Shown here: piece after piece, positions 1-64,000 of the stretch | How the letters are laid out: every line of letters begins with the position of its first letter | Position numbering within the stretch: position 1 is the stretch's first letter | NCBI GenBank assembly: GCA_964440465.1 | Contig: CAYTSI010000005.1 | Location: 151-64,150 of the forward strand | DNA: 64,000 bases | Origin: an uncultured Spirochaetales bacterium | GTDB lineage: Bacteria > Spirochaetota > Spirochaetia > SPDA01 > CAZSGZ01 | Direction of reading: 5' to 3' | Made by a program: the position numbers and the translations under genes | The notes under the pieces: model-generated | Databases searched by the model: none | What the model saw: only the letters and a program-made list of their open reading frames with translations | Told to the model about the DNA's origin: nothing

Positions 1-736
1 CTTCGGTAATGCCGCCGTCGGTGATAAAGGCGTCGAAATCTTTTAAATCGGCGAAGTGGGTTGAATGCACCTTCCCGATTTTTGATGAATCGGCAACGAG
101 GATCGAAGATATACTCGAATCGATAATCGCCTTTTTTGTTTCCATCTCGTACTGGTTTGGGCAGGTAACGCCTAGATCTTTGCTGATTCCCCCGGCGGAG
201 ATAAAAGCTTTCGACGCCCTGGACCGCCGTATCAGGGAGATCCCCTCGGGGCTTTCAAACATCATCGTATTTTCATGAAGATATCCCCCGGCGAAGATGA
301 CGCGGCAGTTCTTCTTTTTCTGCAATTCCGCGAGGATGTTGAAAGAGTAGCAGATTACCGTCAGCGGCAGGTCCGCGGGAATGGAGCGCGCGATGTATTC
401 GGTAGTGGACCCGGCATCGATGCTGATAACGTCCTCCGCTTCGATGAGGGACGCGGCGTACCGGCCGATGGCTGCTTTTTCTTTCGTCTGTTTCGATCCC
501 GCCGTGATAAGGGAATAACTGATTTCACCCGATGGCGGTCCGCTGTTCTGGGCCGGATTTAAGACCGCGCCGCCGTGAAGGAGCTGGATGTAGTTTTGAT
601 CCTCGAGTTCCTGCAGGTCCCGCCGGATAGTCATGTGGGAAACGCCGAGCTTGTCGGCAAGTTCGTTTACCGACGCGGCATTATAAATCCGGAGAATTTT
701 CAGTATTTCATCTAACCGTTCCTTTTTATCGGCCAT
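1..736 (-). CDS. DeoR-family transcriptional regulator (HTH + sugar-phosphate sensor domain), C-terminal end truncated by window edge
   Basis: Reverse-strand translation from ATG at 736: MADKKERLDEILKILRIYNAASVNELADKLGVSHMTIRRDLQELE... then DeoR C-terminal motifs (ISIDAGSTT, ILVADSSKIGK). Not in ORF track because it runs off the window. Divergent from BMC operon. Confidence 0.8.
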   Translation of the reverse strand, partial: MADKKERLDEILKILRIYNAASVNELADKLGVSHMTIRRDLQELEDQNYIQLLHGGAVLNPAQNSGPPSGEISYSLITAGSKQTKEKAAIGRYAASLIEAEDVISIDAGSTTEYIARSIPADLPLTVICYSFNILAELQKKKNCRVIFAGGYLHENTMMFESPEGISLIRRSRASKAFISAGGISKDLGVTCPNQYEMETKKAIIDSSISSILVADSSKIGKVHSTHFADLKDFDAFITDGGITE

Positions 737-751
737 TTCCCCCGCCTTTAC

Positions 752-781
752 TTGACAAAAATGTATTATGGAATGTAAAAT
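752..781 (+). promoter_or_regulatory. Candidate sigma70-like promoter for BMC operon (TTGACA-18 nt-TAAAAT)
   Basis: ttgaca at 752-757, taaaat at 776-781, in AT-rich divergent intergenic region upstream of first shell gene. Confidence 0.3.
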
Positions 782-792
782 AACTATCAATA

Positions 793-829
793 TATGTTAA
801 CAAAATACCATCGTTATGTTAAAATTATA
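793..829. promoter_or_regulatory. Direct repeats TATGTTAA(C/A)AA(A/T)ATA spaced 22 bp; candidate operator (DeoR-type regulators bind direct repeats)
   Basis: tatgttaacaaaata (793-807) and tatgttaaaattata (815-829) between divergent deoR and BMC operon. Confidence 0.2.
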
Positions 830-860
830 ACGTAAAACCAAGAAAAAGAAAAGGGAAGGG

Positions 861-1508
861 ATGAAAATTATGAATAATATTGATTTACGGACCTATATCT
901 ACTTAGATTCACTGCAGCCGCAGATGGCATCGTATATATCCACCATTTCCCGGGGATATTTTCCGGTGGCAGGTCAGGCGTGTATGGTCGTGGAGATCTC
1001 GCCGGGTATCGAGATCAACCGGCTGACGGACATCGCTTTAAAAGCGACGAACGTACGGCCTGGAATACAAATCGTCGAGCGGCTGTTCGGGCTCTTAGAG
1101 CTCCATTCCGACAGTCAGGCCGACGCGCGGCAGTCGGGGGAGTCGATCCTGAAAGAGCTCGACTTAACCGAAGCGGACAGGATGAAGCCGACGGTACTGA
1201 CCAGTCAGCTGATAAAAAACGTGGACGACCATCACGCTCAGCTTATCAATAAAGTGCGCTACGGCAACATGATCCTCCGGGGGGACACCCTCTATGTACT
1301 GGAGCTGCAGCCGGCGGGATATGCCTATTACGCCGCGAACGAGGCGGAAAAGGCCTCGCATATAAATATTATCAACGTGCAGGGCTACGGCAGTTACGGC
1401 CGTATTTATATAGCGGGACCGGAAGCGGAAGTTCTGGTCAGCCAGCAGATTGTTGAATCCCGCCTTTTGTCGTTAAGCGGCAGGGAAGCGGGCGGTAAAA
1501 AAGAATAA
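861..1508 (+). CDS. BMC shell protein, tandem permuted BMC-T (PduB/EutL-like)
   Basis: 215 aa, two-domain; C-terminal half aligns to EutL permuted BMC domain (GDtlYvLelqPagYayyAaneaeKAshi...RIYIAGPEAEV vs EutL GDpmaYLvapPleatYgidAalKSAdvq...fLTGSQAA). GGAAGGG RBS. First gene of shell operon. Confidence 0.55.
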   Translation: MKIMNNIDLRTYIYLDSLQPQMASYISTISRGYFPVAGQACMVVEISPGIEINRLTDIALKATNVRPGIQIVERLFGLLELHSDSQADARQSGESILKELDLTEADRMKPTVLTSQLIKNVDDHHAQLINKVRYGNMILRGDTLYVLELQPAGYAYYAANEAEKASHINIINVQGYGSYGRIYIAGPEAEVLVSQQIVESRLLSLSGREAGGKKE

Positions 1509-1536
1509 CTAAAAGAATAACTAAAAGAATAACTAG
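1501..1536 (+). repeat. 12-bp tandem repeat AAGAATAACTAA x3 giving three in-frame TAA stops between BMC-T and BMC-H
   Basis: aagaataactaa aagaataactaa aagaataactag; first TAA is the stop of the 861..1508 ORF, followed by AGAGGAG RBS of next gene. Confidence 0.6.
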
Positions 1537-1547
1537 AGGAGAAAAAA

Positions 1548-1856
1548 ATGGCAGAGGTATTTGAAAACGCATTGGGAATGATCGAAACAAAGAGCTTCGC
1601 CGCGATGGTTGAAGCATCGGACGCCATGGTCAAGGCGGCAAGGGTTGAACTGACGAACTGGGTCAACACAGGCGGCGGTTATGTAACATCCATCGTCCGG
1701 GGCGATGTCGCAGCGGTACGGGCGGCCTTAGACGCGGGCGGCCGGGCGGCTGAAAAAGTCGGTGAACTGATCAGCGTTCATATTATTCCCCGTCCCCATG
1801 ACAATGTGGACAGCGCGCTTCCGTTGGGACGGACACCGCAGGGCGGAAAGAAATAG
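1548..1856 (+). CDS. BMC-H hexameric shell protein (PduA/EutM family)
   Basis: ALGMIETKSFAAMVEASDAMVKAARVEL...GGGYVTSIVRGDVAAVRAALDAG...GELISVHIIPRPH is the canonical BMC-domain signature. Confidence 0.9.
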   Translation: MAEVFENALGMIETKSFAAMVEASDAMVKAARVELTNWVNTGGGYVTSIVRGDVAAVRAALDAGGRAAEKVGELISVHIIPRPHDNVDSALPLGRTPQGGKK

Positions 1857-1860
1857 GTAG

Positions 1861-2160
1861 ATGGTACTCGCGAAAGTAGTCGGAACGGTTGTAGCTACCC
1901 GAAAAGAGCCGAAGATCGAAGGGATAAAATTCCTGCTGATAGAAAAACTGGACCCGGCAACCATGAAGGGAAAAAAAGACTTTCTCGTGGCCATGGACAG
2001 TGTCGGCGCCGGTCCCGGAGAGGTTGTCTTTTACGTGTCCGGAAGTTCGTCGAGAATGACCGCGACGACGGAGGGCAAACCGAGCGACGCGACCATAACG
2101 GCGATCGTGGACGTAATCGAAATGGACGGGAAGACCGTTTATCACAAGGACAGGCCTTAA
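1861..2160 (+). CDS. BMC-P pentameric vertex protein (EutN/PduN/CcmL family) paralog 1
   Basis: [15 protein letters not shown]...KFLLI....[23 protein letters not shown] motif pattern of EutN/CcmL fold. Confidence 0.85.
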
Positions 2161-2163
2161 GCG

Positions 2164-2451
2164 ATGATTTTTGCACAAACTGTGGGAACGGTGGTGAGCA
2201 CCGCCCGAAGCGATGAGATAGAAGGGGCGAAATTCCTTTTAGTGCGGGAATGCAGCTACAAAGGAGAACTTTCTGACAATTACATGATCGCCCTCGACGC
2301 GGTGCAGACCGGCCCGGGAGAGATGGTCCTCATTGCCCAAGGCAGTTCCTGCCGTCAGACGGAAAACACCTTCCAGAAGCCGGTGGATGCCCTGATTGTG
2401 GGAATCGTCGATTCCATAGACGAGGGAGGGGACCTTGTCTTTAGAAAGTAA
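2164..2451 (+). CDS. BMC-P pentameric vertex protein paralog 2
   Basis: MIFAQTVGTVVSTARS...KFLLV...ALDAVQTGPGEMVLIAQGSSCR. Confidence 0.85.
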   Translation: MIFAQTVGTVVSTARSDEIEGAKFLLVRECSYKGELSDNYMIALDAVQTGPGEMVLIAQGSSCRQTENTFQKPVDALIVGIVDSIDEGGDLVFRK

Positions 2452-3790
2452 GACCGCTGTCCGTCTCGCGGAGGCGGTCCGGGAGGCGGGTATCGTCGGC
2501 GCCGGCGGCGCCGGCTTCCCCACCCATAAAAAGCTCGGCGGGACCTGCCGCACGGTAATTGCCAACGGAGCCGAGTGTGAACCCCTTCTGCAGAGCGACA
2601 AATACATTATGGAAACGGAGGCGGAGAAAATCGCCGCCGCCCTCGAGCTTGCGGTGAATGAACTGCGGGCGGAAGAGGGGATTATCGCGGTAAAGGAGAA
2701 GAACAGCCGGGCTGTGGAGCGGCTCGAAGCAGCGGCGGCATCAAGGGTTGCTCTGTCCCTCTATCACCTTGAAAACTTCTATCCAGCGGGGGACGAGCAT
2801 GTGTTAGTCCATGAGATAACCGGAAAGGTAGTGCCCGAGGGGGGTATCCCGATTGCCGTGGGTGTTGTTGTCCTGAATGTGGAAACGCTGTTGAACATCT
2901 GCAACGCGGTATATGAATCGGCCCCGGTCACCCTGCGCACCGTTACCTGTACGGGAGAGGTGAAGACGCCGAAGGTGCTGCGGGTTCCGGTCGGTACGGC
3001 CATGCGGGACGTAATTCATGAGTGCGGGGGTGCTCTGGTGGAAGAACCCGCTATAATCATCGGCGGACCGATGATGGGAAAGGTCACCACCGATGTAGAT
3101 ACGCCGGTTGATAAACTGACCGGCGGAATTATCGTTTTGCCGAGGGACCACGATTGCATTCAACGGAAAACACGGCCGTTAGAAGTGCAGGTGCGGCTCT
3201 CGCGGAGCGCCTGCTGTCAGTGCGTACTGTGCAGCGAGCTCTGTCCCCGGGAGATGCTCGGGCATAATCTGTATCCGCACTTAATTATGCGGCAGATCAA
3301 TTACGGTCTTGATTTGCCGGAAGAAGCGCTGGCAGCGGCGGCGCTCTGCTGTGAATGCGGAGTGTGCGAGGTGTTCGCGTGTCCTATGGGGCTTTCCCCC
3401 TCCTTTATCAACGGAATTATCAAACAGCGGTTTGCCGAGGGGGGGTACAAGCCGGAGTTCCCCGACAGGGAGCCTAAGCCGCATGAGATGCGGGAATACC
3501 GCAAGGTGCCGGCACAGCGGATAATAGGCCGTTTGCGGCTTAACCGCTACGACGAGCCGATGTATGACCGGGGAGGCGCCGTTACACCGGAACGGGTTGA
3601 ATTGCCGCTGCGGCAGCACATCGGGGCGCCGGCGGTGCCGGTGGTTTCCCCCGGGGCAGCGGTGAAACGGGGAGACTTAATCGGGGAAATTCCCGAAGGG
3701 AGCTTAGGGGCACGGGTGCACGCCTCGGTTACGGGGACCGTTACACTGGTGGAGGAAAGCCGGATACTTATTACGGCATCAGGGGCATAA
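2435..3790 (+). CDS. PduS-like / RnfC-like flavoprotein with two 4Fe-4S clusters (BMC-associated oxidoreductase)
   Basis: 451 aa; GAGGAGFPTHKK nucleotide-binding motif; CCQCVLCSELCP and CCECGVCEVFACP ferredoxin motifs; C-terminal RnfC-type barrel-sandwich domain. Same length and domain content as Salmonella PduS (from memory). Confidence 0.75.
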   Translation: MSLESKTAVRLAEAVREAGIVGAGGAGFPTHKKLGGTCRTVIANGAECEPLLQSDKYIMETEAEKIAAALELAVNELRAEEGIIAVKEKNSRAVERLEAAAASRVALSLYHLENFYPAGDEHVLVHEITGKVVPEGGIPIAVGVVVLNVETLLNICNAVYESAPVTLRTVTCTGEVKTPKVLRVPVGTAMRDVIHECGGALVEEPAIIIGGPMMGKVTTDVDTPVDKLTGGIIVLPRDHDCIQRKTRPLEVQVRLSRSACCQCVLCSELCPREMLGHNLYPHLIMRQINYGLDLPEEALAAAALCCECGVCEVFACPMGLSPSFINGIIKQRFAEGGYKPEFPDREPKPHEMREYRKVPAQRIIGRLRLNRYDEPMYDRGGAVTPERVELPLRQHIGAPAVPVVSPGAAVKRGDLIGEIPEGSLGARVHASVTGTVTLVEESRILITASGA

Positions 3791-3793
3791 CAT

Positions 3794-4345
3794 ATGGAAT
3801 ACAGCGTAATCGGAGTACTTGAATTTTCGGCAACGGCGGCGGGCATTCTGGCCTTAGACAGCATGGTGAAGGCCGCGCCGGTGAAAATTATCGACGCGAA
3901 AACGATTTGTCCCGGCAAGTTCTATATTATCGTTACCGGAGACGTTGCCTCGGTTGATGCCGCGCTGACGGCGGGCAAAAAAGCGGGCGAGGGGTACTTG
4001 ATCGACGAGCTCTTTATTACCAACCTGCAGGAGCAGGTAATTCCGGCCATTTTAGGAACGGTGGAAACGACGAAGTGGGAATCTTTAGGCGTTATCGAAT
4101 CGTTTTCCATTGTGTCGAGTATCGTCGCGGGGGATTTGGCGGCGAAAGCGGCGGCGGTGGAGCTGCCTGAAATCAGGCTTGCTACGGGAATGGCGGGTAA
4201 ATCGTATGTAAAGATGATCGGGACGGTGCATGAGGTGGAGGTCTCCATGAAGGCGGCGAAAGAGTATGTGGGAAAGCAGGGCCTGTTATGTAAGGACGTT
4301 ATTATTCCCCACGCGCACCCGGAAATGAAGCCGTTTATTTTATAG
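3794..4345 (+). CDS. BMC-T tandem shell protein, PduT-like (possible Fe-S binding pore Cys in CPGK)
   Basis: 183 aa, two BMC domains (GVLEFSATAAGILALDSMVKAA...; SLGVIESFSIVSSIVAGDLAAKAAAVEL...); size/organisation as PduT. Confidence 0.75.
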   Translation: MEYSVIGVLEFSATAAGILALDSMVKAAPVKIIDAKTICPGKFYIIVTGDVASVDAALTAGKKAGEGYLIDELFITNLQEQVIPAILGTVETTKWESLGVIESFSIVSSIVAGDLAAKAAAVELPEIRLATGMAGKSYVKMIGTVHEVEVSMKAAKEYVGKQGLLCKDVIIPHAHPEMKPFIL

Positions 4346-4369
4346 GCACGGCGGAGGTAGGATACAGAT

Positions 4370-5815
4370 ATGCAGATAGATGAAAAAACGATACGGACGG
4401 TTGTCGAAGAGGTGTTAAAAGAGGTGAGCGCGGCGGCGGTGTCGTCCGCCTCGCCGCCCCGGACCCCTTCCCCGGCAGCCTCCTCTACATATCAGGGCTC
4501 ATTCAGTACCATGGACGCAGCCGTGCGCGCGGCGCATCAGGCGCATCTGGATTTAATGAACACGACGCTGGAAATACGGAGAAAAATGATCGATGCCATG
4601 CGGGAGACCATATGGTCCAATCTTTTTGTCCTGTCAAAAAAAGCGGTGGAGGAGACCGGCTTCGGCCGCACCGACGACAAGGTGAAGAAAAACCTTCTCG
4701 CGGCGAAGATGACACCCGGTGTGGAGGATTTAACGCCGACATCGTATACGGATGACCACGGACTTACCCTGACCGAACTCGCACCCTACGGCGTTATCGG
4801 GGCGATTGCTCCGAGTACGAACCCGACGGAGACGATTATCAGCAATGCCATTGGAATGGTAGCAGGCGGAAACACGGCGGTGTTTGGTCCCCACCCGGCC
4901 GCGAAGGAAGTTTCGAAATATACCATCTGCTTGTTAAACACGGCCATTCAGAAAGCCGGCGGACCGGCAAATGTTCTTACAACGGTGGACGAACCGACCA
5001 TCGAGGCCGCCCAGACGATGATGGACCATCCTCTCGTTTCGCTCTTAGTCGTGACCGGCGGCCCGGGAGTAGTAAAAGAGGCGATGAAACGGGCGAAAAA
5101 GGTCATTGCCGCGGGACCGGGGAACCCGCCGGTGGTGGTGGATGAAACCGCGGACATCGTGAAGGCCGGGAAAGATATCGTCGCGGGCGCGGGTTTGGAC
5201 AACAACATCATCTGTATTGACGAGAAAGAAGTCCTGGCGGTGGACTCTATTGCCGATCAGCTGAAGGCGGAAATGAAGAAAAACGGCGCCTTTGAACTGG
5301 ACCGGCAGCAGGCGGAGGCCCTGACGAAAATCGTCATTTCCGATCCCGGACGGCCGGGGCATGAAGGAATGGCGAATAAAAAATACGTGGGAAAAAACGC
5401 GTCCGTATTGGCGGACCTCATCGGCCTGAAGGTCCCCGAAGATACGCGCATCCTCATTGCCGAAGTCGACCGCGACCATCCGATGGTATGGACGGAACAG
5501 CTGATGCCCTTTATTCCGCTGGTGCGGATGAAGAGCGCCGATGAGGCGATCGATTTTGCCGTAGAATGCGAACACGGGTTTCGGCACACGGCAAGCATGC
5601 ATTCGAAAAACATCGAGCGGCTCTCAAGGATGGCGAAAGTCATGAACTGTTCCCTCTTTGTAAAAAACGGTTCGAATTTTAACGGCATGGCCTTCGGCGG
5701 CGCGGGCTACACCTCCTTTACCATTGCCAGTCCCACCGGCGACGGCTTTACCCGGGCGAGGACCTTTACCCGGGAACGGCGGTGTTCGCTCATTGATTAT
5801 TTTCGGATTGTGTAG
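4370..5815 (+). CDS. CoA-acylating aldehyde dehydrogenase (PduP/EutE family) with N-terminal encapsulation-peptide-like helix and P/S-rich linker
   Basis: 481 aa; ALDH fold motifs (VVTGGPGVVKEAMKRAKKVIAAGPGNPPVVVDETAD, NNIICIDEKEV); N-term MQIDEKTIRTVVEEVLKEV followed by AAAVSSASPPRTPSPAASS linker. Confidence 0.85.
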   Translation: MQIDEKTIRTVVEEVLKEVSAAAVSSASPPRTPSPAASSTYQGSFSTMDAAVRAAHQAHLDLMNTTLEIRRKMIDAMRETIWSNLFVLSKKAVEETGFGRTDDKVKKNLLAAKMTPGVEDLTPTSYTDDHGLTLTELAPYGVIGAIAPSTNPTETIISNAIGMVAGGNTAVFGPHPAAKEVSKYTICLLNTAIQKAGGPANVLTTVDEPTIEAAQTMMDHPLVSLLVVTGGPGVVKEAMKRAKKVIAAGPGNPPVVVDETADIVKAGKDIVAGAGLDNNIICIDEKEVLAVDSIADQLKAEMKKNGAFELDRQQAEALTKIVISDPGRPGHEGMANKKYVGKNASVLADLIGLKVPEDTRILIAEVDRDHPMVWTEQLMPFIPLVRMKSADEAIDFAVECEHGFRHTASMHSKNIERLSRMAKVMNCSLFVKNGSNFNGMAFGGAGYTSFTIASPTGDGFTRARTFTRERRCSLIDYFRIV

Positions 5816-5840
5816 GTTAAGGAAAATAGGAAGTGATGGA

Positions 5841-6113
5841 ATGAAATTAGGGAAAGTAATCGGAACGGTGGTGAGTACACAAAAGGTGGAGTCCTTCGAG
5901 GGGGTAAAGCTTCTTTTAGTACAGCCGTTAGATGAAAATTACGACGAGAAAGGCGGACCCTTAGCGGCGTGTGATACCGTTCAGGCGGGAGTTGGAGACA
6001 TTGTCCTTTATGAAGGCGGCCGGGAAGCCGCCCTGACGCTGGAAAACTGGTACAATCCGTCGGACGCGGCGGTAATGGCTATTGTCGACAGTACAAACCT
6101 GGAGGCAACCTAA
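5841..6113 (+). CDS. BMC-P pentameric vertex protein paralog 3
   Basis: MKLGKVIGTVVSTQKVESFEGVKLLLVQPL...CDTVQAGVGDIVLYEGGREA; start chosen at ATG 5841 (track ORF 5724 overlaps ALDH). Confidence 0.85.
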   Translation: MKLGKVIGTVVSTQKVESFEGVKLLLVQPLDENYDEKGGPLAACDTVQAGVGDIVLYEGGREAALTLENWYNPSDAAVMAIVDSTNLEAT

Positions 6114-6388
6114 TGCTTGTGGCTAAAGTAATCGGAACGGTTGTCGCCACGCGGAAGCATCCCGTTTTACAGGGGTATAAGCTGTTAATTGTGCAGCCGA
6201 AGGGGCCTGACGGAACGGATGCCGGCGGGATCGAGATTGCCCTCGATACGGTACAGGCAGGGACCGGCGAAACGGTGCTGCTGTTGACGGAGGGCAACTC
6301 TTCGAGGATGATTATCGGCGACGACATGGCCCCGGTACGTGCGGTGGTGGTCGGCATTATCGATGAGGTACAGTACGATGCAGTATAA
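6113..6388 (+). CDS. BMC-P pentameric vertex protein paralog 4
   Basis: [29 protein letters not shown]...ALDTVQAGTGETVLLLTEGNSSR. Confidence 0.85.
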   Translation: MLVAKVIGTVVATRKHPVLQGYKLLIVQPKGPDGTDAGGIEIALDTVQAGTGETVLLLTEGNSSRMIIGDDMAPVRAVVVGIIDEVQYDAV

Positions 6389-6929
6389 AAGTGATTCATC
6401 CATTGTACAAAATATCGTTTCCACGCTTCACACGGCCGCGGACCGGCCGCTTCCGGTGGAGAATACCGCGAACCAGGAAGACAAGGTCCTTCGGGTTGCC
6501 CTCGGGGCGGACCACGGCGGCTTCGAGGCGAAGGAGGCCCTGCGGGAGTATCTGAAGTCCTTAGGTTACCGTGTTACCGACGTCGGGACCGACAGTACCG
6601 AAAGCGTCGACTATCCCGATTTCGCGGTAAAGGTGGCGAAAAAAGTGGCCTCCGGGGAATGCGAGCGGGGAATTATGATCGACGGCGCGGGAATCGGATC
6701 GACGATGGTATGCAACAAGGTGCGGGGCATCCGCGCGGCGCTGTGCTACGATGTGAAAACAATCAGCAACAGCAGGGTGCACAATAACGCGAACGTGCTG
6801 TGCTTAGGCGGCCCCCTGCACGGCAGAGAGGAAATTTTTGAAATGGCAAAGCTGTGGCTAACCACGCGATTCGAGGGCGGCAGACACTGGCCGCGGATTA
6901 ATAAAATGATGGCAGTTGAACGAGGATAA
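6378..6929 (+). CDS. rpiB: Ribose-5-phosphate isomerase B (RpiB/LacAB family) with ~35-aa N-terminal extension (candidate encapsulation peptide)
   Basis: Core LRVALGADHGGFEAKEALREYLKSLGYRVTDVG...GIMIDGAGIGSTMVCNKVRGIRAALCYD...NANVLCLGG is RpiB; N-terminal MQYKSDSSIVQNIVSTLHTAADRPLPVENTANQEDK precedes the core. Start ambiguous (6339/6378). Confidence 0.8.
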   Translation: MQYKSDSSIVQNIVSTLHTAADRPLPVENTANQEDKVLRVALGADHGGFEAKEALREYLKSLGYRVTDVGTDSTESVDYPDFAVKVAKKVASGECERGIMIDGAGIGSTMVCNKVRGIRAALCYDVKTISNSRVHNNANVLCLGGPLHGREEIFEMAKLWLTTRFEGGRHWPRINKMMAVERG

Positions 6930-6941
6930 GAGGATAGACAG

Positions 6942-7820
6942 ATGGAGCAGAAAGATTTAGTAGAAAAATTGACGAAAGAGGTTATCGCGCGGCTTACGCA
7001 GGAAGGCAGCGGCGTTACAGGCGGCGCGCCTGCAGGCGGCAGCAGGACAACGGCCTCCGGCGGCGTCGGCGGCAATATGGGCGGCGGCCGGTCATCGGGC
7101 GCCGTACAGGAAGGCGGCTCGGCTCAGGCGGCCGGTTCCGGGGAGCTCCGTCCCTCCGACCTCAATAAATATATCGACCACACTCTGCTCAAACCGGAGG
7201 CGACGAAAGAGCAGATCGACAAGCTCTGCGATGAGGCGAAGGAATACTCTTTTTATTCGGTATGCGTCAACTCGAGCTGGGTGGAATACTGCGCGAAAAA
7301 ACTCCGCGGAAGCGGAGTCAAAATCAGTGCCGTAGTGGGGTTCCCCTTAGGCGCCATGGAAGGCCGTGCGAAGGGTTATGAAACAAGACACGTCGTCGAG
7401 GCGGGTGCCGATGAAATAGATATGGTGATGAACGTGGGCGCCCTGAAATCGGGAGACACGAAAAAGGTTGAAGAAGACATCCGCTGGGTCCGCCGGTCCA
7501 CCCGGCAGAAGACGGTTGTAAAAGTAATTATCGAAGCGGCCCTGCTGACCGATGACGAGAAGGTGCTCGCCTGTCAGATTTCGAAAAACGCCGGCGCCGA
7601 TTTCGTAAAAACGTCCACCGGGTTTGCAAAAGGCGGCGCCACCGCCGAAGATGTCGCCCTGATGCGGCGCACCGTCGGTCCGAAGACGGGCGTTAAAGCT
7701 GCCGGGGGGATCCGCTCCTTCGAAGATGCTGTGAAGATGATCAATGCCGGCGCGACTCGCTTAGGCACCAGTTCCAGCGTAGAGATTGTTACGGGGCAAA
7801 AGAGCACGTCGGCGTACTAA
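6942..7820 (+). CDS. deoC: Deoxyribose-phosphate aldolase (DERA) with N-terminal amphipathic helix plus ~50-aa Gly/Ser-rich linker (encapsulation peptide)
   Basis: Core YIDHTLLKPEATKEQI...SVCVNSSWV...VVGFPLG...DEIDMVMNVGALKSG...VKVIIEAALLTDDEKV...GADFVKTSTGF is DeoC; N-term MEQKDLVEKLTKEVIARLTQEG then SGVTGGAPAGGSRTTASGGVGGNMGGGRSSGAVQEGGSAQAAGSG. Confidence 0.85.
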   Translation: MEQKDLVEKLTKEVIARLTQEGSGVTGGAPAGGSRTTASGGVGGNMGGGRSSGAVQEGGSAQAAGSGELRPSDLNKYIDHTLLKPEATKEQIDKLCDEAKEYSFYSVCVNSSWVEYCAKKLRGSGVKISAVVGFPLGAMEGRAKGYETRHVVEAGADEIDMVMNVGALKSGDTKKVEEDIRWVRRSTRQKTVVKVIIEAALLTDDEKVLACQISKNAGADFVKTSTGFAKGGATAEDVALMRRTVGPKTGVKAAGGIRSFEDAVKMINAGATRLGTSSSVEIVTGQKSTSAY

Positions 7821-7907
7821 AGACCGGACACCAGCCTCCCAAAAAGGTCCGGCGAAACGCGAAACGCTAATATTGACAACCAGTATTCAAATCGCTATCG
7901 TTATCAT

Positions 7908-8276
7908 ATGGGGACGTTTCATATCAGCTGTAAAGTAGAAAACCATATTGACCGCGGGAAAAATACTACAGTTAAAAACCTATTAGTAGACACCGGAAGC
8001 GGATTTACCTGGCTCCCCGCCTCGGAACTGGAGAACATCGATGTTGCCCGTGAGAAAAAAGATCTGCCTTTTATTATGGCAAACGGTCAAAGGATTACCA
8101 GGGACGCCGGCTTCGCGATCATCCGTGTAGAAGACCATTTCACCATTGATGAGGTTGTATTCGCGGAGGAAGGGGACTTGCTGCTGTTAGGCGCCCGCAC
8201 TTTAGAAGGACTGAACCTCCGGGTCGATTCGGTCCGGAAGAAACTCGTGGCCGCCGGACCGCTCCCGGCCGCGTAG
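7908..8276 (+). CDS. Retropepsin-like (clan AA) aspartic peptidase domain protein
   Basis: LLVDTGSGFTWLP contains the D-T/S-G catalytic motif in a ~120-aa single-domain protein typical of bacterial retropepsin-like proteases. Confidence 0.55.
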   Translation: MGTFHISCKVENHIDRGKNTTVKNLLVDTGSGFTWLPASELENIDVAREKKDLPFIMANGQRITRDAGFAIIRVEDHFTIDEVVFAEEGDLLLLGARTLEGLNLRVDSVRKKLVAAGPLPAA

Positions 8277-8286
8277 AATCTCCCTG

Positions 8287-8517
8287 TTGCCCCGCCGAGT
8301 CCTCTTTGGTATGATGGGACGGGAGATGGACAATACTCCAAAGAAAGCTCCGAACTGCCTGAAATGCCGTTTTTTTTCGGTTTCCTGGGACAGACGTTAC
8401 CCCCGGGCATGTTCCGTATTTGGTATTAAATCGAAGCAGCTTCCCAGCATGGAGGTATACCGGGCCACCGGGCGGCATTGTCCAATGTTTCAAAAATCCG
8501 AAAAAATAAAGGACTAA
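8287..8517 (+). CDS. Hypothetical small Cys-containing protein
   Basis: 76-aa ORF (CLKC...C...HCP); no recognisable family; start uncertain. Confidence 0.3.
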   Translation: MPRRVLFGMMGREMDNTPKKAPNCLKCRFFSVSWDRRYPRACSVFGIKSKQLPSMEVYRATGRHCPMFQKSEKIKD

Positions 8518-8533
8518 ACTGAAGGAATACATC

Positions 8534-9682
8534 ATGAATAGAGAACGAAAAAAAAGGCGGACACTAAAAAAGAGCGGGCCGATGATGTCCCGCCTGTACG
8601 GAGACACCGGCGTTAACGTTTCCGCGTTAGGTTTCGGCGGGATGCGGTTTGAGAAACCGGACGATATCGAGCATTCCGCCGAGACGGTGTTCCACGCCTT
8701 CGAGCGGGGGATTACCTATTTCGATACGGCGCCGGGGTATTTCGACGGTAAGTCGGAGGAGGCCGTCGGTACGGCGGTAAACGAGATGAAGAAAACCGGC
8801 AGGCCTTTTTATATATCCACGAAATCAAACAAGGCGGACGGTGCCGTGGTCCGGAAAGAGCTGGAAGAAAGCCTGAAGCGGCTGAATCTCGACTGTATCG
8901 ATTTTTATAACTGCTGGTACGTACTGACATTAGAGGATTGGGAAAAACGGAAAAACGGCGGGGCAGTGGAAGCAATTCTAAAGGCGCGGGACGAGGGGCT
9001 TGTCCGCTTTCCGGTATTTTCCACCCACCTTCCGGGAGACGCGGTACGTACGGTCATTGAAGAGGGATATTTCCGCGGCGTTACCCTCGGCTATTCGGCC
9101 ATCAATTTTCCCTACCGGGAAGAGGGGATACGGGCAGCCGGAGAGAACAATCTCGGTGTTGTCGTTATGAACCCCTTAGGGGGAGGAACAATTGTAAACA
9201 ATGCCGATGCCTTTCAATTTATCAAACGGGACAGCAAACAGACCGTTTTAGAGGCGGCCCTTCATTTTCTCTGGGCCCACGATGAAATTACGGTCGCGTT
9301 AGTAGGATGCAGGAACAAGTCCGATGTGGACGATGCCGCTGCCGCCGCGGCATCGTACGTACCCTATTCGGACGAAGATATCTCTAAAATAAAGAAGAAC
9401 ATTACCCGGGACTTCAACCAGCTGTGTACAAGCTGTACCTACTGTGATGTTTGTCCCGAAGACATCCCTGTCTGGAAGTTTGTGGAAACTGCAAACCATG
9501 TTATTTTAGGCTCTTCCGCGTCACTGTCCGGACGACTGAAATACTACTGGGGGGCTGATCCGACGGCCATGGAGCGGTGTATCCGGTGCGGGCAGTGTGA
9601 AAGTGCCTGCACCCAGCATATACCGATTATGGAACGGTTTGAGATGCTGAAAACAGCATTGACGGAGGAACCTACAAAGTAA
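8534..9682 (+). CDS. Aldo/keto reductase fused to C-terminal 2x[4Fe-4S] ferredoxin domain
   Basis: AKR N-terminal region (GFGGMRF..., DTAPGY) and C-terminal CTSCTYCDVCPEDIP / CIRCGQCESACTQHIP cluster motifs; GAAGGAA RBS before 8534. Confidence 0.75.
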   Translation: MNRERKKRRTLKKSGPMMSRLYGDTGVNVSALGFGGMRFEKPDDIEHSAETVFHAFERGITYFDTAPGYFDGKSEEAVGTAVNEMKKTGRPFYISTKSNKADGAVVRKELEESLKRLNLDCIDFYNCWYVLTLEDWEKRKNGGAVEAILKARDEGLVRFPVFSTHLPGDAVRTVIEEGYFRGVTLGYSAINFPYREEGIRAAGENNLGVVVMNPLGGGTIVNNADAFQFIKRDSKQTVLEAALHFLWAHDEITVALVGCRNKSDVDDAAAAAASYVPYSDEDISKIKKNITRDFNQLCTSCTYCDVCPEDIPVWKFVETANHVILGSSASLSGRLKYYWGADPTAMERCIRCGQCESACTQHIPIMERFEMLKTALTEEPTK

Positions 9683-9795
9683 CAGCGCCGAAAAATGGCT
9701 GTAGCTTTGTCTGAGTACAGATGATGTCCCCGCGTGCAGCCGAAAAGAGGATATATCCCGGAAGATTTGATAAATCACTTGCAGATTAGCCGAAA

Positions 9796-10953
9796 TTGTA
9801 TCAAAATAGAGGTATGGAAGAAAGAAAAGTATTAATAAAAGATTTCGAGAAAAAAATCCAATCCAATGAGGAAAAAATCAGGCTGCTGCTGATACAAACG
9901 GGTGAATACCTCTTTGCAAAGGCGAAAAAAGATACCCGGTCCGCGGCGCAGGATGATTATGATGCCGCGAAACGGCAGCTGGATTCCCTGGAACAATACA
10001 AGGACAGCAAAAAACGGATTCTTGCCATTCTCGAACGGCTTTCTGAGATTAAAGAAGAGATGACCAATTCCGGCGGGCAGATTGAGATCATAGAACGGGC
10101 GAATCTGCCGGTATATGAAGTCATAGGAGAAAAGGCCTACGAACACCTGCGTCATGATCCGTCCCGGTATAATCAGTACAGCGATGTATTTGTGGATGTC
10201 AATAATCAGATAGAGGACATTGAAAATATAGAAAATGACATTGAAGCAATACACGCGCAGAAAAAGCAGCGTAAATTCTTTGAAAAAATTGCGGACACCG
10301 GTCAGGTAACCTATTTAAAGGGGATCAAGATGGTCCGGGCAAAAACAATGCCCCGGCTGTACCGGGAGGCCGGGCAAAAGCTCACGGAAACCAATTTTTT
10401 GGAAACAACAGGAAACGAAGAAATCGTAAGCGCCGCCGGACCGTACCTGCAGAACAAAGAAAAATTGAAGGAACTGCATACCCGGATGGAGCATCTCTCG
10501 GAAGAGGAAAAGAGTTTAGAGTCGGAACTGATCAATTTAGGAGTGGACAAACGGGCAGACCGGCGAACGGACGAACTCGACCGGAATATTGCCGCTGCCC
10601 AGGAGAAATACACGGAAAAGCTTCTCGCGATTGCCCGGAAGGTGCGGGAAAACACCCCGGAGGCAATTGCCTCACTGTCGGACTATAAAGAATTTCTCAA
10701 AGAAATCGCGAAATGCGAAAAGCAGAATGATCAATACCGGGAAAATATTACAAAACTCAACGCGGCAATTGAGGCGGATAATTGTGCCCGCCAGCTTGAA
10801 AGAATGAATGAAAGTATCGGCGACCGCGAGCGGCGTATTCGGGAGTACGAACAGGAAATAGAAGACCTGCAAAAACGGATAGCGGAAACGGAGAAAGAGA
10901 AAAAGCGCTACGAGGAAATCAGGGGTCCTAAGGAACTGACACTTCAGTCGTAA
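9796..10953 (+). CDS. Coiled-coil protein of unknown function (alt. start ATG 9814)
   Basis: E/K/Q-rich heptad-like sequence throughout; no catalytic motifs recognised. Confidence 0.45.
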   Translation: MYQNRGMEERKVLIKDFEKKIQSNEEKIRLLLIQTGEYLFAKAKKDTRSAAQDDYDAAKRQLDSLEQYKDSKKRILAILERLSEIKEEMTNSGGQIEIIERANLPVYEVIGEKAYEHLRHDPSRYNQYSDVFVDVNNQIEDIENIENDIEAIHAQKKQRKFFEKIADTGQVTYLKGIKMVRAKTMPRLYREAGQKLTETNFLETTGNEEIVSAAGPYLQNKEKLKELHTRMEHLSEEEKSLESELINLGVDKRADRRTDELDRNIAAAQEKYTEKLLAIARKVRENTPEAIASLSDYKEFLKEIAKCEKQNDQYRENITKLNAAIEADNCARQLERMNESIGDRERRIREYEQEIEDLQKRIAETEKEKKRYEEIRGPKELTLQS

Positions 10954-10990
10954 TGTCTGCCCGCGGCATCCCATAACAACCTTCCACTGA

Positions 10991-11030
10991 CAGCCCGTTC
11001 GGATAACTCCGGCCGGGCTGCTCTTTTTTG
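10991..11030 (+). terminator. Rho-independent terminator after coiled-coil gene
   Basis: cagcccg...cgggctg stem followed by ctcttttttg. Confidence 0.5.
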
Positions 11031-11046
11031 TAAGCTGTGATAGGAT

Positions 11047-12174
11047 ATGTTCCGTATGAACCGGTTTACGATGTGCGCGGCAGCCGACTTTCACCTCGGC
11101 ATGAGGTTCTCTTCCTACCCTTCTGTGCAAAAGGAGCTGATACGGGCGAGGTTTTCCGCGCTCCGGCGGGTGGTGGACCGGGCAAATGCCGAACAATGCG
11201 CTCTTCTTGTGATAGCGGGAGATTTGTTTGATCGTATCAACATCCCGGTAAAAGAAGCGGAGGAAGTGATAGAAATTCTCGGCGGATTTCAGGGTGATTG
11301 CATTGCGGTTTTACCGGGTAACCACGATTATTTCAGCGGTGCAAAGAGCGGTGTCTGGAAAACCGTTACGGAGAATGGACCGGATAACCTCCTGCTGCTG
11401 TCGGAGAAGAAAAAATACTACCTCAATGATTTCCATTTGCCGGTTGTTTTATATGCCGGCCCATGCAGTTCTCAGCACGGACGTGAAAACGCGGTATCGT
11501 GGATCGGCCCGGCGGACCGAAAGGACAGAGAATTGTTTCATATAGGGGTAGCCCACGGCAGCATTGAGGGGATTTCCCCCGACGTAACCAAGCAGTATTT
11601 CCCGATGAACAGGAAGCAGCTGGAGTCCGCCGGTCTCGATTTGTGGATTATCGGGCACACCCATATACCCTTCCCGGAGCGGGAGGAAACGGTATCGCCT
11701 TTTATTATACCCGGCACACCCGAACCGGACGGTTTTGATTCCGGCGGGGACGGAGCTGCTTGGATTATTTCGGTAAATGATAACAAGGCGGTACACAAGA
11801 AGCGGTTTACTGCCGGCTCATACCGTTTTACGCGGCAGATAAAGGAAATACACTCCGCCGGGGACATTGAGGAGGCGGTCCGTGAAATGAGCGGAACGGC
11901 CGGTCCTTCCGTTCTCCTGCAGCTGAAACTGCGGGGCACTCTTGTGAAGGGCGATTTTCCCCTTTTAGGTCCGGCAATGGAAGAATTGGCACAGCGGTTT
12001 TTTTATACGGATATTGATACGGAAAGCGTGAAAACAAAGCTGACCCCCGGAGAAATCGGCAATGAATTCCGGGAAGGGACCTTTCCCTATATTCTTCTTT
12101 CCCGTCTCTCCGAGTACGGCGATACCGAGGCGCTCGAGCGGGCTTACAGGATCCTAGAGGAGATGAGGAAATGA
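11047..12174 (+). CDS. sbcD: SbcD/Mre11-like calcineurin-family metallophosphoesterase (DNA repair exonuclease, YhaO-like)
   Basis: Phosphoesterase motifs AAADFHLG, VIAGDLFD, LPGNHD, GHTH; overlaps downstream ATPase gene by 4 bp. Confidence 0.7.
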   Translation: MFRMNRFTMCAAADFHLGMRFSSYPSVQKELIRARFSALRRVVDRANAEQCALLVIAGDLFDRINIPVKEAEEVIEILGGFQGDCIAVLPGNHDYFSGAKSGVWKTVTENGPDNLLLLSEKKKYYLNDFHLPVVLYAGPCSSQHGRENAVSWIGPADRKDRELFHIGVAHGSIEGISPDVTKQYFPMNRKQLESAGLDLWIIGHTHIPFPEREETVSPFIIPGTPEPDGFDSGGDGAAWIISVNDNKAVHKKRFTAGSYRFTRQIKEIHSAGDIEEAVREMSGTAGPSVLLQLKLRGTLVKGDFPLLGPAMEELAQRFFYTDIDTESVKTKLTPGEIGNEFREGTFPYILLSRLSEYGDTEALERAYRILEEMRK

Positions 12175-14651
12175 TCATCCGGGACCTGCACATTCATACC
12201 TTCGGGGACTTTCAGGATGTCCGGCTGCAGTTTGCAGACGGGTGTAATATTGTCCTTGGTGAAAATGAAGCGGGTAAGTCAACGGTTTTCAATGTAATCG
12301 ATCATCTGCTGTTTACTCCCGTCAAGCTGACGAAGCGTGAAATGGAAAAAAGCTTGAATCGATGGTTTCCCGTTGGAGGCGGGGATACGTTGAGCGCGGA
12401 ATTATCTGCCGAACTCGGGGACAGAGCTGTTCGGTACTTCAAGTGCTGGGGCGGGAATCCGGAAGGAACAATTCGATTTTCACCGGGAGGGACCTATTCG
12501 GGCGATGATGCCCTCGCTGCGGAAACGGAAAAATTGTGGGGATACTCTCCGGAGACGGTGCGGCAGGTTTGCCTGCTGCGGCAGAGTACCCTCGCGGATA
12601 CGCTGCCTTCCTACCAGAATTCGAAGGAGGTATTGCAGTCTCTTACCGACATCCTGCAAAATTCTTTAATAGAAGGCGGCGGTATTTCCACCTCCGGTTT
12701 TATTGAAACTCTCCGGGACCGGTACAGCTTGTTTTTTTCAAGATGGGACAGAGACCGGAACTATCCGGAAAAAAACAGAGGGATTGAAAATCCATGGTCG
12801 GTAAACGTGGGTACGGTTTTGAAATGGTGGTATGAAATGAAGCGGGCCGAGTTAGAGGTCCGGCGGGTAGAGCAGCTGGAAGACTCAATATGTTTACTGC
12901 AGAGCAGCCAAAAAGAAAAAAAGAAGGAAACGGCAGCTCTCGAGTCGTTTCTTTCTGCCTTTGAGACAGTCTACAACACTGCCGGAGACAGAAAAAGCCT
13001 GGAATTGGAACTGCGGGAAATTATCGGTACGATGGAGCGGATAAAGAAAGACAGTCAATCCTGGGGACGGGGGAGGGATGGTCTTGAACAGGCGCTCCGG
13101 GAGCGGAAAGAAGGGAACGAAGAACTTGGAAAGCTCCGCGGGCGGATCGAAAGCAGGGATGAAGTAACGGCGAAACGGAAACGGTTCGAAAAATATCGTC
13201 GGCTGCTGGAGGTGAAAACAAAACTCGACGCCCTGGAGGCAAAGCTCAGAGAACAGCCGGCAATACCGGAAAAGGATTTGCAGGCACTCCGTGAATCAAG
13301 GTTGGCAATTCGGGAAAGTGAGGTGAAACTGCAGTCCGGAACACTCTTTGCACAGCTGACCGCGAAGAAAAATATCAGTTTTTCCTATACTCCCGGATTG
13401 GGCACTGAAAAGCGGCGTGACCTTATGGCAGGGAATTCGCTTGAAATAACGGCGGAAGGGAAAATTCGGCTGAGCCACGAAGACTGGGAGCTGGATGTTT
13501 ATTCGGGAAACGAAGATTACGAAACCGTCAAAAAGGAGCTGGAGGCAGGCAAAAAAGAGTTTAACGCTCTCTGTGAGAAGTACGGTGTTGTTTCCGTCGA
13601 GGAAGGAGAAGCACAGCGGAAGGTTTATACTGATCTGGAAGGGGAAACGGCACGGGCGCGGAAACAATTTTCCGAGGAACGCGGAGAGGACTCTTTTGAA
13701 GCCCTGAAGAAGGAAGTCGAAAGTTTTGGGGCCCTTCCTGAGGAAACCGACAGTACCGAGCTGGGAAGAGAATACGGTTCTCTCAATGAACGGCTTGCCG
13801 CGCTTGAAAAAACAATACAGGAACATCGGGAACGGTTGTCGTATTTGGAAGAGACATATGGGACGGAGGAAAAGCTTCTGGACATGCTCGCGGACCTCCG
13901 CGGCCGGCAGCGGGACTTGGAGAAACAAGTGGCTGCTCTTCCGGAAATTCCTGACCCCTTCGAAACGGCGGAAGAATTTCTTGAGGCATACAGGGAAAAA
14001 CAAAGAAAAAGGGAGACGCTCCGTCAGGAAATATTTGAGTTAGATAAGGCGGCCGCCCTTGCGGTAAAAGACCTCCCGGACATCTCCCTCGAGGAGCTCG
14101 AAGCGGACGCTGAAGCCGCGCGGCGGCGTTTTCAATCCGCGCTTTCGGAGGGGGAGACAATCGGCCGGATTCTCGAGACAGCGCTGCGGATCCAAAAAGA
14201 AATTCAGGAGAACCCCTATACCGCCTTTATGGAGGCGGCGGAAGCAAACCTTAAAAAAATGACCGGGCAGAGGCTGCAGTATAAAAGCAGATCAGGCGGG
14301 GGGGACGGTCAGGCAGCGGCCCCTTTTCACGGTGATGTTAGAAACAGCCGGGGAGAAATTCTGGCGTACGGACAGCTTTCAGGCGGAACGAAAGACGCGG
14401 TTTCTCTAGCCGTCCGGCTGGCAATGGCGGAGTATTATCTGAAAAATAAAGCAGGGTTTCTCCTCTTTGATGATCCCCTAGTGGAAATGGACCCGCGGCG
14501 CCAGAAGGCCGCCGCCGAACTGCTTTCCGAAACCGCCCGGCGCTACCAGTCGATAATCTTTACCTGTCATCCCCACATGCGCGATTTATTCCCGAATGCC
14601 AATGTAATTGAGCTGCATCGGGACGGGGAACGGAGGCGTGTTAAATTTTAA
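12171..14651 (+). CDS. sbcC: SbcC/Rad50-like ABC ATPase with long coiled coil (YhaN-like)
   Basis: Walker A GENEAGKST near N-terminus, ~600 aa coiled-coil, C-terminal LSGGTKDAVSLA signature and LLFDDPLVEMD Walker B/D-loop. Confidence 0.75.
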   Translation: MIIRDLHIHTFGDFQDVRLQFADGCNIVLGENEAGKSTVFNVIDHLLFTPVKLTKREMEKSLNRWFPVGGGDTLSAELSAELGDRAVRYFKCWGGNPEGTIRFSPGGTYSGDDALAAETEKLWGYSPETVRQVCLLRQSTLADTLPSYQNSKEVLQSLTDILQNSLIEGGGISTSGFIETLRDRYSLFFSRWDRDRNYPEKNRGIENPWSVNVGTVLKWWYEMKRAELEVRRVEQLEDSICLLQSSQKEKKKETAALESFLSAFETVYNTAGDRKSLELELREIIGTMERIKKDSQSWGRGRDGLEQALRERKEGNEELGKLRGRIESRDEVTAKRKRFEKYRRLLEVKTKLDALEAKLREQPAIPEKDLQALRESRLAIRESEVKLQSGTLFAQLTAKKNISFSYTPGLGTEKRRDLMAGNSLEITAEGKIRLSHEDWELDVYSGNEDYETVKKELEAGKKEFNALCEKYGVVSVEEGEAQRKVYTDLEGETARARKQFSEERGEDSFEALKKEVESFGALPEETDSTELGREYGSLNERLAALEKTIQEHRERLSYLEETYGTEEKLLDMLADLRGRQRDLEKQVAALPEIPDPFETAEEFLEAYREKQRKRETLRQEIFELDKAAALAVKDLPDISLEELEADAEAARRRFQSALSEGETIGRILETALRIQKEIQENPYTAFMEAAEANLKKMTGQRLQYKSRSGGGDGQAAAPFHGDVRNSRGEILAYGQLSGGTKDAVSLAVRLAMAEYYLKNKAGFLLFDDPLVEMDPRRQKAAAELLSETARRYQSIIFTCHPHMRDLFPNANVIELHRDGERRRVKF

Positions 14652-14667
14652 GGCACCCGCGAAAGAA

Positions 14668-15645
14668 TTATGAATCGAAGCTGTATTCCCCGCGCCATGA
14701 AACAATGTATTCCCAGACATTTCCCCGCGGCGGCCGTACCGATCCTCCTGTGCCGGGGTCGTACGTCCACGTTCCCGTAATCCCCTTTTCCGCGGCGGCG
14801 GCTTCGAAATGATACATTGCAATTCCCGTATCGATCCGCTGTAGGTCAATGTGCTTCCTGAAAAGCCCGTAAGCTCTGTCCCTTTGCAGAAAAAAATGCA
14901 CCAGGTTCTCCGCTTTCCCGCTGCCCCGGAAGGTGATTATCAGCCGCCATGGCTGCTTGTTTGATGCCGAGGGAGCAAGTCGCACGCATTCGAGAATGAT
15001 CTTTGTTTTTTCGGAAACTTCACTGGGTTGCAGAGGTTTGAGGGGGACAGAGCTGCAGGTAACGAAAAACAGTTTTTCCCACGGTTTCCGGCGTTTCGAT
15101 CCCGCGGCAAATCTGATGAAGCGTGCAGCCGGCCGCCTACGTTCCGCCGGATATCCCACAGGTGTTATTGCAGGGATAATTTCGTTGTCTGGAAGATTGA
15201 GGTATTCTGAAAGTTTCCCGCGCTGAAAAGTTCCCCCGAGCCAGCAGGTCCCGAGGCCGAGATTCGTCAACTGCAGGATAATATGTTCAAAGGTGTAGCC
15301 GAGGTCCGTCATTTTCTGAGGGACAGAGCTGCCTTTTGAGGAATTTTCTATGTTTCGCTTCCGATTTGCAGTGTCCGCCGCGACTGATTTTTCTGTAACT
15401 GTAACAATGCCCGCGGCAAAAAGGCGTGCCCCTCGTATAAAACCGTAAGTACCAAGTGAGCTCCGCCACTCCTCCGGCATACCGGATAGGTCAATCAGCG
15501 TAAACCGGATGCGCGATCCGAACGGCGGGACAGCACCGGGATGTACGATGAGTTTTTCAATTTTATTTACCAGTTCCGGTTCGCAATGCCGCCCAGAATA
15601 AGAGCGGATCGACCTTCTCCGAAGTATTGTATCGTGTATCGTCAT
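14668..15645 (-). CDS. Nitroreductase-family protein (start taken at MTIHDTILRRRSIRSY)
   Basis: N-terminal ILRRRSIRSY nitroreductase motif; larger than typical, may be tandem-domain. Track ORF extends to 15723. Confidence 0.6.
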   Translation of the reverse strand: MTIHDTILRRRSIRSYSGRHCEPELVNKIEKLIVHPGAVPPFGSRIRFTLIDLSGMPEEWRSSLGTYGFIRGARLFAAGIVTVTEKSVAADTANRKRNIENSSKGSSVPQKMTDLGYTFEHIILQLTNLGLGTCWLGGTFQRGKLSEYLNLPDNEIIPAITPVGYPAERRRPAARFIRFAAGSKRRKPWEKLFFVTCSSVPLKPLQPSEVSEKTKIILECVRLAPSASNKQPWRLIITFRGSGKAENLVHFFLQRDRAYGLFRKHIDLQRIDTGIAMYHFEAAAAEKGITGTWTYDPGTGGSVRPPRGNVWEYIVSWRGEYSFDS

Positions 15646-15836
15646 CGTCTCTTGTCGAGGGTAATTATATTCACAGGTAGGAGAATACTCTAATTGGGAG
15701 TCTACTTCTATGGGCGACCTCAAGTTTTCCCTTACTGGTCTGGAGATGTAAAGCGTTTAGGAAAATCAGCTACTTACTCTTAATGCTCCGTCCCTCATCA
15801 ACAGCACCGGTTATCGCTCACCGGTATTCGGCATTA

Positions 15837-16343
15837 TCAGCGTAACTTCATCCAAACCCGCCGCAGGAAATCATTAGGCGGCCGCTCTAATATGTCCAGC
15901 TGTCCCTTATAGATCAAACTCATGCCGCTGTATTTATAGTCTGTCGCGTATTGGACCATTTTGGCGCGAACTGGGTTATTGGCTATATAAACAAATGTGG
16001 CAAGATATTGCAGGAAACTGTGAATTATTTTGCTTTTAAACCGCTCGTTCCATACATGGCCGGTTAGCCCAAATGTTTTATTATACTGCATCGCGAAAAC
16101 GCTTAAAACCCATTGCATAATGGCCGATAAGCTCTCATTATTCAGCGGTTTTATGATGAAATGGTAATGGTTTCCCATTATACAGAAGTTTTTGATAGTG
16201 AAGCGGTATTTTTTTTTTGCCCTTCTGATGACTTCCATAAACATTTCTTGTATTTCCGGTGTTTTGAATATTACTTCTTTGCGGTTCACTCTGGAAACTA
16301 CGTGATAACTTGCCCCATACTGTAATTGCCTTGGTTTTCTCAT
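15837..16343 (-). CDS. IS200/IS605-family HUH Y1 transposase homolog, possibly a REP-associated tyrosine transposase (RAYT)
   Basis: 168 aa; HUH motif GNHYHFII; YHVVSRVNRKEVIF N-terminal motif; VWNERFKSKIIHSF...YIANNPVRAKMV C-terminal similarity to IS200 TnpA/RAYT. No obvious IS ends identified. Confidence 0.6.
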   Translation of the reverse strand: MRKPRQLQYGASYHVVSRVNRKEVIFKTPEIQEMFMEVIRRAKKKYRFTIKNFCIMGNHYHFIIKPLNNESLSAIMQWVLSVFAMQYNKTFGLTGHVWNERFKSKIIHSFLQYLATFVYIANNPVRAKMVQYATDYKYSGMSLIYKGQLDILERPPNDFLRRVWMKLR

Positions 16344-16464
16344 TCTTTACCCCCTCGAATAGTCGGTATTTTTTTTTGCCTATACTTAATAAGAAGGGGT
16401 AAATAGGATTGCTGATTTTAAAATTCGGTCATTTTTTTTATTTTTTTTGCTCTGTCCCCATCTT

Positions 16465-17661
16465 TTAGCTTTTTAACCGCTTGAGAAGTTCCCGGGCGAC
16501 AGCTGTCTCAACTTTATCCTCTGTCCCTAGCCCGCATACAGTACGGACCATGTGTTCATGTCCGTTTGCGGCCAGTTCTTCAGCGAACTGCTTGTCCCCT
16601 GGGAAAAGAATGCCGTTTTCGTCGGATCCGCGGAATGCAAACCCGGCGGCGGCTGCCTCGGCAATTGCGCTATAGGGAAGCCCGTGGGTTTCGGCTAAAA
16701 GCATTGCTCCGACCAGCCTATCGTCTTTGGCAAGTTTCCGTTGAAGGTCCCGGCCGACCCGGAAAATGGTATCACCCAATGCTTTATTTCGGAACCTGTT
16801 TAGAAGGTCGCCAATGTGTTCTCGGAGCGCGTCCAGAGAGAGATCGGCCGGGTACGCGGCGTGAAGGGCTTCTCCTGACTGTTCCATTGCTTTTTGTACT
16901 TTATCCTTAATTTCCGGAAGCTCAAGGGGTTCCCAGATGTAGGTAAACCCGGGTTCCTTACGATATCCGATATACGCCGCCGCCGCGTGACCCATATTAT
17001 GAATGAACAGTTTCCTGTCTACGTAGGCGGTTATATTTTCCACTGCTTTTATCTCGGGGAAATCCGGCACTTCTCGGACAAATCCGTGTTTATCAAGGAT
17101 AAGCGTATTGTATTCTTCCGAGAATACCCACAGTGGATCTTCGTTTTTGTCTTCCTCCCGCATAATCGGTACCATTTTCCCAATACTCGTTTCAACCAGG
17201 CCCACTGTTTTCTGAATGGGGAAGCCGGGAGGTAGATATTTCTGCAGTTCCCTTCTAAAAAAAGCAGCTCCGTCCCTCATATTTTCAGCAATAATGATGT
17301 CGATTTTTGCCGCTTCCGTCCGCATTTTTATCCCTTCGGCAATAACGGGGATTATATGCGGTAAGACCCCCTTCCCAACAGACGTGGCAATGTACGCCGC
17401 TTTGGAAATTTCTTCCGCTACTGCAGCTCTGTCCCTGCCGTCGACGGCTCGGACACCGGTAACGAAGACCTCTTCATCTTCCTGATTGTTCCGTTTAATA
17501 ATGACACGATAGGAGTTCCTGCTGTTCAACTCCCGTATCAGCGTTTCATCAATATCGACAAAGACAACCTCATAACCGTTGCCTGCAAACACCTTCCCGA
17601 TAAATGATCTGCCGATATTTCCGGCACCGAACTGCACTAGTTTTTTCTGTTTTTCCTGCAT
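16465..17661 (-). CDS. mtlD: Mannitol-1-phosphate 5-dehydrogenase
   Basis: KLVQFGAGNIGRSFIG N-terminal Rossmann motif and overall collinearity with E. coli MtlD (~380 aa). Confidence 0.8.
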   Translation of the reverse strand: MQEKQKKLVQFGAGNIGRSFIGKVFAGNGYEVVFVDIDETLIRELNSRNSYRVIIKRNNQEDEEVFVTGVRAVDGRDRAAVAEEISKAAYIATSVGKGVLPHIIPVIAEGIKMRTEAAKIDIIIAENMRDGAAFFRRELQKYLPPGFPIQKTVGLVETSIGKMVPIMREEDKNEDPLWVFSEEYNTLILDKHGFVREVPDFPEIKAVENITAYVDRKLFIHNMGHAAAAYIGYRKEPGFTYIWEPLELPEIKDKVQKAMEQSGEALHAAYPADLSLDALREHIGDLLNRFRNKALGDTIFRVGRDLQRKLAKDDRLVGAMLLAETHGLPYSAIAEAAAAGFAFRGSDENGILFPGDKQFAEELAANGHEHMVRTVCGLGTEDKVETAVARELLKRLKS

Positions 17662-17748
17662 ACCCTATTATAAAGTGTTCGTGTACTCCGATACAAGCCG
17701 AGCGGGAGAGCCTGTCCTTGCCTCCGAAGGCCTTCAGTGCTCTGTCCC

Positions 17749-17774
17749 CGGAATTGCCGGAATTGCGGAATTGA
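17749..17774. repeat. 9-bp tandem repeat CGGAATTGC x ~3 in divergent promoter region between mtlD and kinase gene
   Basis: cggaattgc cggaattgc ggaattga, 20 bp upstream of ATG 17795. Confidence 0.5.
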
Positions 17775-17794
17775 ACTGTCTGCCATTGCACTAG

Positions 17795-18769
17795 ATGATC
17801 ATATTTGAAATACTAAAGAAAAGTGAGGCTGATGTGAAACCAGTAATAACTGCATATGGCGAGGCCCTGTGGGACCTTCTGCCGGAAGGCCCGGTCTTAG
17901 GCGGGGCATTGCTGAATTTTACCTACCGGGCAAAGAGCTTAGGCGCTGACGCGGAATGTATCAGCAGGCTCGGTATGGACGATTTGGGGGACAGAGCTGC
18001 CGGAAAAATGAACGACTTGGGGTTTGATATGAATTATATTCAGAGGGACAGTGCTCACTCTACCGGGACGGTCCCAGTCAGTTTTGATGAACAGAAAAAT
18101 CCCAGCTATGTCATTACCCCGGAGGTTGCGTTTGATTTTATTGAAGACACGGAAAATCTTGAGGCCAGAATACAACAATCCGACTGCCTCTGCTTCGGGA
18201 GCCTTATTCAGCGCGCTCCGGTTTCGCGGGAAACCCTCTACAAACTGATCGAGCAATTCGGGGGCAGGTACCTGCTTTTCGATATCAATTTACGAAAAGA
18301 CTGTTATTCCTCCAAAACGGTGCGCACGTCCCTGGAAAAATGTCATATTGCGAAGCTCAATGAGGACGAACTGCATGAGCTTAAAGAATTAATTGGAATT
18401 TCCGGGAATTCAGTCCGGAAACTGACGCAATCCTGTGTTGAAACCTACGGTTTGACCTATTGTCTCGTAACTTTAGGAGACAAGGGGCTTTTTGCCGCGG
18501 CTGATTCGGGGACAGAGGTGTATGTTCCGGGTATTGTCGTCGACCTTGTCGACCCGATTGGTGCCGGGGACGCCTGTACGGCAGGGTTTATTTTTTCTCT
18601 CCTGCAGGACAGTCCTCTCGATTACGCGTGCAAATATGCCAATGCAATCGGTGCGGCGGTCGCGGAAACTTCCGGGGCCACCGGTTTTGTATCGAAAGAG
18701 CGGATCGAAGCGGTCCTCCGCGGTGGGGACTATTCGGAGCCTCATCCAGAATTTCGGAGGAAGTACTGA
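17795..18769 (+). CDS. PfkB-family carbohydrate kinase (fructokinase/ribokinase-like)
   Basis: C-terminal DPIGAGDACTAGF anion-hole/GAGD motif; ~320 aa. Confidence 0.75.
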   Translation: MIIFEILKKSEADVKPVITAYGEALWDLLPEGPVLGGALLNFTYRAKSLGADAECISRLGMDDLGDRAAGKMNDLGFDMNYIQRDSAHSTGTVPVSFDEQKNPSYVITPEVAFDFIEDTENLEARIQQSDCLCFGSLIQRAPVSRETLYKLIEQFGGRYLLFDINLRKDCYSSKTVRTSLEKCHIAKLNEDELHELKELIGISGNSVRKLTQSCVETYGLTYCLVTLGDKGLFAAADSGTEVYVPGIVVDLVDPIGAGDACTAGFIFSLLQDSPLDYACKYANAIGAAVAETSGATGFVSKERIEAVLRGGDYSEPHPEFRRKY

Positions 18770-18822
18770 ACTTTTAGTTGATTTTTTTGCGCTTTACTAT
18801 TATTATATCTCGAAACAACTAA

Positions 18823-19008
<186 letters not shown>

Positions 19009-19050
19009 CACTTTTACGTAAGCAGTGTTAAGCTGCATTTTGTATGAAAG

Positions 19051-19090
19051 CTGCTGCCGGCCGTTGGTGCCGACGGCAGCTTTTTGTTTG
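19051..19090 (+). terminator. Rho-independent terminator after ferredoxin gene
   Basis: gctgccg...cggcagc stem followed by tttttgtttg. Confidence 0.6.
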
Positions 19091-19120
19091 CCCGGCGAAG
19101 CCGGCAAACCTGCCGCGGTG

Positions 19121-19173
19121 GGGACAGAGCATGCCGATCGATGCCTAATTAATTCGTTGACAGGGGACAGAGC
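19121..19173 (+). repeat. Two same-strand copies of GGGACAGAGC 43 bp apart in intergenic region
   Basis: 19121-19130 and 19164-19173, between ferredoxin terminator and secreted-protein gene. Confidence 0.7.
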
Positions 19174-19203
19174 CGAAGGTAAACTTTTTTTAAGGAGTGT
19201 GGT

Positions 19204-19875
19204 GTGAAAAAAATACTAAGTGCTCTCGTGTTGTTGTTCTTTTGCCGCGTTTTTCCTGTTTTTTCCTTCAATCCGGAGGAACTGAACACAATTACCTTTC
19301 ATAATAATACAGGTTACGATATTTACTATATTTTCCTCTCCCCGGGAGACAGCGACTTTTGGGGGCCGGAGGTGCTCGGGGCCGACCGCGTCCTTGGCGC
19401 CGGGGAAAGCCTGGGGTTTTATATTCATTACCCCGATTTTTCGAACACTTTCGATATTATGGCCATCGATGACGACGGGTATACCTTTATTCTGTGGGAC
19501 TATGAAGTCTCCGACGATGCTCCGGCGGAACTGACTTTCGATTTTGAAGACCTTTTGGACGATCCTCCGGACCTGGAGTTTATTACACTCAATGTAACAA
19601 ATGAAACGGTGCCGGTTTATCTTCTTTTCGTATCTCCCGAAGATTCAAACATGTGGGGTGTCGATTTGCTGGATGAATATACCATTTTAGAATCGGAAAA
19701 ATCCTTCAGTGTTCTCGTTCCGGTGGGTGGGACTACAACAACCTACAACGTTCTGGCGGTGGACGAGGACATGGATGAATACATCTTTGATATTCACCTC
19801 AACACCCGCTATGCCGATTCCGAAGGGACCATGTACGAGGCCGTTACCCTGGATGATTTGGTTACCGGCTACTGA
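19204..19875 (+). CDS. Secreted protein with signal peptide and internal two-fold repeat, unknown function (GTG start)
   Basis: MKKILSALVLLFFCRVFPVFS signal; two similar ~85-aa acidic repeats; AAGGAG RBS. Confidence 0.5.
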   Translation: MKKILSALVLLFFCRVFPVFSFNPEELNTITFHNNTGYDIYYIFLSPGDSDFWGPEVLGADRVLGAGESLGFYIHYPDFSNTFDIMAIDDDGYTFILWDYEVSDDAPAELTFDFEDLLDDPPDLEFITLNVTNETVPVYLLFVSPEDSNMWGVDLLDEYTILESEKSFSVLVPVGGTTTTYNVLAVDEDMDEYIFDIHLNTRYADSEGTMYEAVTLDDLVTGY

Positions 19876-21944
19876 ACCGTAAGTTCTTTCAGCGGCTGCG
19901 GTTTCGATATTTCGTACCCCTGAGCGTAGTCGACACCGATTTCCGTTAGTTTTTCGAGGATCGTACTATTTCGAACAAATTCGGCAATTGTTTCTATTCC
20001 CATGACATGACCTAACGTGTTAATAGCTTCAACCATAGCTGAGTTGACGCTGTTTTCATCCATATCTTTTACAAAGGAACCGTCTATTTTGAGGTAATCG
20101 ACAGGCATATTTTTCAGGTAATTGAAAGAGGAAAAACCGCTCCCGAAATCGTCCAATGAAAATGTACATCCCATTTTTTTCAGCTCGTGAATAAACTGGC
20201 TTGCCGTGGTCATATTGCTGATGGTGACGGTTTCGGTTATTTCAAAGCAAAAGTTTTCCGGCGCCGCGCCGCTGCTGTGAAGCTGGTTCTGTATAAACTC
20301 GAGAAAATGCTCATCCGCCATACTTTCGGCGGAAAGATTGATGGAAAATACCTTTTTCCCGGCGCCGCCGTTCAACTTGTTAAACATCCCGACCGCTGTT
20401 TTCACGACCCAGCGGTCCACGAGGGGCATTAAATTGTAGCGTTCCGCGGCGGGAAGAAAATCGATCGGGGGGATTATCCCTCCGTTTTCGTCTATCATCC
20501 GGATGAGGACCTCCATTTTTTCCGACGTGCTGGCAACCGCGTGGGGCGAAATGGGCATAATCGTCTGATAGTAGAGCTCAAACCTGTCTTCTTCCAAAGC
20601 CTTGGTTAATCGGGTTACCCACTGCATTTCTCCGCGGCGCTGTTTAAATTGTTTGTCCGATGTTTTATAGACCCGGATCCGCCTTCCCCCCTCGTCTTTT
20701 GCGATGTAGCAGGCATCGTCGGCGGCGGCTAAAACCGAATGGATGTCTTCGCTTGTATCATCGATTACAACGAGGCCGATACTCGAGTGGATGTTGAACG
20801 CGTTCTGGCCCCATACCAGGCGCCGTTCCTTCAGCCGGTTCTGCAGCCGCTCGGCGATAATGTGGGCGGTTTCCTGGTCGGTGTTGTTCAGGACAATACC
20901 GAACTCGTCGCCGCCGAGCCGCGCGCAGATGTCACTGCTTCGAAATACGTTTTTGACAATTGCCGTAGTCTCGAGCAGCAGCTCATCTCCCGCGGCGTGG
21001 CCGATGGTGTCGTTTATCAGCTTAAACTGGTCGAGGTCGAGATAGATGAGGGCGTGCTGTGCCCCTTCTTTTTTCGCGGAATTGATAAGGCCCTTCAATG
21101 CCTGTGAAAAAGCGTCCCGATTTAAAAGGCCGGTAAGAGCGTCGTGGCTTGCCTGATAGGAAATTTTGTTCGACATCTCCCTCAGTTCCGAGATGTCCCG
21201 TACTGCTATTACCTGTCCCTCGATTCCCGATTGGCTGTCCCGGATACTGGCTACCGTACCTTCGACGGGGATCGTTTCGCCGTTTTTGTTCTTGATTACC
21301 GCTTCTTTGAAGAAAAATGTTCCCTGTTGAGGGTTTTTAACGTCGATATCGGGAAGCATAATCTCTTGCTTGGTATTTTCGTCATATATCTTTATCACCG
21401 ATGCAATATGCTTTGCTTTGGCTTCGGTTTCTTCGAGTCCCGTTATCGATTCCGCAACGGGATTCATGAATTCCACGTTCCGCTGATTGTCGGTTGCAAT
21501 TATCCCGTCGGCAATGCTGTGAAGAATAGCTGAAAACCGCCGTTCCTGCCGTTTCAGGGTTTTATCCACCTGGTATTTATAGATTGCTATATCAATGGTA
21601 GTGTAGAGTTCTTTTTCTTTAAAGGGTTTGAGAATGTAGCCGAAAGGTTCCGCTTCTTTCGCCCGGTTTAAGGTCTTTTCATCGGCATAGGCCGTGAGAA
21701 AAATGACGGGTATCTGGTTCCGGTCTTTAACGATTTTTGCCGCGTCGATACCGTCGATATCACCTCCGCCAAGCATAATGTCCATAAGAATGATATCCGG
21801 GTTAAGTTCCGCCGCTTTATCTATAGCTTCCTGTCCGGTAGTGCAGAGCCCGACAACATCGTAGTCGAATTTTTCCAAACGCCGCTGCAGGTCGAGGGAA
21901 ATTATTTTTTCATCTTCAACAATAAGAATTCGTTCTTTACTCAT
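19869..21944 (-). CDS. Response-regulator receiver-PAS-GGDEF-EAL protein (c-di-GMP turnover)
   Basis: N-terminal REC (ILIVEDE...D...LTAYAD), RLGGDEFGIV GGDEF motif, EAL-domain motifs (FEITET, DDFGSGFSS). Confidence 0.85.
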   Translation of the reverse strand: MSKERILIVEDEKIISLDLQRRLEKFDYDVVGLCTTGQEAIDKAAELNPDIILMDIMLGGGDIDGIDAAKIVKDRNQIPVIFLTAYADEKTLNRAKEAEPFGYILKPFKEKELYTTIDIAIYKYQVDKTLKRQERRFSAILHSIADGIIATDNQRNVEFMNPVAESITGLEETEAKAKHIASVIKIYDENTKQEIMLPDIDVKNPQQGTFFFKEAVIKNKNGETIPVEGTVASIRDSQSGIEGQVIAVRDISELREMSNKISYQASHDALTGLLNRDAFSQALKGLINSAKKEGAQHALIYLDLDQFKLINDTIGHAAGDELLLETTAIVKNVFRSSDICARLGGDEFGIVLNNTDQETAHIIAERLQNRLKERRLVWGQNAFNIHSSIGLVVIDDTSEDIHSVLAAADDACYIAKDEGGRRIRVYKTSDKQFKQRRGEMQWVTRLTKALEEDRFELYYQTIMPISPHAVASTSEKMEVLIRMIDENGGIIPPIDFLPAAERYNLMPLVDRWVVKTAVGMFNKLNGGAGKKVFSINLSAESMADEHFLEFIQNQLHSSGAAPENFCFEITETVTISNMTTASQFIHELKKMGCTFSLDDFGSGFSSFNYLKNMPVDYLKIDGSFVKDMDENSVNSAMVEAINTLGHVMGIETIAEFVRNSTILEKLTEIGVDYAQGYEISKPQPLKELTVQ

Positions 21945-22031
21945 AGATGCTTATCTTTTCCTTATTACGTTGTATAATATTACCATGATTATTGCAACAT
22001 CAATCTTAATAAATATATACTATTATATAAT

Positions 22032-23165
22032 ATGCAGTTTGTAAATAAAATAAATGTTATGGAGTTGCAAAAACGGGAGCGTCCACGGGAGGAAGATCTG
22101 CGGGGGGCCTTTTTCAGGGACACTACCGCTATTATTCACTCCTATCCTTTCCGAAGGCTGCGGCACAAAACACAGGTATTTTTTTCACCGAAAAACGATC
22201 ATATCTGTACGCGCATCGAACATGTCATGCATGTCGCGACTGTGGCGACCACCATCTGCAAAGCCTTGAAACTCGATACCGACCTGGCTTGGGCAATCAG
22301 CATGGGCCACGACTTAGGGCATACTCCCTTCGGGCATTCCGGCGAAAAAATTATCGAGAAGATGTTTGCCGACCGGGGAGGGTTCGCCCACGAACTCTAC
22401 TCCCTTCGGGTGGTGGACAAACTCCACAAATACGGAAAGGGAATGAACCTGACCTATGCCGTGCGGGACGGAATTGTTACCCACTGCGGAGAAAAGTTTG
22501 AGCAGTTTATTTCCCCCGACCACAGGGTAAAAGAACTTTCTTCCATTACCGACAGGGAGTCCTATCCGGCAACGTGGGAAGGGGCTGTTGTCCGGATGTC
22601 CGACAAAATTGCTTACTTAGGAAGGGACATGGAGGATGCCGTACGGCTGAATGTTATCACTCCGAAAGAGCTTCCCGATACTGTAGTACGGGTCTTAGGA
22701 ACGCGGAACAGCGATATTATTGACACCCTCGTACGTGACTGTGTAGCAACTTCGACAGCTGAGGGACAGATCGGGTTCAGCCCGCGGGTCTACTCCGCTC
22801 TTATCGATTTAAAAGATTTCAACTATGAGCATATTTATACAAGCAGGGCCCTCTCCCGCTATACAGCCTTCTTTGAAAGGATCCTTACGACATTGTTTTT
22901 GTATTTGGAGCGAATTTTTAAAGCTTACCGCTTTACATTTGCCGATTACCAGCGGGAGCATACAATTCTTGCCATCCGCTTTGGAGATTACCTGTCTAAA
23001 ATGCAGTCCTTCTACACCGCCGAGAGAGCGGGGGACGATCAGATAGTAATTGATTATGTAGCAGGAATGACCGACGATTACGCGATAGACTGTATAGAAG
23101 AGATTATGGTCCCAAAAGAGTTTGAACATTACGACAGAGAGCTGTACACAAAGTTGAATTTATGA
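22032..23165 (+). CDS. HD-domain dGTP triphosphohydrolase-like protein (alt. start MELQK at 22062)
   Basis: HD motif region HVMHVATVA...GHDLGHTPFGH. Confidence 0.65.
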   Translation: MQFVNKINVMELQKRERPREEDLRGAFFRDTTAIIHSYPFRRLRHKTQVFFSPKNDHICTRIEHVMHVATVATTICKALKLDTDLAWAISMGHDLGHTPFGHSGEKIIEKMFADRGGFAHELYSLRVVDKLHKYGKGMNLTYAVRDGIVTHCGEKFEQFISPDHRVKELSSITDRESYPATWEGAVVRMSDKIAYLGRDMEDAVRLNVITPKELPDTVVRVLGTRNSDIIDTLVRDCVATSTAEGQIGFSPRVYSALIDLKDFNYEHIYTSRALSRYTAFFERILTTLFLYLERIFKAYRFTFADYQREHTILAIRFGDYLSKMQSFYTAERAGDDQIVIDYVAGMTDDYAIDCIEEIMVPKEFEHYDRELYTKLNL

Positions 23166-23192
23166 TTTAATGCAGATATTAGAGGAAAATGA

Positions 23193-23561
23193 ATGCCGTT
23201 TAGTATTTTGGAAAAAGACAGGAAGACATTTGAATATTTTAAAAAATACGTTGAGTTTTTAGAGCTCGAGGAAAACACCTGTCTCATCCTTGACAACAAG
23301 ATACAATCCGAGGAAATCCAGGAGCATTTGCGCCGGACCGGTCATAACAGCGGAATGGATGGAAGGAAAAAAGAGATTATTTCACAGTGGATTAAAGAAA
23401 ATGCCCGTCCGTTCCGGGATTATCTGAACAGCATCAAACTTGCCTATGTCGTATGGAAATGCATGGGCAAAGAATGGTCCGAGATAACCTGGGAAGAGTT
23501 CTTCAAAATCGAAGAGCGCCTCAATTCCCTCAAGTACAAATGTCTCGATACGATTTTTTAA
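23193..23561 (+). CDS. Hypothetical protein
   Basis: 122-aa ORF, no recognisable motifs. Confidence 0.3.
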   Translation: MPFSILEKDRKTFEYFKKYVEFLELEENTCLILDNKIQSEEIQEHLRRTGHNSGMDGRKKEIISQWIKENARPFRDYLNSIKLAYVVWKCMGKEWSEITWEEFFKIEERLNSLKYKCLDTIF

Positions 23562-25399
23562 GAAAACATCATGCTGTTCACGTAATCGTCCATAAACTCC
23601 GGCGAAGATGACAATTCAATATATTCGGTCTGTTCACTCAGTGCCCCGCATTCCTGTAATTTTTCCCGGGACAGCAGCGCCATAATCGCGCCGGAGCCGG
23701 CTGCATTGCCGATAACTTCAATCTTGTTTTCCAGTTCTTTGGGAATAAGGCCGATATGTATTGCGTGATGTTTATCGATATAGCTGCCGAATCCGCCCGC
23801 GAGGAACACCCGTTCGATATCATGAACGCTCTTACCGGCGGTTTTCATGAGGGTGGTTATTCCCGCTGCAATTGAAGCTTTCGCGTTTTGCACCTCCCGT
23901 ATGTCCTTCTGGGTAAGAAGAATTGCATCGCCGTGGGACGTATCTTCAGCCTTTACCAAGGTGTAGGCGGTCTGTTTGTCGAGTTTGGTCAGGTTTTCCG
24001 CTAAATGCTTTCCGGTTTCGTTTTCTATATCATCGGCATCAACCATCCTGCCGGTTTCATCGATAATACCGGCATAGAGCAGGTTGGAAATGGCATCCAC
24101 AATTCCGGAACCGCAAATGCCTAAAGGTTTTTTATCGGCAATGGTAGTACAGGATATCGATGAATCGTGAAGGGCGACCGTATCGATTGCTCCGGCTATT
24201 CCTCCGACTCCGTCCCTGATGGTGGCGCCTTCAAATGCCGGTCCGGCCGCGGTGGAACAGGAAAGCAGCCGGTCCTTGTTTCCGAGCATAATTTCACCGT
24301 TTGTTCCGATGTCGATGAGGAGGCTCAAGCTTTCTTCTTTTGCCATTCCGCTGGCCAATGTAGCGGCGGTAATGTCCGCGCCGATATAGGCTGAAATCCC
24401 GGGCAGCAGATAGATCCACCCCTGTTCGGCAATGGCAATCCCCATTTCAGCCGCGGTTGTCCGCGTCATTTCCAGACTGGCGGGGATAAAGGGCGCCGCG
24501 GCGATATTTTTCGGAGGTATTCCCGCCGCGAGGTGCATCATGGTGGAGTTCCCCACGATGGTCATGCTGTAGATGCTCTTCCGGTCAATTGCATATTTGG
24601 AGACAAGCGAATCGATGAGGTCATTCAGCTGCCCGATAATGCCGTTGTGCAGTGTTTCCAAGCCCTGTTCATTCGTCATGGTGTGATTTATCCGGGCAAT
24701 AACGTCCTGTCCGTAACTTTTCTGCACGTTCAGGCCGGAGGCCACGCCGATTTTTTTCCCGGAAGTCATGTCTAAAAGATAGACGACCACGGTTGTTGTC
24801 CCGATATCCACCGCCAGGCCGTAATTGATATCTTCGGTGTTCCCCTGCTCGATGGTCAGAATCTGCGCGTCGTTGTAGACCGCGGTAGCGGAAAAACCGT
24901 TGTCCCGAAGCACCGAGGGCAGTTTTCCGATCTCATTCAGCGTAATCCTGTGGTCCGGCAGTTTGAGTTCGTCCCGAAGCCTTTTCAGGTCGTCCCGCTG
25001 GTCTTCTAAGGTCGGCTTGGAAAGGGAAACATATTTCTTTTTAATGCATGGGTTTAGATGTTCCCGAAACTCGCTGCTGTCCTCTAATATAACGATCTGT
25101 CCGGACTTGTCGTTTAAGGTAACGGTAATGTCTCCGGTTATCTGAGTAGAACAGGCAAGTCTGTATCCCCGGGCGAGTTCGGTTTCCGACAGTTTTTTCT
25201 TTTCAATTTCGGTAACGCCGGAAGCTCCGTCCCCCTCTACACGGACAAGGCATTTGCCGCAGGTCCCCCTCCCCCCGCAGGGTGTTTCGATAAACGACCT
25301 GTATTTTTCACCCACCGCTTCTAAAATCGTAGTTTCTTTTTTGCATGATACCGTTTCTGTTTCGTTTTCGGTAATAATGGTAACGTTGTATTCTGACAT
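23558..25399 (-). CDS. RACo-type ATP-dependent reductive activator of corrinoid proteins (2Fe-2S ferredoxin domain + ASKHA ATPase/DUF4445)
   Basis: N-terminal plant-type ferredoxin Cys pattern (PCGGRGTCGKC...C) followed by ~500-aa ASKHA-like domain (DIGTTTVVVYL). Confidence 0.7.
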   Translation of the reverse strand: MSEYNVTIITENETETVSCKKETTILEAVGEKYRSFIETPCGGRGTCGKCLVRVEGDGASGVTEIEKKKLSETELARGYRLACSTQITGDITVTLNDKSGQIVILEDSSEFREHLNPCIKKKYVSLSKPTLEDQRDDLKRLRDELKLPDHRITLNEIGKLPSVLRDNGFSATAVYNDAQILTIEQGNTEDINYGLAVDIGTTTVVVYLLDMTSGKKIGVASGLNVQKSYGQDVIARINHTMTNEQGLETLHNGIIGQLNDLIDSLVSKYAIDRKSIYSMTIVGNSTMMHLAAGIPPKNIAAAPFIPASLEMTRTTAAEMGIAIAEQGWIYLLPGISAYIGADITAATLASGMAKEESLSLLIDIGTNGEIMLGNKDRLLSCSTAAGPAFEGATIRDGVGGIAGAIDTVALHDSSISCTTIADKKPLGICGSGIVDAISNLLYAGIIDETGRMVDADDIENETGKHLAENLTKLDKQTAYTLVKAEDTSHGDAILLTQKDIREVQNAKASIAAGITTLMKTAGKSVHDIERVFLAGGFGSYIDKHHAIHIGLIPKELENKIEVIGNAAGSGAIMALLSREKLQECGALSEQTEYIELSSSPEFMDDYVNSMMFS

Positions 25400-25444
25400 A
25401 GGACATCCTTTCTTACATATAGAATTTTTAATATATTGATTAAT

Positions 25445-25720
25445 TTACATCGATTTTATCAATTGTTCAAGTCTGTTTTCGGTAATAATTGAACCGGCAC
25501 TGACCTGTTTTCCCCGAACAAGAAGGGCGGGAAACTGATGAATTTCAACACCGGGTACCGTGCATTCTTCATCCGCCCGGAGTTTTACATGATTTATTTG
25601 TATATCGGGATGTTTGGTCTGTATCTCACGCAATACTTCACGAACAATTTGATCGCTAATTGTGCAGGAAGCGCAATGCTGGTCTTTTGAAACAAGGGTA
25701 ATGGTAACAGGTTCAGCCAT
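25445..25720 (-). CDS. Small thioredoxin-fold redox protein (CxxC)
   Basis: 91 aa, HCASC motif and FPALLVRGKQVSAG resembling small redox-active disulfide proteins. Confidence 0.45.
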   Translation of the reverse strand: MAEPVTITLVSKDQHCASCTISDQIVREVLREIQTKHPDIQINHVKLRADEECTVPGVEIHQFPALLVRGKQVSAGSIITENRLEQLIKSM

Positions 25721-26651
25721 TTCCTTCTATTGTACACGCTTTAATGCTTTGCGCAAGAGATTCTTCGCTGATGCTGCCGCGGATAAGGACGATTTTGCTG
25801 CTGTTTGCTTCGAGAAGCGCGGGAACAGGGGGTTTTTCGGAATAGACGCCGTCAATAATTTCAAAGTACTTCGGACCTTCGGGAAAGCGGAGGACCCCTT
25901 TGCCACGGAGTATTTCCGGTTGTATTTTTTTAATATACGCCTCCCATTTCCCCCGGTCGAGGAGGGCTTTCAGTTCAATACTGAAAGAGAAAAAATTATC
26001 CGGCGGTGTATCGCTGCATTTTTCGGGGACATCCTTCTGCCGCGGCGCGATTTCTTCCAGTGCGTCCCGGGAAACTTCCCCGAAACGGGCGGGAAAGATG
26101 GGGGCGGATTCATTATGTTCCCGCAGAAGCTTTTCCGTTTCTTCCAACCGCTCCGGCGTTACCGTGTCGACTTTATTCAGAATAAAGGCGTCGGCGTATT
26201 CTGCCTGGATCTGTACCGCCTCTAAGGTGGCCTCGACTTTATGAAAATTCGCCGCGTCGATAACACAGAAATTCTGTTCCAGTGATATCAGCTTATCGAG
26301 CCCGTCGAGGCGCATCATGGCATACATATCATCCACCCGGGCGATCCCGGTTGCTTCGATAAGGAGAAAATCGGGCCGCGTCTTCTCCGCTATGTTTTTC
26401 AGCTCCGCGATAAAATCGGTGCGCATGCATACGCAGAAAATGCTGCCCTTGTTGAGTTCGATTTTGTAAAAATCGCCCTCCCGTACCAGGGCGCCGTCAA
26501 TCCCGATGGACCCGAACTCATTAATCATCACCGCGAGTTTTCCGCCCCGGGTACTGTACCATTCGATAAGCCGGTTAATAAGTGTCGTTTTCCCGGCGCC
26601 TAAGAACCCCGTAACCAGGACGGTTTTAATTAGAGGATAGCTTTGATCCAT
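25713..26651 (-). CDS. CobW/COG0523-family metallochaperone GTPase
   Basis: VTGFLGAGKTTL P-loop, CVC metal-binding motif, ~310 aa. Confidence 0.75.
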   Translation of the reverse strand: MDQSYPLIKTVLVTGFLGAGKTTLINRLIEWYSTRGGKLAVMINEFGSIGIDGALVREGDFYKIELNKGSIFCVCMRTDFIAELKNIAEKTRPDFLLIEATGIARVDDMYAMMRLDGLDKLISLEQNFCVIDAANFHKVEATLEAVQIQAEYADAFILNKVDTVTPERLEETEKLLREHNESAPIFPARFGEVSRDALEEIAPRQKDVPEKCSDTPPDNFFSFSIELKALLDRGKWEAYIKKIQPEILRGKGVLRFPEGPKYFEIIDGVYSEKPPVPALLEANSSKIVLIRGSISEESLAQSIKACTIEGNG

Positions 26652-28249
26652 TCCTTAATAACCTCTTTGTCGATTACCTTTCCGAAAGATTTGAGTTCTT
26701 TTTTAACGGAAATGACCGCCGGCAGTTTTTTTACCTTTAAATCGCGGATTTCGTCGGTATCATTAACCCGTTCGATGGTAATATTGCTTCCCAGTTCCCG
26801 CTGGGCCCTGTTGATGTTGTCGAGCAGCTCCATCGATTCGTCGGAACCGTCGTCTATAACGATCAGTTTCGAGTCGGCCCGCTTAATCCGCGCCCGTTCA
26901 ATCATCCTCTTGTAGACGGCATGGACTAAGTCTTCCCGTTTCGGGATTTGGCTGATAAAAGCAACCTGCCCGTCGATACAGATGGTGGGCACTTTTTCCA
27001 CATGCAGAGCCTCCATCAGTTCGATGGATTCCTTTGTTTTAATTTTATGTTCCCGCCATTCGACCACCCCTTCGAACTCCGGCGCGATTTCCTGCACGCT
27101 TTCCACCATGTACTGACAGGGGGCGCAGGATTCGGAGTCAAGGGTTATGATATCAACCTTGATTTTATCCAGGCCGCCGTAATCGGACATGTCCAGGTCG
27201 GAATGTTCGGCCACCTCTGTCCCCACTAACTCCATGGCAACCTGAAGCTTGTAATCGTCCTTCAGCATTTCCGAAACGGCGATAATGTTTTCCTTCGGTA
27301 CGCCGAAGGGAATATCGCATCCCGGGGCGAGGATAAATCCCGTTTTTCCGCCGGTCTGCAGGCATTCCGCCGCGTGCCGGAGGTTGTCCTTTTCATCCCC
27401 GAAGAGCATGATCGTTGTCAGGCGCATATTGCCGCCGAAGGAAACGTTGTATTTTTCAGCGGTCTCCCGAACGTAATCGAGGGGAATGTTTTCATCAATT
27501 GATACATTGTCGGGCCTGCATTTACACATGGCCTCGACATTTTTCTGGGCGTGGCCGCATACAAAAAAGGATGAGTAGGTGTTTTCCTCCCGAATATGGG
27601 AAAAAATGTCGGAGCAGTATTTTGAGACGTAGGTCCCGAAATCTTTCGGGCTTATCTGGCTTGTCATAGGATCGACAACCGCAATCACATCGCAGCCGTT
27701 TTTTATGTAGTAGGAAGCCATTTTTTTCCCAATTTCCGTACCGAATCGCATTACCTCATGGACTTTCTCCGGATTATCGTACATTTCCATAAAGATTTCC
27801 GGCCCTAACAGGTGCAGTGACAATGTAAAGGGCCCTGTTATCAGGCCGTACAGGGCCACTTCGGGGTATTTCTCCCGGATCTTCCGGGTAACTTCCATAA
27901 TCATCGGAATACGACCCTTGGTTTCATTCAATTCCGGAAGGTCCTCCAGTTTTTTTCCGCCTGTAAGGGCGTGGCTGGATACCGCCGGCGGATTGTCCCG
28001 GGCCCAGATCAGGTCGCAGCCTAAAATTTCCGCTTCCACCTGCAGGTCGAAAATGACCGGGATCCCGTCGGGCCGGTAGGTGTCAACTGCCGCGGAAATG
28101 CCCGCGATCATATTGTCTTTGCTTTTTAAAAACTCCTCGGCCCCCATTCCCAGAAGGGCCGCCGCGTGCACCCCCACAAAGGGGACATAGGGTACACGGA
28201 GGGTCTCTTTATTTTGAATAGCTGTTACTACGAGTTCTTTACCTGTCAA
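26630..28249 (-). CDS. URO-D-family (MtaA/MtbA-like) methylcobamide:thiol methyltransferase fused to C-terminal thioredoxin-like domains
   Basis: N-terminal ~340 aa uroporphyrinogen-decarboxylase-like fold as in corrinoid:CoM/THF methyltransferases; C-terminal CAPC ... VPTICIDG thioredoxin-fold motifs. Confidence 0.6.
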   Translation of the reverse strand: MTGKELVVTAIQNKETLRVPYVPFVGVHAAALLGMGAEEFLKSKDNMIAGISAAVDTYRPDGIPVIFDLQVEAEILGCDLIWARDNPPAVSSHALTGGKKLEDLPELNETKGRIPMIMEVTRKIREKYPEVALYGLITGPFTLSLHLLGPEIFMEMYDNPEKVHEVMRFGTEIGKKMASYYIKNGCDVIAVVDPMTSQISPKDFGTYVSKYCSDIFSHIREENTYSSFFVCGHAQKNVEAMCKCRPDNVSIDENIPLDYVRETAEKYNVSFGGNMRLTTIMLFGDEKDNLRHAAECLQTGGKTGFILAPGCDIPFGVPKENIIAVSEMLKDDYKLQVAMELVGTEVAEHSDLDMSDYGGLDKIKVDIITLDSESCAPCQYMVESVQEIAPEFEGVVEWREHKIKTKESIELMEALHVEKVPTICIDGQVAFISQIPKREDLVHAVYKRMIERARIKRADSKLIVIDDGSDESMELLDNINRAQRELGSNITIERVNDTDEIRDLKVKKLPAVISVKKELKSFGKVIDKEVIKEWIKAIL

Positions 28250-28388
28250 TATATTCTCCTTACATATGAATATACAAAAATTGCCGCTCTGGAGAAAGGA
28301 TGATCTTTCTAATTTTTGTAATTCCTCTTCCTCCGTCCCCTCATTTATGGTATTTTAGCTGTGGACCCGCAAAATAGAAGGAGAAGAT

Positions 28389-29285
28389 ATGGCACGAACG
28401 ACAATAACAGAGGCAATAGCGGCGCGGAAAGTACTCGTTTCCGACGGCGCGTGGGGAACAATGATGCAGATGGGGGGGCTCTCGCCGGGTGAATGCCCGG
28501 AGGCCTGGAACACGGAAAAGGCCGATACGGTATTCGAAATCGGCAAGGCGTATATCGATGCCGGGTCCGATATTATCGAGACAAACAGCTTCGGCGGAAC
28601 ATCATATAAATTGAAGTACTACGGTCTTGAAGACCGGGTCGAAATACTGAATAAACTGGCCGCGGAATTGTCCCGGAAGGCCGCCGGCGAGGACAGATGG
28701 GTAATGGGGTCCATGGGACCGACAGGGAAGCTAACGGTAATGGGGGACATAACGGAAGAGGAATATTTCACCGCCTTCACCGAGCAGGCAAAGGCCCTCG
28801 AGGCTGGCGGCGCGGACGCGCTGATGATAGAAACCCAAATGGCCCTTGATGAGGCGTTGGCAGCGGTCCGGGCCGGGAAAGAACATACCTCTCTCGAGAT
28901 TATCGCCTCGTTTACTTTTGAAGAAACCGAAAAAGGCGGTTTTAAAACGATGATGGGTGTAAGCCCCGCGCGGGCGGTTACGGCTGCCGTGGACGCCGGG
29001 GCCTCGATTATCGGCGCGAACTGCGGCAGAGGCTATGCAGGAATGGAACGGGTAATACGGGAGTTCAAGGAGGCCCGCCCGGATGTACCTGTCCTTATTC
29101 AGACAAATGCCGGAATTCCGAAGCAGGAGGACGGGGTAGATGTGTTCCCCGCGACACCGGAGGAGATGGCGGGACAGGTGCCGCTATGGATTGAAGCCGG
29201 GGCCTCGATTATCGGCGGCTGCTGCGGAACGACGGAACAGCATATTGCCGCGATCCGGAAAGCCGTCGATGAATATCTACGCTGA
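28389..29285 (+). CDS. Stand-alone homocysteine S-methyltransferase domain (MetH Hcy-binding-domain-like, Zn-dependent)
   Basis: LVSDGAWGTMMQ (cf. LDGAMGT), GANCG, C-terminal GGCCGTT zinc-site motif. Confidence 0.75.
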   Translation: MARTTITEAIAARKVLVSDGAWGTMMQMGGLSPGECPEAWNTEKADTVFEIGKAYIDAGSDIIETNSFGGTSYKLKYYGLEDRVEILNKLAAELSRKAAGEDRWVMGSMGPTGKLTVMGDITEEEYFTAFTEQAKALEAGGADALMIETQMALDEALAAVRAGKEHTSLEIIASFTFEETEKGGFKTMMGVSPARAVTAAVDAGASIIGANCGRGYAGMERVIREFKEARPDVPVLIQTNAGIPKQEDGVDVFPATPEEMAGQVPLWIEAGASIIGGCCGTTEQHIAAIRKAVDEYLR

Positions 29286-29299
29286 CAAAAGGACGGAAC

Positions 29300-30349
29300 A
29301 TGGACCGAAAACTGAAGCTCTCGATTAGGAAAACTGAAAATGAAAAACTCCGGGGGGAAATTCAAACCCGCCTCGACGACTTGACGAAGCCCCCGGGAAG
29401 CCTGGGACGGTTGGAAGAACTGGTTATGCAGTACTGTCTCTGCAGAGGTAATGCCGATGCCGTACTTGAAAAAATGAAGATTTTTACCTTTGCCGGGGAC
29501 CACGGGATTACCGAAGAAGGCGTCAGCCCCTATCCCTCGGAGGTTACCATGCAGATGGTGATGAACATGGCCGCCGGCGGGGCCGCTATCAGTGTGCTCT
29601 GTAAGAACGCGGGAATCGAATATTCCGTTGTGGATATCGGCGTTGCCGGGGACCTTCCGAAGATTGACGGCATTATCTATCAAAAAATTGCACGGGGGAC
29701 GGAGAATTTTGCCAAAGGGCCGGCAATGACGGAGGAGCAGTGCTTCAATGCCCTGCAGGCGGGCATTGATCTCGCCGGCGCGGGACCCCGCGACCTGTAT
29801 GGCGTCGGGGAGATGGGGATTGGCAACACTTCATCCGCTTCCGCCCTCTGTGCCCTTTTGCTGGGAATACCGGCCGAGGAAACAGTCGGTGCCGGGACCG
29901 GAGCGTCGGGAGATCTTCTGGCGCGAAAAAAAGAAGTCATACGGGCGGCGGTTCATTTTCACCGAAAGTCCTGGGACGGAAGCGGGTTTGACGCCCTGCG
30001 CCGTGTCGGGGGGTATGAACTTGCCGGAATGGCCGGTGTCATGCTGGGTGCCGCCGCGAAAAGGGTCCCGACCGTGGTCGACGGCTTTATCTCCTCCGCG
30101 GCGGCGCTGGCGGCGCTTCGTATCTGTCCCGAAACGGAGGATTATCTTATCTTTTCTCACGCATCGGCGGAACATTATCACCGGGCTTTTTTAGAAAAAC
30201 TTTCCGTCAAGCCGGTAATGGACCTGCGGATGCGTTTAGGTGAGGGGACCGGTTCCGCCCTGGCAATGCAGATTATTCAGCAGGGAATGAACTGCTATCA
30301 CCAGATGGCCACCTTCAGTTCCGCCGGGGTTTCGGGGACGGAGGAATAG
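29300..30349 (+). CDS. cobT: Nicotinate-nucleotide--dimethylbenzimidazole phosphoribosyltransferase
   Basis: [15 protein letters not shown] and [14 protein letters not shown] signature motifs. Confidence 0.85.
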
Positions 30350-30356
30350 CCGCGGC

Positions 30357-31271
30357 ATGCCGATTAAAATACCCGACAATTTACCCGCCCACCTTGTCTT
30401 GTCCCGGGAAAACATCTTCGTTATGGACGAGACCCGGGCAATCCATCAGGATATCAGGCCGTTAAAAATCCTTTTACTCAATTTGATGCCGACAAAAATT
30501 ACGACGGAAACCCAGGTGATGCGTCAGCTTTCCAACTCGCCCCTGCAGATCGAGGTTGAGCTGCTGCATCCGAAAACGCATATACCGAAAAACACCCCTT
30601 CCGAGCATCTGCTGGCTTTTTATAAAACCTTTGACGATGTGAAACATCAAAAATACGACGGCCTTATTATTACCGGCGCGCCTGTTGAGCGTATCGAATT
30701 TGAAGAGGTCACCTACTGGGAAGAGCTTACCCGCATTATGGAATGGTCGATACATCATGTAACGTCGACAATGCACGTCTGCTGGGCCGCCCAGGCGGGG
30801 CTGTACTATCATTACGGGATAAAAAAGCACGATCTTTCGAAAAAAATGTTCGGTGTCTTCCCGCATTCCACCCTGAACAGATCGATACCCCTAGTCCGCG
30901 GCTTCGATGACGTGTTTGTCGCCCCCCATTCGAGGCATACGGAGGTCCGGCGGGAAGAAATCGCGGCCCATCCGGAGCTCGAACTTTTAAGTGAATCCCA
31001 GGAGGCGGGAGTATACATCGTTTTGGCGAAAAACGGCATGATTTTCGTAACCGGTCATGCCGAATACGATCCCCTTACCCTGAAGGAGGAGTACGAACGG
31101 GACCGGCAGAAGGGGGAGTACATCGAATTACCGAAAAACTACTTTATCAATGATGATCCGGGACTAGGCGTTATCGTCCGCTGGCGAAGCCACGCCCAGC
31201 TCCTCTTTTCGAACTGGCTTAATTACTACGTCTACCAGCTTACCCCCTATGATATGAACCAGATCCGGTAG
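30357..31271 (+). CDS. metA: Homoserine O-acyltransferase (MetA family)
   Basis: [16 protein letters not shown] and [15 protein letters not shown] motifs. Confidence 0.85.
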
Positions 31272-31273
31272 CT

Positions 31274-32800
31274 TTACTCCTGAAAGATCCGTTTTGTCGC
31301 GTAGACAGGGTCCGCCGTCAAGTTTACGCCGATCCTCCTCAGTCCCGCCTCATCGCCGGGGCTCGGAATATGGGTCAGATGCATTTTGCAGCCCCGAATT
31401 TCGTGCAGTTTATCCATGCAGGCCTTGACCATCGGGGTGAGGGCGGAACTTATCGCTAAAGCGATCAGGGCCTCATCCACATCAAGACTGGGATGTTTCC
31501 CGCCTCCCACTTCCCGTTTAAAACCGGCGATGGATTCGATAATCAGCGGGGAAAGGAGGTGTATCGAATCCGGTACGCCCGCGAGTCTCTTCAGCCCGTT
31601 AATGATTGCCGCGGTTGCCGCGTGCAGCAGGTGGGAATTTTTTCCCGTTATCATTTCTCCCGAGGAAAGTTCCAAAGCGGCACCGCAGATGGTAAGTCCG
31701 TCGGCAACACCCCCTTTCGCGCCCAAACGTTCCGCTCTTTCCTCCACCGTTTTTCGGGCGGGAGTTACAACCGGCCGATACTCCGGTGTTATCCCCAGCT
31801 CCTTCAGAAGCATATGGGCTTTATTGAGAGACTCTATGTCAGCTAATCCCATCATATACTCACAGGCCGTCCGAAAATATCTGTAAACGGTTTCCTGCTT
31901 TGCCGATTCACGGGCAGCGTCGTCGTTAACAATAGCGAATCCCACGCGGTTTACCCCCATTTCCGTTGGGGACCGGTAGATCGGCCGGGAAGCGGTAATA
32001 CGTTCTAGTATCGCCTTTAAAATAGGAAAGGACTCCACGTCCCGGTTGTAGTTGATTGCACTTTCCCCCGCGGCCTCCAGGTGGAAAGGGTCGATACAAT
32101 TAACGTCCTTGAGGTCCAGTGTAGCAGCTTCGTAGGCAATATTGACGGGGTGTTTAAAGGGGAGGTTCCACACGGGGAAGGTTTCGAACTTCGCGTACAT
32201 TGCGGGGACCCCCCGTTTATAATCATGGTAAACCTGGGAGAGGCATGTTGCCATTTTCCCCGAACCGGGGCCGGGACCGGTAACCACCACCAGGGGGCTC
32301 GAGACTTCGATCCTGGGATTCGCGCCGTACCCTTCGCCGGAAACAATAAGGTCGATATCGGCAGGATAGCCGCTGATCGGCGCGTGCGTGTAGACCCTGA
32401 GTCCGCGGTTCTCCAGCTTCGTTTTGAATACTTTTGCCTGGCGCTGCCCCTCCCACCGGGTAATGACCACCGCGGACACGGCAAGACTTCTTTCGGCGAG
32501 ATCGTCGATGAGTTTCATGGCGTCGGCATCGTAGGTTATCCCGTAATCGGCCCGGATCTTCCGCTGTTCGATGGCTCCCGCGTGGATGCATAAAAGGATG
32601 TCCGCCTCCTTCTTAAGTTCCTTGAGAAGTCTGACTTTTATATTCGGATCATATCCGGGAAGGACCCGGGCGGCATGGAAGTCATTCAGCAGCTTTCCTC
32701 CGAATTCCAGGTAGAGCCTTCCTTTTGATGTACGCATCCGTTCTCTGATGCAAGAGGTCTGTTCTTGGAGGTAAATTTCGTTATCGAATGCCTTTTCCAT
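31274..32800 (-). CDS. Conserved protein, likely DUF1846/UPF0371 family
   Basis: 508-aa ORF; family assignment from memory of UPF0371 proteins, not verifiable here. Confidence 0.35.
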   Translation of the reverse strand: MEKAFDNEIYLQEQTSCIRERMRTSKGRLYLEFGGKLLNDFHAARVLPGYDPNIKVRLLKELKKEADILLCIHAGAIEQRKIRADYGITYDADAMKLIDDLAERSLAVSAVVITRWEGQRQAKVFKTKLENRGLRVYTHAPISGYPADIDLIVSGEGYGANPRIEVSSPLVVVTGPGPGSGKMATCLSQVYHDYKRGVPAMYAKFETFPVWNLPFKHPVNIAYEAATLDLKDVNCIDPFHLEAAGESAINYNRDVESFPILKAILERITASRPIYRSPTEMGVNRVGFAIVNDDAARESAKQETVYRYFRTACEYMMGLADIESLNKAHMLLKELGITPEYRPVVTPARKTVEERAERLGAKGGVADGLTICGAALELSSGEMITGKNSHLLHAATAAIINGLKRLAGVPDSIHLLSPLIIESIAGFKREVGGGKHPSLDVDEALIALAISSALTPMVKACMDKLHEIRGCKMHLTHIPSPGDEAGLRRIGVNLTADPVYATKRIFQE

Positions 32801-32953
32801 GGTAACGCCTTGTCCCGGGGCAGTCTAACCGGTATCCGGTCTTTTGGGAATAGAACAGATTGAATGATGTTTATTCCCCGCCGATGTTACAACTTTTTTA
32901 CAATTGTTTTACACTGGTCTGACTAAAAAAAATCTCCGGGATATAGATTTGTA

Positions 32954-34321
32954 ATGAAAGAATCTAATTGCAAGGAGAAAGAAATGAAAAAAAGCGGTAT
33001 TATAACGGTGTTTTTGGCGGCAGCGGTCGTTATCGGCGGTGTTTTCGGAGGGACAGAGCTGTCCGCGCAGACTGTGGACTTGAAGGTTTCCGTGTCGAAC
33101 CCGTATCTGCTCGCTGGGGAGCGGCAGAGTGTCTTTCTGAAGGTGGGGCTGACCGGGTTTGAGCTGGATGGACGGATAGACAGGCCGCCCGCGAATGTTT
33201 CTATTGTGCTGGACAAGTCGGGGTCGATGGAGGGGGAAAAGCTGGTCCGGGCGAAGGAAGCGGCGCTGTTAGCGGTGGAGATGCTCGGAGACAGGGACAT
33301 TGTTTCGATTGTGACCTATTCCGATACTGTATCGGTCCTGGTGCCCGCGACACGGGTATCGGAGCGGAGTTATATCCGGCGGCGGATCGAGTCGATTTTT
33401 GCCGGGGGATCGACGGCGCTGTTTGCCGGGGTGAGCAAAGGGGCCGACGAGGTGTCGAAATTCTTAGAGCGGAACAAGGTAAACCGGGTCATTCTTCTTT
33501 CCGACGGTCTGGCGAATGTGGGGCCGGATTCGCCTATGGCGTTAGGCAGTTTGGGAGAATCGTTGAAGCGCACGGGGATTTCGGTGACCACTATCGGCCT
33601 CGGCTTGGGTTACAATGAAGACTTGATGGTTGCTTTAGCGGAACGGAGCGACGGGAACCATGCTTTTGTGGAAAATTATCGCGATTTGACAAGGATTTTT
33701 CAGTATGAGTTTCAGGACATTCTGTCCGTGGTGGCGCAGGACGTGAAAATAGAAATTATATGCGACGAACGGATTGTTCCCCGGCGGATTTTAGGCAGAA
33801 ACGCGGAAATTATCGGGAACAAAGTGTATACCAACCTCAATCAGCTTTACAGCAATCAGGAAAAGTATCTGCTTATCGAGCTCGAAGTGCCCCCGTTTCA
33901 GGAGGGGACACAGATTGATGCCGCCCGGGTAAGTATACAGTATGATAATATGGGGACATACAAGTCCGATTATCTAACGGGGGCCGCGGCCGTCAGTTTT
34001 ACCCGGTCGAAGCAGGCTGTCGACGATGCGAAGGACCGGGCGACATTGGTAGACGCGGTAAAGCAGATAGCAACGGAACGGAGTGAAGAGGCCATCAGTC
34101 TGCGGGACAAGGGAGAGGTGGAGGAAGCACGGCGGGTTTTGCAGGCGAATTCCGAGTTTTTGCTGGAAGAGGCGGAAGAACTGGCATCGCCGGAACTGGA
34201 AGGATTAAGCCAGTCGATTCAGATGGACGCGGCGGCAATTGAGGATGATGCCGAGTGGAATTCCAACCGGAAACGGATGAAGAAGGAGTCCTATGAAGTC
34301 CAGAATCAGCAGAGTTACTAA
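32954..34321 (+). CDS. Secreted von Willebrand factor A (VWA) domain protein (likely start MKKSGII at 32984)
   Basis: Signal peptide; MIDAS motif IVLDKSGSMEG; C-terminal coiled/acidic region. Confidence 0.7.
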   Translation: MKESNCKEKEMKKSGIITVFLAAAVVIGGVFGGTELSAQTVDLKVSVSNPYLLAGERQSVFLKVGLTGFELDGRIDRPPANVSIVLDKSGSMEGEKLVRAKEAALLAVEMLGDRDIVSIVTYSDTVSVLVPATRVSERSYIRRRIESIFAGGSTALFAGVSKGADEVSKFLERNKVNRVILLSDGLANVGPDSPMALGSLGESLKRTGISVTTIGLGLGYNEDLMVALAERSDGNHAFVENYRDLTRIFQYEFQDILSVVAQDVKIEIICDERIVPRRILGRNAEIIGNKVYTNLNQLYSNQEKYLLIELEVPPFQEGTQIDAARVSIQYDNMGTYKSDYLTGAAAVSFTRSKQAVDDAKDRATLVDAVKQIATERSEEAISLRDKGEVEEARRVLQANSEFLLEEAEELASPELEGLSQSIQMDAAAIEDDAEWNSNRKRMKKESYEVQNQQSY

Positions 34322-35954
34322 CAAAAAACTAATTGCGGTTTTTCTACTATTGACCGCGGTACCGGTAGGGCTGCTGGGCTGGCTTGCCGTAGTGGGCTAC
34401 AGGTCCGAAGCGGAACGGACTCGGCAGCAGCTCGAGGCCCTGGGGAGGGAACGCCTTACCACCGTTAATCTGCAGATAGAACACCATTTTTCTTCCCTGG
34501 AATCGGAGCTGCTGGGCCTGCCGAATCTGTATGAGGCATTTACCCGCGGCGCCGGCGAAGGCGCCGGCGCCGCGGGGACGGAGGAGCTGCGGGAACTTAC
34601 CCGTGAAAATTTTCTTTTTCGCCAGGTTTTTATCCTCGATAGCGAAAACCGCATGCTTTTCCCCGATGCTGAAATGCCGTTAAGCGAAAATGAACGTGAT
34701 TTTCTCCTTCGGACAAAGGAGATTGGGCTCTCCCGGGGGCTGTTTGAAAATAGCAGCGAGAAACGTACCGGTACACAGGAGTACGGCTGGTATACCTGGT
34801 ATTTAGGTGAAGGCATCAATTTTATTTTCTGGCAAAAAGGGGAACAAAAAGGGGGGACAGAGCAAGAAAAAAGCGTGATAACCGCTGTTGAATTAAACCG
34901 TATGGCCGTTATTTCCGGTGTTATCCGGGGACTTCCGGCAACCGACCCTAAGAGCGGTGACAGGTTTCGCGTGGTTTTAAAGGATGTCGGGAATAATGAA
35001 GTGTATATATGGGGCAGCTATGTTCCTGAAGAGGGGATTCCGCCAACGGCAACTGCTTCGGTAGTACCGCCGCTTGCCGCGTGGAGTCTCGAATATTACC
35101 TTCCGCCGGGGACAGAGGAGGCGGCCGCGGGAAGAATTATCCCGCTGTTCGGCGTAATCGGGTTTGTTTCCCTGGCGATTATCGGTTTGGCGGTGTATTT
35201 TTACCGGGAAAGTAGGAGGGAAGTCCGTGAAGCGTATAAAAAGGTCAGTTTCGTCAATCAGGTCAGCCATGAATTGAAAACTCCGTTAACGAATATCCGA
35301 ATGTACGCGGAGCTTCTCGAGAACAGGCTGCCTGAAGAGGATGAGAGGGGAAGCAGCTATCTCGATATCGTTATATCCGAAAGCAGAAGGCTGGGCAGGC
35401 TGATAGGCAATGTGCTTACCTTTGCAAGAGAGGGGCAAAACGGGGCCGCGTTTTCTCCCTCGGAGGAAGTCCCGGACCGGATCGTACAAGCGGTGGTCGG
35501 GAATTTTCGCGCCTCCCTGGAATCGAAAAAAATTCACGTTGAGTTGGACCTTCATGCCGGTACGGCGGTGATGATAGACAGGGACATTACCGAACAAATA
35601 GTGAGTAATCTAATCAGCAATGTGGAAAAGTATGCCGCCTCCGGCGAGTACCTGGGAATACAAACAAAGCAGTACGGGCAAACCGCGAAGAGCTTTACTA
35701 CTGAAATTACCGTTGTCGACAAGGGGCCGGGAATTCCGAAGGGTTTGCGGGAAAAGGTGTTTTCGCCGTTTTTCAGAATCAGCAGCAAGTCGACAGACGG
35801 GATTTCCGGGACCGGTATCGGTTTGTCGATTGTCCGCGGTCTGGCAAAGAAACACGGCGGAAGCGCGGCTGTAATTTCCGGCGGGGGGCCGGGGACAGAG
35901 CTGCGGGTTGTTTTGAAAACTGAAAGAGGACAAAATGAAAATACTGTTAGCTGA
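34293..35954 (+). CDS. Sensor histidine kinase (two TM, periplasmic sensor, HisKA + HATPase_c)
   Basis: VNQVSHELKTPLTNI H-box, G-boxes (DKGPGIP, GTGIGLSIV). Confidence 0.8.
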   Translation: MKSRISRVTNKKLIAVFLLLTAVPVGLLGWLAVVGYRSEAERTRQQLEALGRERLTTVNLQIEHHFSSLESELLGLPNLYEAFTRGAGEGAGAAGTEELRELTRENFLFRQVFILDSENRMLFPDAEMPLSENERDFLLRTKEIGLSRGLFENSSEKRTGTQEYGWYTWYLGEGINFIFWQKGEQKGGTEQEKSVITAVELNRMAVISGVIRGLPATDPKSGDRFRVVLKDVGNNEVYIWGSYVPEEGIPPTATASVVPPLAAWSLEYYLPPGTEEAAAGRIIPLFGVIGFVSLAIIGLAVYFYRESRREVREAYKKVSFVNQVSHELKTPLTNIRMYAELLENRLPEEDERGSSYLDIVISESRRLGRLIGNVLTFAREGQNGAAFSPSEEVPDRIVQAVVGNFRASLESKKIHVELDLHAGTAVMIDRDITEQIVSNLISNVEKYAASGEYLGIQTKQYGQTAKSFTTEITVVDKGPGIPKGLREKVFSPFFRISSKSTDGISGTGIGLSIVRGLAKKHGGSAAVISGGGPGTELRVVLKTERGQNENTVS

Positions 35955-36621
35955 AGATGATCAGTTTACCCGGGAGGGACTATCGGAGATTTTTGAACGG
36001 GAAGGGTACAACGTAACCACCGCGGGGGACGGAGCCGCGGCAATTGAGCTGTTTCGGGAAAGTCGGCCGGATATGGTTGTTCTTGATATTATGATGCCGG
36101 AGATAAGCGGCTATGATGTCTGCAGGAAAATTAGAAAAGAGGACAAACACGTGCCCGTCATCTTTTTAAGTGCAAAATCGGAGGAAATTGACAAGGTTGT
36201 AGGGCTCGAACTGGGGGCAGACGACTATATTTCGAAGCCCTTCGGCGTGCGGGAAGTTGTCGCGCGGATCCGGGCCGTTACGAGGAGAGTGATGAATGCA
36301 GGATCAGAATCACCTGCTGCCGTTGAAACCTTCGTGCTGGGAGACCTTGAGGTATATCCGGCCGAGCTGAAGGCCCAGAGAGGGACGGAGGAAATCGATT
36401 TGAGTCTGCGTGATGTGAAAATACTGTCGCTTTTTGCCCGAAACAGGGGGAAAGTCCTTAGCCGGGACGAGATCTACAACACCGGCTGGGGAATCAGCCA
36501 CATGCCGAATTCACGGACCCTCGATCAGCATATATCACAACTGAGAAAAAAAATCGAAGTAGACCCCAAAAATCCTCAGATTATTACGACTGTCCATTCC
36601 GCGGGCTACCGGTATCCCTGA
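35935..36621 (+). CDS. OmpR-family response regulator
   Basis: MKILLAEDD...DVLDIMMP...winged-helix C-terminus (TVHSAGYRY). Confidence 0.85.
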   Translation: MKILLAEDDQFTREGLSEIFEREGYNVTTAGDGAAAIELFRESRPDMVVLDIMMPEISGYDVCRKIRKEDKHVPVIFLSAKSEEIDKVVGLELGADDYISKPFGVREVVARIRAVTRRVMNAGSESPAAVETFVLGDLEVYPAELKAQRGTEEIDLSLRDVKILSLFARNRGKVLSRDEIYNTGWGISHMPNSRTLDQHISQLRKKIEVDPKNPQIITTVHSAGYRYP

Positions 36622-36722
36622 GGCGGTTCGATAGGTGTTATTTGTACAGTCCTATTTCGGAAACTTGGATATCGGCATCGAATTCGGCTTTTGCCGCTAC
36701 TACGGCAATACTTTTTAGGTGT

Positions 36723-37592
36723 TCAGTTTTTACATCGGGCGGTCTGCCGTTTAAAAACAATGTCCCCGAGGGTGACTCCAAGTTCCCGGGCCACGCAGAC
36801 GCATTTCGTCCTCAAAAGAAAGTAGATATTTGCTTCGAGTTCGGAGAGGGTTTCAAAGTTTGCATGCCCCTTGCTGATGATGATATCGGCACTGGAAAAG
36901 CAGTTTTTGAATTCATCGGAAGTGTGGTCCCAATGAACACCCAGATGCCCCGATCCGGTCCCGATAACCTTGACAATATCGGTCAGTCCGGCGAATTCGG
37001 CGTCTTCCATGGTTACATCGTTGATAATCGGGGCTGATTTTACAGAATATGTCAGCTCTGTCCCCAGTTCCAGCAGTTCTTCAACGAAGACCCGGTCAAA
37101 AATGATTTCTCCCGAGTTGTCTCCAATGTAAAGGACCTTTGCGCCCGGCCCGATGTCTTCGCGGAATTGTTCAATATCGTCAATTGCAAAGGTCTGTTCC
37201 GCAATCGGCAGTACGTCACGCTCGACTTTCAGGTCCGGATTAATTCCGAAATCGATAATATTTCCCGCCACGGCCATGTGGACCGCGCTGCGTAACGGGT
37301 CATCCGAGGTAAACACCAGTTTTTCCAGCGTCGGCAGCAGGTCCTTCGCCTGTCTGTTAGTCTCTGCTTTCATGCTTTTATACGGATCGGCTTCTCCGGT
37401 AACCTCCGTAACAATATCGTACACGTGCTGCGAAACTGCCGCCGGGGTGTCCCGGTCTAACACCATTTCTTTTACGCGATCGGCAAGCCGCCGGATAACT
37501 TCTTCCCATTCATCCGGATTATTCGACGCTATTTTTGATGTACGTATCGCCTGGCCGAAAATACAGGAGAGGCATTCAGGATATGCTTTCAT
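36723..37592 (-). CDS. DUF89 (ARMT1-like) metal-dependent phosphatase family protein
   Basis: GDNSGEIIFD motif characteristic of DUF89. Confidence 0.55.
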   Translation of the reverse strand: MKAYPECLSCIFGQAIRTSKIASNNPDEWEEVIRRLADRVKEMVLDRDTPAAVSQHVYDIVTEVTGEADPYKSMKAETNRQAKDLLPTLEKLVFTSDDPLRSAVHMAVAGNIIDFGINPDLKVERDVLPIAEQTFAIDDIEQFREDIGPGAKVLYIGDNSGEIIFDRVFVEELLELGTELTYSVKSAPIINDVTMEDAEFAGLTDIVKVIGTGSGHLGVHWDHTSDEFKNCFSSADIIISKGHANFETLSELEANIYFLLRTKCVCVARELGVTLGDIVFKRQTARCKN

Positions 37593-37693
37593 GCTGTTTC
37601 ATACCATGCCTCGGTGTCTTGTGCAAGAGCGGCTCGTTTAAAAGATTTGCCGGAATGATTGTATTTCGGCACAAATTTGCGTACTTTTATGAT

Positions 37694-40273
37694 ATGAAAA
37701 ACAGGCAAGGACGAATATGGACTGCGGTTGTCGTTTCAACATTGTTTCTCGGCTCATGTTCCTCAATGGCCGGGAGGTATATCGGGTATAGGCTGAATCC
37801 CGATACCGTACAAACAACAGGAACGATAGAAGTTGATGTCGAAGCTGACCTGCAGCAGCCGGTAACAGTATACCTGGACGATTACGCGGTGCCCCACATC
37901 CAGGCTGACAGCGAGTACGATCTCTATTTTGCCCTCGGCTATATGCAGGGGCGGGACAGGCGGTTTCAGCTCGAGATGTTCAAGATGCTTGCATACGGCA
38001 GGCTGCGGGAGTTAGTCGGCGACCGGGACAAAACGGGGATCCTTAAGCAGACTGAAATGATGAGCAGGATGCTCGGTTTTTATAAAGATGCTGAGTATCT
38101 TCTGCGGGAGGCCTCGGAAGAGGATGCGCGGCTGCTCGAGGCATTTTCGGCAGGCATCAACGAGGCGACCCGGCTCGAACCTCGGCCCATGGAATTCCGG
38201 GTGCTGGATTATCAGCCGGAGGAGTGGAAGCCGGAAGATTCGATGGTTATTTTTGCAATGATTTCCTTCGGTTTATGTAAAAACTGGGAACACGAATTGA
38301 GCAGGCTGGAACTGATAGTGCATCAGCTCAGAATCGGCCAAAGTATTGATCGAAGCTTACAGATATATAAACCCGTTTATGAATTACCGCCGTATCTTAT
38401 CAGTGACGGGGCTGCCAATACCTACTCACCAAACGGGAGCGGATACCGCTCTCCTGCCGACGGCGGCGTTTCTCTTATTTCCCCGGAGCTTGTCAGTTAT
38501 TTAGAAGCGTTTGTTGAAGATTATCCCGAACCGGACATGGAAAACCCGGCCGAAGATGCCGGACTTGTCTACAGAGGGATGGATAACTGGTACCGCGGCA
38601 ACAGCGCAAGCAACAACTGGGCGGTTGACGGCAGCTGGACCGGCACCGGCAAAGCGGCGCTGGCAACGGATTCACATATGCCGCATATGCTGCCGTCGAT
38701 GGGATATCTTTTTCACCTGGAAAAAGAGGGTGCATATTCGGCAATCGGGGCGGGCTTTACCGGCCTGCCCGCGGTCCCATTCGGGACAAACGGTAACGTT
38801 GCGTGGGGTGCGACTTCGAACTGGGCGGACGTAACGGACCTGTTTGTTGAAAAACCCGTATCGGGCGATCCGGATTTTTACTATTTTGAAGGGGAAGCTG
38901 TCCCGTTCGAAAAGCGGGTCGAGACATTTAAAATTCGCCGTGACGACGGCAGTTTTACGGAAGAAACCTATACGGTAAGGGAGTCGCGTCACGGGGTTAT
39001 CCTCAACGATTTTATAGAACGGATTGGCGGCGATTTTCCTCTTTTGGCACTGCGAAGAAACCGCATATTGGGAGAGCCCCTCAGTGCTCTCCGGCGGGCT
39101 TATAACGCTTATAATGTGGATGATGCGAGAGGGGCCTTTGAGGATTTCTATGGTTTTACCGGACACTGGGCCCTGGCGGATGTAAACGGGGACATAGGCT
39201 ATGTTGGAAGTGTCAGGCTGCCGCGGCGGCAGTTTCATCCGGGGACTCTCCCGGTACCGGGATGGATTGATCGGTATGAATGGAAGGAATATGTAGGGAC
39301 GGAGGAACTTCCGTTTATCAAAAACCCGCCGGCGGGACACCTCGGCACTGCAAATAATCAGGTCGTCGACCCTGAGTCAGTTTCATATCCGTTAAACCTG
39401 GACGGCTCTACGCCATTTCGCTATCAGCGAATAAAGGAAGTATTGGATAAAGGCAGCGAGGGCAGGGAAATATCGGAGATTATGTCGGAATTACAGATGG
39501 ACGACAAATTTATGGGCTGGGAGCTTCTCCGTTCCCGCTTTGGGGCCTTTCTAACCCCATTGTTACATGATGCTGATCCGCTTGTTGCTGATGCTTCCGC
39601 GATATTGCTGGAGTGGGACGGTCGGAATATTGATACGAGTACCGGGCCGACGATTTTTAATATTTTCCAGATCCAGGCATTCATTGCGGCCCTCGAGGAT
39701 GAGGTAAGTCCGAAAACGCTTCATTTCTACCTTTCCTTTTATAATATGGAGCCGCTTGTTTACGATCTTCTCGGTGATCCTGAAAATCCGGCCTGGGATG
39801 ATATCCGGACGTCCGGAAGGGAAACCTATGAAGAGGTCCTCGATGAGGCTTTCCGGAAGACTGTTTCCATGTGTGCCGATCTATATGGGGAAAAGGTTGA
39901 AAAATGGAGATGGGACCGGGGAGCGACCTTTATTTTAGAACACCCCTTCGGGACGGAAAAGGCCCTTGCCGGCTTTTTAAACAGGGGCCCCCTGCCGCTC
40001 CGCGGTGCTACCGACACACTGTTTGCACATCAAATCCAGAGGAGTGAAATCGACCACTTCGATATCAAAGGCGGTCCGGTTCTTCGTGTAGTCGTCGATT
40101 TTGGTGATCTTGAGCGTTCTTTTATGAGTTTACCAGGTGGTCAGTCGGGACGTCCTGTATCCGGCCACTATGACGATATACTTCCGCTGTATGTGAAAGG
40201 GAAGGGAATACCGATGTTAACCGATTTTTACCGGCTTGACTCCAACGCGAAGGGGCGGATAATTCTTTATTAG
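37694..40273 (+). CDS. Penicillin amidase/acylase-family Ntn-hydrolase lipoprotein (possible acyl-homoserine-lactone acylase)
   Basis: Lipobox FLGSC; GSNNWAV nucleophile-Ser motif of beta-subunit; ~860 aa. Start moved from track 37535 to ATG 37694 to avoid overlap with the 36723..37592 gene. Confidence 0.75.
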   Translation: MKNRQGRIWTAVVVSTLFLGSCSSMAGRYIGYRLNPDTVQTTGTIEVDVEADLQQPVTVYLDDYAVPHIQADSEYDLYFALGYMQGRDRRFQLEMFKMLAYGRLRELVGDRDKTGILKQTEMMSRMLGFYKDAEYLLREASEEDARLLEAFSAGINEATRLEPRPMEFRVLDYQPEEWKPEDSMVIFAMISFGLCKNWEHELSRLELIVHQLRIGQSIDRSLQIYKPVYELPPYLISDGAANTYSPNGSGYRSPADGGVSLISPELVSYLEAFVEDYPEPDMENPAEDAGLVYRGMDNWYRGNSASNNWAVDGSWTGTGKAALATDSHMPHMLPSMGYLFHLEKEGAYSAIGAGFTGLPAVPFGTNGNVAWGATSNWADVTDLFVEKPVSGDPDFYYFEGEAVPFEKRVETFKIRRDDGSFTEETYTVRESRHGVILNDFIERIGGDFPLLALRRNRILGEPLSALRRAYNAYNVDDARGAFEDFYGFTGHWALADVNGDIGYVGSVRLPRRQFHPGTLPVPGWIDRYEWKEYVGTEELPFIKNPPAGHLGTANNQVVDPESVSYPLNLDGSTPFRYQRIKEVLDKGSEGREISEIMSELQMDDKFMGWELLRSRFGAFLTPLLHDADPLVADASAILLEWDGRNIDTSTGPTIFNIFQIQAFIAALEDEVSPKTLHFYLSFYNMEPLVYDLLGDPENPAWDDIRTSGRETYEEVLDEAFRKTVSMCADLYGEKVEKWRWDRGATFILEHPFGTEKALAGFLNRGPLPLRGATDTLFAHQIQRSEIDHFDIKGGPVLRVVVDFGDLERSFMSLPGGQSGRPVSGHYDDILPLYVKGKGIPMLTDFYRLDSNAKGRIILY

Positions 40274-40293
40274 TGCCGTTTAACAAGTGCCGT
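40264..40293. repeat. 15-bp perfect tandem duplication GTGCCGTTTAACAAG x2 at acylase gene 3' end
   Basis: Seen directly at 40264-40278 and 40279-40293. Confidence 0.6.
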
Positions 40294-40434
40294 TTAACAA
40301 GGGACCGCTTGCCGATACTATTTTTTCAGGAAGCCCTAAGTACAGAAATGAAAAGATATCTCTATTAATTTTCAAAAGGACCTGAAAGTTTTTATGTGGA
40401 AGTCAATACCGTTGTACTAGTTGTACTATATGTG

Positions 40435-40472
40435 CAAGAGAAACAAGGCAATGCAATTGCCTTGTTTCTCTT
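40435..40472. terminator. Near-perfect 17-18 bp inverted repeat between convergent genes (bidirectional terminator / structured element)
   Basis: caagagaaacaaggcaat gc attgccttgtttctcttg; lies 7 bp beyond stop of minus-strand gene 40479..40760. Confidence 0.5.
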
Positions 40473-40478
40473 GAGATA

Positions 40479-40760
40479 TTATTCGCCTGTTATAATAGTA
40501 GTTATTTTATACCCGACGAAAAACCAGTTGTATTCTATATCAACAGTACCAATCTTGGAGATACCTCCATTTTGGGCGGCTTTTCTAAGTCCGGCATCAC
40601 CGGTTGCTGGGAAAAACAGAATACTCGTCATTTCCGATCGTCCAACTTTTGATCCCACTTTGCCACTGGCGCCGGCATCAAATGGCCTTACATTAACACA
40701 AGATCCAAGTAATGCAATAATGAACACCACAGTAATAGCTAACATTACCCCTTTTTTCAT
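40479..40760 (-). CDS. TRL-like lipoprotein (start at MKKGVMLAITVVFIIALLGSC)
   Basis: Lipobox LLGSC; GLRKAAQNGGISKIGTVDIEY resembles TRL-domain lipoproteins. Confidence 0.45.
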   Translation of the reverse strand: MKKGVMLAITVVFIIALLGSCVNVRPFDAGASGKVGSKVGRSEMTSILFFPATGDAGLRKAAQNGGISKIGTVDIEYNWFFVGYKITTIITGE

Positions 40761-40914
40761 GAAAATACTCCTTAGGCTAAGTTTTTTTATGCAGTTTGTA
40801 TGATATAATATTAATAAAATCATGTCAATCTGTTTTTTTTCGAACTTTTTGCGAGATTATCCAAATTTCTTTGATATTTTCTAGGCTGCTTTATACCATT
40901 TAACCTGGGTAAGC

Positions 40915-41259
40915 TTACTCGATTGGATATAACTTGTAATAGTGTTCTTCTTGGGGGCCGTAAACCCATAAAAGAGGCCACGGAGCAAAGAAGAATGGAA
41001 TACTAGCAATAATAGCCCCTGCCTTTATCTCTTTTTCCAATTGAGCAGAAACTTCTTGGTATCCTTGTTTTTTTATTTTTACGTTGTAGGTGTTGCCAGC
41101 AAAATCACTCAATTCCGTTTTCACCGGAGTAGCTCCGACGTACCTATGATTAATGAATACATCGGATCCTTTCGGTTCACTATCAATCGAAACAACTGTT
41201 GTGCAACTTATTAGCGTAGCAATTAAAATAATAGATGTAATATTCTTGACGAAAATCAT
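40915..41259 (-). CDS. PEGA-domain lipoprotein
   Basis: Lipobox LISC; EPKGSDVFINHRYVGATP PEGA-like motif. Confidence 0.5.
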   Translation of the reverse strand: MIFVKNITSIILIATLISCTTVVSIDSEPKGSDVFINHRYVGATPVKTELSDFAGNTYNVKIKKQGYQEVSAQLEKEIKAGAIIASIPFFFAPWPLLWVYGPQEEHYYKLYPIE

Positions 41260-41289
41260 AAGCCTTTTAAAATTATAATACATGGCTGC

Positions 41290-42864
41290 CTACTCCGGCG
41301 GCATGGTGGTGAGGGTTAGAAACGCCTCTCCAACTTTTACGTCGGTGCTGCCCGTCTCGCTCTGCTTTTTTCGCAGTCCCCGTGTTTGAGCGACAACCGC
41401 CTTCGCGTCTCCAAACACTTCGTAACGCTCGCCGTCAATGTAATCGATAATGACGTTTGCCGGCGGCGGTTCCTTTGAGAAGGCCGTTACCATGAGATGT
41501 TCGACGCCGTACGGCGGGACAACTTCAAATTCGTACGAGTATTTCACTACCCGGTTAACCATATCCATGCCGATATAAAAGGATTCTTCTAAAAGCACCT
41601 TTTCTCCGGTTGCCAAATCGTAGGTAAGCTGGAGGAACGCCGGCTGGTTGACCTTGAAATAGAGCTGTAGAGATTCTCCGCCTGTAAAAACGAGAACATC
41701 TCCATTTCTGCCTCTGTTTGTCCATATGTCTACCTTCAGTCCCCCGTCGGTAAAGGCGCCGTCGGCTATGGCATACTGTGTTTTCAGTGCTTCTTCGGCG
41801 TTTTGCGGTTTTATGTCATATCCCCCGGGGGCGGAGGAAACCGGAAACTCGGCAAAACCGCTGCCGAGGCTTTGCCCCGTCTCGACCGACCTCGCGACGA
41901 CCATCAGTTCAATGGAATCGCCTTTTTCCCAGTATGTGCCCCGCACTGCAATTTTGCTCTGTCCCCGTGTAAGCCGGGTATTGACGAGATTTTCAAGTTT
42001 CCGTGAAGCATAATTGCCGAAAGCGCTGGTAAAGTCGGAGTTCTGATACAAAAGAGGCGGGACTTGAAAGGAGCCGCCTTGTACCTGCTGCGTGGCGAGC
42101 ATAACGACGATTTTGTCCAGCGCGGCGTCGAGGTCGGGGACAGAGCCTTTCTGCAGGGTGGTTATTTTATTTCTAATCTCACCTTCTAAGCGGAAAAAGG
42201 TGTCCGCGTTGGTAATCCCGCCGACATTTCCCGCGGGGAAAAAACCGCTTTCGTAGCTCCCTTCCGCTAAGACATTGAAAATTGACCGGTTTTCGAGTAC
42301 ATCGGAAAAATACGGCAGTATGCCGATATATATGTCGATGGCGGACCCGATATCTCCCGCGCGTTCGGCATTTTCCGCCCGGTTTTTCCCCTGGACGATC
42401 TTTTGAAGCGCCTCCGTCCCTCTGCTCAGGAACGTATTCCGAAGCGGCCCCTTCGCGGCGTAGGCGAGGGCGTAGTGATGCTTCCAGTCGCCTGCAATTT
42501 CAAAGTCGATGTTGGTCAGTTTCATATTGCTGATGCTCCTGCTGACCATGGATACACTGGAGGACGCCGTCCCGCCGCTATCGGCCGTCGACGTGGTAAT
42601 GGTACTGGAAACCTGTACCCTGATTTTACGAATTAAATCGTCTAACGCGCCGGTTTTCGCGGCTTCCAGGGACTCGGCATCATCCGCTCCCCGCTCAGCC
42701 ATCCCGAATCCGGTAATGTGCCGCGTATCGGAGTAGGGTGATTGTAAGCCGTACTCCCGCGCCCATTCCGGCAGGCTTTGAGCGCCGGCAGGTCCGGGAA
42801 CTAGTACCGCCGCAAAGAGAAAAAGCGGCAGCGCGGCATGGAGTGTCACTTTTTTCATCATCAC
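41290..42864 (-). CDS. Secreted protein (LPP20-like N-region, DUF4384-like C-region), unknown function
   Basis: Signal peptide MMMKKVTLHAALPLFLFAAVLVPGPAGA; first gene of 3-gene minus-strand operon. Confidence 0.4.
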   Translation of the reverse strand: MMMKKVTLHAALPLFLFAAVLVPGPAGAQSLPEWAREYGLQSPYSDTRHITGFGMAERGADDAESLEAAKTGALDDLIRKIRVQVSSTITTSTADSGGTASSSVSMVSRSISNMKLTNIDFEIAGDWKHHYALAYAAKGPLRNTFLSRGTEALQKIVQGKNRAENAERAGDIGSAIDIYIGILPYFSDVLENRSIFNVLAEGSYESGFFPAGNVGGITNADTFFRLEGEIRNKITTLQKGSVPDLDAALDKIVVMLATQQVQGGSFQVPPLLYQNSDFTSAFGNYASRKLENLVNTRLTRGQSKIAVRGTYWEKGDSIELMVVARSVETGQSLGSGFAEFPVSSAPGGYDIKPQNAEEALKTQYAIADGAFTDGGLKVDIWTNRGRNGDVLVFTGGESLQLYFKVNQPAFLQLTYDLATGEKVLLEESFYIGMDMVNRVVKYSYEFEVVPPYGVEHLMVTAFSKEPPPANVIIDYIDGERYEVFGDAKAVVAQTRGLRKKQSETGSTDVKVGEAFLTLTTMPPE

Positions 42865-42909
42865 CTCCTGTAGATAGTATAGCGCTTTTTTTCCGGAAAA
42901 CCAGGCCCC

Positions 42910-43671
42910 CTATACTCCTCGAACTTCGCAGTTGATGCCCGTTTCTCGGACGATTTCAGCCGCGCGGCGCAGTTCAGTCCCGAAATAGGGACAGAGCTCG
43001 CTGAACGCGGGGTCGAGGGTCGTGCCGGGCCTGAATTGCGTCAGAATGTACCTGCCCGCGCTTTGCGGGTCCCGGGCCGCCGAAGTATAAGCCGATTTCA
43101 GGAGTTCCGCTATTGCTGCCGCCTCCTCCGTCCCCGCTATACCCGGGGCCATGGTGGTGCGGAATTCGTGGCGCACCCCGGAAGAGATGATGATTTCAAT
43201 GCTTTGCCGCAGGGCGTTTTCCACAGTGTCGACAGCCGCGGATGCCGGAGGGACAGAGCTGCTGAGAAGGCCGTATTTCTCCGGGACCGTTTTGATGTCC
43301 ATGGCAATATAGTCGGTCCGTGCAAGCAGCGGACGAAGCAGGCGGGGAAAGCAGCCGTTCGTGTCGAGTTTTACTTTTAAACCGAGGTTTTTACAGAAAT
43401 CGATAAACCCTATCAGGTCCGTATGCAGAAGCGGTTCGCCGCCGGTAACGCAGACCCCCCCGAGGACGGAAGCGCGTTTTGCTACAAACCGCCGCACCTC
43501 TTCAATCGGCAGCAGGTCATCCGGAAACGGCGGTATAACGAGCTCGGGATTGTGGCAGTAGGGGCAGCGGAGGTTGCAGCCCGGTGTAAACACCGTGGCC
43601 GCAACCTCTCCCGGAAAGTCGATTAAGGTCGTTTTAACCAGCCCTGCCCTGGTAAGCGTCATGGCCGGCAC
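42910..43671 (-). CDS. nrdG: Anaerobic ribonucleoside-triphosphate reductase activating protein (radical SAM)
   Basis: CNLRCPYCHN CxxxCxxC motif near N-terminus; operon context. Confidence 0.8.
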   Translation of the reverse strand: MPAMTLTRAGLVKTTLIDFPGEVAATVFTPGCNLRCPYCHNPELVIPPFPDDLLPIEEVRRFVAKRASVLGGVCVTGGEPLLHTDLIGFIDFCKNLGLKVKLDTNGCFPRLLRPLLARTDYIAMDIKTVPEKYGLLSSSVPPASAAVDTVENALRQSIEIIISSGVRHEFRTTMAPGIAGTEEAAAIAELLKSAYTSAARDPQSAGRYILTQFRPGTTLDPAFSELCPYFGTELRRAAEIVRETGINCEVRGV

Positions 43672-43691
43672 ACTAACCGGAGAAAACGACC

Positions 43692-44228
43692 CTAGGAGAC
43701 GCCGGCTTCCGCAAGTGAAAACACCTGCTCCATGGTTTCGGTGTTATTCGCCCGAAACACCTCGTGATCCTGGACGTCGAAAAAGATCACCGTTGGAGAG
43801 GCAAGTACCTGATGCTCTATCGCCGAATCCATTCCTTCGGGGGTATCAACATCGACGGAACTGCCGGGCATGGAAAGCTTGTTTACATATTCTTTAACCG
43901 GAGGACAATTCGGGCATGTGCCGCGGTAAAAAAACGTATAGGAAGCGGCCGATTCCGCGATGTCCCGGGGAGGGGACCCGCCGGTGCCCATCTCTTTTCC
44001 CGCGAATTCCGGCTGCCTCGAGCCGTGTTTTATCATGTTTTTCGGTTCCGAAAACAGCTTTCGGTAGTCGTATTCCTCCCGCTTCCCCTTGTTCCAATTT
44101 GCCACGGAACGGTAATATCCGACAATCCGCGTATATACTTCGGTTTTCGTACCGGTCACGCCCCGCAGATGCTGTTGTAATTCGGCTATTTCTTTGTCCA
44201 CCTGTTCAACTGTTCGTGTCGCGTTCAT
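43692..44228 (-). CDS. Stand-alone glycyl-radical domain (NrdD C-terminal-like) fused to CxxC redoxin domain
   Basis: N-terminal TEVYTRIVGYYRSVANWNKGKREE matches NrdD glycyl-radical motif (RVCGYLG...N.GK..E); C-terminal YTFFYRGTCPNCPPV...SPTVIFFD thioredoxin/glutaredoxin fold. ATG overlaps nrdD stop (ATGA). Confidence 0.6.
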   Translation of the reverse strand: MNATRTVEQVDKEIAELQQHLRGVTGTKTEVYTRIVGYYRSVANWNKGKREEYDYRKLFSEPKNMIKHGSRQPEFAGKEMGTGGSPPRDIAESAASYTFFYRGTCPNCPPVKEYVNKLSMPGSSVDVDTPEGMDSAIEHQVLASPTVIFFDVQDHEVFRANNTETMEQVFSLAEAGVS

Positions 44229-46351
44229 TTCTTCTCTCCCTTCTGTGTTTTAACCAGTTTCTGCTTTTCTGTTTGCAGTTCATCGAGCCGCCGCTGGATT
44301 TTCTCCCGTTCTTCATCGGCGCATTTCGGGCAGGCGAAATGTTCACCGTTTAAATATCCGTGTATCGGGCAGATAGAGAACGTCGGCGAGATGGTAAAAT
44401 AGGGGAGCCTGTAATTCCAGGCAATGGCGCGCACGAGATTTCTGCATGCCTCCCAGTTGTCCACGGCTTCACCCAGAAATCCATGGAATACAGTCCCCCC
44501 TGTATATTTAATTTGAAGCTCGTCCTGATGGTCGAGGGCCTCAAAAATGTCCGAAGTAAAATCGACGGGCATCTGCGTCGAATTGGTGTAGAAGGGCTCC
44601 TGAACGCCGCTGGTAATAATGTCCGGATACCGCTCTCTGTCGTGTTTTGCCAGCCTGTAGGAGGTGCTCTCCGCGGGTGTTGCCTCAAGATTGAACAGGT
44701 CTCCCGTGTCTTCCTGCAGGTCCGCAAGGTGCCGCCGCATGTAGTCGAGAATTTCCAGAGCAAATTCGCGGCCTGTTTCGGTGGTCATGTCCTCTCCTGA
44801 AAAATTAAGAGTGCATTCGTTCATCCCCACGATGCCGATAGTCGAAAAGTGGTTGTCCAGGTGTTTCAGGTACCGTTTGGTATATGGAAACAGTCCGGCT
44901 TCCATCAGCCTGTTGATTACCTTCCGTTTAATAGTGAGGGACTCCGCGGCGGTGTCCATCAGTTCGGTAAGCCGGTGGAAGAAATCCACTTTCGTGTTCG
45001 AAAGATATCCGATTCTCGGAAGGTTGATGGTTACCACCCCGATAGACCCGGTAAACTCGTCGGAACCGAAGAGGCCGCCCCCCCGTTTCCGGAGTTCCCG
45101 CTTGTCCAGCTGCAGCCGGCAGCACATGGAGCGGACATCCCCGGGATTCAGGTCGCTGTTGACGAAATTCTGAAAGTAGGGTGTTCCGTACTTCGAGGTC
45201 ATTTCAAACAGCAGTTTCGCGTTTTCCGAATCCCAGTTGAAATCGTCGGTAATGTTGTAGGTGGGTATAGGATATTGAAACCCCCGGCCGTTGGCGTCAC
45301 CGTCAATCATAAGATGAATGAAAGCCTTGTTGATGAGGTCCATCTCCCGCTGACAGTCGCCGTAGGTAAAGTCAAGATCTTCACCCCCCACAATTGCCGG
45401 CCGTTCCTGCAGGTCGGAAGGAACATTCCAGTCCAGGGTAATGTTGGTGAACGGCGCCTGACTTCCCCAGCGGGACGGTGTATTAACACCGAAAATAAAA
45501 CTCTGGATTGCCTGTTTTACCTGTTCGAAGCTTAAATCATCAATTTTTACAAAGGGGGCCAAGTAGGTGTCGAAACTCGAAAGCGCCTGCGCGCCGGCCC
45601 ATTCGTTCTGCATAATCCCTAAAAAATTGACAATCTGCTGAATTAAGGTGTTTAAGTGCTTTGCCGGTTTCGACGTAATTTTATCGGGAACGCCGCCTAA
45701 GCCTTCCATAATCAGCTGACGCAGGGACCAGCCGGCGCAGTAGCCGGAAAACATTGACAGATCGTGGATATGAAAATCGGCATTCTGATGGGCCATGGAA
45801 ACGTCCTCGGGATAGATGTTTTTAAGCCAGTAATTTGCCGTGATGGTACCCGAATTGTGAAGGACCAGCCCGCCTAATGAAAAATTAACGTTGGCGTTTT
45901 CGTTTACCCGCCAGTCGGACTGGCTTAAGTATCCGTCCATGGTTGAGCTGATGTCCAGTGTCAGCTTTCTGGTGTCCCTTATTATCTCATGTTTGGCCCG
46001 GTAGATAATATAGGCTTTTGCAATATCGAACTGCTTCCTTTCCATCAGGACCGTTTCCACTAAGTCCTGTATCTCCTCTATTGCCGGTACCGAGTTCGGA
46101 TGCCGTGCGGACATTACCTTCCGCATCCGTTCCTCCACCTGACTTGTAAGCTCCTCTACAAAGTCGAGGTCTTCCTCTCCCCGGACTGCCCGGACCGCTT
46201 TCCCGACGGCCCCGGCAATTTTCCATCGGTCATACTTTTCCAATTTCCCGTTTCTTTTAATAACCTGCCGTATCACTGCCCCTGCAGCCGGCTTCTCGGA
46301 ACTCTCTATGCCGAGAAACTCCTCCCAATAGCTGCGTCCTGTATGCTCCAA
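44225..46351 (-). CDS. nrdD: Anaerobic (class III) ribonucleoside-triphosphate reductase catalytic subunit, apparently lacking its own glycyl-radical domain
   Basis: N-terminal ATP-cone (VIKRNGKLEKYDRWKI), core RNR-III motifs, C-terminal Zn-site CPIH...CPKC, then ends with basic coiled tail without the RxxGY motif. Confidence 0.85.
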   Translation of the reverse strand: MEHTGRSYWEEFLGIESSEKPAAGAVIRQVIKRNGKLEKYDRWKIAGAVGKAVRAVRGEEDLDFVEELTSQVEERMRKVMSARHPNSVPAIEEIQDLVETVLMERKQFDIAKAYIIYRAKHEIIRDTRKLTLDISSTMDGYLSQSDWRVNENANVNFSLGGLVLHNSGTITANYWLKNIYPEDVSMAHQNADFHIHDLSMFSGYCAGWSLRQLIMEGLGGVPDKITSKPAKHLNTLIQQIVNFLGIMQNEWAGAQALSSFDTYLAPFVKIDDLSFEQVKQAIQSFIFGVNTPSRWGSQAPFTNITLDWNVPSDLQERPAIVGGEDLDFTYGDCQREMDLINKAFIHLMIDGDANGRGFQYPIPTYNITDDFNWDSENAKLLFEMTSKYGTPYFQNFVNSDLNPGDVRSMCCRLQLDKRELRKRGGGLFGSDEFTGSIGVVTINLPRIGYLSNTKVDFFHRLTELMDTAAESLTIKRKVINRLMEAGLFPYTKRYLKHLDNHFSTIGIVGMNECTLNFSGEDMTTETGREFALEILDYMRRHLADLQEDTGDLFNLEATPAESTSYRLAKHDRERYPDIITSGVQEPFYTNSTQMPVDFTSDIFEALDHQDELQIKYTGGTVFHGFLGEAVDNWEACRNLVRAIAWNYRLPYFTISPTFSICPIHGYLNGEHFACPKCADEEREKIQRRLDELQTEKQKLVKTQKGEKK

Positions 46352-46367
46352 TTGGTCCCCCTTCCCC

Positions 46368-46832
46368 TCATGACGATTTATTTGACAACTTTCCTATTTC
46401 ATCGATAAATTGATCAACATTTTCAAACATCCGGTATACCGAGGCAAACCGGACATACCCCACCATATCAACGTCGAATAATTTTGAAAGCACCATTTCC
46501 CCTAATTTCCGCGAGGTAATCTCATGGGTGCTTTTTGCCTGCATGGCCGCTTCATCTTCCAATTCGTGAAGCATTTCTTCTACTTTCAGCTGGGGGACCG
46601 GCCGTTTTTCCAGGGAAATTTGAATACCCCGTTCGAGTTTGGTCAAATCGAACTGCTGCCGCCGGCCGTCACGCTTTACAACCATCAGCTTTTTTTCTTC
46701 AATGTGTTCGTAGGATGTGAATCGATACCCGCAGTGCAGACATTCCCTCCGCCGGCGTATGGACGTGCCGCTGGCGTTCTGTCTGGACTCGAGGACCCTG
46801 TCTTCGTGACTTTCACAAAGCGGGCATTTCAC
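46368..46832 (-). CDS. nrdR: NrdR transcriptional repressor (Zn-ribbon + ATP-cone), GTG start
   Basis: VKCPLCESHEDRVLESRQ...RRRRECLHCGYRFTSYE Zn ribbon; ATP-cone; GGAAGG RBS. Track ORF is 5'-extended. Confidence 0.85.
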   Translation of the reverse strand: MKCPLCESHEDRVLESRQNASGTSIRRRRECLHCGYRFTSYEHIEEKKLMVVKRDGRRQQFDLTKLERGIQISLEKRPVPQLKVEEMLHELEDEAAMQAKSTHEITSRKLGEMVLSKLFDVDMVGYVRFASVYRMFENVDQFIDEIGKLSNKSS

Positions 46833-46864
46833 AACCTTCCCCCAATTAACGCGGCCGCCCAAAA

Positions 46865-46880
46865 CCTCTATATATAGTGG
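46865..46880. promoter_or_regulatory. NrdR-box-like palindrome 1
   Basis: cctctatatatagtgg, matches consensus acaCwAtATaTwGtgt class (AT-rich core palindrome). Confidence 0.45.
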
Positions 46881-46907
46881 AATTAGCCGCAACAATATCA
46901 CTATATC

Positions 46908-46923
46908 ACACCATATATTGTGT
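46908..46923. promoter_or_regulatory. NrdR-box-like palindrome 2
   Basis: acaccatatattgtgt, near-perfect match to NrdR box consensus; 43 bp centre-to-centre from box 1. Confidence 0.55.
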
Positions 46924-47039
46924 TGCAACACAATTCTAATATTTTTATCGACATTTCTTGCCAAACCCTAAACGGATGTGTGTAAAATTTTCGGTAACGG
47001 GTATATACTGATACCAATGACCACTGTAAGGAGATATGA

Positions 47040-50000
47040 ATGAAACGGACCGTAATGCTGATTGCCCTTTTACTAGGCAGCATACTGCTTGTTTTTACCG
47101 GCTGCACCAGGGAGGAAGCCCCCGGGGCGAAACCTGCTACGGAGGAAAACACGGAGGAGATGAGTGAAAGCCAAAAAATCCAGCGGCAGCTGTATCAAGA
47201 CGCGGCAATTAACGAGGACCTAGCCTCCTATGACATTACCTACTACGAGCCGGACTCGATACAAACGGTAGCGGCGCCGGTGAAGGAATCGGACGAACCG
47301 TTTCAAATTGTCGATTACGGTCCCGTCGAGGAGCTTCCCCCGGAGGTCGTTTATCCGTCGATGTATGTCGTTTTCTCCCAGCCGGTGGTGCCTCTGCGGC
47401 AGCTGGGAGAACCTATGCGTTCGTCTGACATTATGTCAATTGACCCGCCCATACAAGGTACCTTCCGATGGTACGGGACCAGGCTTTTGAGTTTTGACGC
47501 CGATGAAAAGGCCCTTCCCCAGCGGCGTTACACCGTTTCAATTTCGGATACCGCGCGGTCATTAGGCGGCAAAGAGCTGACGGGAGAGAAATCCTTCAGT
47601 TTTCATACCGAATATCTTTCGATTCGGGACTTTTTTACCGGTACAGCGGAGGGGGACTACAGCTTAGATGATGTGCCCCCAGACGAAGCAAAAACAATCC
47701 ACATCGTATTTTCCCACAAGGTCAACCTCAATGTTATCAAAAATTATCTGTCCGTCGAAGCGGGAGGCCGCGGCTATAATTTTACCATTGCCCGTCCCGA
47801 CGACCCGGAAAATCGGCTGTCCGAAGAAATCAAGGAACGGACGGCAGTCCTGCATGTGGAAGGTCTGTTCCCTGAAGATACCGATGTTACCGTAACAGTA
47901 CGGAAAGGGGCGCGGAGTGAAGCCGATTTTATCGGTACGCCGGTGAACATAACACGGAGTTTTCATACCCTCAGGCCCTTCCGGTTTGTGGATTACGATA
48001 CCTGTTCCTGGTCCTTTCCCCGGAGCAGGCAGGGCGAAGCAAATCCGGTATATCTAAAGTTCAGTCATTCCGTAAAAGCCGAGGACCTCACGGGTAAGGT
48101 CCGCACCAATCCGGCAATGGAAATAACGGAAGAGAATGTCGAGGTTTACCGGGACCGGGTCCGGATCAACAATCTGCCCGTTGCCCCCGAGTCGGTATAC
48201 ACTCTGTTTCTGGACGCCGGTATTACCGACGTGTACGGGAGAAAACTACAAAGGAGCGAACAGGTCCGAGTCGAGGTCCCTCCGGCGGAACGCTACGCCT
48301 ATTTTCCGAATACCGGGCCCCGGATGCTGGAGGCCGCGTTCCCGAAGCGGATTATGTGGGAGCACCAGAATGTTTTCGAAGGCCTGTGGAAGGCGGATAC
48401 CGTTTCCGACCCCTACGGGACGTTCAGTCATGAGGAGCTCAGGCCCTACAATTTCGGAGAAATCGAGAGGAATAAACGGTATTTTGAGGTCTACAATTTC
48501 AAGGACTATTTGAACAGTGAAGGATACGGCTGGGTCGGCTTCTCCTGGAACTTCGGGAAGAGGAACAACGACGGCACCATGCCGACATGGACGAAACGGG
48601 ACCTTCGGCTGCAGGTTACCGATTTGGGCCTTACGGTCCGCCACGGTTACAATAAAATTATTACCCTTGTTACTTCCCTCGCGACAGGCGAGGCGGTAGA
48701 GGGTGCCGAGGTAAGCATTACGCGGAAACAGGCCGTTAAAAAGAGCACCGAAACGGATGCCGACGGCTTAGCGGTATTCGAGCTGGAAGAAGGGGAATAC
48801 TTTGAATATTTCGGGGTCCCCGGACGGACCTATGAAAATGAACTGCGGATACGGGTCAAGTACGGAAACGACAAAATAGAATTTAAACCGAATTACAGTC
48901 ACGATACGTGGCGTTCCAATATATACAACACCGCGGCGCCGACACAGATCGGGACCCCGAATATGGTCACCTATCTGTTTACCGACCGCAAACTGTACAA
49001 GCCGGGGGAAACGGTCACCTTCAGAGGTATCGACCGGAACCAGCAGTACGGTAAATACACGCCTTTTTCCGGCGGGTACGATATCGCCGTTCGTGAGTCC
49101 CGGTACCGCGGAAGAGAAATAACCCGTTTCCGCGGTGAAACAACCGGTTCCGGCGGGTTGTACGGGAGTTTTACCCTGCCGGAGGACGCGGAACCGGGGT
49201 GGTATGAAATTGCTTACAGCCGGGACGAAAAAACGGTCCGGGAGCTGTTCCAGGTGGCCCACTTCCGGCGGCTTCTCTTTTCCGTCGATATGTCGAGTCC
49301 CGACATTACCCATTATCAGGGGGACACGGTGAGTTTTACCGTTGCCTCGGAATATCTTGCAGGCGGGGCTCTCAGCCGGGGAAATTACGAGGTCTATTGG
49401 TCGAAACGTCCGGTTACCTACACGCCGCCGGGAGATGACTGGAAGGATTACCGGTTCGGACCGGAAGGGTACGACAGCAGACACAGCCTGGAAACTGCCG
49501 AAGGCAGCCTGCCGCCGACGGGTACTATCAATGTGAAGCAGAAAACATCACCCGAGGGCATCGAGGGGAGGGCCTATGTTTATGAAGCAGAAGCGCGAAT
49601 CAGCGACGTCAGCAATCAGCTTGTAGCAAAGCGGGAGGGTGTAACGGTCCATCCCGCCGCTTTTTACATCGGCGCCCGGGTGAAGGACGCTGCCGGCTCC
49701 TGGTATACCTTTGTGGAAAAGGGAAAGGAGATGGAGTGTGAGGTCCGGCTGGTTACACCGGAAGGCGGCCTTGTAAAAGACGGAGAAAAAATCAGCCTTA
49801 CAGGTGAATTGTATAAAATCGAGTGGAAACTGGCCCAGCAGCAGGGGGTGTATGATACCATCAACTCCCGCTGGGAGCGGGTGGAGACGAAAATCGCCGA
49901 CGAGGAAATAACCCTAAGCAGCGGAAAGGGGACGGCGCGGTTTACCCCCGGGGAGAGCGGTTCGTATTATATCAAATTTACCGCCGAGGACGCCATGGAG

Positions 50001-52820
50001 CGGAAAGCGGTAACGGAACTGAGCTTGTACGCCACCGGCGGCGGGTGGGTCCGCTGGGGGTCCGGAGACGCGGACATGCTGGAGCTGAAACCGGACAAGC
50101 AGCTGTATAAGCCGGGAGATACGGCGAAAATCCTGCTGCAGTCTCCCATTCCCGAAGGGGACTACCTGATAACCGTCGAGCGGGAGGGAATTTTCAATGA
50201 GAGAAAAATCAGCGTGGAAGGATCGGCGAAGCTGATCGAGGTCCCGATTACGGAGGACTATCTGCCGGTTGTGTATGTCAGCGTTTCCTCCTATACGGTG
50301 AGGACCGGCAAACCGGAGCATACCTACTTCGAACCCGATTTAGACAAGCCGAAGGGACTCTACGGCGTTACGCCGCTGCGGGTTGAAACGGCGGCGAAAT
50401 TGATCGATATCAGTATCGAACCGGCGGCACCTGCCTATTTGCCGGGGGCTGAGGCGGAAGTGGTCCTTACCGCGACACAAAACGGCAGGCCCGTGGAAAA
50501 CGCGGAGCTTACCTTTTTGGCAGTCGACCGCGGGGTTTTAGACCTCATCAACTACCATATTACGGACCCGCTTGCATTTTTCTACAGTGAAGGACGGTTT
50601 CCCCTGGCCGTGGAGGGGGCGGATTCCCGGTCCCTCTTAATCGACCCGGTTACCTACGACGTGCCCGACCTGGCAGGGGGCGACGGGAAAGACGGAGAAG
50701 ACGAGGGAGGCGCCGGTATGGGGATGAAAAGGCGGGAGGATTTTAACCCTACCGCGGTTTTCGAGCCGTTTCTCAGTACCGATGAAGAGGGCAGAGTAAC
50801 GGTGCGCTTTACCCTTCCCGATACCCTTACAACGTACCGCTTAACCGCCGTTGCGGTACGGGACAACAGCTTCGGTATTCAGGAAAAAGAGCTGAAGGTC
50901 CAGAATCCCATCAACGTAAAAACCGCCTTTCCGCGGCGTCTCCGCTACCGGGACACCGCCGTCGGCAGCGTGCTGCTTACCAATTTAGACGGCAAAGAGC
51001 ACGAAGTTACCCTGAATATCGAATCGGACATTCTCGGTATCGGAGGAAAAAACTCCAAGACCGTTGCCATACCCGCGGCGTCCACCTTGGAAGTGCCGTT
51101 TCAGCTCTTAGCTGTTTCGCCGGGTACGGCGGAAATTACGGTCACCACGAAGTCCGAAGTCCTGGAAGAACAGCTTGTGGAAACACTAATTGTTGAAAAG
51201 CCCTACATTTTCGAAACATTTGCCACTATCGGGCAGGCGGAGGACTCCGCGGGAGAGGGGATTGTACTTCCTTCCTATGTCGACGACGATGAGGGGAGCC
51301 TTACCATTAACCTTTCCGGTTCCCGGGCCGCCTCGTTAGGAGAGGCAATCGACTATGTAATCGGATATCCGTACGGCTGCATGGAGCAGCGGGCGAGCAA
51401 ACTCTTGCCGCTGGTGCTTTTAGAGGATTATGTCGACGATTTCGCTTTGGAAAATCCCGTCGGGGACATCAGGGGAACGGTGCAGGCCGACCTCGACTTG
51501 TGGGGAGCGTATCAGCGTTCCGACGGGGGGTTCCCCTTCTGGCCGGTCCGGGAAGGTGTATATTCATCCTACTATGCCACTGTCCGTGCCGGACACCTCC
51601 TGGCCCTCGCACGGGACCGGGGCTACACGATTCCGGACGGCCTCAGTGTTCCCGGGCTGCTCGACTATCTGGCCAATCCCCCCTCCTCCGCGCGGGGGAA
51701 CAATTACCTCATGCTCTACGGGCTCTATGTCCGCTCCCTCCTCGGTGCCGGAGTTTCCGGGGAGGCGGCCCGCTATTTTGCCAGGGGTGATGAAATTGGT
51801 ATTTCAGGATACGGATTTTTAGGGCTTATTTACCTGGACCAAAACCAGGACAATCAGGCGGAGCAGTGCCTGAACAGAATTAAGCAGTTTGTCCGGCCCG
51901 GTACCCGGTCCGTTGATCTAACGGAAACATACGAAAGCTCCTCGTTTTATAATTCCCAGGTTGAGCAGCTGGCGCTGTTTCTCATGCTTTACAGCCGGAT
52001 CGACCCCGAAAGCGATATGGTAACCAGGATTACCAACACCCTCATGGACAGACAGAAGGGGGGAATCTGGAAAAATACCGCCGATACAAACTGGGCCATT
52101 CAGGCCTTTACCTCATTACTGCAAGCCGAAGGCGGGGGAGGGCCCGATTTTGCCGCGGAGGTGACAATCGACGGTGAGACAATCGCGGAAGCTGAAATCG
52201 ATTCGATCGCGGAAATTTTCAACCGGAAGCTGCCCCTGTCGGGAAGCGTGCTTACGGGATTCGACCGGGACACCATGTATCCCCTTACATTTACAAAAGA
52301 GGGGGCGGGCCGCCTCTACTATACCGCGAGTCTGCGTTACGCAATTCCTTCGGAAATAAGCTACCCCCGGGACGAGGGGATAGGGATTGTCTATGAAATC
52401 AGCACCGTAGACGGGCAGAAGGTGGAGGGTGCTGCCCTTACCGTCGGTAAAACGTACCGTCTGAAAGCGGTAGTTTCCAGCCACCGCGGCCGGAGCTACG
52501 TAGCTGTCCGTCTGCCCGTGCCGTCGGGGGCGGAAATCCTCGATGCCGCTTTCGTTACCACACCGAAGTACGACGAATTTCAGGACCCGGACGTCGACTG
52601 GTCCCGGTATGTTCCATTCGGGTCGAAAATATTCGACAACGAAGTGCGCTATTTCTGGGACGAGTTCCCCCGGGGGCGGCAGGAGGTGAGTTTTCTCTTC
52701 CGGACGACCAGCGGCGGTGTTTTTCCCACGCCTCCGGCAACGGCGGAATGTATGTACGAACCGGAAATTTTCGGCCGGACCGGGGGGAGGATCTTTATTA
52801 TCAAACGGGATGAGGAGTAG
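47040..52820 (+). CDS. Bacterial alpha-2-macroglobulin-family lipoprotein (1926 aa)
   Basis: Lipobox VFTGC; thioester-region motif GYPYGCMEQ; very large multi-MG-domain protein. Confidence 0.85.
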   Translation: MKRTVMLIALLLGSILLVFTGCTREEAPGAKPATEENTEEMSESQKIQRQLYQDAAINEDLASYDITYYEPDSIQTVAAPVKESDEPFQIVDYGPVEELPPEVVYPSMYVVFSQPVVPLRQLGEPMRSSDIMSIDPPIQGTFRWYGTRLLSFDADEKALPQRRYTVSISDTARSLGGKELTGEKSFSFHTEYLSIRDFFTGTAEGDYSLDDVPPDEAKTIHIVFSHKVNLNVIKNYLSVEAGGRGYNFTIARPDDPENRLSEEIKERTAVLHVEGLFPEDTDVTVTVRKGARSEADFIGTPVNITRSFHTLRPFRFVDYDTCSWSFPRSRQGEANPVYLKFSHSVKAEDLTGKVRTNPAMEITEENVEVYRDRVRINNLPVAPESVYTLFLDAGITDVYGRKLQRSEQVRVEVPPAERYAYFPNTGPRMLEAAFPKRIMWEHQNVFEGLWKADTVSDPYGTFSHEELRPYNFGEIERNKRYFEVYNFKDYLNSEGYGWVGFSWNFGKRNNDGTMPTWTKRDLRLQVTDLGLTVRHGYNKIITLVTSLATGEAVEGAEVSITRKQAVKKSTETDADGLAVFELEEGEYFEYFGVPGRTYENELRIRVKYGNDKIEFKPNYSHDTWRSNIYNTAAPTQIGTPNMVTYLFTDRKLYKPGETVTFRGIDRNQQYGKYTPFSGGYDIAVRESRYRGREITRFRGETTGSGGLYGSFTLPEDAEPGWYEIAYSRDEKTVRELFQVAHFRRLLFSVDMSSPDITHYQGDTVSFTVASEYLAGGALSRGNYEVYWSKRPVTYTPPGDDWKDYRFGPEGYDSRHSLETAEGSLPPTGTINVKQKTSPEGIEGRAYVYEAEARISDVSNQLVAKREGVTVHPAAFYIGARVKDAAGSWYTFVEKGKEMECEVRLVTPEGGLVKDGEKISLTGELYKIEWKLAQQQGVYDTINSRWERVETKIADEEITLSSGKGTARFTPGESGSYYIKFTAEDAMERKAVTELSLYATGGGWVRWGSGDADMLELKPDKQLYKPGDTAKILLQSPIPEGDYLITVEREGIFNERKISVEGSAKLIEVPITEDYLPVVYVSVSSYTVRTGKPEHTYFEPDLDKPKGLYGVTPLRVETAAKLIDISIEPAAPAYLPGAEAEVVLTATQNGRPVENAELTFLAVDRGVLDLINYHITDPLAFFYSEGRFPLAVEGADSRSLLIDPVTYDVPDLAGGDGKDGEDEGGAGMGMKRREDFNPTAVFEPFLSTDEEGRVTVRFTLPDTLTTYRLTAVAVRDNSFGIQEKELKVQNPINVKTAFPRRLRYRDTAVGSVLLTNLDGKEHEVTLNIESDILGIGGKNSKTVAIPAASTLEVPFQLLAVSPGTAEITVTTKSEVLEEQLVETLIVEKPYIFETFATIGQAEDSAGEGIVLPSYVDDDEGSLTINLSGSRAASLGEAIDYVIGYPYGCMEQRASKLLPLVLLEDYVDDFALENPVGDIRGTVQADLDLWGAYQRSDGGFPFWPVREGVYSSYYATVRAGHLLALARDRGYTIPDGLSVPGLLDYLANPPSSARGNNYLMLYGLYVRSLLGAGVSGEAARYFARGDEIGISGYGFLGLIYLDQNQDNQAEQCLNRIKQFVRPGTRSVDLTETYESSSFYNSQVEQLALFLMLYSRIDPESDMVTRITNTLMDRQKGGIWKNTADTNWAIQAFTSLLQAEGGGGPDFAAEVTIDGETIAEAEIDSIAEIFNRKLPLSGSVLTGFDRDTMYPLTFTKEGAGRLYYTASLRYAIPSEISYPRDEGIGIVYEISTVDGQKVEGAALTVGKTYRLKAVVSSHRGRSYVAVRLPVPSGAEILDAAFVTTPKYDEFQDPDVDWSRYVPFGSKIFDNEVRYFWDEFPRGRQEVSFLFRTTSGGVFPTPPATAECMYEPEIFGRTGGRIFIIKRDEE

Positions 52821-52832
52821 AAACAGCCGGTG

Positions 52833-52862
52833 ATTAACCCGCTCGGAAATGAGCGGGTTAAT
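52833..52862 (+). terminator. Perfect 12-bp stem-loop just after A2M stop (weak/no U-tract)
   Basis: attaacccgctc ggaaat gagcgggttaat. Confidence 0.35.
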
Positions 52863-53118
52863 TAAGTGACAAGGCCCCTCGCCCGCGGAGGGTTCCCGGC
52901 CCCGTCCTGCTACGTCTTCTGGCTGACGGTATGAAAAGTATGCGGATAGTCCTTCCCGCTCACGTGGCAGTGGACCAACCGCGTAGAAACCCTCCACCGA
53001 ACACAGCAGCGCGTCTGCAGCGGAATTACACCGCAATTCCGTATAGCAGGACGGTTAGAAATCACCAACTGTCGGCAGTATACTATTCATCCGCCGGGAA
53101 TGCAAGCAAAAATCCGGC

Positions 53119-53382
53119 TTGATCTTCCGGTATCCGGGGTTTATATTTGTATTAATGAAAAAGACAATAATTCTCCTGCTGGTCCTGATGTGCGCGGTCC
53201 CGGTTTTCGGACTGGAGAGTATTTCCGTATATGGACGCCTGGTCGATTACGCCTGGGCGCATTCCTCGGATGAATTGGCCCTGCTGCTTTTTCGGGGGAA
53301 GGGCATCCCGATGTATATTTTTACAACGGACCTGAGCTGCTTCTGCGGACCGATGTATATCCCGGCATCATTACACTTGTAG
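53119..53382 (+). CDS. Small secreted protein (signal peptide); possibly 5' part of a frameshifted gene continuing in 53409..53696
   Basis: MKKTIILLLVLMCAVPVFG signal. The downstream ORF's frame stays open back to a TGA near 53273, and a TTTTTCGGGGG homopolymer lies in the overlap. Confidence 0.4.
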   Translation: MIFRYPGFIFVLMKKTIILLLVLMCAVPVFGLESISVYGRLVDYAWAHSSDELALLLFRGKGIPMYIFTTDLSCFCGPMYIPASLHL

Positions 53383-53408
53383 GCTGGGATGAAGGGTACG
53401 CGTACTGC

Positions 53409-53696
53409 ATGTCCGATGTACTCCTCGATGCGGGGATGACACAGGGTGAACGGGAGGAGTCGTACCGGAGGAGCGGAGAGGCCGAAGATGGCATTTCCTT
53501 TCGGGATTCGAAGTATTTTGTTGATGAACGGCTCAGGCTGTACCGGATCGATCCGGAAACAGGGACGGCGGTAGAATCCGAGAAATATTACAAGGAGCTG
53601 ATTAGCACTTCCTCCAGCGGTACCTACACTGTTGACTTTTCACAAATTACGCTTCCGGAGTCGGGATTCTCTCAGATTACCGTCAGCATTTTTTAA
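53409..53696 (+). CDS. Hypothetical protein (possible 3' part of frameshifted gene)
   Basis: ORF with no signal peptide; see previous feature. Confidence 0.35.
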   Translation: MSDVLLDAGMTQGEREESYRRSGEAEDGISFRDSKYFVDERLRLYRIDPETGTAVESEKYYKELISTSSSGTYTVDFSQITLPESGFSQITVSIF

Positions 53697-53851
53697 GCGG
53701 GCCGTATGGACCATCCCGGGCACGCCCGTCACCACCTTAAAATTGTTGAAGACCTGCCGCTGTCGCAAATAGAAGGGCTGAAAAGCGGCGCGAAGGAGAT
53801 GCTCCACGATCGGCATTTGATTCCCCTTTAAAAAAGGCGTACATTGTTGGC

Positions 53852-55759
53852 ATGAACGACAAAGAAAACCAATTTCAAAATCAATTTGACAAACTGCCCG
53901 GCTTTTCCGGCGGGGACAACGGCAACTTTTTCCGCAAATGGGGACCGCTGCTTCTCCTGCTCCTTCTGTTTACCATTCCCTGGATCGTGACCCTCTTTTC
54001 CGGAGGGGTAACCCGTACACAGGTAAGCTATTCCTTTTTTATTCAACAGCTGAACGAGGGAAATATCGAGTCCGTGCTGGTCCGCGGCGAAGAAATACAA
54101 GGAACGCTGAAGGAAAATGCCCTGACGCTGTCGACGGAAGGGGACGGCGGGGGGACGGAGGTGCGCCGGTTTACCACATTTTATCCGGCAAAGATCAGCA
54201 GTTCGCTCATTTCCGACCTCCAGGGCGGCAATGTTGTGGTATACACCCAGCCTGAAAGGGAGGGGGATTTTTTTACCGTTCTTCTGAATATTCTTCCGTT
54301 TCTTTTTATTTTCTGGATCATTTTTCGGCTTTCCAAACGGATGCGCGCCCAGGGCGGAGGGCTGTTCAATGTTGGCCGGAACAAAGCGAAAAAATATGAA
54401 AAGAAACGGCAGGAGGAAACCACCTTTGACGATGTGGCAGGGATAGAATCGGCGAAGGCCGAACTCAAGGAAATTGTCGATTTTTTAAAGAAGCCGGACA
54501 AGTACCGCAATTTCGGCGCGAAAACGCCGAAGGGAGTACTGTTAGTGGGTCCTCCGGGGACCGGAAAAACGCTCCTTGCCCGCGCGGTCGCGGGGGAGGC
54601 GGATGTGCCCTTTTTCAGCATCAGCGGTTCCGATTTTATGGAAATGTTTGTCGGTGTCGGCGCTTCACGGGTGAGAAATCTGTTTCGGGACGCAAAAAAG
54701 CAGCAGCCGAGTATTATTTTTATCGACGAACTCGACTCCATCGGCAGGAGCCGGGGCGCGGGTTTAGGGGGCGGACACGACGAGCGGGAACAGACCCTCA
54801 ATCAGCTCCTTTCCGAACTGGACGGATTCGAGCAGGACGAAAGCACAATCGTTCTAGCCGCTACCAATCGGCCGGACATTCTCGACCCCGCTCTGCAGCG
54901 CCCGGGAAGGTTTGACCGGCAGATTACCACAAATCTGCCGCCGAAGAAGGACAGAACGTCTATTCTGCGAATCCACAGTAAAAACAAACCATTGGCGGAA
55001 TCCGTGGACCTCGAGCGGCTTGCCTCGAGCACACCCGGGTTCAGCGGCGCGGATTTGGCAAACCTGCTGAACGAGGCGGCCTTGATCGCGGTAAAAAACG
55101 GGAAAAAGGAAATTGAACAGGAGGACCTTGATACGGCCAGGGACAAGGTGATACTTGGTCTTGAACGGAAAAGTGTCGTCATGAGCGACCGGGAAAAGGA
55201 GATTGTAGCGTATCACGAATCGGGGCATGCCTTAGTGGCGGCGCTCCTTCCCAATGCGGAGCCGGTCCACAAGGTCACCATTATCCCACGGGACCGTTCC
55301 ATGGGGGCGACGCAGCAGCTTCCCGAAGAAGACAGGTATCTGTATGAACTCGCCTATCTGCAGGACCGGATTTCGGTAATGATGGGAGGCCGGGCGGCTG
55401 AAAAACTGAAAACCGGTACCCTGACAAGCGGCGCGGAAAACGACTTGAAGGAGGCACAGAAACTCGCGCGGAAAATGGTCCTTGACTGGGGAATGGCGGA
55501 ACAATTCGAGAATATCGCCATGGGCAGCCAGCGGCAGAATGTTTTTTTAGGTGAACAGATCGCGGCTGAAAAAGAGTACAGCGAAGAGACAAACCGGCAC
55601 ATCGATGAAGCGGTGCAAAAACTGCTGACCGATGCTTTTAACCGGGCAACGGAAAACTTACAGGAGCAGGAGAAAGTCCTGGACGGTATTGCCGAAATAC
55701 TGCTGCGGGAAGAGGAGATATCCGGGCGGCAGATTTATGAAATGCTCCACACACAGTGA
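53852..55759 (+). CDS. ftsH: ATP-dependent zinc metalloprotease FtsH
   Basis: [18 protein letters not shown] Walker A, SRH region, HESGHAL zinc motif. Confidence 0.9.
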
Positions 55760-55761
55760 AG

Positions 55762-55790
55762 TTGACCTGCATTTTTTCTTTTAGTATATT
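55762..55790 (+). promoter_or_regulatory. Near-consensus sigma70-type promoter (TTGACC-17 nt-TATATT)
   Basis: ttgacc 55762-55767, tatatt 55785-55790, upstream of 55834 ORF and pbpC. Confidence 0.4.
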
Positions 55791-55833
55791 TACCGTATCA
55801 GTTTCGTAGAGGAGCTGAAAGAGGAGGAGACCT

Positions 55834-56217
55834 ATGGCTACAATAGATTCAACAATAATAGAGCAGCTGCAGTCGATTATCACTTCGGGGGTGGACGACA
55901 GTGAGCAGAAGTGTAAAGCGGCGTTTAAGGAAGTAATGCCGGAAAATCTGCCCGCTGATAAAATGTTTAACGAAGCGGCGGAGAAATTTTCCGACGAAGA
56001 ACTGGCGGAAGTGTGCGGAGAGGTTGCTTTAACGGTACACGCGGGATGCACCCGTGACGATTTTCACAATTGGAACTACGATCATCTCGAGTTTATCATT
56101 GACCTTTCGAACCGTTACGATTTTGATATACCGAAAAATTTTTTAAACGGGCTTCCCGAGCAGCTGATTATCCTGGTTGATTCGGACCATGTGAAAAAGC
56201 CCGAATGCGATGATTAG
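55834..56217 (+). CDS. Hypothetical acidic protein
   Basis: 127-aa ORF with GGAGGAG RBS. Confidence 0.4.
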   Translation: MATIDSTIIEQLQSIITSGVDDSEQKCKAAFKEVMPENLPADKMFNEAAEKFSDEELAEVCGEVALTVHAGCTRDDFHNWNYDHLEFIIDLSNRYDFDIPKNFLNGLPEQLIILVDSDHVKKPECDD

Positions 56218-56229
56218 AAAACAGGCTTA

Positions 56230-58476
56230 TTGAAAAGAAACGGTAACTATATACCGGTAATTGTCGCGGGAATAATTATTTTCCTGTTTGTTACCGGAGA
56301 AATTACACTGCGGCATCTCCCCTTTCCCGAACTTGAGGCGTTTCAGAACAGGGCGTACAGTACAATAGTAACCGACAGAAACGGCACAATTCTCAGAATT
56401 CTTCCTCTCGAAGGAGGATTGAGGCGGGAATACGTTCCCCTCGAAGAACTGCGCCCGGAGATTGTCCGGATTTTTATCGAAAGCGAAGACAAGCGGTTCT
56501 CTTTTCACCGCGGTGTGGACGGTTTTGCCGTGCTGCGCGGTTTTTTTCAAAACAGACGAGCGGGACGGACGGTTTCGGGGGCGTCCACCATCTCCATGCA
56601 GCTGGCGGGTCTTGTCCGCCCGCGAAAGCAGACCGTCGGGGGCAAGGTCCTTGAAGCCTGGGACGCCCTTCGCCTGGAGGCAAAACTCTCGAAACGGGAA
56701 ATCCTCGAGCTGTGGCTAAACTCTCTCCCCTTCGGCAGGCAGGCGGAGGGTGTCGGGAGCGGCAGCAGGGCCTACTTCAATATATCCGCCGCGGACCTCT
56801 CAATTCCGGAGGCGGCCCTTCTTGCCGTTGTTCCGAGGCATCCGAAAAAGTACAGCCCCGTCGACAATCCAGAGGGCGCGTATGAAGGCGCGCTCCGCAA
56901 TGCCGGGAGGCTTCGTACGGACATTTCCGCACAGGAGCTGCGGAAGGCCGCCCGGGCCGCGGAGCCGGGAAATTTTATCTACCACGCGCCCCATTTTCTT
57001 CGTCAAATAGGGACAGAGCTCGGCGGCAAGCAGGGCGGCAGGGTAACAACCACATTGGATCTGGAACTTCAGCAGCATTTTCACCGTCTTTTGTCCACCT
57101 ATCAGCAGCGGTACGCCCAAAGCCGCATTACCAGCGCCGCCGGAATGCTCATCGACAATCATACGGGCGAAGTCCTTGCCTACGTCGGTTCACTCGACTT
57201 TTTCTCCGGCAGAGCGGGGGAGCAGCTGGACGGGGTAACCGTCCCGCGGCAGCCCGGGTCCTGTCTTAAACCCTTTCTTTACGCGGCGGCGCTGGAGGAC
57301 GGGTGGTATCCGAACACACTGCTTCCCGACGTCCCGCTCAATTTCGGCGGGGGCGAGGTATATGTGCCTTCGAATTTCACAAATTCTTTTTCCGGTCCCG
57401 TCAGGCTTCGGGTTGCCCTCGGGTCGTCTCTGAACGTACCGGCGGTCTATCTGTTGGATGAGATCGGGTTGGAACGGTTCGGGGAGCTGCTGCGGGCGGC
57501 GGGTTTTCACGTCGGAGCGGGCGCGCTTGAGAAGGCGGGCCTCGGCGCCGCGTTGGGCAATCTGGATGTCTCCCTCCTGGAACTGACCCGGGGCTTCGCC
57601 CTTTTCCCCCGGCGTGGTGTGCCCCTGGAGCTTTCATGGACACTCCCCGAAGTTTTCGAAGGGCCCTCCCCCGCGGGACGGGCCGTTTCCGAATACACCG
57701 CCGATATTATCTGCGACATCCTCTCGGACCCGGCGGCGAGGGCCCGGGGGTTCGGGTACAATTCCGCTTTTACCCTTCCCTTTCCCGCCATGTTTAAAAC
57801 CGGGACAACCGATCAGTTTCAGCACATCTGGGCCCTTGCCGCGACGCCGGATTATACCGTGGGCATATGGATGGGAAACAACACCGGGGAAACGGTAATC
57901 GGCCGGACCGGTTCCTCCGTCCCCGCGCGGATAGCGGCTGAAGTGCTTACCTTCGCGCGGAAGGGGAGGGCGGAATTCCCGGTCCCGGCGGGGGCGGTGC
58001 CGGTGGAGATCTGCACAGTATCCGGGCAGCGGGGGACGGAGCTCTGTCCCTCCGTTGTTACCGAATACCTGCCGGCGGCCGGCGGGGAAGGGGCTGTACC
58101 CGGTCCCTGTACATTTCATATACTGCGAAACGGTACGGTAACAACCGAGTATCCGGAAAAATATCATGCATGGCTGCGGGAGCTGGGCCGGTCGGGGGGA
58201 TTTTCCTTCTCCGGCGGAGAAGGCCTTGAAATTATTCACCCCCGCGGCGGAGCGGTATTTTACTATGACCCGACAGTTTCCGCCGGAGTCCAGGCGCTGC
58301 GGGTCGAGGCAGCTGCCGGCAGGCCCGGGGCCTGCACACTCTATGTAAACGGCGAAAGGGCGGGTACTGTTTTCCATCCCCCCTATGTATGGTTTTTGCC
58401 GCTTCAGCGGGGAGCGTGGGAATTGACCGTATCGAATACCGGTTCCGAGGCGACGGTGCGCGTCGAAGTCCGCTAA
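56230..58476 (+). CDS. pbpC: Penicillin-binding protein 1C (GT51 transglycosylase + transpeptidase + C-terminal domain), TTG start
   Basis: EDKRFSFHRGVD and GASTISMQLA GT51 motifs; transpeptidase domain; co-localised with alpha-2-macroglobulin as in many bacteria. Confidence 0.8.
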   Translation: MKRNGNYIPVIVAGIIIFLFVTGEITLRHLPFPELEAFQNRAYSTIVTDRNGTILRILPLEGGLRREYVPLEELRPEIVRIFIESEDKRFSFHRGVDGFAVLRGFFQNRRAGRTVSGASTISMQLAGLVRPRKQTVGGKVLEAWDALRLEAKLSKREILELWLNSLPFGRQAEGVGSGSRAYFNISAADLSIPEAALLAVVPRHPKKYSPVDNPEGAYEGALRNAGRLRTDISAQELRKAARAAEPGNFIYHAPHFLRQIGTELGGKQGGRVTTTLDLELQQHFHRLLSTYQQRYAQSRITSAAGMLIDNHTGEVLAYVGSLDFFSGRAGEQLDGVTVPRQPGSCLKPFLYAAALEDGWYPNTLLPDVPLNFGGGEVYVPSNFTNSFSGPVRLRVALGSSLNVPAVYLLDEIGLERFGELLRAAGFHVGAGALEKAGLGAALGNLDVSLLELTRGFALFPRRGVPLELSWTLPEVFEGPSPAGRAVSEYTADIICDILSDPAARARGFGYNSAFTLPFPAMFKTGTTDQFQHIWALAATPDYTVGIWMGNNTGETVIGRTGSSVPARIAAEVLTFARKGRAEFPVPAGAVPVEICTVSGQRGTELCPSVVTEYLPAAGGEGAVPGPCTFHILRNGTVTTEYPEKYHAWLRELGRSGGFSFSGGEGLEIIHPRGGAVFYYDPTVSAGVQALRVEAAAGRPGACTLYVNGERAGTVFHPPYVWFLPLQRGAWELTVSNTGSEATVRVEVR
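58033..58050. repeat. Palindromic head-to-head pair of the over-represented motif (GGGACgGAGC|TCTGTCCC)
   Basis: gggacggagctctgtccc inside pbpC coding sequence. Confidence 0.6.
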
Positions 58477-58481
58477 ATACA

Positions 58482-59417
58482 ATGAAATGGCATGAAATAA
58501 TACAGAAATACTTCGGTCTCATATTTTTCGCGGCGATGGCGGCGGGATTTCTTTTTTCGGATGTTTTCCGTCCTCTTTCGGAAATTACCTATATTGTTTT
58601 AGGGGTAATTATTACCATATCCTTTCTCACCCTCGATTACCGGCAGTTCGCCCATACGCTGAAGCGCTTTTATGTTCCCGTCGGGGTGTTCATTGTCTAT
58701 AAACTGGTCATTCCCGCCGCCTTCTACTATATCATCTCTTTATGGGACAGAAATATCGCCCTTGCGGCACTCCTTCTGGCGGCCACACCCGTGGGGATGA
58801 TTACTCCGGCCCTTTCACAGCTCATCGGGGCCGATAGGGAATTTGTTCTTTCCATTGTAGTTATCACCTCATTCGCGGCCCCCTTTTATCTGCCCTTTCT
58901 TATTAAGCTGGTTGCCGGGGCCCATATCAGTGTCGATCCCGTTTCCATGATGTTTTCGCTTATCAAACTGATCTTTATCCCCTTTGCTGTTTCCCTCGTT
59001 GTGAGAAAATGGGGGAAACGGTTTATCGATACAACAAAGCACTTTCACAGCGCCCTTTCCGTTCTTTTGCTGATTTTCGTGCTGCTTGGAATTGTGGCAA
59101 AAGGCGCTCCCCATATCCGTGATAATTGGACGGTGTCTGTCGGTTTTCTCGGGATGTCCGTTGTTTTTTGCGCCGCGCTTGCCGGTCTGGGGTTCGGTCT
59201 GTTTTGGTTTTTATCGAAAGAAAAGCGGTTCGGACTTGCCGTTTCGGTCCCGTATATGAATTTGGCCATGTCCATCGTAATCGCGGCCGTTTATTTCCGG
59301 CCGGATGTTCTCCTGTTCTGCATTATGTATGAAGTTCCGGTAAATCTCCTGCCGGTCATTCTTCGCGGAATCAAGCGGAAGCCGGCCGCGGAAAGCGCGG
59401 CTGACGGAGGGGACTAA
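58482..59417 (+). CDS. Polytopic membrane transporter, possibly bile-acid:sodium-symporter (BASS)-like
   Basis: ~10 predicted TM helices; weak family resemblance only. Start moved to ATG 58482. Confidence 0.4.
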   Translation: MKWHEIIQKYFGLIFFAAMAAGFLFSDVFRPLSEITYIVLGVIITISFLTLDYRQFAHTLKRFYVPVGVFIVYKLVIPAAFYYIISLWDRNIALAALLLAATPVGMITPALSQLIGADREFVLSIVVITSFAAPFYLPFLIKLVAGAHISVDPVSMMFSLIKLIFIPFAVSLVVRKWGKRFIDTTKHFHSALSVLLLIFVLLGIVAKGAPHIRDNWTVSVGFLGMSVVFCAALAGLGFGLFWFLSKEKRFGLAVSVPYMNLAMSIVIAAVYFRPDVLLFCIMYEVPVNLLPVILRGIKRKPAAESAADGGD

Positions 59418-59450
59418 GTGTGTTACAATCACTACAACAGAGAATAAAAC

Positions 59451-60119
59451 GTGTTTCATATCGATAAAAACGACATTAAAAAGAAGCGGGTAGTTAAACT
59501 CTTTATAGAAGCCGCGTCGGATATTATCAGCAATGAAGGGATCGACGGAGTAACCATCCGAAAAGTTGCCGAACGTACCGGCTATAACAGTGCTTCCATC
59601 TATTCCTATTTTGATAATTTCCGGCAGCTGGTGTTCCTCGCCTCGGCGTCCTCGCTGCACGACTATGTTACCGCTATGCCGAAATATATTAAAAAGGGGA
59701 AAAACGCCCTGGATAAATTCCTGCTGATGTGGGAATGTTTCTGCCGGTATTCTTTTCAGAAGCCCCGGGATTATTACGCGGTATTTTCAGACGACATAGG
59801 GTCCGAGCCGGAGGCCCTGGTTGCCCATTATTATGAACTGTTTCCCGAAGAATTAGCGGAGGCCCCGAAGGACCTGCGTCCAATGCTTACAGAAACAGAC
59901 CTGAAGCGCAGAAACATGATTGCAATCAGCGGCTGCACGGAGGCGGGATTTTTCTCAGAAGCTGATGAAGAAGTCGTGGAGGAATCGATCCGGTTGATCT
60001 ATCAGGGGATGCTTACGCTGATGGTGAACCGCCGTGTGGAATATACGCCTGAAGAGGCGGTGAAACGGACAATGCGGAGCATTACAAAAATCGCGGAGAG
60101 TTATTCCCGGCGTTCCTGA
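59451..60119 (+). CDS. TetR/AcrR-family transcriptional regulator
   Basis: N-terminal HTH VTIRKVAERTGYNSASIYSYF. Confidence 0.8.
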   Translation: MFHIDKNDIKKKRVVKLFIEAASDIISNEGIDGVTIRKVAERTGYNSASIYSYFDNFRQLVFLASASSLHDYVTAMPKYIKKGKNALDKFLLMWECFCRYSFQKPRDYYAVFSDDIGSEPEALVAHYYELFPEELAEAPKDLRPMLTETDLKRRNMIAISGCTEAGFFSEADEEVVEESIRLIYQGMLTLMVNRRVEYTPEEAVKRTMRSITKIAESYSRRS

Positions 60120-60155
60120 TAACCGGCTGCCGCGGGCTGCTGTGTATAGAAAAAA

Positions 60156-60201
60156 CTCCAGCCGTAAACGGCAGGACAACTGCCGCCTGACCTGGCTGGA
60201 G
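60156..60201 (-). terminator. Rho-independent terminator for minus-strand MttB-family gene (also hairpin for convergent TetR gene)
   Basis: ctccagcc...ggctggag 8-bp stem with nested cggcag/ctgccg; on minus strand followed by TTTTTTCTA. Confidence 0.55.
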
Positions 60202-60229
60202 AATTGGAAGGATTTTTACATAAACTTTT

Positions 60230-61654
60230 TTACATGTTCTTTTTTTTACTTACAAACCCTATAAGGTCTTTTTCCAGTTTTGGATCGATATCCGGTTTCT
60301 CCCATTCCTCAAGCCGCCGTTCGAGGATTTTTTCCGCGCGGTCAACCGCGAGGGGTTTACCGCTGCTTTCCCAGGAGGGGAAATCGGAAACAGTCATAAT
60401 TTCAGGATCGAAAAATTCGCTTCTGCACCGCTCGATAGTTTTGTCCTGGGTCATAAACTCTCCGCCGATTCCCGCCTCCCGGAACGCGGCGACGTCAATT
60501 TCGTCACCTGAAATTACAGTCGGCGTAATCAGTTTCCTGATCATTCCGGCAAGTTCTTCGTCGGCAAGGTATTTTTCATAACTCATTGCCAGATAGGAAC
60601 CGAGGATTCCGGCAGAATGGAGGATGAAATTGATGCCGCTTCGTATGGCCGTGGAAAGGGCCAGCGCGGACTGGGCACCGGCCTGGATGTCGGGGTAATT
60701 AGCATCCGTCAGTCCTCCGCCGCTCCGGGACGGCAGGTGGTAGTAGTGTGCCAACTGGGCGGTAAAGGAAACCAGCATGGAAAGTTCCGGCGCTCCGATG
60801 GAGAGGCCGCCGGTTTTCATGTCCATCGGTGCCGATGTGGAGCCGTAAATAACCGGCGCGCCGGGGCGAACGAGCTGGGCGAGGGTAAGCCCTGCCAGCA
60901 CTTCCGCGTTCTGCTGCGCCAATACTCCCGGCAGTGTAATAGGCCCGGAGGACCCCGCCATAATAAGGCTTGCGATAACACAAGCCTGTCCGCCGCGGAC
61001 CAAGGCAATCAGGCTCCCTGCCATCTCTTCCGAAAATCCCAGGGGAGACAGTGAATTGATCAGGGATACGGTGGCCGGGGCGCGTTCCATTTCCTCCTTT
61101 CCCCAGACAATTTCGAGCATTTCAGCGCACTCGTCCGCCCCCTGCCGTGAAACGGGGCTTCCCATAAACGGTTTATCACAGTGCAGTATATTAGCCAGCA
61201 GCATATCGAGGTGCGCGGTGGCGGCGGGAATACCCGACGGTTCGACCATCATAAAACCGTTCATATTGATGTGCCGGGATGTCTGCGCCAGTTTACAGAA
61301 GTTGTTGTAATCCTCCATGCTCGCTTCCCGCCGCGCCTTTTCCGCGGTAATAATGAATGGGGCCCCGTAGCCCGGTACAAGGGCAAAATCGTCTTTTCCA
61401 ATGGGAACACTTTTTTCAGGGTCCCGTGCCGTAACAATAAAGGTTTCCGGCGCCGAATCGAGGGCTTTCCTGATGTCCGCCTCCGATAAATAAACGACAT
61501 AACCGTCTGTTGTAACACCGTGTTTTTTAAATATCTCGATGGCCTCGTCTTCTTTAAACCGTATCCCGACCGAACTCAATATTTCCATCGAAGAAGAATG
61601 GATAAGTTCGAGGTCCGTTTTCGTCAATTCCTGTATTCGGTCATACATTGGCAT
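60230..61654 (-). CDS. MttB-superfamily (non-pyrrolysine) methyltransferase, quaternary-amine:corrinoid methyltransferase-like (MtgB/MtcB/MtpB-type)
   Basis: 474 aa, full-length MttB-like with no in-frame amber; family resemblance over whole length. Confidence 0.75.
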   Translation of the reverse strand: MPMYDRIQELTKTDLELIHSSSMEILSSVGIRFKEDEAIEIFKKHGVTTDGYVVYLSEADIRKALDSAPETFIVTARDPEKSVPIGKDDFALVPGYGAPFIITAEKARREASMEDYNNFCKLAQTSRHINMNGFMMVEPSGIPAATAHLDMLLANILHCDKPFMGSPVSRQGADECAEMLEIVWGKEEMERAPATVSLINSLSPLGFSEEMAGSLIALVRGGQACVIASLIMAGSSGPITLPGVLAQQNAEVLAGLTLAQLVRPGAPVIYGSTSAPMDMKTGGLSIGAPELSMLVSFTAQLAHYYHLPSRSGGGLTDANYPDIQAGAQSALALSTAIRSGINFILHSAGILGSYLAMSYEKYLADEELAGMIRKLITPTVISGDEIDVAAFREAGIGGEFMTQDKTIERCRSEFFDPEIMTVSDFPSWESSGKPLAVDRAEKILERRLEEWEKPDIDPKLEKDLIGFVSKKKNM

Positions 61655-61790
61655 TTACCCTCCTTATCTCCTTGGCTGAAATTCTACCATGGCTTTTTCC
61701 AGACGTCAATCAAGATTATTAATTAATCGCGATTATTTTGTTGTTATTTTTCATCTATACCTTTATACTGAATACAGAAGGGGGTATATA

Positions 61791-62462
61791 ATGAAAGTAA
61801 AAAAACTGATGACGCCTGCACCGATAACCGCCGGAACGAACACAAGCTACAATGAAGCCGTAAAACTGTTGCAGGAGAACGAAATTCGGCATTTGCCGGT
61901 TATCGGTAAAAAAGGAAAGCTTGTTGGAATAGTCTCTCTCGAGGACTTGTTAAGTGCAAAGCCTTCGGGAGTTTCTACATTGAGCGTTTATGAAATTGCC
62001 TCTCTGCTTGAATCCGTGAAGCTTGAAAAGGTTATGACGTCTCCGGTATATGCCGTTAGTGAAGATTGCAGTCTGACGAACGCGGCACGTTTTATGATCG
62101 AAAAAAAGATCGGCTGTCTTCCTGTTGTGCAAGATGATAAACTGATCGGCATTATTACCGACACCGATATTTTCCGCAGCTTTGTTGAAATCTCCGGAGG
62201 AGGTCAGCCGGGGACCCGAATTGAAATCAAGATGCCCGATAAAAAAGGTGAACTGGCAAAAATTATCCAGGCTTTGGCAGACGCCGGAAGCTATATTGTT
62301 TCCGTTACTCTCACGTACGAGAAAGGTGAACCGGTCTGTATTGCCGATATCAAAGAGCGGGACGGCGACGAAAAAAACCTCCGGGAGGAACTCGAAAAAC
62401 TCGAAGGGATGGAAATTACAACTTTCAGGCCCCACCGGGAGGATAAACTGCTGTCCTACTAA
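61791..62462 (+). CDS. CBS-pair + ACT domain protein (AcuB-like)
   Basis: Two CBS motifs (IRHLPVIGKKGKLVGIVS; IGCLPVVQDDKLIGIIT) then ACT-like C-terminus. Start at ATG 61791. Confidence 0.65.
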   Translation: MKVKKLMTPAPITAGTNTSYNEAVKLLQENEIRHLPVIGKKGKLVGIVSLEDLLSAKPSGVSTLSVYEIASLLESVKLEKVMTSPVYAVSEDCSLTNAARFMIEKKIGCLPVVQDDKLIGIITDTDIFRSFVEISGGGQPGTRIEIKMPDKKGELAKIIQALADAGSYIVSVTLTYEKGEPVCIADIKERDGDEKNLREELEKLEGMEITTFRPHREDKLLSY

Positions 62463-62482
62463 AACGGCACAGCGCTGCCTCA

Positions 62483-63358
62483 TTAAACCGGGGGGGTAAA
62501 TTGATCAGCGGGCTTTTTCGGATGCCGGTTCCGATTTAACATGATAAAAAGCGATACCCCTCCCACCACAAAGGTCGTGCCGATCCATTGGTAGAGGGTA
62601 AAGCTTTCCGAGAACAGCAGGGATGCATACAGAAATGCAACGGGAATTTCCGCCATGGAAAGTATTCCGGCAATGCTCACCTGTAGTTTCCGCAGTGTCG
62701 CGGTGTAAAGTGCAAACGGCAGAAGTGTTGAAATAATAACGAGCCCGCCAAGCCACAGGCAGGAAACCGCGGGAAAACTTGCCGGAGGCGGAACGAAGAA
62801 CTGGATTGGAAGGAGTACCAGCGCCCCGAAACCGAAGCCGTAGGTAAGAATTGTAAAAGGATGATACTTGCCGGTAATTTTTTTTCCAAAGAGATTAAAC
62901 AGAGCATAGGCTAGTGGAATAGAGAACCCGACAATGACACCGGTTATGTTTGCCGGCCCGGGACCGCCTCTAAGCAGTCCCGACAGAAAAACGGACCCGC
63001 TAAGAGTCAGCACGACGGCGATTATTTTCCTAAAATTAAACGCTTCTTTAAAAAAAAGCCGGGCCGCGACGGCAAGGATTATCGGCATAATCGCCTGCTG
63101 TACCGTGGAAACCGCTACACCGTTTATTCCCACGCCGAAATTCCACAGCAGGTGGAACACCCCGAGGCCGAGGCCGCCGAGTGCGGCAAGCCAGGGGATG
63201 TCCTTCCGGTCAACGCGAAGCAGGTCGCGCCTGAAGATGAGGAGAATAAACAAAAGACAGAAGAACGTTGCAAGATCTCGGTAGAAGGCCAGGGAGTATT
63301 CCGATATTTCCGCCGAGGACAATGTCAGCTTGATAAAAACGCCGGATGTCGCCCACAT
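62483..63358 (-). CDS. EamA/DMT-family transporter (10 TM)
   Basis: Two EamA-like repeats; start chosen at internal Met to avoid overlap with upstream gene. Confidence 0.55.
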   Translation of the reverse strand: MWATSGVFIKLTLSSAEISEYSLAFYRDLATFFCLLFILLIFRRDLLRVDRKDIPWLAALGGLGLGVFHLLWNFGVGINGVAVSTVQQAIMPIILAVAARLFFKEAFNFRKIIAVVLTLSGSVFLSGLLRGGPGPANITGVIVGFSIPLAYALFNLFGKKITGKYHPFTILTYGFGFGALVLLPIQFFVPPPASFPAVSCLWLGGLVIISTLLPFALYTATLRKLQVSIAGILSMAEIPVAFLYASLLFSESFTLYQWIGTTFVVGGVSLFIMLNRNRHPKKPADQFTPPV

Positions 63359-63395
63359 AACTGTGGTGGCGAAAACTCCGCCGTAATTCTTGGCT

Positions 63396-63884
63396 TCAGA
63401 GGTCTTTGTAGGAAACTTTGTTCCCCGTCGATTGCAGAAATTTTTTAAAATCATCTATGCTTATCGTTATAGTTGCCGTATTGACGTTCGGGTGAAACCC
63501 GATCCGTCCGCTTTTCAGAAGCTTGTTATCGACAATTACCTCGACTGCTTTCTTTTCGTCATTGATCAGCCCGAAAACAGATACGGCGCCTTTGGAGAGG
63601 CCGAGATGTTCTTGCAGCCTCCTGTCGGAGGCGAAACTCAGTGTTCCGGCTCCAATCTTGGATTGGAGGGACTTTATATCGAGGTTTTTCGCGCTGTCCA
63701 GAATAACAAGGAAATGACGGTTGCCTTTTTTGTTCCGAAAAAAAAGGTTTTTTGTATGGGACCCCTCGAGGGCCGCCCAGTGTTCATTTGCCTCCTCCAC
63801 CGTAAAAACCGGAGGGTGGGTTATTTTTTCGTACTCTATTCCAAGATCATTAAGTACTTCATACACGTTTTCTTCCGACGCCAT
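63396..63884 (-). CDS. YbaK/ProX-family aminoacyl-tRNA deacylase
   Basis: HPPVFTVEEA...SHTKNLFFRNKKG...GAVSVFGL motifs of YbaK/EbsC/ProX. Confidence 0.65.
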   Translation of the reverse strand: MASEENVYEVLNDLGIEYEKITHPPVFTVEEANEHWAALEGSHTKNLFFRNKKGNRHFLVILDSAKNLDIKSLQSKIGAGTLSFASDRRLQEHLGLSKGAVSVFGLINDEKKAVEVIVDNKLLKSGRIGFHPNVNTATITISIDDFKKFLQSTGNKVSYKDL

Positions 63885-64000
63885 AGCTGCCTCCTGGATA
63901 CTGTTGCTGAAAACAAGTATAGCAGAAGCATACGGGGGAGGCAAGGGAGTATCCGGCAAGGCAAACAGAAAACTGCAAAAAAGTAGTTAAATATTGTGTA

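Follow-up and report, generated by a model that had tools for sequence, protein, structure and literature searches.

What does a microcompartment (BMC) operon whose genes include those for deoxyribose-5-phosphate aldolase (DERA) and an RpiB-like protein do in an uncultured member of the Spirochaetota, known from a metagenome contig, and how does it relate to catalogued loci? The operon was analysed within a window of 64 kb, i.e., the whole stretch of DNA available here. We consider it likely that the locus is a sugar-phosphate-utilising (SPU) microcompartment operon of the SPU2 subtype under a divergent DeoR-family repressor, with the breakdown of deoxyribose-5-phosphate as its proposed function. 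Elsewhere the window encodes a class III ribonucleotide reductase and corrinoid methyltransferases, by which the host is probably a fermenter.

Gene order, regulatory region and shell proteins

The operon comprises 11 genes on the plus strand (861-7820) and is divergent from a DeoR regulator on the minus strand (1-736). The preliminary description had named a DeoR gene and a single-strand operon with a full shell set, a PduS-like and a PduP-like protein, DERA and RpiB, and every one of these genes was found where it had been placed. From 5' to 3' the operon encodes a CcmP-like double-layer BMC-T, a BMC-H, two BMC-P and a PduS-like flavo-Fe-S protein, followed by a PduT-like BMC-T with a CPGK pore, an acylating aldehyde dehydrogenase (AldDH), two further BMC-P, the RpiB-like protein and DERA. 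As the intergenic gaps range from -17 to +39 nt, the operon fits one transcription unit. An intrinsic terminator was looked for after DERA and none was detected.

The DeoR gene (start codon 734-736) is cut at its C-terminal end by the window edge and matches the Pfam models HTH_DeoR (E=9e-16) and DeoRC (E=7e-48); a DeoR homologue adjoins the operon in 13 related loci. In the divergent region (737-860), whose regulatory function is putative and which was assigned to neither strand, a consensus scan found the plus-strand promoter-like sites TTGACA-18-TAAAAT (752-781, 11/12 matches) and TTAACA-17-TAAAAT (797-825, 10/12 matches) and minus-strand sites at 822-794 and 800-772. A repeat search found the imperfect inverted repeat ATGTTAACAAAA / TTATGTTAAAAT at 794-805 / 814-825, which is a candidate operator.

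The product of the first gene (861-1508, plus strand) scored E=0.009 with the Pfam BMC model, under the gathering score, and 283 bits with the NCBIfam CcmP model, below the carboxysome cutoff of 340. Despite the weak Pfam score it is clearly a shell protein, since it matches CcmP over its full length (PDB 4ht5, E=1e-71; also 5lsr, E=1e-71, and HO-5816, E=6e-66). Judged by these matches it is more precisely of the double-layer permuted type (BMC-T^dp), a gated tandem-domain trimer: Glu73/Arg74 align with the CcmP pair Glu69/Arg70, and relatives retain the VERLFG motif. The BMC-H hexamer (1548-1856, plus strand) matches PF00936 (E=2e-28) and has standard KAAR and PRPH interface motifs. All four BMC-P pentamer paralogues, likewise on the plus strand, match PF03319 within a range of 1e-24 to 1e-26 (1861-2160, E=1.5e-25; 2164-2451, E=1.9e-24; 5841-6113, E=5e-26; 6113-6388, E=1.6e-26). 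Paralogues 1 and 2 are 45% identical, and the start of paralogue 3, with AGGAAG 7 nt 5' of the ATG, agrees with an independent gene call. The assignment of the shell ORFs to BMC families was confirmed by Pfam for BMC-H, BMC-P and the PduT-like protein, and by CcmP for the sub-threshold first BMC-T. Together these proteins would be expected to assemble into a shell.

Cargo enzymes and their N-terminal extensions

DERA (6942-7820, plus strand), the SPU signature enzyme, matches PF01791 (E=6e-14) and the NCBIfam deoC equivalog model (282 bits, cutoff 117). The match to PDB 5dbu (E=1e-79) is limited to residues 73-289; the catalytic domain spans residues 73-292 and keeps the motifs EIDMV (158), FVKTSTGF (221) and GVKAAGG (250). 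In front of it lies an extension of a conserved amphipathic helix (about residues 3-21) and a 50-residue Gly/Ser-rich linker. For non-BMC DERA homologues the alignment begins only at about residue 69, BMC-linked orthologues conserve the helix (MxQxELVxKIT), and a low-confidence AF2 model places a helix at residues 3-23, followed by disorder. For DERA activity and partner binding we rely on a homologue: an SPU6 DERA was shown to split deoxyribose-5-phosphate in vitro and to associate with its RPI in a complex (Dwyer, Sutter & Kerfeld, 2024, PMC11585597), so that the earlier statement that no substrate had been demonstrated experimentally for the class no longer holds.

The CoA-acylating aldehyde dehydrogenase of PduP/EutE type (4370-5815, plus strand) matches PF00171 (E=5e-33), NCBIfam NF011927 (646 bits, cutoff 403) and PDB 5jfl (E=4e-130), with DNNIICIDEKE aligned to DNNLPCVAEKE and Cys282 as catalytic residue. 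Its N-terminus carries an amphipathic encapsulation peptide (EP; about residues 3-19) and then a Ser/Ala/Pro linker; the helical hydrophobic moment of the protein peaks in the N-terminal segment, and this helix is conserved across relatives.

The RpiB-like protein (SPU 'RPI'; 6378-6929, plus strand) lies within ORF 6339-6929 and matches PF02502 (E=1e-52). The most likely start is ATG 6378, with GAGG 10 nt upstream, and GTG 6339 was set aside. Its N-terminus contains a short amphipathic segment (SIVQNIVSTL). In place of the catalytic pair Cys66/Thr68 the protein has Asp/Ala (ICGTG in PDB 3ph3, IDGAG here). Among 24 sampled BMC-linked homologues Cys66Asp occurs in all and Thr68Ala in 23, and the residues that bind sugar phosphate are retained (Asp9 and His10 in 24/24, His99, Arg133 and Arg137 in 23/24, His134 in 22/24). 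RpiB had been presented as a signature enzyme, but the one SPU RPI homologue assayed showed negligible R5P isomerase activity (Dwyer et al., 2024, PMC11585597); by analogy the protein therefore more likely acts as DERA's partner in packaging or binding.

The N-terminal extensions of all three proteins are conserved among BMC-linked and absent from non-BMC homologues. This supports the view that they are of the kind typical of encapsulated cargo, in agreement with the targeting expected beforehand.

The PduS-like and PduT-like pair

The PduS-like protein (metabolosome NADH dehydrogenase, MNdh; 2435-3790, plus strand; 451 aa, identical in an independent gene call) contains the Pfam domains Complex1_51K (15-156, E=8e-43), SLBB (170-215), Fer4_17 (259-321) and RnfC_N (384-443). 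This order, with RnfC_N at the C-terminus, corresponds to the circular permutation reported for MNdh (PMC11626177). The nucleotide-binding motif GAGGAGFPT and two CxxCxxCxxx(x)CP cluster motifs (C260/263/266/270 and C305/308/311/316) are present. The adjacent PduT-like protein (BMC-T^S, also BMC-T^SE; 3794-4345, plus strand) is a tandem BMC-T that matches PF00936 twice (E=5e-37) and scores 108 bits against NCBIfam eut_PduT, below the cutoff of 250.3. Its pore motif C39-P-G-K is predicted to bind a [4Fe-4S] cluster on the axis of the trimer. When co-occurrence was counted among sampled relatives, CPGK was found in the window and in 8/8 loci with a PduS homologue, but in 0/6 with BMC-T^S and without PduS.

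A model in which MNdh and BMC-T(SE) export electrons has been published and partly tested (Sutter et al., 2024, PNAS, PMC11626177), with NADH-driven electron transfer shown for the GRM1 pair of Clostridium botulinum. The window pair shares with it the four domains, both 4Fe-4S motifs, the adjacent PduT-like trimer with a CP(G/S)K pore cysteine, and the co-occurrence of AldDH in a locus without alcohol dehydrogenase; it differs in being SPU-type and known from sequence alone. The preliminary description had left cofactor recycling open and offered a role of PduS/PduT in it as its own idea, whereas this model was already in print, as was the proposal that, where loci lack phosphotransacylase (PTAC), acetyl-CoA leaves by the pore of BMC-T^dp (PMC11585597). 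The loss of PTAC alongside the presence of a gated BMC-T had also been noted in the literature.

Subtype, proposed function and alternatives

The subtype was assigned by comparing gene content with published locus descriptions (PMC8217296 supplement). SPU2 comprises 53 catalogued loci, mainly from Bacteroidetes and Spirochaetes (Sutter et al., 2021, Nat Commun, PMC8217296), and was curated again by Dwyer et al. (2024, PMC11585597). Its published shell consists of one or two BMC-H, a BMC-P triplet with an extra copy, a CcmP-like T^dp and T^S; its enzymes are only AldDH, PF01791 and PF02502, with PduS in about a quarter of loci. The window locus shows the same restriction to AldDH, DERA (PF01791) and RPI (PF02502), one BMC-H (several Spirochaetaceae relatives have two), four BMC-P, the CcmP-like BMC-T^dp and the PduT-like BMC-T^S. 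The AldDH likewise has an N-terminal EP, PTAC, alcohol dehydrogenase (AlcDH) and TPI are absent as in most SPU2 loci, and the host phyla of the subtype include Spirochaetes and Atribacteria. No substantive difference was found, the locus falling into the quarter with PduS, and its gene order is common to at least 15 loci from Spirochaetota, Atribacteria and Planctomycetota. The original SPU assignment was thus right, and it can be narrowed to SPU2; the gene set, called unusual at that stage, is the standard inventory.

The only SPU enzymes characterised biochemically come from SPU6 (Chloroflexi bacterium GWB2_54_36; Dwyer et al., 2024). In both systems the DERA is extended at its N-terminus by ~70 residues and keeps the catalytic Asp/Lys/Lys, the partner RPI has Cys66Asp together with an EP at the N-terminus, and the RPI and DERA genes are adjacent. 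In SPU6 there is no PduS, the regulator is GntR, the AldDH EP is C-terminal, the BMC-T^dp belongs to another clade and the BMC-P number three, whereas the window locus has MNdh/T(SE), DeoR, an AldDH EP at the N-terminus, four BMC-P and a T^dp that is CcmP-like. Compared with Salmonella Pdu, which also has PduS, PduT and PduP, the window has no B12-dependent diol dehydratase, PduL or PduQ, and the aldehyde would be released from a sugar phosphate by an aldolase. Most PDU loci are without the gated BMC-T^dp that is present here.

For missing functions, 14 ORFs of at least 90 aa (first 17.7 kb) and 29 ORFs of at least 150 aa (rest of the window) were searched. These larger ORFs yielded no PTAC (PF06130 / PF01515), no iron-type alcohol dehydrogenase, no TPI and no acetate kinase, in line with the earlier report that phosphotransacylase and alcohol dehydrogenase are absent. 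Nucleoside phosphorylase, phosphopentomutase and deoxyribokinase were not found in the 64 kb window either, so the route that supplies deoxyribose-5-phosphate is not visible there.

In the proposed pathway, deoxyribose-5-phosphate from cytosolic deoxynucleosides would pass into the shell by way of either the pore of BMC-H or the gated BMC-T^dp. Encapsulated DERA would cleave it to glyceraldehyde-3-phosphate, which would leave for glycolysis, and acetaldehyde, which the shell would retain; the aldehyde dehydrogenase would then convert acetaldehyde, CoA and NAD+ to acetyl-CoA and NADH. This chemistry had been predicted before and is that of the published SPU model. With no alcohol dehydrogenase in the locus, MNdh would regenerate NAD+ instead, passing electrons from NADH via its FMN and two [4Fe-4S] clusters to the pore [4Fe-4S] of BMC-T(SE) and on to a presumed acceptor outside. 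As PTAC is absent from the locus, acetyl-CoA and CoA presumably exchange through the large gated pore of BMC-T^dp. The RpiB-like protein would most likely serve as a non-isomerising DERA partner that aids core packaging and may still bind a sugar phosphate.

Points counted against this reading include the relatives' extra sugar genes, the reversibility of DERA, the undetected terminator and the invisible deoxyribose-5-phosphate supply. The extra genes, together with the lack of deo-pathway genes in the window and the conserved binding residues of the RpiB-like protein, would fit a compartment whose true substrate is another sugar phosphate, or several, handled by DERA or its complex with the RpiB-like protein, with DNA-derived deoxyribose at most one input. 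In five relatives (L002, L003, L005, L006, L011) a class II aldolase directly follows DERA, and genes for FGGY sugar kinases, parts of sugar ABC transporters, an aldose epimerase and a zinc alcohol dehydrogenase are found repeatedly nearby; the aldolase, kinase and transporter, which come straight after DERA in several close relatives, suggest other sugar substrates in those genomes. However, none of these genes is in the window locus, DERA scores as a deoC equivalog with all three catalytic motifs kept, and the Km of an SPU6 orthologue for deoxyribose-5-phosphate is about 0.1 mM (PMC11585597), which makes other substrates unlikely here.

Reversibility, which applies to DERA and acylating aldehyde dehydrogenases alike, would also permit the compartment to run backwards as a redox sink, reducing acetyl-CoA to acetaldehyde with NADH and condensing it with glyceraldehyde-3-phosphate to deoxyribose-5-phosphate, so that aldehyde is stored or detoxified. 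Nobu et al. (2016), as reported in PMC6281690, proposed this for syntenic Atribacteria loci, which are among the closest non-spirochaete relatives (L019, L023), and a probably fermenting host would suit it. We regard it as quite improbable, since an NADH-oxidising MNdh/BMC-T(SE) in the same shell would compete with the NADH-consuming dehydrogenase, catabolism is indicated by the regulator being of DeoR type and the aldolase an ordinary deoC-type enzyme, and the sole published enzymatic test measured cleavage (PMC11585597). That the locus is a misread PDU, EUT or GRM operon, given that PduS-, PduT- and PduP-like genes occur in PDU loci too, or a decayed remnant, is barely credible. The misreading is already contradicted by the gene inventory, as the window's larger ORFs yielded neither a diol dehydratase nor an ethanolamine ammonia-lyase nor a glycyl-radical enzyme of BMC type; against decay, the 12 genes are all intact and lie close together, their catalytic and cluster motifs are retained, and the proteins are 84-96% conserved with the relative L001.

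Breakdown of deoxyribose-5-phosphate thus stays the preferred reading. Because it matches catalogued SPU2 loci nearly gene for gene, the locus illustrates a known type well and is no discovery: a complete SPU2-subtype operon for a protein-shelled organelle that is predicted, from its genes, to degrade DNA-derived deoxyribose phosphate.

Gene content of the operon and its subtype

According to the ORF listing, eleven plus-strand genes with intergenic gaps of -17 to +39 nt form one operon, and on the minus strand a DeoR-family regulator starts at position 736 and runs past the window start (245 visible residues; HTH_DeoR E=9e-16, DeoRC E=7e-48). The operon opens with the gene for a double-layer, CcmP-like shell trimer, BMC-T^dp (861-1508), followed by a BMC-H gene (1548-1856), a pair of BMC-P genes (1861-2160 and 2164-2451), a PduS-like gene (2435-3790), a tandem BMC-T gene (3794-4345), an aldehyde dehydrogenase (AldDH) gene (4370-5815), a second BMC-P pair (5841-6113 and 6113-6388), an RpiB-like gene (6378-6929) and the gene for deoxyribose-5-phosphate aldolase (DERA, 6942-7820). 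One BMC-H, two BMC-T and four BMC-P genes (PF00936 and PF03319) are clustered inside 5.5 kb, and the four BMC-P paralogues of the two adjacent pairs show 37-45% mutual identity. As most profile E-values lie between 1e-24 and 1e-52, chance is excluded for the identities of the operon genes, and both the ORF listing and the profile searches agree with the gene list of the preliminary description.

The BMC-domain profiles that had been proposed as a check were matched, with the first gene as the marginal case (E=0.009 against the Pfam BMC model). Its protein, however, aligns over the full length with CcmP of the beta-carboxysome (PDB 4ht5, 5lsr; E=1e-71) and also matches the Haliangium HO-5816 trimer (E=6e-66), and is therefore a permuted double-layer BMC-T^dp. 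In the ungapped alignment to 5lsr, Glu73/Arg74 stand opposite Glu69/Arg70 of CcmP, which we take to be the pore-gating pair.

The regulator gene and the operon are separated by an AT-rich spacer of 124 nt. It contains two strong sigma-70-like sites directed toward the operon, TTGACA-18-TAAAAT (752-781) and TTAACA-17-TAAAAT (797-825), and a candidate operator in the form of an imperfect inverted repeat (794-825). At the other end, the terminator scan, which overall gave fewer candidates than shuffled sequence, found no terminator 3' of DERA, and folding of 7815-7910 gave no significant structure (z=-1.55). Directly 3' of the operon lies an ORF for a retropepsin-like aspartyl protease (7908-8276, 122 aa; Pfam scores below the gathering cut-offs) with its own promoter-like site at 7873-7901.

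The sugar-phosphate-utilising (SPU) class received its name in 2014 on the basis of eight loci (PMC4207490) and in 2021 comprised more than 280 loci from 26 phyla in seven subtypes (PMC8217296). For the subtype SPU2 the catalogue lists 53 loci, found chiefly in Bacteroidetes and Spirochaetes and also in Atribacteria and others, and a shell with one or two BMC-H, a CcmP-like BMC-T^dp and the PduT-like tandem trimer BMC-T^S, the latter co-occurring with PduS in roughly one in four loci (PMC8217296; per-subtype counts were taken from the main text of PMC11585597 and the supplement of the 2021 catalogue). Every catalogue-listed item is matched by the window locus, which has both trimer types, four BMC-P and one BMC-H; no phosphotransacylase (PTAC), iron-type alcohol dehydrogenase or triosephosphate isomerase (TPI) was found among the larger ORFs of the window. 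The earlier assignment to the SPU class is borne out by the combination of DERA, AldDH, RpiB-like protein and BMC-P. Judged by gene content, synteny and the taxonomy of its relatives, the locus almost certainly belongs to SPU2, a catalogued subtype of which it is an intact and unremarkable member.

The proteins of the window are found verbatim on a public contig, with generic annotations only, and also in a sequencing-run assembly. Among species-representative genomes, an uncultured Spirochaetales MAG is nearest (84-96% protein identity), ahead of numerous MAGs from Spirochaetaceae, Rectinemataceae and other Spirochaetota; Caldatribacteriota and, after them, Planctomycetota are more distant. 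At least 15 loci show the order [DeoR] [H] T^dp H P P [PduS] T^S AldDH P P RPI DERA, where RPI stands for the RpiB-like protein.

The predicted cargo enzymes and the RpiB-like protein

DERA exceeds the cutoff of the deoC equivalog by far (282 bits vs 117), and the model spans residues 74-283. DERAs in the PDB match it over residues 73-292 only. The motifs EIDMV, FVKTSTGF and GVKAAGG are retained, and these carry Asp102, the Schiff-base Lys167 and Lys201 of the E. coli enzyme. Residues 1-72 form an extension that opens with the helix-prone amphipathic segment EQKDLVEKLTKEVIARLTQ, followed by a stretch of 50 residues with 35% Gly and 16% Ser. In a scan with a single genome for each species, the alignment to free-living DERAs (Bacillus, Streptococcus, Brachyspira and others) starts only at about residue 69, whereas that to BMC-linked orthologues starts at residue 1; the orthologues have the motif M-x-Q-x-E-L-[VI]-[DE]-K-I-T in common. 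The protein is thus a PF01791 aldolase in a shell locus with an N-terminal extension not present in free DERAs. A single-sequence AlphaFold2 prediction, a poor model with a mean pLDDT of 48, placed a helix at residues 3-23 followed by disorder, which lends weak support.

The AldDH is of the acylating PduP/EutE type (NF011927, 646 bits; PDB 5jfl, E=4e-130). Cys282 aligns in 5jfl with the cysteine of the DNNLPCVAEKE loop, which we assume to be the catalytic cysteine of this family. No other stretch of the protein is as amphipathic as residues 1-19, after which comes a Ser/Ala/Pro linker, so that this PF00171 enzyme carries a predicted encapsulation peptide.

For the RpiB-like protein the most likely start is ATG 6378, which has a GAGG 10 nt upstream. 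The N-terminus consists of the short conserved segment SIVQNIVSTL and a linker; a putative targeting extension, as raised in the preliminary description, is present here as well as on DERA. The protein scores just over the cutoff of the rpiB equivalog (150 bits vs 138.65). Its catalytic region reads IDGAG instead of the reference ICGTG, with Asp66 and Ala68 (E. coli numbering, which is self-consistent). In E. coli RpiB, Cys66 is the catalytic base and Thr68 the proton shuttle, and the Mycobacterium type uses Glu75. The window protein has Asp and Ala at the former two positions and Ser at the equivalent of the latter, and as such does not qualify as a functional RpiB; it is a PF02502 protein with Asp replacing the catalytic Cys66, as is found in SPU loci. 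Among the BMC-linked proteins compared (the window protein and 23 homologues), Asp replaces Cys66 in 24/24 and Ala replaces Thr68 in 23/24. Asp9, His10, His99, Asn100, Arg133, His134 and Arg137, which belong to sugar-phosphate binding, are retained in 20-24 of the 24.

Experimental data come from the SPU6 subtype, whose enzymes have been characterised biochemically. Its DERA, without the N-terminal extension, cleaves deoxyribose-5-phosphate (dR5P) in vitro with a reported Km of 0.104, its RPI shows negligible ribose-5-phosphate isomerase activity and the two proteins form a roughly 1:1 complex (Dwyer, Sutter and Kerfeld, 2024, PMC11585597). The view that no substrate had been demonstrated for the class is therefore out of date. 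The same study reports Asp instead of Cys66 in all SPU RPIs, and the published account of these proteins covers this change and the conserved His99 only (PMC11585597).

A purely structural relic is hard to reconcile with a conserved new Asp/Ala pair and a kept binding pocket. The residue pattern fits a protein that remains under selection for sugar-phosphate binding, and we consider it conceivable, although on the whole doubtful, that the RpiB-like protein is more than a dead scaffold. It could catalyze a different step, e.g., furanose ring opening or the handover of dR5P to DERA, it could act on a rare sugar phosphate or it could be a substrate-sensing subunit within the DERA complex. If this were true, the signature activity of SPU compartments would reside in two proteins and be one so far undescribed.

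Further genes of the window

About 700 nt 3' of DERA, a gene at 8534-9682 encodes an aldo/keto reductase with a 4Fe-4S dicluster domain fused to its C-terminus. The related Spirochaetales locus L002 has a copy with 47% identity 2.7 kb downstream of its DERA gene. The window gene was considered as a hidden alcohol dehydrogenase of the compartment and rejected: an N-terminal amphipathic extension is absent, a small unrelated gene and a promoter-like site of its own precede it, and among the relatives only L002 has a copy nearby. A link to the compartment is improbable. About 8 kb downstream of the operon follows an IS200-like Y1 transposase (15837-16343, minus strand; PF01797, E=2e-15), which has an SbcCD-like nuclease pair (11047-14651) and a nitroreductase-like gene as neighbors.

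A corrinoid methyl-transfer gene set (23558-30349 and 60230-61654) comprises a RACo-type reductive activase, a CobW GTPase, a homocysteine S-methyltransferase, CobT and a URO-D/MtaA-like methyltransferase fused to a thioredoxin-like domain; an MttB-family methyltransferase is non-adjacent. Taken together, these genes suggest that a quaternary amine or methylamine is demethylated anaerobically.

The class III ribonucleotide reductase NrdD seems split (43692-46351, minus strand, with 42910-43671 and 46368-46964). A 708-aa ORF corresponds to positions 1-538 of the Pfam NRDD model, and a separate 178-aa ORF, which overlaps it by ATGA, has the C-terminal glycyl-radical segment (TRIVGYY) and, after it, about 120 more residues that include a CPNC motif, possibly thioredoxin-like. 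The pair is flanked by a radical-SAM activase and NrdR, and the split could be either natural or an assembly frameshift. In the regions 47040-52820 and 56230-58476, the genes of a 1926-aa bacterial alpha-2-macroglobulin and of a penicillin-binding protein of the PBP1C type (domains: transglycosylase, transpeptidase and BiPBP_C) lie close to each other on either side of FtsH; this pairing is known from other bacteria.

Probable electron export, substrate and mechanism

The PduS-like protein has the domain order Complex1_51K, SLBB, Fer4_17 and RnfC_N, a GAGGAGFPT motif and two four-cysteine cluster motifs. Only 3 nt separate its gene from that of the tandem BMC-T, which carries the motif C39-P-G-K. 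By sequence, these are a flavo-Fe-S protein with motifs for two [4Fe-4S] clusters and a C-terminal RnfC_N domain next to a CP(G/S)K trimer, the pair that was renamed MNdh (for PduS outside PDU loci) and BMC-T(SE) (for its PduT partner) by Sutter et al. (2024, PMC11626177). For the pair of a Clostridium (C. botulinum GRM1), activity, EPR, voltammetry and footprinting provide evidence for export of electrons from NADH via FMN and three 4Fe-4S clusters to the shell exterior (PMC11626177).

In a small, phylogenetically structured sample of interrelated loci, the pore cysteine of BMC-T^S (CPGK) is present in the window and in 8/8 relatives with a PduS homologue, and is absent in 6/6 relatives that have BMC-T^S without PduS, where Thr, Asn or another residue takes its place (TPGK, NPGK, SQGR). 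This distribution fits a functional coupling between PduS presence and the pore cysteine. In two of these eight loci, both from Spirochaetales, the gene at the PduS position (L002:2684-3964 and L011:5649-6827) keeps only the region with the two [4Fe-4S] clusters (29% identity over about 160 residues) and a NuoF-like FMN/NADH domain was not detectable in it; the adjoining BMC-T^S still has the CPGK cysteine. It may be a different protein by which electrons enter the same conduit of the shell.

A BMC-T^dp is typical of the SPU subtypes that lack PTAC, and exit of acetyl-CoA via its pore has been suggested (PMC11585597). The recycling of CoA and NAD+, which the preliminary description had left open, is hence already covered by published models (PMC11585597, PMC11626177). 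Applied to the window, DERA and AldDH would work in the catabolic direction of the SPU model, electrons would leave through MNdh/BMC-T(SE) and CoA would be exchanged through BMC-T^dp. We regard this as the best-supported mechanism and as a likely one.

A canonical PDU, EUT or GRM locus, or a decayed one, is excluded by the gene inventory: the Pfam scan of the larger ORFs of the window (within the first 17.7 kb, 14 ORFs of at least 90 aa; beyond it, 29 ORFs of at least 150 aa) gave no B12 diol dehydratase, ethanolamine ammonia-lyase or glycyl-radical lyase, and the only glycyl-radical protein in the window is the class III ribonucleotide reductase, 36 kb away. Neither PTAC, iron-type alcohol dehydrogenase, TPI, acetate kinase, nucleoside phosphorylase nor phosphopentomutase was found among the same ORFs. 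A reverse model, proposed for Atribacteria, would make the compartment an NADH sink; it is disfavored because a predicted NADH oxidiser belongs to the same shell.

A further, less likely alternative is a broader or different sugar-phosphate substrate, which is suggested by the sugar genes adjoining DERA in relatives and by the window itself, among whose larger ORFs no deo genes were found. A class II aldolase gene (PF00596) lies directly 3' of DERA in five syntenic Spirochaetota SPU2 loci (L002, L003, L005, L006 and L011); in L002 (region 8069-10572) it is directly followed by an FGGY sugar kinase gene. FGGY kinases, sugar ABC transporter parts, zinc alcohol dehydrogenases, SDRs and aldose epimerases recur in the flanks of several relatives, TPI occurs in L013, L020, L033 and L048 and a PduL-type PTAC in L023, L033 and L048. 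Such accessory clusters were counted only if confirmed by Pfam, since greedy ORF clustering was noisy due to antisense ORFs in GC-rich DNA. Among the ORFs scanned, the window has no TPI, PTAC, class II aldolase, FGGY kinase, sugar ABC parts, zinc alcohol dehydrogenase, SDR or aldose epimerase of the relatives' type. These neighborhoods hint that some SPU2 compartments serve other sugar pathways.

Because the ideas of the preliminary description are all in print already, the locus raises no new question. It is a clean example of the SPU2 variant with PduS and, at 7 kb, a compact one. Its NAD+ would have to be regenerated by exporting electrons through the shell and its CoA turned over by way of the gated pore; this dependence makes it a reasonable construct for testing both ideas together. 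Its main value lies in this use and in one more data point on the RpiB-like partner. SPU compartments are among the most widespread bacterial organelles, with transfer into Asgard archaea reported, and their assumed role in sediments and soils is the recycling of sugar that comes from DNA.

Follow-up and report, generated by a model that had tools for sequence, protein, structure and literature searches.

The first 7820 bases (1-7820) of the window, the whole 64 kb stretch of DNA analysed here, very probably hold a complete and ordinary BMC operon of the SPU2 (sugar-phosphate-utilisation) type from a spirochete. A divergent DeoR-family transcriptional regulator (1-735, minus strand), truncated at its C-terminal end by the edge of the window, is followed on the plus strand by BMC-Tdp (861-1508), BMC-H (1548-1856), the upstream BMC-P pair P1 (1861-2160) and P2 (2164-2451), a PduS-like flavin and Fe-S oxidoreductase (2435-3790), BMC-Ts (3794-4345), an aldehyde dehydrogenase (AldDH, 4370-5815), the downstream BMC-P pair P3 (5841-6113) and P4 (6113-6388), an RpiB-type sugar-phosphate isomerase (6378-6929) and a DeoC/DERA-type aldolase (6942-7820). 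The gaps between the operon genes are short or overlapping all along. The same gene set occurs in an independently assembled JGI metagenome contig and in a Logan/ENA contig, and is therefore no assembly artefact; in the searched genome collection, the best match has 68% identity. The enzymes are those that define SPU2, i.e. pfam01791 (DeoC), pfam02502 (RpiB) and an aldehyde dehydrogenase, with no PTAC among the genes of 861-7820, and published SPU2 loci are limited to these enzymes and usually lack a PTAC (Sutter et al. 2021, Nat Commun 12:3809, Supplementary Data 2). Their hosts are Spirochaetes and Bacteroidetes, and their shells are made up of one or two BMC-H, a BMC-P triplet with an extra BMC-P of the green clade, a CcmP-like Tdp and a Ts with a pore Cys (Sutter 2021).

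The shell set of the window comprises four BMC-P, one BMC-H, one BMC-Ts and one BMC-Tdp, so that four pentamer genes stand against three facet-tile genes. The initial annotation had recognised the four BMC-P genes and the single canonical hexamer gene, and the PF03319 and PF00936 matches confirm both; its description of this stoichiometry as unusual does not hold for a locus of this type. Published SPU2 loci of spirochetes and other anaerobes combine four BMC-P with one or two BMC-H, so the pattern had been described before and the finding is ordinary; among 27 complete SPU2-like loci, the window included, all 27 carry four BMC-P, with one BMC-H in 13 of them and two in 14. For the classical PDU and EUT loci, the baseline against which the count had been judged, one BMC-P to several BMC-H, is a fair one. 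However, triplets of BMC-P are frequent, occurring in every SPU type and in PVM, HO, ACI, MIC3/4/7 and MUF2, and the means per BMC locus are 1.7 BMC-P and 2.2 BMC-H (Sutter 2021). Moreover, gene number is not protein stoichiometry, and shell stoichiometry is not set by gene copy number.

The earlier inventory was correct for the BMC-P and BMC-H genes but overlooked two other shell genes. The first of these, BMC-Tdp, encodes a permuted tandem-BMC-domain protein of 215 residues that the Pfam BMC profile barely detects (16 bits). Against the PDB it matches CcmP (4HT5 and 5LSR, E=1e-71), the H. ochraceum (HO) BMC-T of 5V74 (6e-66) and CsoS1D (1e-51); CcmP thus ranks ahead of CsoS1D, as in the CcmP-like major clade, and PF27545 (CsoS1D_N) is recorded on the identical gene of L001. 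The true start of the protein may be the ATG at 870. Tandem-BMC-domain shell proteins form hexagon-shaped trimers, and trimers of the BMC-Tdp kind stack in pairs. In annotation, the label of this first gene should be BMC-Tdp shell protein instead of hypothetical protein, and that of the region SPU2 metabolosome operon. The second overlooked gene, BMC-Ts, encodes two PF00936 domains (126 bits) and matches 3NWG (6e-39) and PduT (3N79, 4e-31), with the CPGK motif aligned and its Cys39 as the pore cysteine. Directly upstream lies the PduS homolog, with Complex1_51K, SLBB, Fer4_17 and RnfC_N domains and a start that overlaps the end of P2. PduS is present in about a quarter of SPU2 loci (Sutter 2021).

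The four BMC-P proteins all have the H. ochraceum shell pentamer 5V74 as their best PDB match, at 96 bits for P1, 80 for P2 and 62 for both P3 and P4, and they also match CcmL, EutN and GrpN. Each has positional orthologs in Spirochaetes, Bacteroidales, Atribacteria, KSB3 and other groups. In 29/31 SPU2-like loci the first upstream BMC-P has P1 as its best match, and a positional ortholog of P2 is found in 29/31; for P3 the counts are 28/28 SPU2-like and 22/22 triplet loci, and for P4 27/28 and 22/22, respectively. P2 is the extra copy that sets SPU2 apart from the triplet loci. Gene order in L004 and L012 is identical to that of the window. Identity within the positional classes is higher than between them, and a neighbour-joining tree (90 columns, saturated distances) contains three major clades, namely an upstream type with two subclades that are only moderately supported, a downstream-1 and a downstream-2 type; P1 and P2 share the first, whilst P3 and P4 have a clade each, that of P4 being clean (55/55). 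In published SPU2 loci, the BMC-P of the grey and orange clades are adjacent and the other copies belong to the green clade (Sutter 2021). The adjacency of P3 and P4 and their place next to RpiB and DeoC fit this description. Together with the clade structure, this adjacency and position suggest that P3 and P4 most likely equate to the 'grey/orange' pair, which is conserved alongside aldolase-type metabolosomes.

Whether P3 and P4 do more than homopentameric capping, for instance by forming mixed pentamers or by tethering RpiB and DERA to the shell, deserves consideration, although we regard it as unlikely. Such a role would account for the constant pairing of the two genes beside the aldolase genes. 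The start of P4 overlaps the stop of P3 by 1 nt, stop and start codons of this pair overlap in 41/54 loci from many phyla, and in the window the end of P4 overlaps the start of RpiB by 11 nt. Each group also has its own conserved signature in the GSSAR loop of canonical pentamers, which reads GrEAA in the P3 group (where GGREAA replaces GSSAR) and EG.sar in the P4 group, and P1 and P2 are closer than either protein to vertex pentamers of solved structure. In addition, the literature notes that a shell needs only 12 pentamers and that BMC-P paralogs hint at an additional role, with BMC-P hetero-oligomerisation unexplored. However, translational coupling is common in tight operons and is no proof of a physical complex, a 1:1 pair has no obvious fit to five-fold symmetry, the vertices in the H. 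ochraceum shell structures (5V74) are occupied by one BMC-P sequence only, and there is no direct evidence of cargo binding for any BMC-P. The overlapping stop and start codons, the GSSAR-loop substitutions and the constant adjacency to RpiB and DERA are also the grounds for a more specific proposal, which we consider improbable: P3 and P4 would constitute a dedicated co-translated module, as mixed pentamers or as two vertex classes, tied to the adjacent aldolase-type cargo, and the extra P2 would provide a further vertex class in SPU2. Specialised vertices and non-vertex roles, which the initial annotation had also raised, are hypotheses already stated in the literature.

The hexamer gene at 1548-1856 is the sole single-domain PF00936 BMC-H at the locus (98.7 bits). 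It is preceded by a GAGGAG ribosome-binding site, its product has the standard edge motifs (KAA, in MVKAA, and PRPH, read from the sequence), and compared with its L084 ortholog it has 95% amino-acid identity and a pN of 0.03 against a pS of 0.68. The count of one hexamer could be an artefact of viewing a single locus, with satellite BMC-H genes elsewhere in the genome restoring the usual ratio, but we think this very unlikely. Other BMC types often have satellite BMC-H genes (Sutter 2021), a second BMC-H lies upstream of the Tdp gene in 14/27 SPU2-like loci, and the window's evidence covers 64 kb of the genome. Against this, when all shell proteins were compared by phmmer with the complete 64 kb in six-frame translation, no further BMC-H, BMC-T or BMC-P came to light. 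The divergent regulator marks the start of the operon, and beyond it the next 5 kb in the 79%-identical relative L084 contain no shell gene, encoding CorA, DUF179 and FecR instead; the possibility, named in the initial annotation, that additional BMC-H genes sit just outside the window is thus not borne out in this relative. The 13 complete single-BMC-H loci likewise have no further shell genes in their 10 kb flanks, where the contig allowed, and no satellite loci have been reported for SPU2 (Sutter 2021).

All four BMC-P genes are intact and none is degenerate; they represent old paralogs under strong purifying selection. Each product is a single PF03319 (EutN_CcmL) domain of 90-99 residues that matches the profile over its full length (1-83/83) with 89.9 (P1), 86.4 (P2), 91.5 (P3) and 93 (P4) bits, i.e. 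86-93 bits against a gathering threshold of 25. Compared with the relatives L083 and L084, all four have a pN of 0.07-0.14 and a pS of 0.64-0.82 (P1, 0.07 and 0.80; P3, 0.10 and 0.77; P4, 0.14 and 0.82), so that non-synonymous divergence is 5-10 times below synonymous. Two tandem pairs are the arrangement that duplication produces, but the idea that some copies arose by recent tandem duplication, are decaying or have become pseudogenes, and lack a separate function, has next to no chance of being correct and is refuted by the pairwise identities of only 33-43%, the full-profile matches well above the cut-off, the positional orthologs across phyla, the purifying selection and the frames that are intact in independent assemblies.

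We propose how the compartment might work. The mechanism draws on established family knowledge, and pentamer formation by the BMC-P proteins, their occupancy of the vertices and their relative abundance are inferred. The facets would be tiled by the one BMC-H, whose gene has the best ribosome-binding site, the CcmP-like BMC-Tdp would offer a gated route for larger sugar phosphates, and the Cys-pore BMC-Ts could form an electron conduit together with PduS. The BMC-P proteins would assemble into pentamers and close the vertices; the principal cap is most likely P1, which of the four comes nearest to the H. ochraceum vertex pentamer, P2 would be a diverged copy from the clade of P1, and the co-translated P3 and P4 may serve as alternative vertex caps. 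The cargo enzymes carry N-terminal extensions of about 40 (AldDH), 39 (RpiB) and about 75 (DERA) residues, each opening with a helix-like stretch ahead of a low-complexity linker, which would target them to the compartment. In AldDH, whose homologs are named EutE of Spirochaetales, PF00171 spans residues 40-448, Cys282 is invariant among 24 homologs and the extension is presumed to be an encapsulation peptide. In RpiB, PF02502 covers residues 40-177 (178 bits), and in DERA, where the extension consists of a helix and a Gly-rich linker, PF01791 covers residues 77-271. N-terminal encapsulation peptides have been described in SPU2 on AldDH and on some DeoC and RpiB (Sutter 2021). The operon probably serves the catabolism of deoxyribose-5-phosphate derived from DNA. 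PF08220 (HTH_DeoR) and PF00455 (DeoRC) are recorded on the identical regulator gene of L001, and the divergent intergenic region of 125 nt that precedes the operon contains two sigma-70-like matches within 752-825 (plus strand), TTGACA-18-TAAAAT (11/12) and TTAACA-17-TAAAAT with a TG extension (10/12), which are predicted promoters by consensus match only.

The puzzle that 12 pentamers suffice, yet four ancient BMC-P paralogs are kept, is already recognised in the field. The present locus adds no new handle on the question of multiple BMC-P; it shows again that selection acts on each of the four copies and that translational coupling of the downstream pair extends across phyla.

Among known systems, the CsoS4A and CsoS4B proteins of the alpha-carboxysome are likewise two BMC-P paralogs always found together in one operon, but they belong to another BMC-P clade and to an anabolic organelle, and are distant matches of P1 (E=1e-4 to 1e-5). 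The Haliangium ochraceum shell (5V74) shares the single BMC-H gene, the several BMC-T and the multiple BMC-P; one BMC-H, three BMC-T and three BMC-P give homogeneous shells in that organism (Axen 2014), and these shells are regular and icosahedral. H. ochraceum differs in its enzyme set and in its BMC-P genes, which number three, two of these being placed in a satellite locus that also holds an aldolase. SPU3-type and other triplet loci (PVM, ACI, MIC4, MUF2) have the same adjacent BMC-P pair, with members orthologous to P3 and P4 in 22/22 loci, and a third BMC-P beside BMC-H; in contrast to the window, they have one upstream BMC-P only, with no P2-type copy, and the order Tdp, H, P, Ald, Ts, P, P. 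With SPU2 itself (Sutter 2021; Axen 2014) the locus shares the AldDH/RpiB/DeoC set, the absence of PTAC, the spirochete host, the N-terminal extensions of the enzymes, one BMC-H with standard motifs, four BMC-P as a triplet plus one, the CcmP-like BMC-Tdp and the Cys-pore BMC-Ts with PduS, and it differs in nothing of substance, the locus of the window having PduS and one BMC-H rather than two.

The BMC genes of the window lie in one tightly packed operon on the forward strand, which extends from a divergent DeoR-type regulator (1-735, reverse strand, cut by the window edge) to about position 7820. Gaps between its genes are at most about 40 nt, and overlaps occur between P2 and the PduS gene, between P3 and P4 and between P4 and RpiB. 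We identified, in this order, a stacking tandem-domain trimer (BMC-Tdp, 861-1508, 215 residues), a single-domain hexamer (BMC-H, 1548-1856; PF00936, 98.7 bits), the upstream tandem pair of PF03319 pentamers P1 (1861-2160, 89.9 bits) and P2 (2164-2451, 86.4 bits), a PduS-like flavo/Fe-S protein (2435-3790), a second trimer (BMC-Ts, 3794-4345, tandem-PF00936, 183 residues), an aldehyde dehydrogenase (AldDH, 4370-5815), the downstream BMC-P pair P3 (5841-6113, 91.5 bits) and P4 (6113-6388, 93 bits), RpiB (6378-6929) and a DeoC/DERA aldolase (6942-7820). Sigma-70-like promoter matches, scored against the consensus, comprise two good ones in the divergent intergenic region and one directly after DeoC. 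The clearest ribosome-binding site of the operon is that of BMC-H, and a perfect 12-nt tandem repeat, AAAAGAATAACT, present in 3.1 copies (1499-1535), lies between the BMC-Tdp stop codon and this site.

The initial annotation listed four BMC-P genes against one BMC-H gene, and both counts hold, as do the coordinates and family of the four pentamer genes (PF03319, 86.4-93 bits); its shell inventory was incomplete, since the BMC-Tdp and BMC-Ts genes had been overlooked. The product of 861-1508 barely registers with the Pfam BMC profile (16 bits) because its domains are circularly permuted, and its matches to the CcmP structures 4HT5 and 5LSR (E=1e-71) and to the H. ochraceum stacking trimer (6e-66) identify it as a CcmP-like BMC-Tdp. 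Its ATG at 861 directly abuts a run of purines (GGAAGGG), from which a second ATG, at 870, is better spaced, and the CcmP alignment starts at residue 6-7; therefore, the true start may be at 870. The product of 3794-4345 matches the PDB entries 3NWG (6e-39) and PduT 3N79 (4e-31), with a pore cysteine in the aligned CPGK motif, which assigns it by homology to the PduT-like BMC-Ts. With the BMC-H and P1-P4, the shell genes of the operon thus specify hexagon-shaped tiles of three kinds alongside four pentamer paralogs, and phmmer searches with every shell protein against the six-frame translation found no further shell genes in the whole 64 kb. The operon starts at the regulator. In L084, a close relative, the 5 kb on the far side of the orthologous regulator hold genes for CorA, DUF179 and FecR-type proteins and for no shell protein, and relatives with a single BMC-H contain no extra shell genes in their flanks, which were covered for as much of 10 kb as each contig extends. 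Judged from these two sets of flanks, the suggestion that additional BMC-H genes sit just outside the window finds no support. An assembly artefact is ruled out, as the same gene order is found in an independent JGI metagenome contig and in a Logan contig.

Judged by the families of its genes, the operon encodes a sugar-phosphate-utilisation (SPU) metabolosome. Subtype SPU2 of Sutter et al. [quoted passage not shown] In every SPU type, the same authors reported a BMC-P triplet at minimum, with members of the grey and orange clades always adjacent. As annotated here, the operon appears to agree with each point of the published SPU2 description, and the database relatives of its AldDH carry the label Spirochaetales. 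Among 27 complete loci of SPU2 architecture, the window included, all 27 have four BMC-P genes, with one BMC-H in 13 and two in 14; two of the related loci (L004 and L012, both from spirochete MAGs) have exactly the gene order of the window, PduS included. Therefore, the composition that had been called unusual is not so for its class and is instead the published hallmark of SPU2 loci. The four-BMC-P pattern was already known and the present locus is another SPU2 member.

Within the operon, P1-P4 are 33-43% identical to one another and are therefore not recent duplicates; a recent tandem duplication and pseudogenes are ruled out by this divergence together with the PF03319 match scores. To place the four genes, 80 related loci were taken from genome assemblies via AldDH alignment (the best of these being 68% identical) and annotated with HMMs built from the window proteins, and each BMC-P in the fetched loci was scored against P1-P4; the BMC-P classes used here represent positional orthology and our own tree. 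The first upstream BMC-P matched P1 best in 29/31 loci and the second matched P2 best in 29/31, while the first downstream BMC-P matched P3 best in 28/28 and the second P4 in 27/28; in loci with three BMC-P genes, the downstream pair matched P3 and P4 in 22/22 loci each. Mean identity was 0.47-0.64 within a positional class against 0.31-0.47 between classes. A neighbour-joining tree of 228 sequences recovered three major groups with reasonable bootstrap values, namely an upstream group (113/113), a P3-type group (56/60) and a P4-type group (55/55), the upstream group holding P1-type and P2-type subclusters with moderate bootstrap values. The group-specific conserved signatures are present in P1-P4 of the window, for example GGREAA in P3 at the place of the canonical GSSAR loop. 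In comparisons with the closest relatives, L084 and L083 (AldDH 79% and 86% identical, respectively), P1-P4 have a pN of 0.07-0.14 per site and a pS of 0.64-0.82; raw pN/pS is reported instead of dN/dS for P1, P3 and P4, as their synonymous sites are saturated. P1-P4 are under strong purifying selection, like the enzymes of the same operon, and profile matches, orthology and pN/pS revealed no degenerate copy among the four. The P3 ortholog of L083 (1758-2096) is extended at its C-terminus by a Gly-rich tail of 22 residues, AAAGGDNEGRAGSGKKGAGDGGN, which P3 of the window lacks.

The P3 stop and P4 start codons share 1 nt (TAATG, 6111-6115), and P4 and RpiB share 11 nt (6378-6388). A stop/start overlap within the downstream BMC-P pair occurs in 41/54 loci (L003-L082) from many phyla, amounting to 4 nt in 38 and 1 nt in 3, and therefore this pair is probably co-translated as a rule. 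The arrangement points to translational coupling that is conserved across phyla and that in the window extends into RpiB. Such coupling is compatible with a paired function of P3 and P4, without proving it.

Downstream of DeoC lie a gene for a 122-residue retropepsin-like protein (7908-8276), which scores below the cut-off against the aspartyl-protease families of Pfam, and then one for an aldo/keto reductase that carries a 4Fe-4S dicluster domain at its C-terminus (8534-9682). Both also follow DeoC in L083 (3875-4243 and 5517-6665). As the operon is without PTAC and alcohol dehydrogenase, the aldo/keto reductase could be a candidate accessory for aldehyde or cofactor handling. Further along are translationally coupled genes for an SbcD-like metallophosphoesterase (375 residues) and an SbcC/Rad50-like ATPase (826 residues; together 11047-14651), an IS200-like Y1 transposase gene (15837-16343, reverse strand; PF01797, 57 bits) and a very long ORF of 1926 residues (47040-52820, forward strand).

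We propose a scheme for the compartment in which the family assignments and their conservation come from the present analysis and the remainder from established knowledge of the families. Inside the shell, AldDH would convert acetaldehyde to acetyl-CoA, as described by Sutter 2021 and in the 2024 SPU characterisation paper. The N-terminal extensions that precede the catalytic domains of AldDH (~40 residues), RpiB (39) and DERA (~75) would be the expected encapsulation peptides. Most of the facet area would be made up of the single BMC-H, the larger sugar phosphates would pass through the gated CcmP-like Tdp, as proposed in the 2024 SPU paper, and the Cys-pore Ts and PduS would act as the usual electron-transfer pair. 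The vertices would be capped by BMC-P paralogs. For multiple BMC-P, both Sutter 2021 and the 2024 paper suggest an additional role. The residual value of the locus lies in the field-wide question of which function several BMC-P paralogs have in one locus.

Against the H. ochraceum vertex pentamer, P1 scores 96 bits, P2 80, and P3 and P4 62 each; P1 is a candidate for the main vertex cap because it is closest to this experimentally placed protein. BMC-H genes do not always outnumber other shell genes, as Axen et al. 2014 illustrated with H. ochraceum, which has a single BMC-H gene beside three BMC-T and three BMC-P genes and nevertheless forms homogeneous shells.

Follow-up and report, generated by a model that had tools for sequence, protein, structure and literature searches.

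Sugar-phosphate-utilising (SPU) bacterial microcompartments (BMCs) have been described by Axen 2014 (PMC4207490), Sutter 2021 (PMC8217296) and Dwyer 2024 (PMC11585597). Encapsulation peptides (EPs), defined by Kinney 2012 and Aussignargues 2015 (PMC4594438), target proteins to the shells of Pdu and Eut compartments (PMC4594438) and of archaeal SPU-type compartments (PMC12747264). Dwyer, Sutter and Kerfeld reported EPs on the SPU deoxyribose-5-phosphate aldolase (DERA), the ribose-5-phosphate isomerase homologue (RPI) and the aldehyde dehydrogenase (AldDH), as well as a DERA-RPI complex; the AldDH EP is N-terminal in all SPU subtypes except SPU6 (PMC11585597). A 2025 preprint on a Hodarchaeales SPU-type system described the EP-dependent recruitment of GFP-tagged enzymes to shells (PMC12747264).

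In this study we examined a locus of an uncultured Spirochaetales bacterium, contained in a window of 64,000 nucleotides, which is the whole stretch of DNA that was analysed. An initial annotation, made from the sequence alone, had pointed to N-terminal extensions on DERA, RpiB and AldDH. All three extensions are real, with approximately 70, 37 and 40 residues, respectively, and they very probably represent encapsulation peptides within an SPU operon. This observation of cargo tails is correct but already known, as it was published for SPU systems in 2024; the analysis of the raw sequence re-derives that finding and adds little new biology.

Organisation of the locus

A DeoR-family regulator (1..736, reverse strand) was identified by the Pfam domains HTH_DeoR and DeoRC and is also called on identical contigs; its C-terminal end is cut by the start of the window, and it is divergent from the BMC operon. 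All further features given here are on the forward strand and follow in gene order. The first is a BMC-T(dp), a tandem shell protein of the CsoS1D/CcmP type (861..1508). It had no match in the Pfam copy searched across the locus proteins and was recognised through PF27545 (CsoS1D_N), which is assigned to the identical protein encoded on public contigs. Next come a BMC-H hexamer shell protein (1548..1856; PF00936, E = 1.9e-28), a pair of BMC-P pentamer genes (1861-2160 and 2164-2451; PF03319, E = 1e-25 and 2e-24) and a PduS-like flavoprotein/Fe-S protein (2435..3790) with Complex1_51K, SLBB, Fer4_17 and RnfC_N domains. An N-terminal extension was sought in the PduS-like protein and none was found, the Complex1_51K domain beginning at residue 15. 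The next gene encodes a PduT-like BMC-T(s) (3794..4345) with two BMC domains and a Cys in the pore motif TICPGK; it matches PDB 3nwg (E = 6e-39) and PduT 3n79 (E = 4e-31), with the CPGK cysteine aligned. An acylating AldDH of the PduP/EutE type (4370..5815; PF00171), the closest solved structures of which are the BMC aldehyde dehydrogenases 5jfl and 4c3s, precedes a second pair of BMC-P pentamer genes (5841-6113 and 6113-6388; PF03319, E = 5e-26 and 2e-26). The gene for a 183-aa RpiB-like protein (6378..6929; PF02502 at residues 40-177) overlaps the end of the upstream BMC-P gene by 11 nt, and lies 12 nt upstream of the gene for the signature enzyme, DERA (6942..7820; 292 aa; PF01791; PDB 5dbu, E = 9.5e-80, 271 bits).

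The operon is an SPU bacterial microcompartment. DERA (PF01791) and an acylating AldDH are encoded with BMC-H, BMC-T and BMC-P shell genes, the BMC-P paralogues number at least three (four here), and an RPI (PF02502) with the Cys66-to-Asp replacement adjoins DERA. A scan of the rest of the window found no phosphotransacylase or nucleoside-catabolic genes, and no RNA families were found in positions 1-12000. A downstream aldo-keto reductase was also considered; its apparent N-terminal extension is best explained by a later Met, and is not EP-like.

D160, K194 and K223 of DERA are invariant in an alignment of 52 sequences. Judging by the conserved motifs EIDMV, KVIIE and FVKTSTGF, they are the probable counterparts of E. 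coli D102, K167 and K201, and through these motif-based counterparts the enzyme has the Schiff-base Lys and the Asp/Lys catalytic residues of a class I DERA (DeoC). The initial annotation had described DERA and RpiB as a pentose-phosphate enzyme pair, which is imprecise: DERA is an enzyme of deoxyribose-5-phosphate catabolism and not of the pentose-phosphate pathway. The RpiB-like protein is without the catalytic Cys. Compared with the Clostridium thermocellum RpiB 3he8, it reads GIMIDGAGIG instead of GIVICGTGLG, so that Asp replaces the catalytic Cys and Ala the neighbouring Thr. The Cys (E. coli Cys66) and Thr of the G-x-x-x-C-G-T-G motif of competent RpiB are thus missing, and Asp occupies the Cys position in 120 of 120 orthologues; the His-Asn and Arg phosphate-site motifs are kept. 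Cys66 is changed to Asp in all SPU RPIs, and the SPU6 homologue has little or no ribose-5-phosphate isomerase activity (PMC11585597). The packaged RpiB-like protein is probably not a working RpiB, and would most likely serve as a co-packaged DERA-binding partner or scaffold, not as a ribose-5-phosphate isomerase.

N-terminal extensions on three proteins of the operon

The AldDH extension of about 40 residues is located at 4370 to approximately 4500, outside the interval 6378-7200 which the initial annotation had given for all three. Its candidate EP helix (residues 2-19, QIDEKTIRTVVEEVLKEV; 4373..4426) was delimited by the hydrophobic moment and by the consensus ME-I-D-E-x-x-I-R-x-x-V-E-E-V of 120 orthologues. 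Within it, KTIRTVVEEVLKEV (residues 6-19) is the most amphipathic 14-mer of the protein (rank 1 of 468), reached by 1.2% of shuffles (p = 0.012). The Pro/Ser-rich linker announced behind this peptide was found as a Ser/Ala/Pro-rich stretch of about 25 aa (residues 20-42; 4427..4495), defined by composition and conservation, with 84% G/S/A/P/T, 0.92 bits per column and 25% gaps among the orthologues.

The RpiB-like extension, proposed to be about 35 aa long, measures 37-38 aa, since residue 39 aligns to residue 2 of 3he8 and the PF02502 domain begins at residue 40. A putative targeting motif (residues 8-22, SIVQNIVSTLHTAAD; 6399..6443) was assigned from the orthologue motif, the hydrophobic moment and AlphaFold2. 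Residues 8-18 (SIVQNIVSTLH) are conserved, 114 of 120 orthologues carry a motif of the h-h-x-N-h-h-S type, the modal extension being 38 aa, and the hydrophobic moment of the peptide ranks 2 of 170 (shuffle p = 0.02). AlphaFold2 draws residues 11-22 as a helix, with a pLDDT of only about 42. The linker (residues 23-37; 6444..6488), delimited by composition and conservation, is polar/acidic and about 15-20 aa long; it contains 35% G/S/A/P/T and has 1.56 bits per column, compared with 3.71 bits in the core. Among the three peptides, this one makes the poorest case for a classical EP: its conserved motif covers only about 11 residues, its polar face is uncharged and its model is of low confidence.

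For DERA, about 85 extra residues had been announced. In alignments with solved DERAs of 220-223 aa, residue 73 corresponds to residues 2-5, and the Pfam DeoC domain begins at residue 77, which reduces the extension to about 68-72 aa. The predicted architecture, a helix followed by a Gly/Ser/Ala-rich linker of about 50 aa, was borne out. In the AlphaFold2 model, residues 3-22 form a helix (pLDDT 84-87), residues 23 to about 68 are disordered (pLDDT 44-50) and the core begins at residue 71. The candidate EP helix (QKDLVEKLTKEVIARLTQEG; 6948..7007) is backed by this model and by the motif M-D/N-x-x-E-L-V-x-x-I-T-x-x-V-L-A-K/R-L, found in approximately 115 of 120 orthologues, and conservation reaches at least 90% at L6, T11 and V14. 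The linker (residues 23-70; 7008..7151), recognised by its composition, pLDDT and conservation, comprises about 49 aa, of which 18 are Gly, 7 Ser and 7 Ala, and shows 1.08 bits per column and 32% gaps among orthologues, in which the core motif lies 45 to 109 residues from the start. DNA tandem repeats behind this Gly-rich linker were sought and none were found.

The general features announced for all three extensions hold in part. Amphipathicity was supported by shuffling for the AldDH and RpiB-like peptides and not for the DERA helix, whose hydrophobic moment at 100 degrees was not significant (p = 0.14) and was stronger at 90 degrees. Likewise, the linkers of DERA and AldDH are of low complexity, and that of the RpiB-like protein is not.

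The decisive evidence that these extensions exceed chance is their conservation. With 120 orthologues per enzyme, the helices have 2.5-2.9 bits per column, the linkers 0.9-1.6 and the cores 3.4-3.7. The helix motifs occur in nearly all orthologues, and as peptide motifs they persist across phyla in proteins that share 50-60% overall identity, while the linkers drift in both length and sequence.

An independent statistic, genome-wide in scope, ties the DERA extension to shell genes. Among 80 GTDB loci, an extension of 30 aa or more was found in 29 of the 30 DERA genes linked to shell genes, the lone exception being cut by a contig end, and none of the 32 short DERAs has a shell gene in the fetched flanks of up to 10 kb on each side (Fisher p = 2e-8, 80 genomes). 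Eighteen DERA genes bear an extension without a shell gene in the fetched stretch; some of these come from short contigs, others may belong to satellite loci.

Encapsulation and alternative explanations

By sequence and structure prediction, these observations fit the description of EPs, least clearly in the helix of the RpiB-like protein. The extensions are missing from solved non-BMC homologues, whose starts fall at about residue 70 of DERA and about residue 38 of the RpiB-like protein, and are likewise absent from the solved non-compartment homologues of AldDH. A helix is predicted in DERA, by AlphaFold2 and with conserved hydrophobic positions, and in AldDH, by its top hydrophobic moment, and a poorly conserved linker of variable length separates helix and functional domain. 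The layout typical of BMC cargo, as had been proposed, is supported by the conserved helix, the drifting linker, the shell-operon context and the association with shell genes. From these features we infer that the three tails very probably direct their enzymes into the protein shell. By analogy with Pdu, Eut and other SPU-type systems, the hydrophobic face of the helix would dock on shell proteins or bundle with other cargo tails during assembly, and the flexible, fast-evolving linker would tether the helix to the catalytic domain. Within the shell, the AldDH would be expected to convert trapped acetaldehyde to acetyl-CoA, and NADH may be re-oxidised by the PduS/PduT pair.

The AldDH and DERA peptide profiles are alike (hhalign probability 87%). 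A single motif common to all three peptides is not claimed, as the RpiB-like motif matches the AldDH and DERA profiles weakly (hhalign 32% and 3%). It is conceivable, though improbable, that SIIxNVVSxLH of the catalytically disabled RpiB-like protein represents a second, distinct class of targeting signal, whose partner (e.g. a BMC-P paralogue or BMC-Tdp) differs from the one recognised by the DERA and AldDH helices, which are charged and PduP/PduD-like. If so, the pseudo-isomerase would be a dedicated adaptor organising the cargo core.

The common AldDH/DERA profile is also compatible with hetero-bundling, and the long, Gly-rich, disordered DERA linker may resemble the tethers of condensate scaffolds. 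The extensions could act mainly as cargo-to-cargo 'glue' and not in shell docking, either by making the three proteins coalesce into a pre-shell core or by stabilising the DERA-RPI complex. In favour of such a role, SPU6 DERA is insoluble at full length, and deletion of its extension renders it soluble (PMC11585597), and EPs promote the aggregation of core proteins (PMC11585597, introduction; PMC4594438). However, the DERA-RPI complex forms even without the DERA extension (PMC11585597), and in the archaeal SPU-type system deletion of the EP abolished the interaction with shell particles (PMC12747264). Glue and shell docking are not mutually exclusive, and we regard a mainly cargo-to-cargo function as unlikely.

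Far less probable is that the helices have nothing to do with the compartment and are general amphipathic elements that serve, for example, in membrane anchoring, regulation or oligomerisation. Amphipathic N-terminal helices do also act as membrane anchors, and the weak PDB matches of the peptides are to unrelated helices, but the strict association of the extension with shell genes argues against this explanation, as do the presence of one architecture on three unrelated enzymes of a single shell operon and the cytosolic homologues without extension.

Regarding the starts of the three genes, in-frame stops lie 4-5 codons upstream of the AldDH and DERA ATGs, the same starts are used in public gene calls on identical contigs, and no alternative start codon with a ribosome-binding site was found near the domain borders of AldDH, the RpiB-like protein or DERA. 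Although starts of BMC enzymes are often mis-assigned by automated annotation (PMC11585597) and internal ATGs exist at DERA codon 46 and AldDH codon 48, the artefact of wrong starts near the domain borders, already raised by the initial annotation, is effectively refuted, since these ATGs have no ribosome-binding site and are not at a domain border, codons 2 to 60 of the RpiB-like gene contain no ATG, internal starts would open gaps of 135-140 nt in a tightly packed, partly overlapping operon, and the N-terminal motifs are conserved in orthologues across phyla. The upstream starts are thereby confirmed for three genes that are prone to truncation by annotation pipelines.

Comparison with known microcompartments

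The EPs of PduP, PduD and EutC (reviewed in PMC4594438) have in common an N-terminal amphipathic helix of about 18 aa, a poorly conserved linker and a catalytic domain, and share with the peptides found here a hydrophobic face spaced i, i+3/4, i+7; their cargo enzymes differ from those of this locus for DERA and RPI. When PDB sequences were searched with the peptides and peptide profiles, the AldDH peptide MQIDEKTIRTVVEEVLKEV aligned in register, residue 1 to residue 1, with the N-terminus MEINEKLLRQIIEDVLSEM of the diol dehydratase beta subunit (PduD-type) 1dio_B. This match is weak (E = 0.3-0.66, below significance), and is suggestive without being evidence of homology. The DERA peptide gave nothing meaningful in PDB sequences, either as an isolated peptide or as a profile.

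The Hodarchaeales SPU-type system (PMC12747264) resembles the present locus, by its description, in its DERA and AldDH pathway with predicted EPs. It differs in its archaeal host, in the fusion of DERA to a flavoprotein domain and in the position of some EPs between domains.

The closest likeness is to the SPU systems. PF01791 DERA, PF02502 RPI, PF00171 AldDH and a PduS homologue are all common to them and to this locus, as are BMC-Tdp plus BMC-Ts, multiple BMC-P paralogues, N-terminal extensions on DERA, RPI and AldDH, the Cys-to-Asp change in RPI and the adjoining RPI and DERA genes. The characterised SPU6 example, from Chloroflexi, has a DERA extension composed of a helix of about 25-30 aa and two beta strands, whereas a helix of 20 aa and a purely disordered, Gly-rich linker of 48 aa are predicted here. 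The RPI linker has about 75 aa in SPU6 and about 15-20 aa here, the AldDH EP is C-terminal in SPU6 and N-terminal here, and the four BMC-P genes are also unlike the SPU6 example. The locus provides three putative natural targeting tags of Spirochaetota-like, SPU2/3-type origin as candidates for shell engineering. By gene content, with BMC-Tdp, PduS and RPI present, PTAC absent and an N-terminal AldDH EP, it is SPU2/SPU3-like.

The operon and its surroundings

The locus is a bacterial microcompartment (BMC) of the sugar-phosphate-utilising (SPU) type, encoded on the plus strand by a single tightly packed operon (861-7820). It comprises genes for a CsoS1D/CcmP-type BMC-Tdp (861-1508), a BMC-H (1548-1856), a first BMC-P pair (1861-2160 and 2164-2451), a PduS-like flavo/Fe-S protein (2435-3790), a PduT-like BMC-T (3794-4345), an acylating aldehyde dehydrogenase (AldDH, 4370-5815), a second BMC-P pair (5841-6113 and 6113-6388), an RpiB-family protein (RPI, 6378-6929) and a DeoC-type deoxyribose-5-phosphate aldolase (DERA, 6942-7820). 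A divergent DeoR-family regulator gene, cut by the window start, lies on the minus strand (1-736) and would be consistent with a deoxyribose-phosphate inducer. Public contigs identical to the window come from microbial-mat metagenomes, and the closest named relatives are Spirochaetales/Spirochaetota MAGs.

The four BMC-P paralogues form two adjacent pairs (1861-2451 and 5841-6388). Twelve pentamers suffice for a shell, and several BMC-P genes are a recognised SPU trait. Four BMC-P types have been listed for SPU clusters (PMC12747264). The PduT-like BMC-T gene directly follows that of the PduS-like flavoprotein (2435-4345), and its conserved pore cysteine is kept (TICPGK); the pair suggests an Fe-S electron conduit through the shell, by which NADH may be recycled.

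Neither a phosphotransacylase nor nucleoside-catabolic genes were found elsewhere in the window. Two genes come immediately after DERA. One (7908-8276) encodes a 122-aa protein whose matches to retropepsin-like aspartyl proteases are weak, under Pfam cut-offs; the other (8534-9682) encodes an aldo-keto reductase whose C-terminal domain is of the 4Fe-4S dicluster type. Both are kept on the identical public contigs. Corrinoid-dependent methyl-transfer genes at 23558-31271 and 60230-61654 (RACo-type reductive activator, CobW, URO-D/MtaA-like protein, homocysteine S-methyltransferase, CobT-type phosphoribosyltransferase and MttB-family methyltransferase) have no relation to the peptides described below.

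N-terminal extensions of the three enzymes

Encapsulation peptides (EPs) are the best-supported reading of the N-terminal tails of AldDH, the RpiB-like protein and DERA. In alignments with solved DERAs of 220-223 aa, their residues 2-5 correspond to residue 73 of the protein encoded here, and the Pfam DeoC match begins at residue 77; the DERA extension is therefore about 70 residues long, shorter than the approximately 85 proposed in the initial annotation. Its layout, a helix followed by a Gly/Ser/Ala-rich linker, had been recognised correctly. In an AlphaFold2 model built with a 52-sequence alignment, residues 3-22 form a confident helix (pLDDT 84-87), residues 23-68 are disordered (pLDDT 44-50) and the TIM-barrel core begins at residue 71; the 49-residue linker contains 18 Gly, 7 Ser and 7 Ala. 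The Asp and two Lys presumed to be catalytic from the conserved motifs around them do not vary across the alignment.

Residue 39 of the RpiB-like protein aligns with residue 2 of Clostridium thermocellum RpiB, and its extension is therefore 37-38 residues long, close to the 35 or so first estimated. It consists of a SIVQNIVSTLH motif and a linker of polar/acidic composition, not the low-complexity linker that had been expected; AlphaFold2 draws a helix at 11-22 with a pLDDT of only about 42. The AldDH extension (4370 to ~4500) falls outside the interval 6378-7200 of the initial annotation and has the amphipathic start and Pro/Ser-rich linker attributed to it: KTIRTVVEEVLKEV shows the top helical hydrophobic moment among the protein's 14-mers (rank 1/468), matched by 1.2% of shuffles, and a 25-aa Ser/Ala/Pro linker follows.

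The possibility that these tails are artefacts of wrong start codons was rejected. The sole internal ATGs (DERA codon 46 and AldDH codon 48) lie within the linkers, and none of the three genes has, close to its domain border, an in-frame start codon preceded by a ribosome-binding site. In-frame stops occur 4 codons upstream of the AldDH ATG and 5 upstream of that of DERA, both ATGs being preceded by purine-rich sites at suitable spacing, while the RpiB-like ATG is preceded by GAGG and its gene shares 11 nt with the end of the BMC-P gene before it. The N-termini are conserved, and gene callers picked the same starts on the public contig copies. Automated annotation often truncates SPU extensions (PMC11585597).

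Conservation and linkage to shell genes

For each enzyme the 120 top-ranking orthologues were compared. Column information multiplied by occupancy was 3.4-3.7 bits for the cores and 2.5-2.9 bits for the helices, and fell to 0.9-1.6 bits for the linkers. Nearly all DERA orthologues share the N-terminal consensus M-(D/N/E)-x-x-(E/D)-L-(V/I)-x-x-(I/L)-T-x-x-V-(L/I/M)-x-(K/R)-L, and 45 to 109 residues, across G/S/A/P-rich sequence, separate the start from the core motif IDHTLLKP. AldDH orthologues begin with M-E-(I/V)-x-E-x-x-(I/V)-R-x-(L/I/V)-V-E-(E/Q)-V, after which come a linker that varies from ~10 to 55 residues and the conserved core start G-V-F-x-D; the motif h-h-x-N-h-h-S-x-h-H occurs in 114/120 RpiB-like orthologues (modal extension 38 residues). 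Such a conserved helix with a drifting linker is the textbook EP signature as defined in PMC4594438. Within the otherwise unconserved DERA linker, a GGN(G/M)(G/S)G micro-motif (7077-7094) recurs in 28 of 119 orthologues, which may merely reflect shared ancestry.

The AldDH and DERA peptide profiles are alike (hhalign probability 87%), and the RpiB-like motif bears no convincing resemblance to either. From residue 1 the AldDH peptide aligns with the N-terminal sequence of the diol dehydratase beta subunit (1dio_B; MEINEKLLRQIIEDVLSEM), which is equivalent to the PduD targeting sequence; with E = 0.3-0.66 this likeness is a lead, not proof.

For linkage to shell genes, one genome per GTDB species was scanned, yielding 80 DERA loci, BMC and non-BMC, which were queried with the window's shell proteins after each DERA N-terminus had been re-derived from raw DNA. 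At least 30 residues precede the core motif in 29 of 30 shell-linked DERA genes, the sole exception (L082) being truncated by its own contig end. For all 32 other short DERAs, including those of Streptococcus, Bacillus-type bacteria and Clostridium, the flanks retrieved (at most 10 kb per side) contain no shell gene (Fisher p = 2e-8; 6e-6 with only loci of at least 18 kb). A further 18 extension-bearing genes have no shell gene in the fetched stretch, several being on short contigs or beside an RpiB-like gene; satellite DERAs with EP-like extensions have been described by Sutter et al. (PMC8217296).

Many extended DERAs (Chloroflexota, Actinomycetes, Acidobacteriota, Elusimicrobia, Sumerlaeota) have no Gly/Ser linker in the stretch that joins the EP helix to the DeoC core. 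A segment with 3-7 cysteines (e.g. CxxCxxxCxxxC, Cx6CxxCxxC), followed by a conserved (V/I)(V/I)xxGAxR(I/V), is found in related loci L015-L017, L027, L032, L037, L038, L044, L049, L050, L055, L061, L065, L073, L075 and L080 and in proteins P0094 and P0111. Among 51 loci, 19 have at least three Cys, 25 the GAxR motif and 17 both. The segment could represent a small module that binds metal or an Fe-S cluster; when the 2024 SPU paper (PMC11585597) was searched as text, no mention of cysteines or metal in the DERA extension turned up.

Role of the cargo and known SPU systems

The initial annotation had proposed that a pentose-phosphate enzyme pair is packaged into the shell. Packaging remains the likely reading; the pentose-phosphate chemistry is doubtful, as Asp replaces the catalytic Cys of the RpiB-like protein, and Ala the adjacent Thr (IMIDGAGIG versus IVICGTGLG in C. 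thermocellum RpiB). All 120 orthologues have this Asp, and the protein retains its phosphate-site motifs (His-Asn and Arg). Dwyer et al. describe the substitution for all SPU RPIs, little or no R5P isomerase activity for the SPU6 homologue, and a stable 1:1 complex of DERA with RPI (PMC11585597). The RpiB-like protein is thus more likely to serve as a scaffold or partner than to carry out pentose-phosphate chemistry. At four loci (L034, L036, L062, L074) the reading frame ahead of the DERA core includes a complete RpiB-like domain that also carries the Asp; the L036 fusion (Terriglobia) has no shell gene inside 10 kb. RpiB-DERA fusions are already known for SPU3.

The hydrophobic face of the helix could bind shell proteins, bundle with other cargo tails during assembly, or both, and the flexible linker would leave the catalytic domain free. 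AldDH would capture acetaldehyde as acetyl-CoA, judging by the enzyme families and published work (PMC8217296, PMC11585597).

The helix-then-linker tails had been taken for BMC cargo-targeting peptides, and the conserved helices, the drifting linkers and the tie between DERA extension and shell genes bear this out. The initial observation and its main interpretation are correct, but already known. The SPU type was named in 2014 (PMC4207490), and in 2021 its known range grew to over 280 loci from 26 phyla (PMC8217296). In 2024, Dwyer, Sutter and Kerfeld reported that all SPU DERAs carry an N-terminal amphipathic-helix extension, whereas non-BMC DERAs do not, that SPU RPIs have a typical N-terminal EP, and that SPU aldehyde dehydrogenases bear EPs, N-terminal in all subtypes but SPU6 (PMC11585597). 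A 2025 preprint found recruitment of SPU-type enzymes to shells to be EP-dependent in Hodarchaeales (PMC12747264). By gene content we infer that the locus fits SPU2/SPU3, with which it shares BMC-Tdp, PduS, RPI, the lack of PTAC and an N-terminal AldDH EP. It departs locally from the characterised SPU6 example in just two respects: the DERA linker is fully disordered and Gly-rich, where SPU6 has a helix and two strands, and the RPI linker is much shorter.
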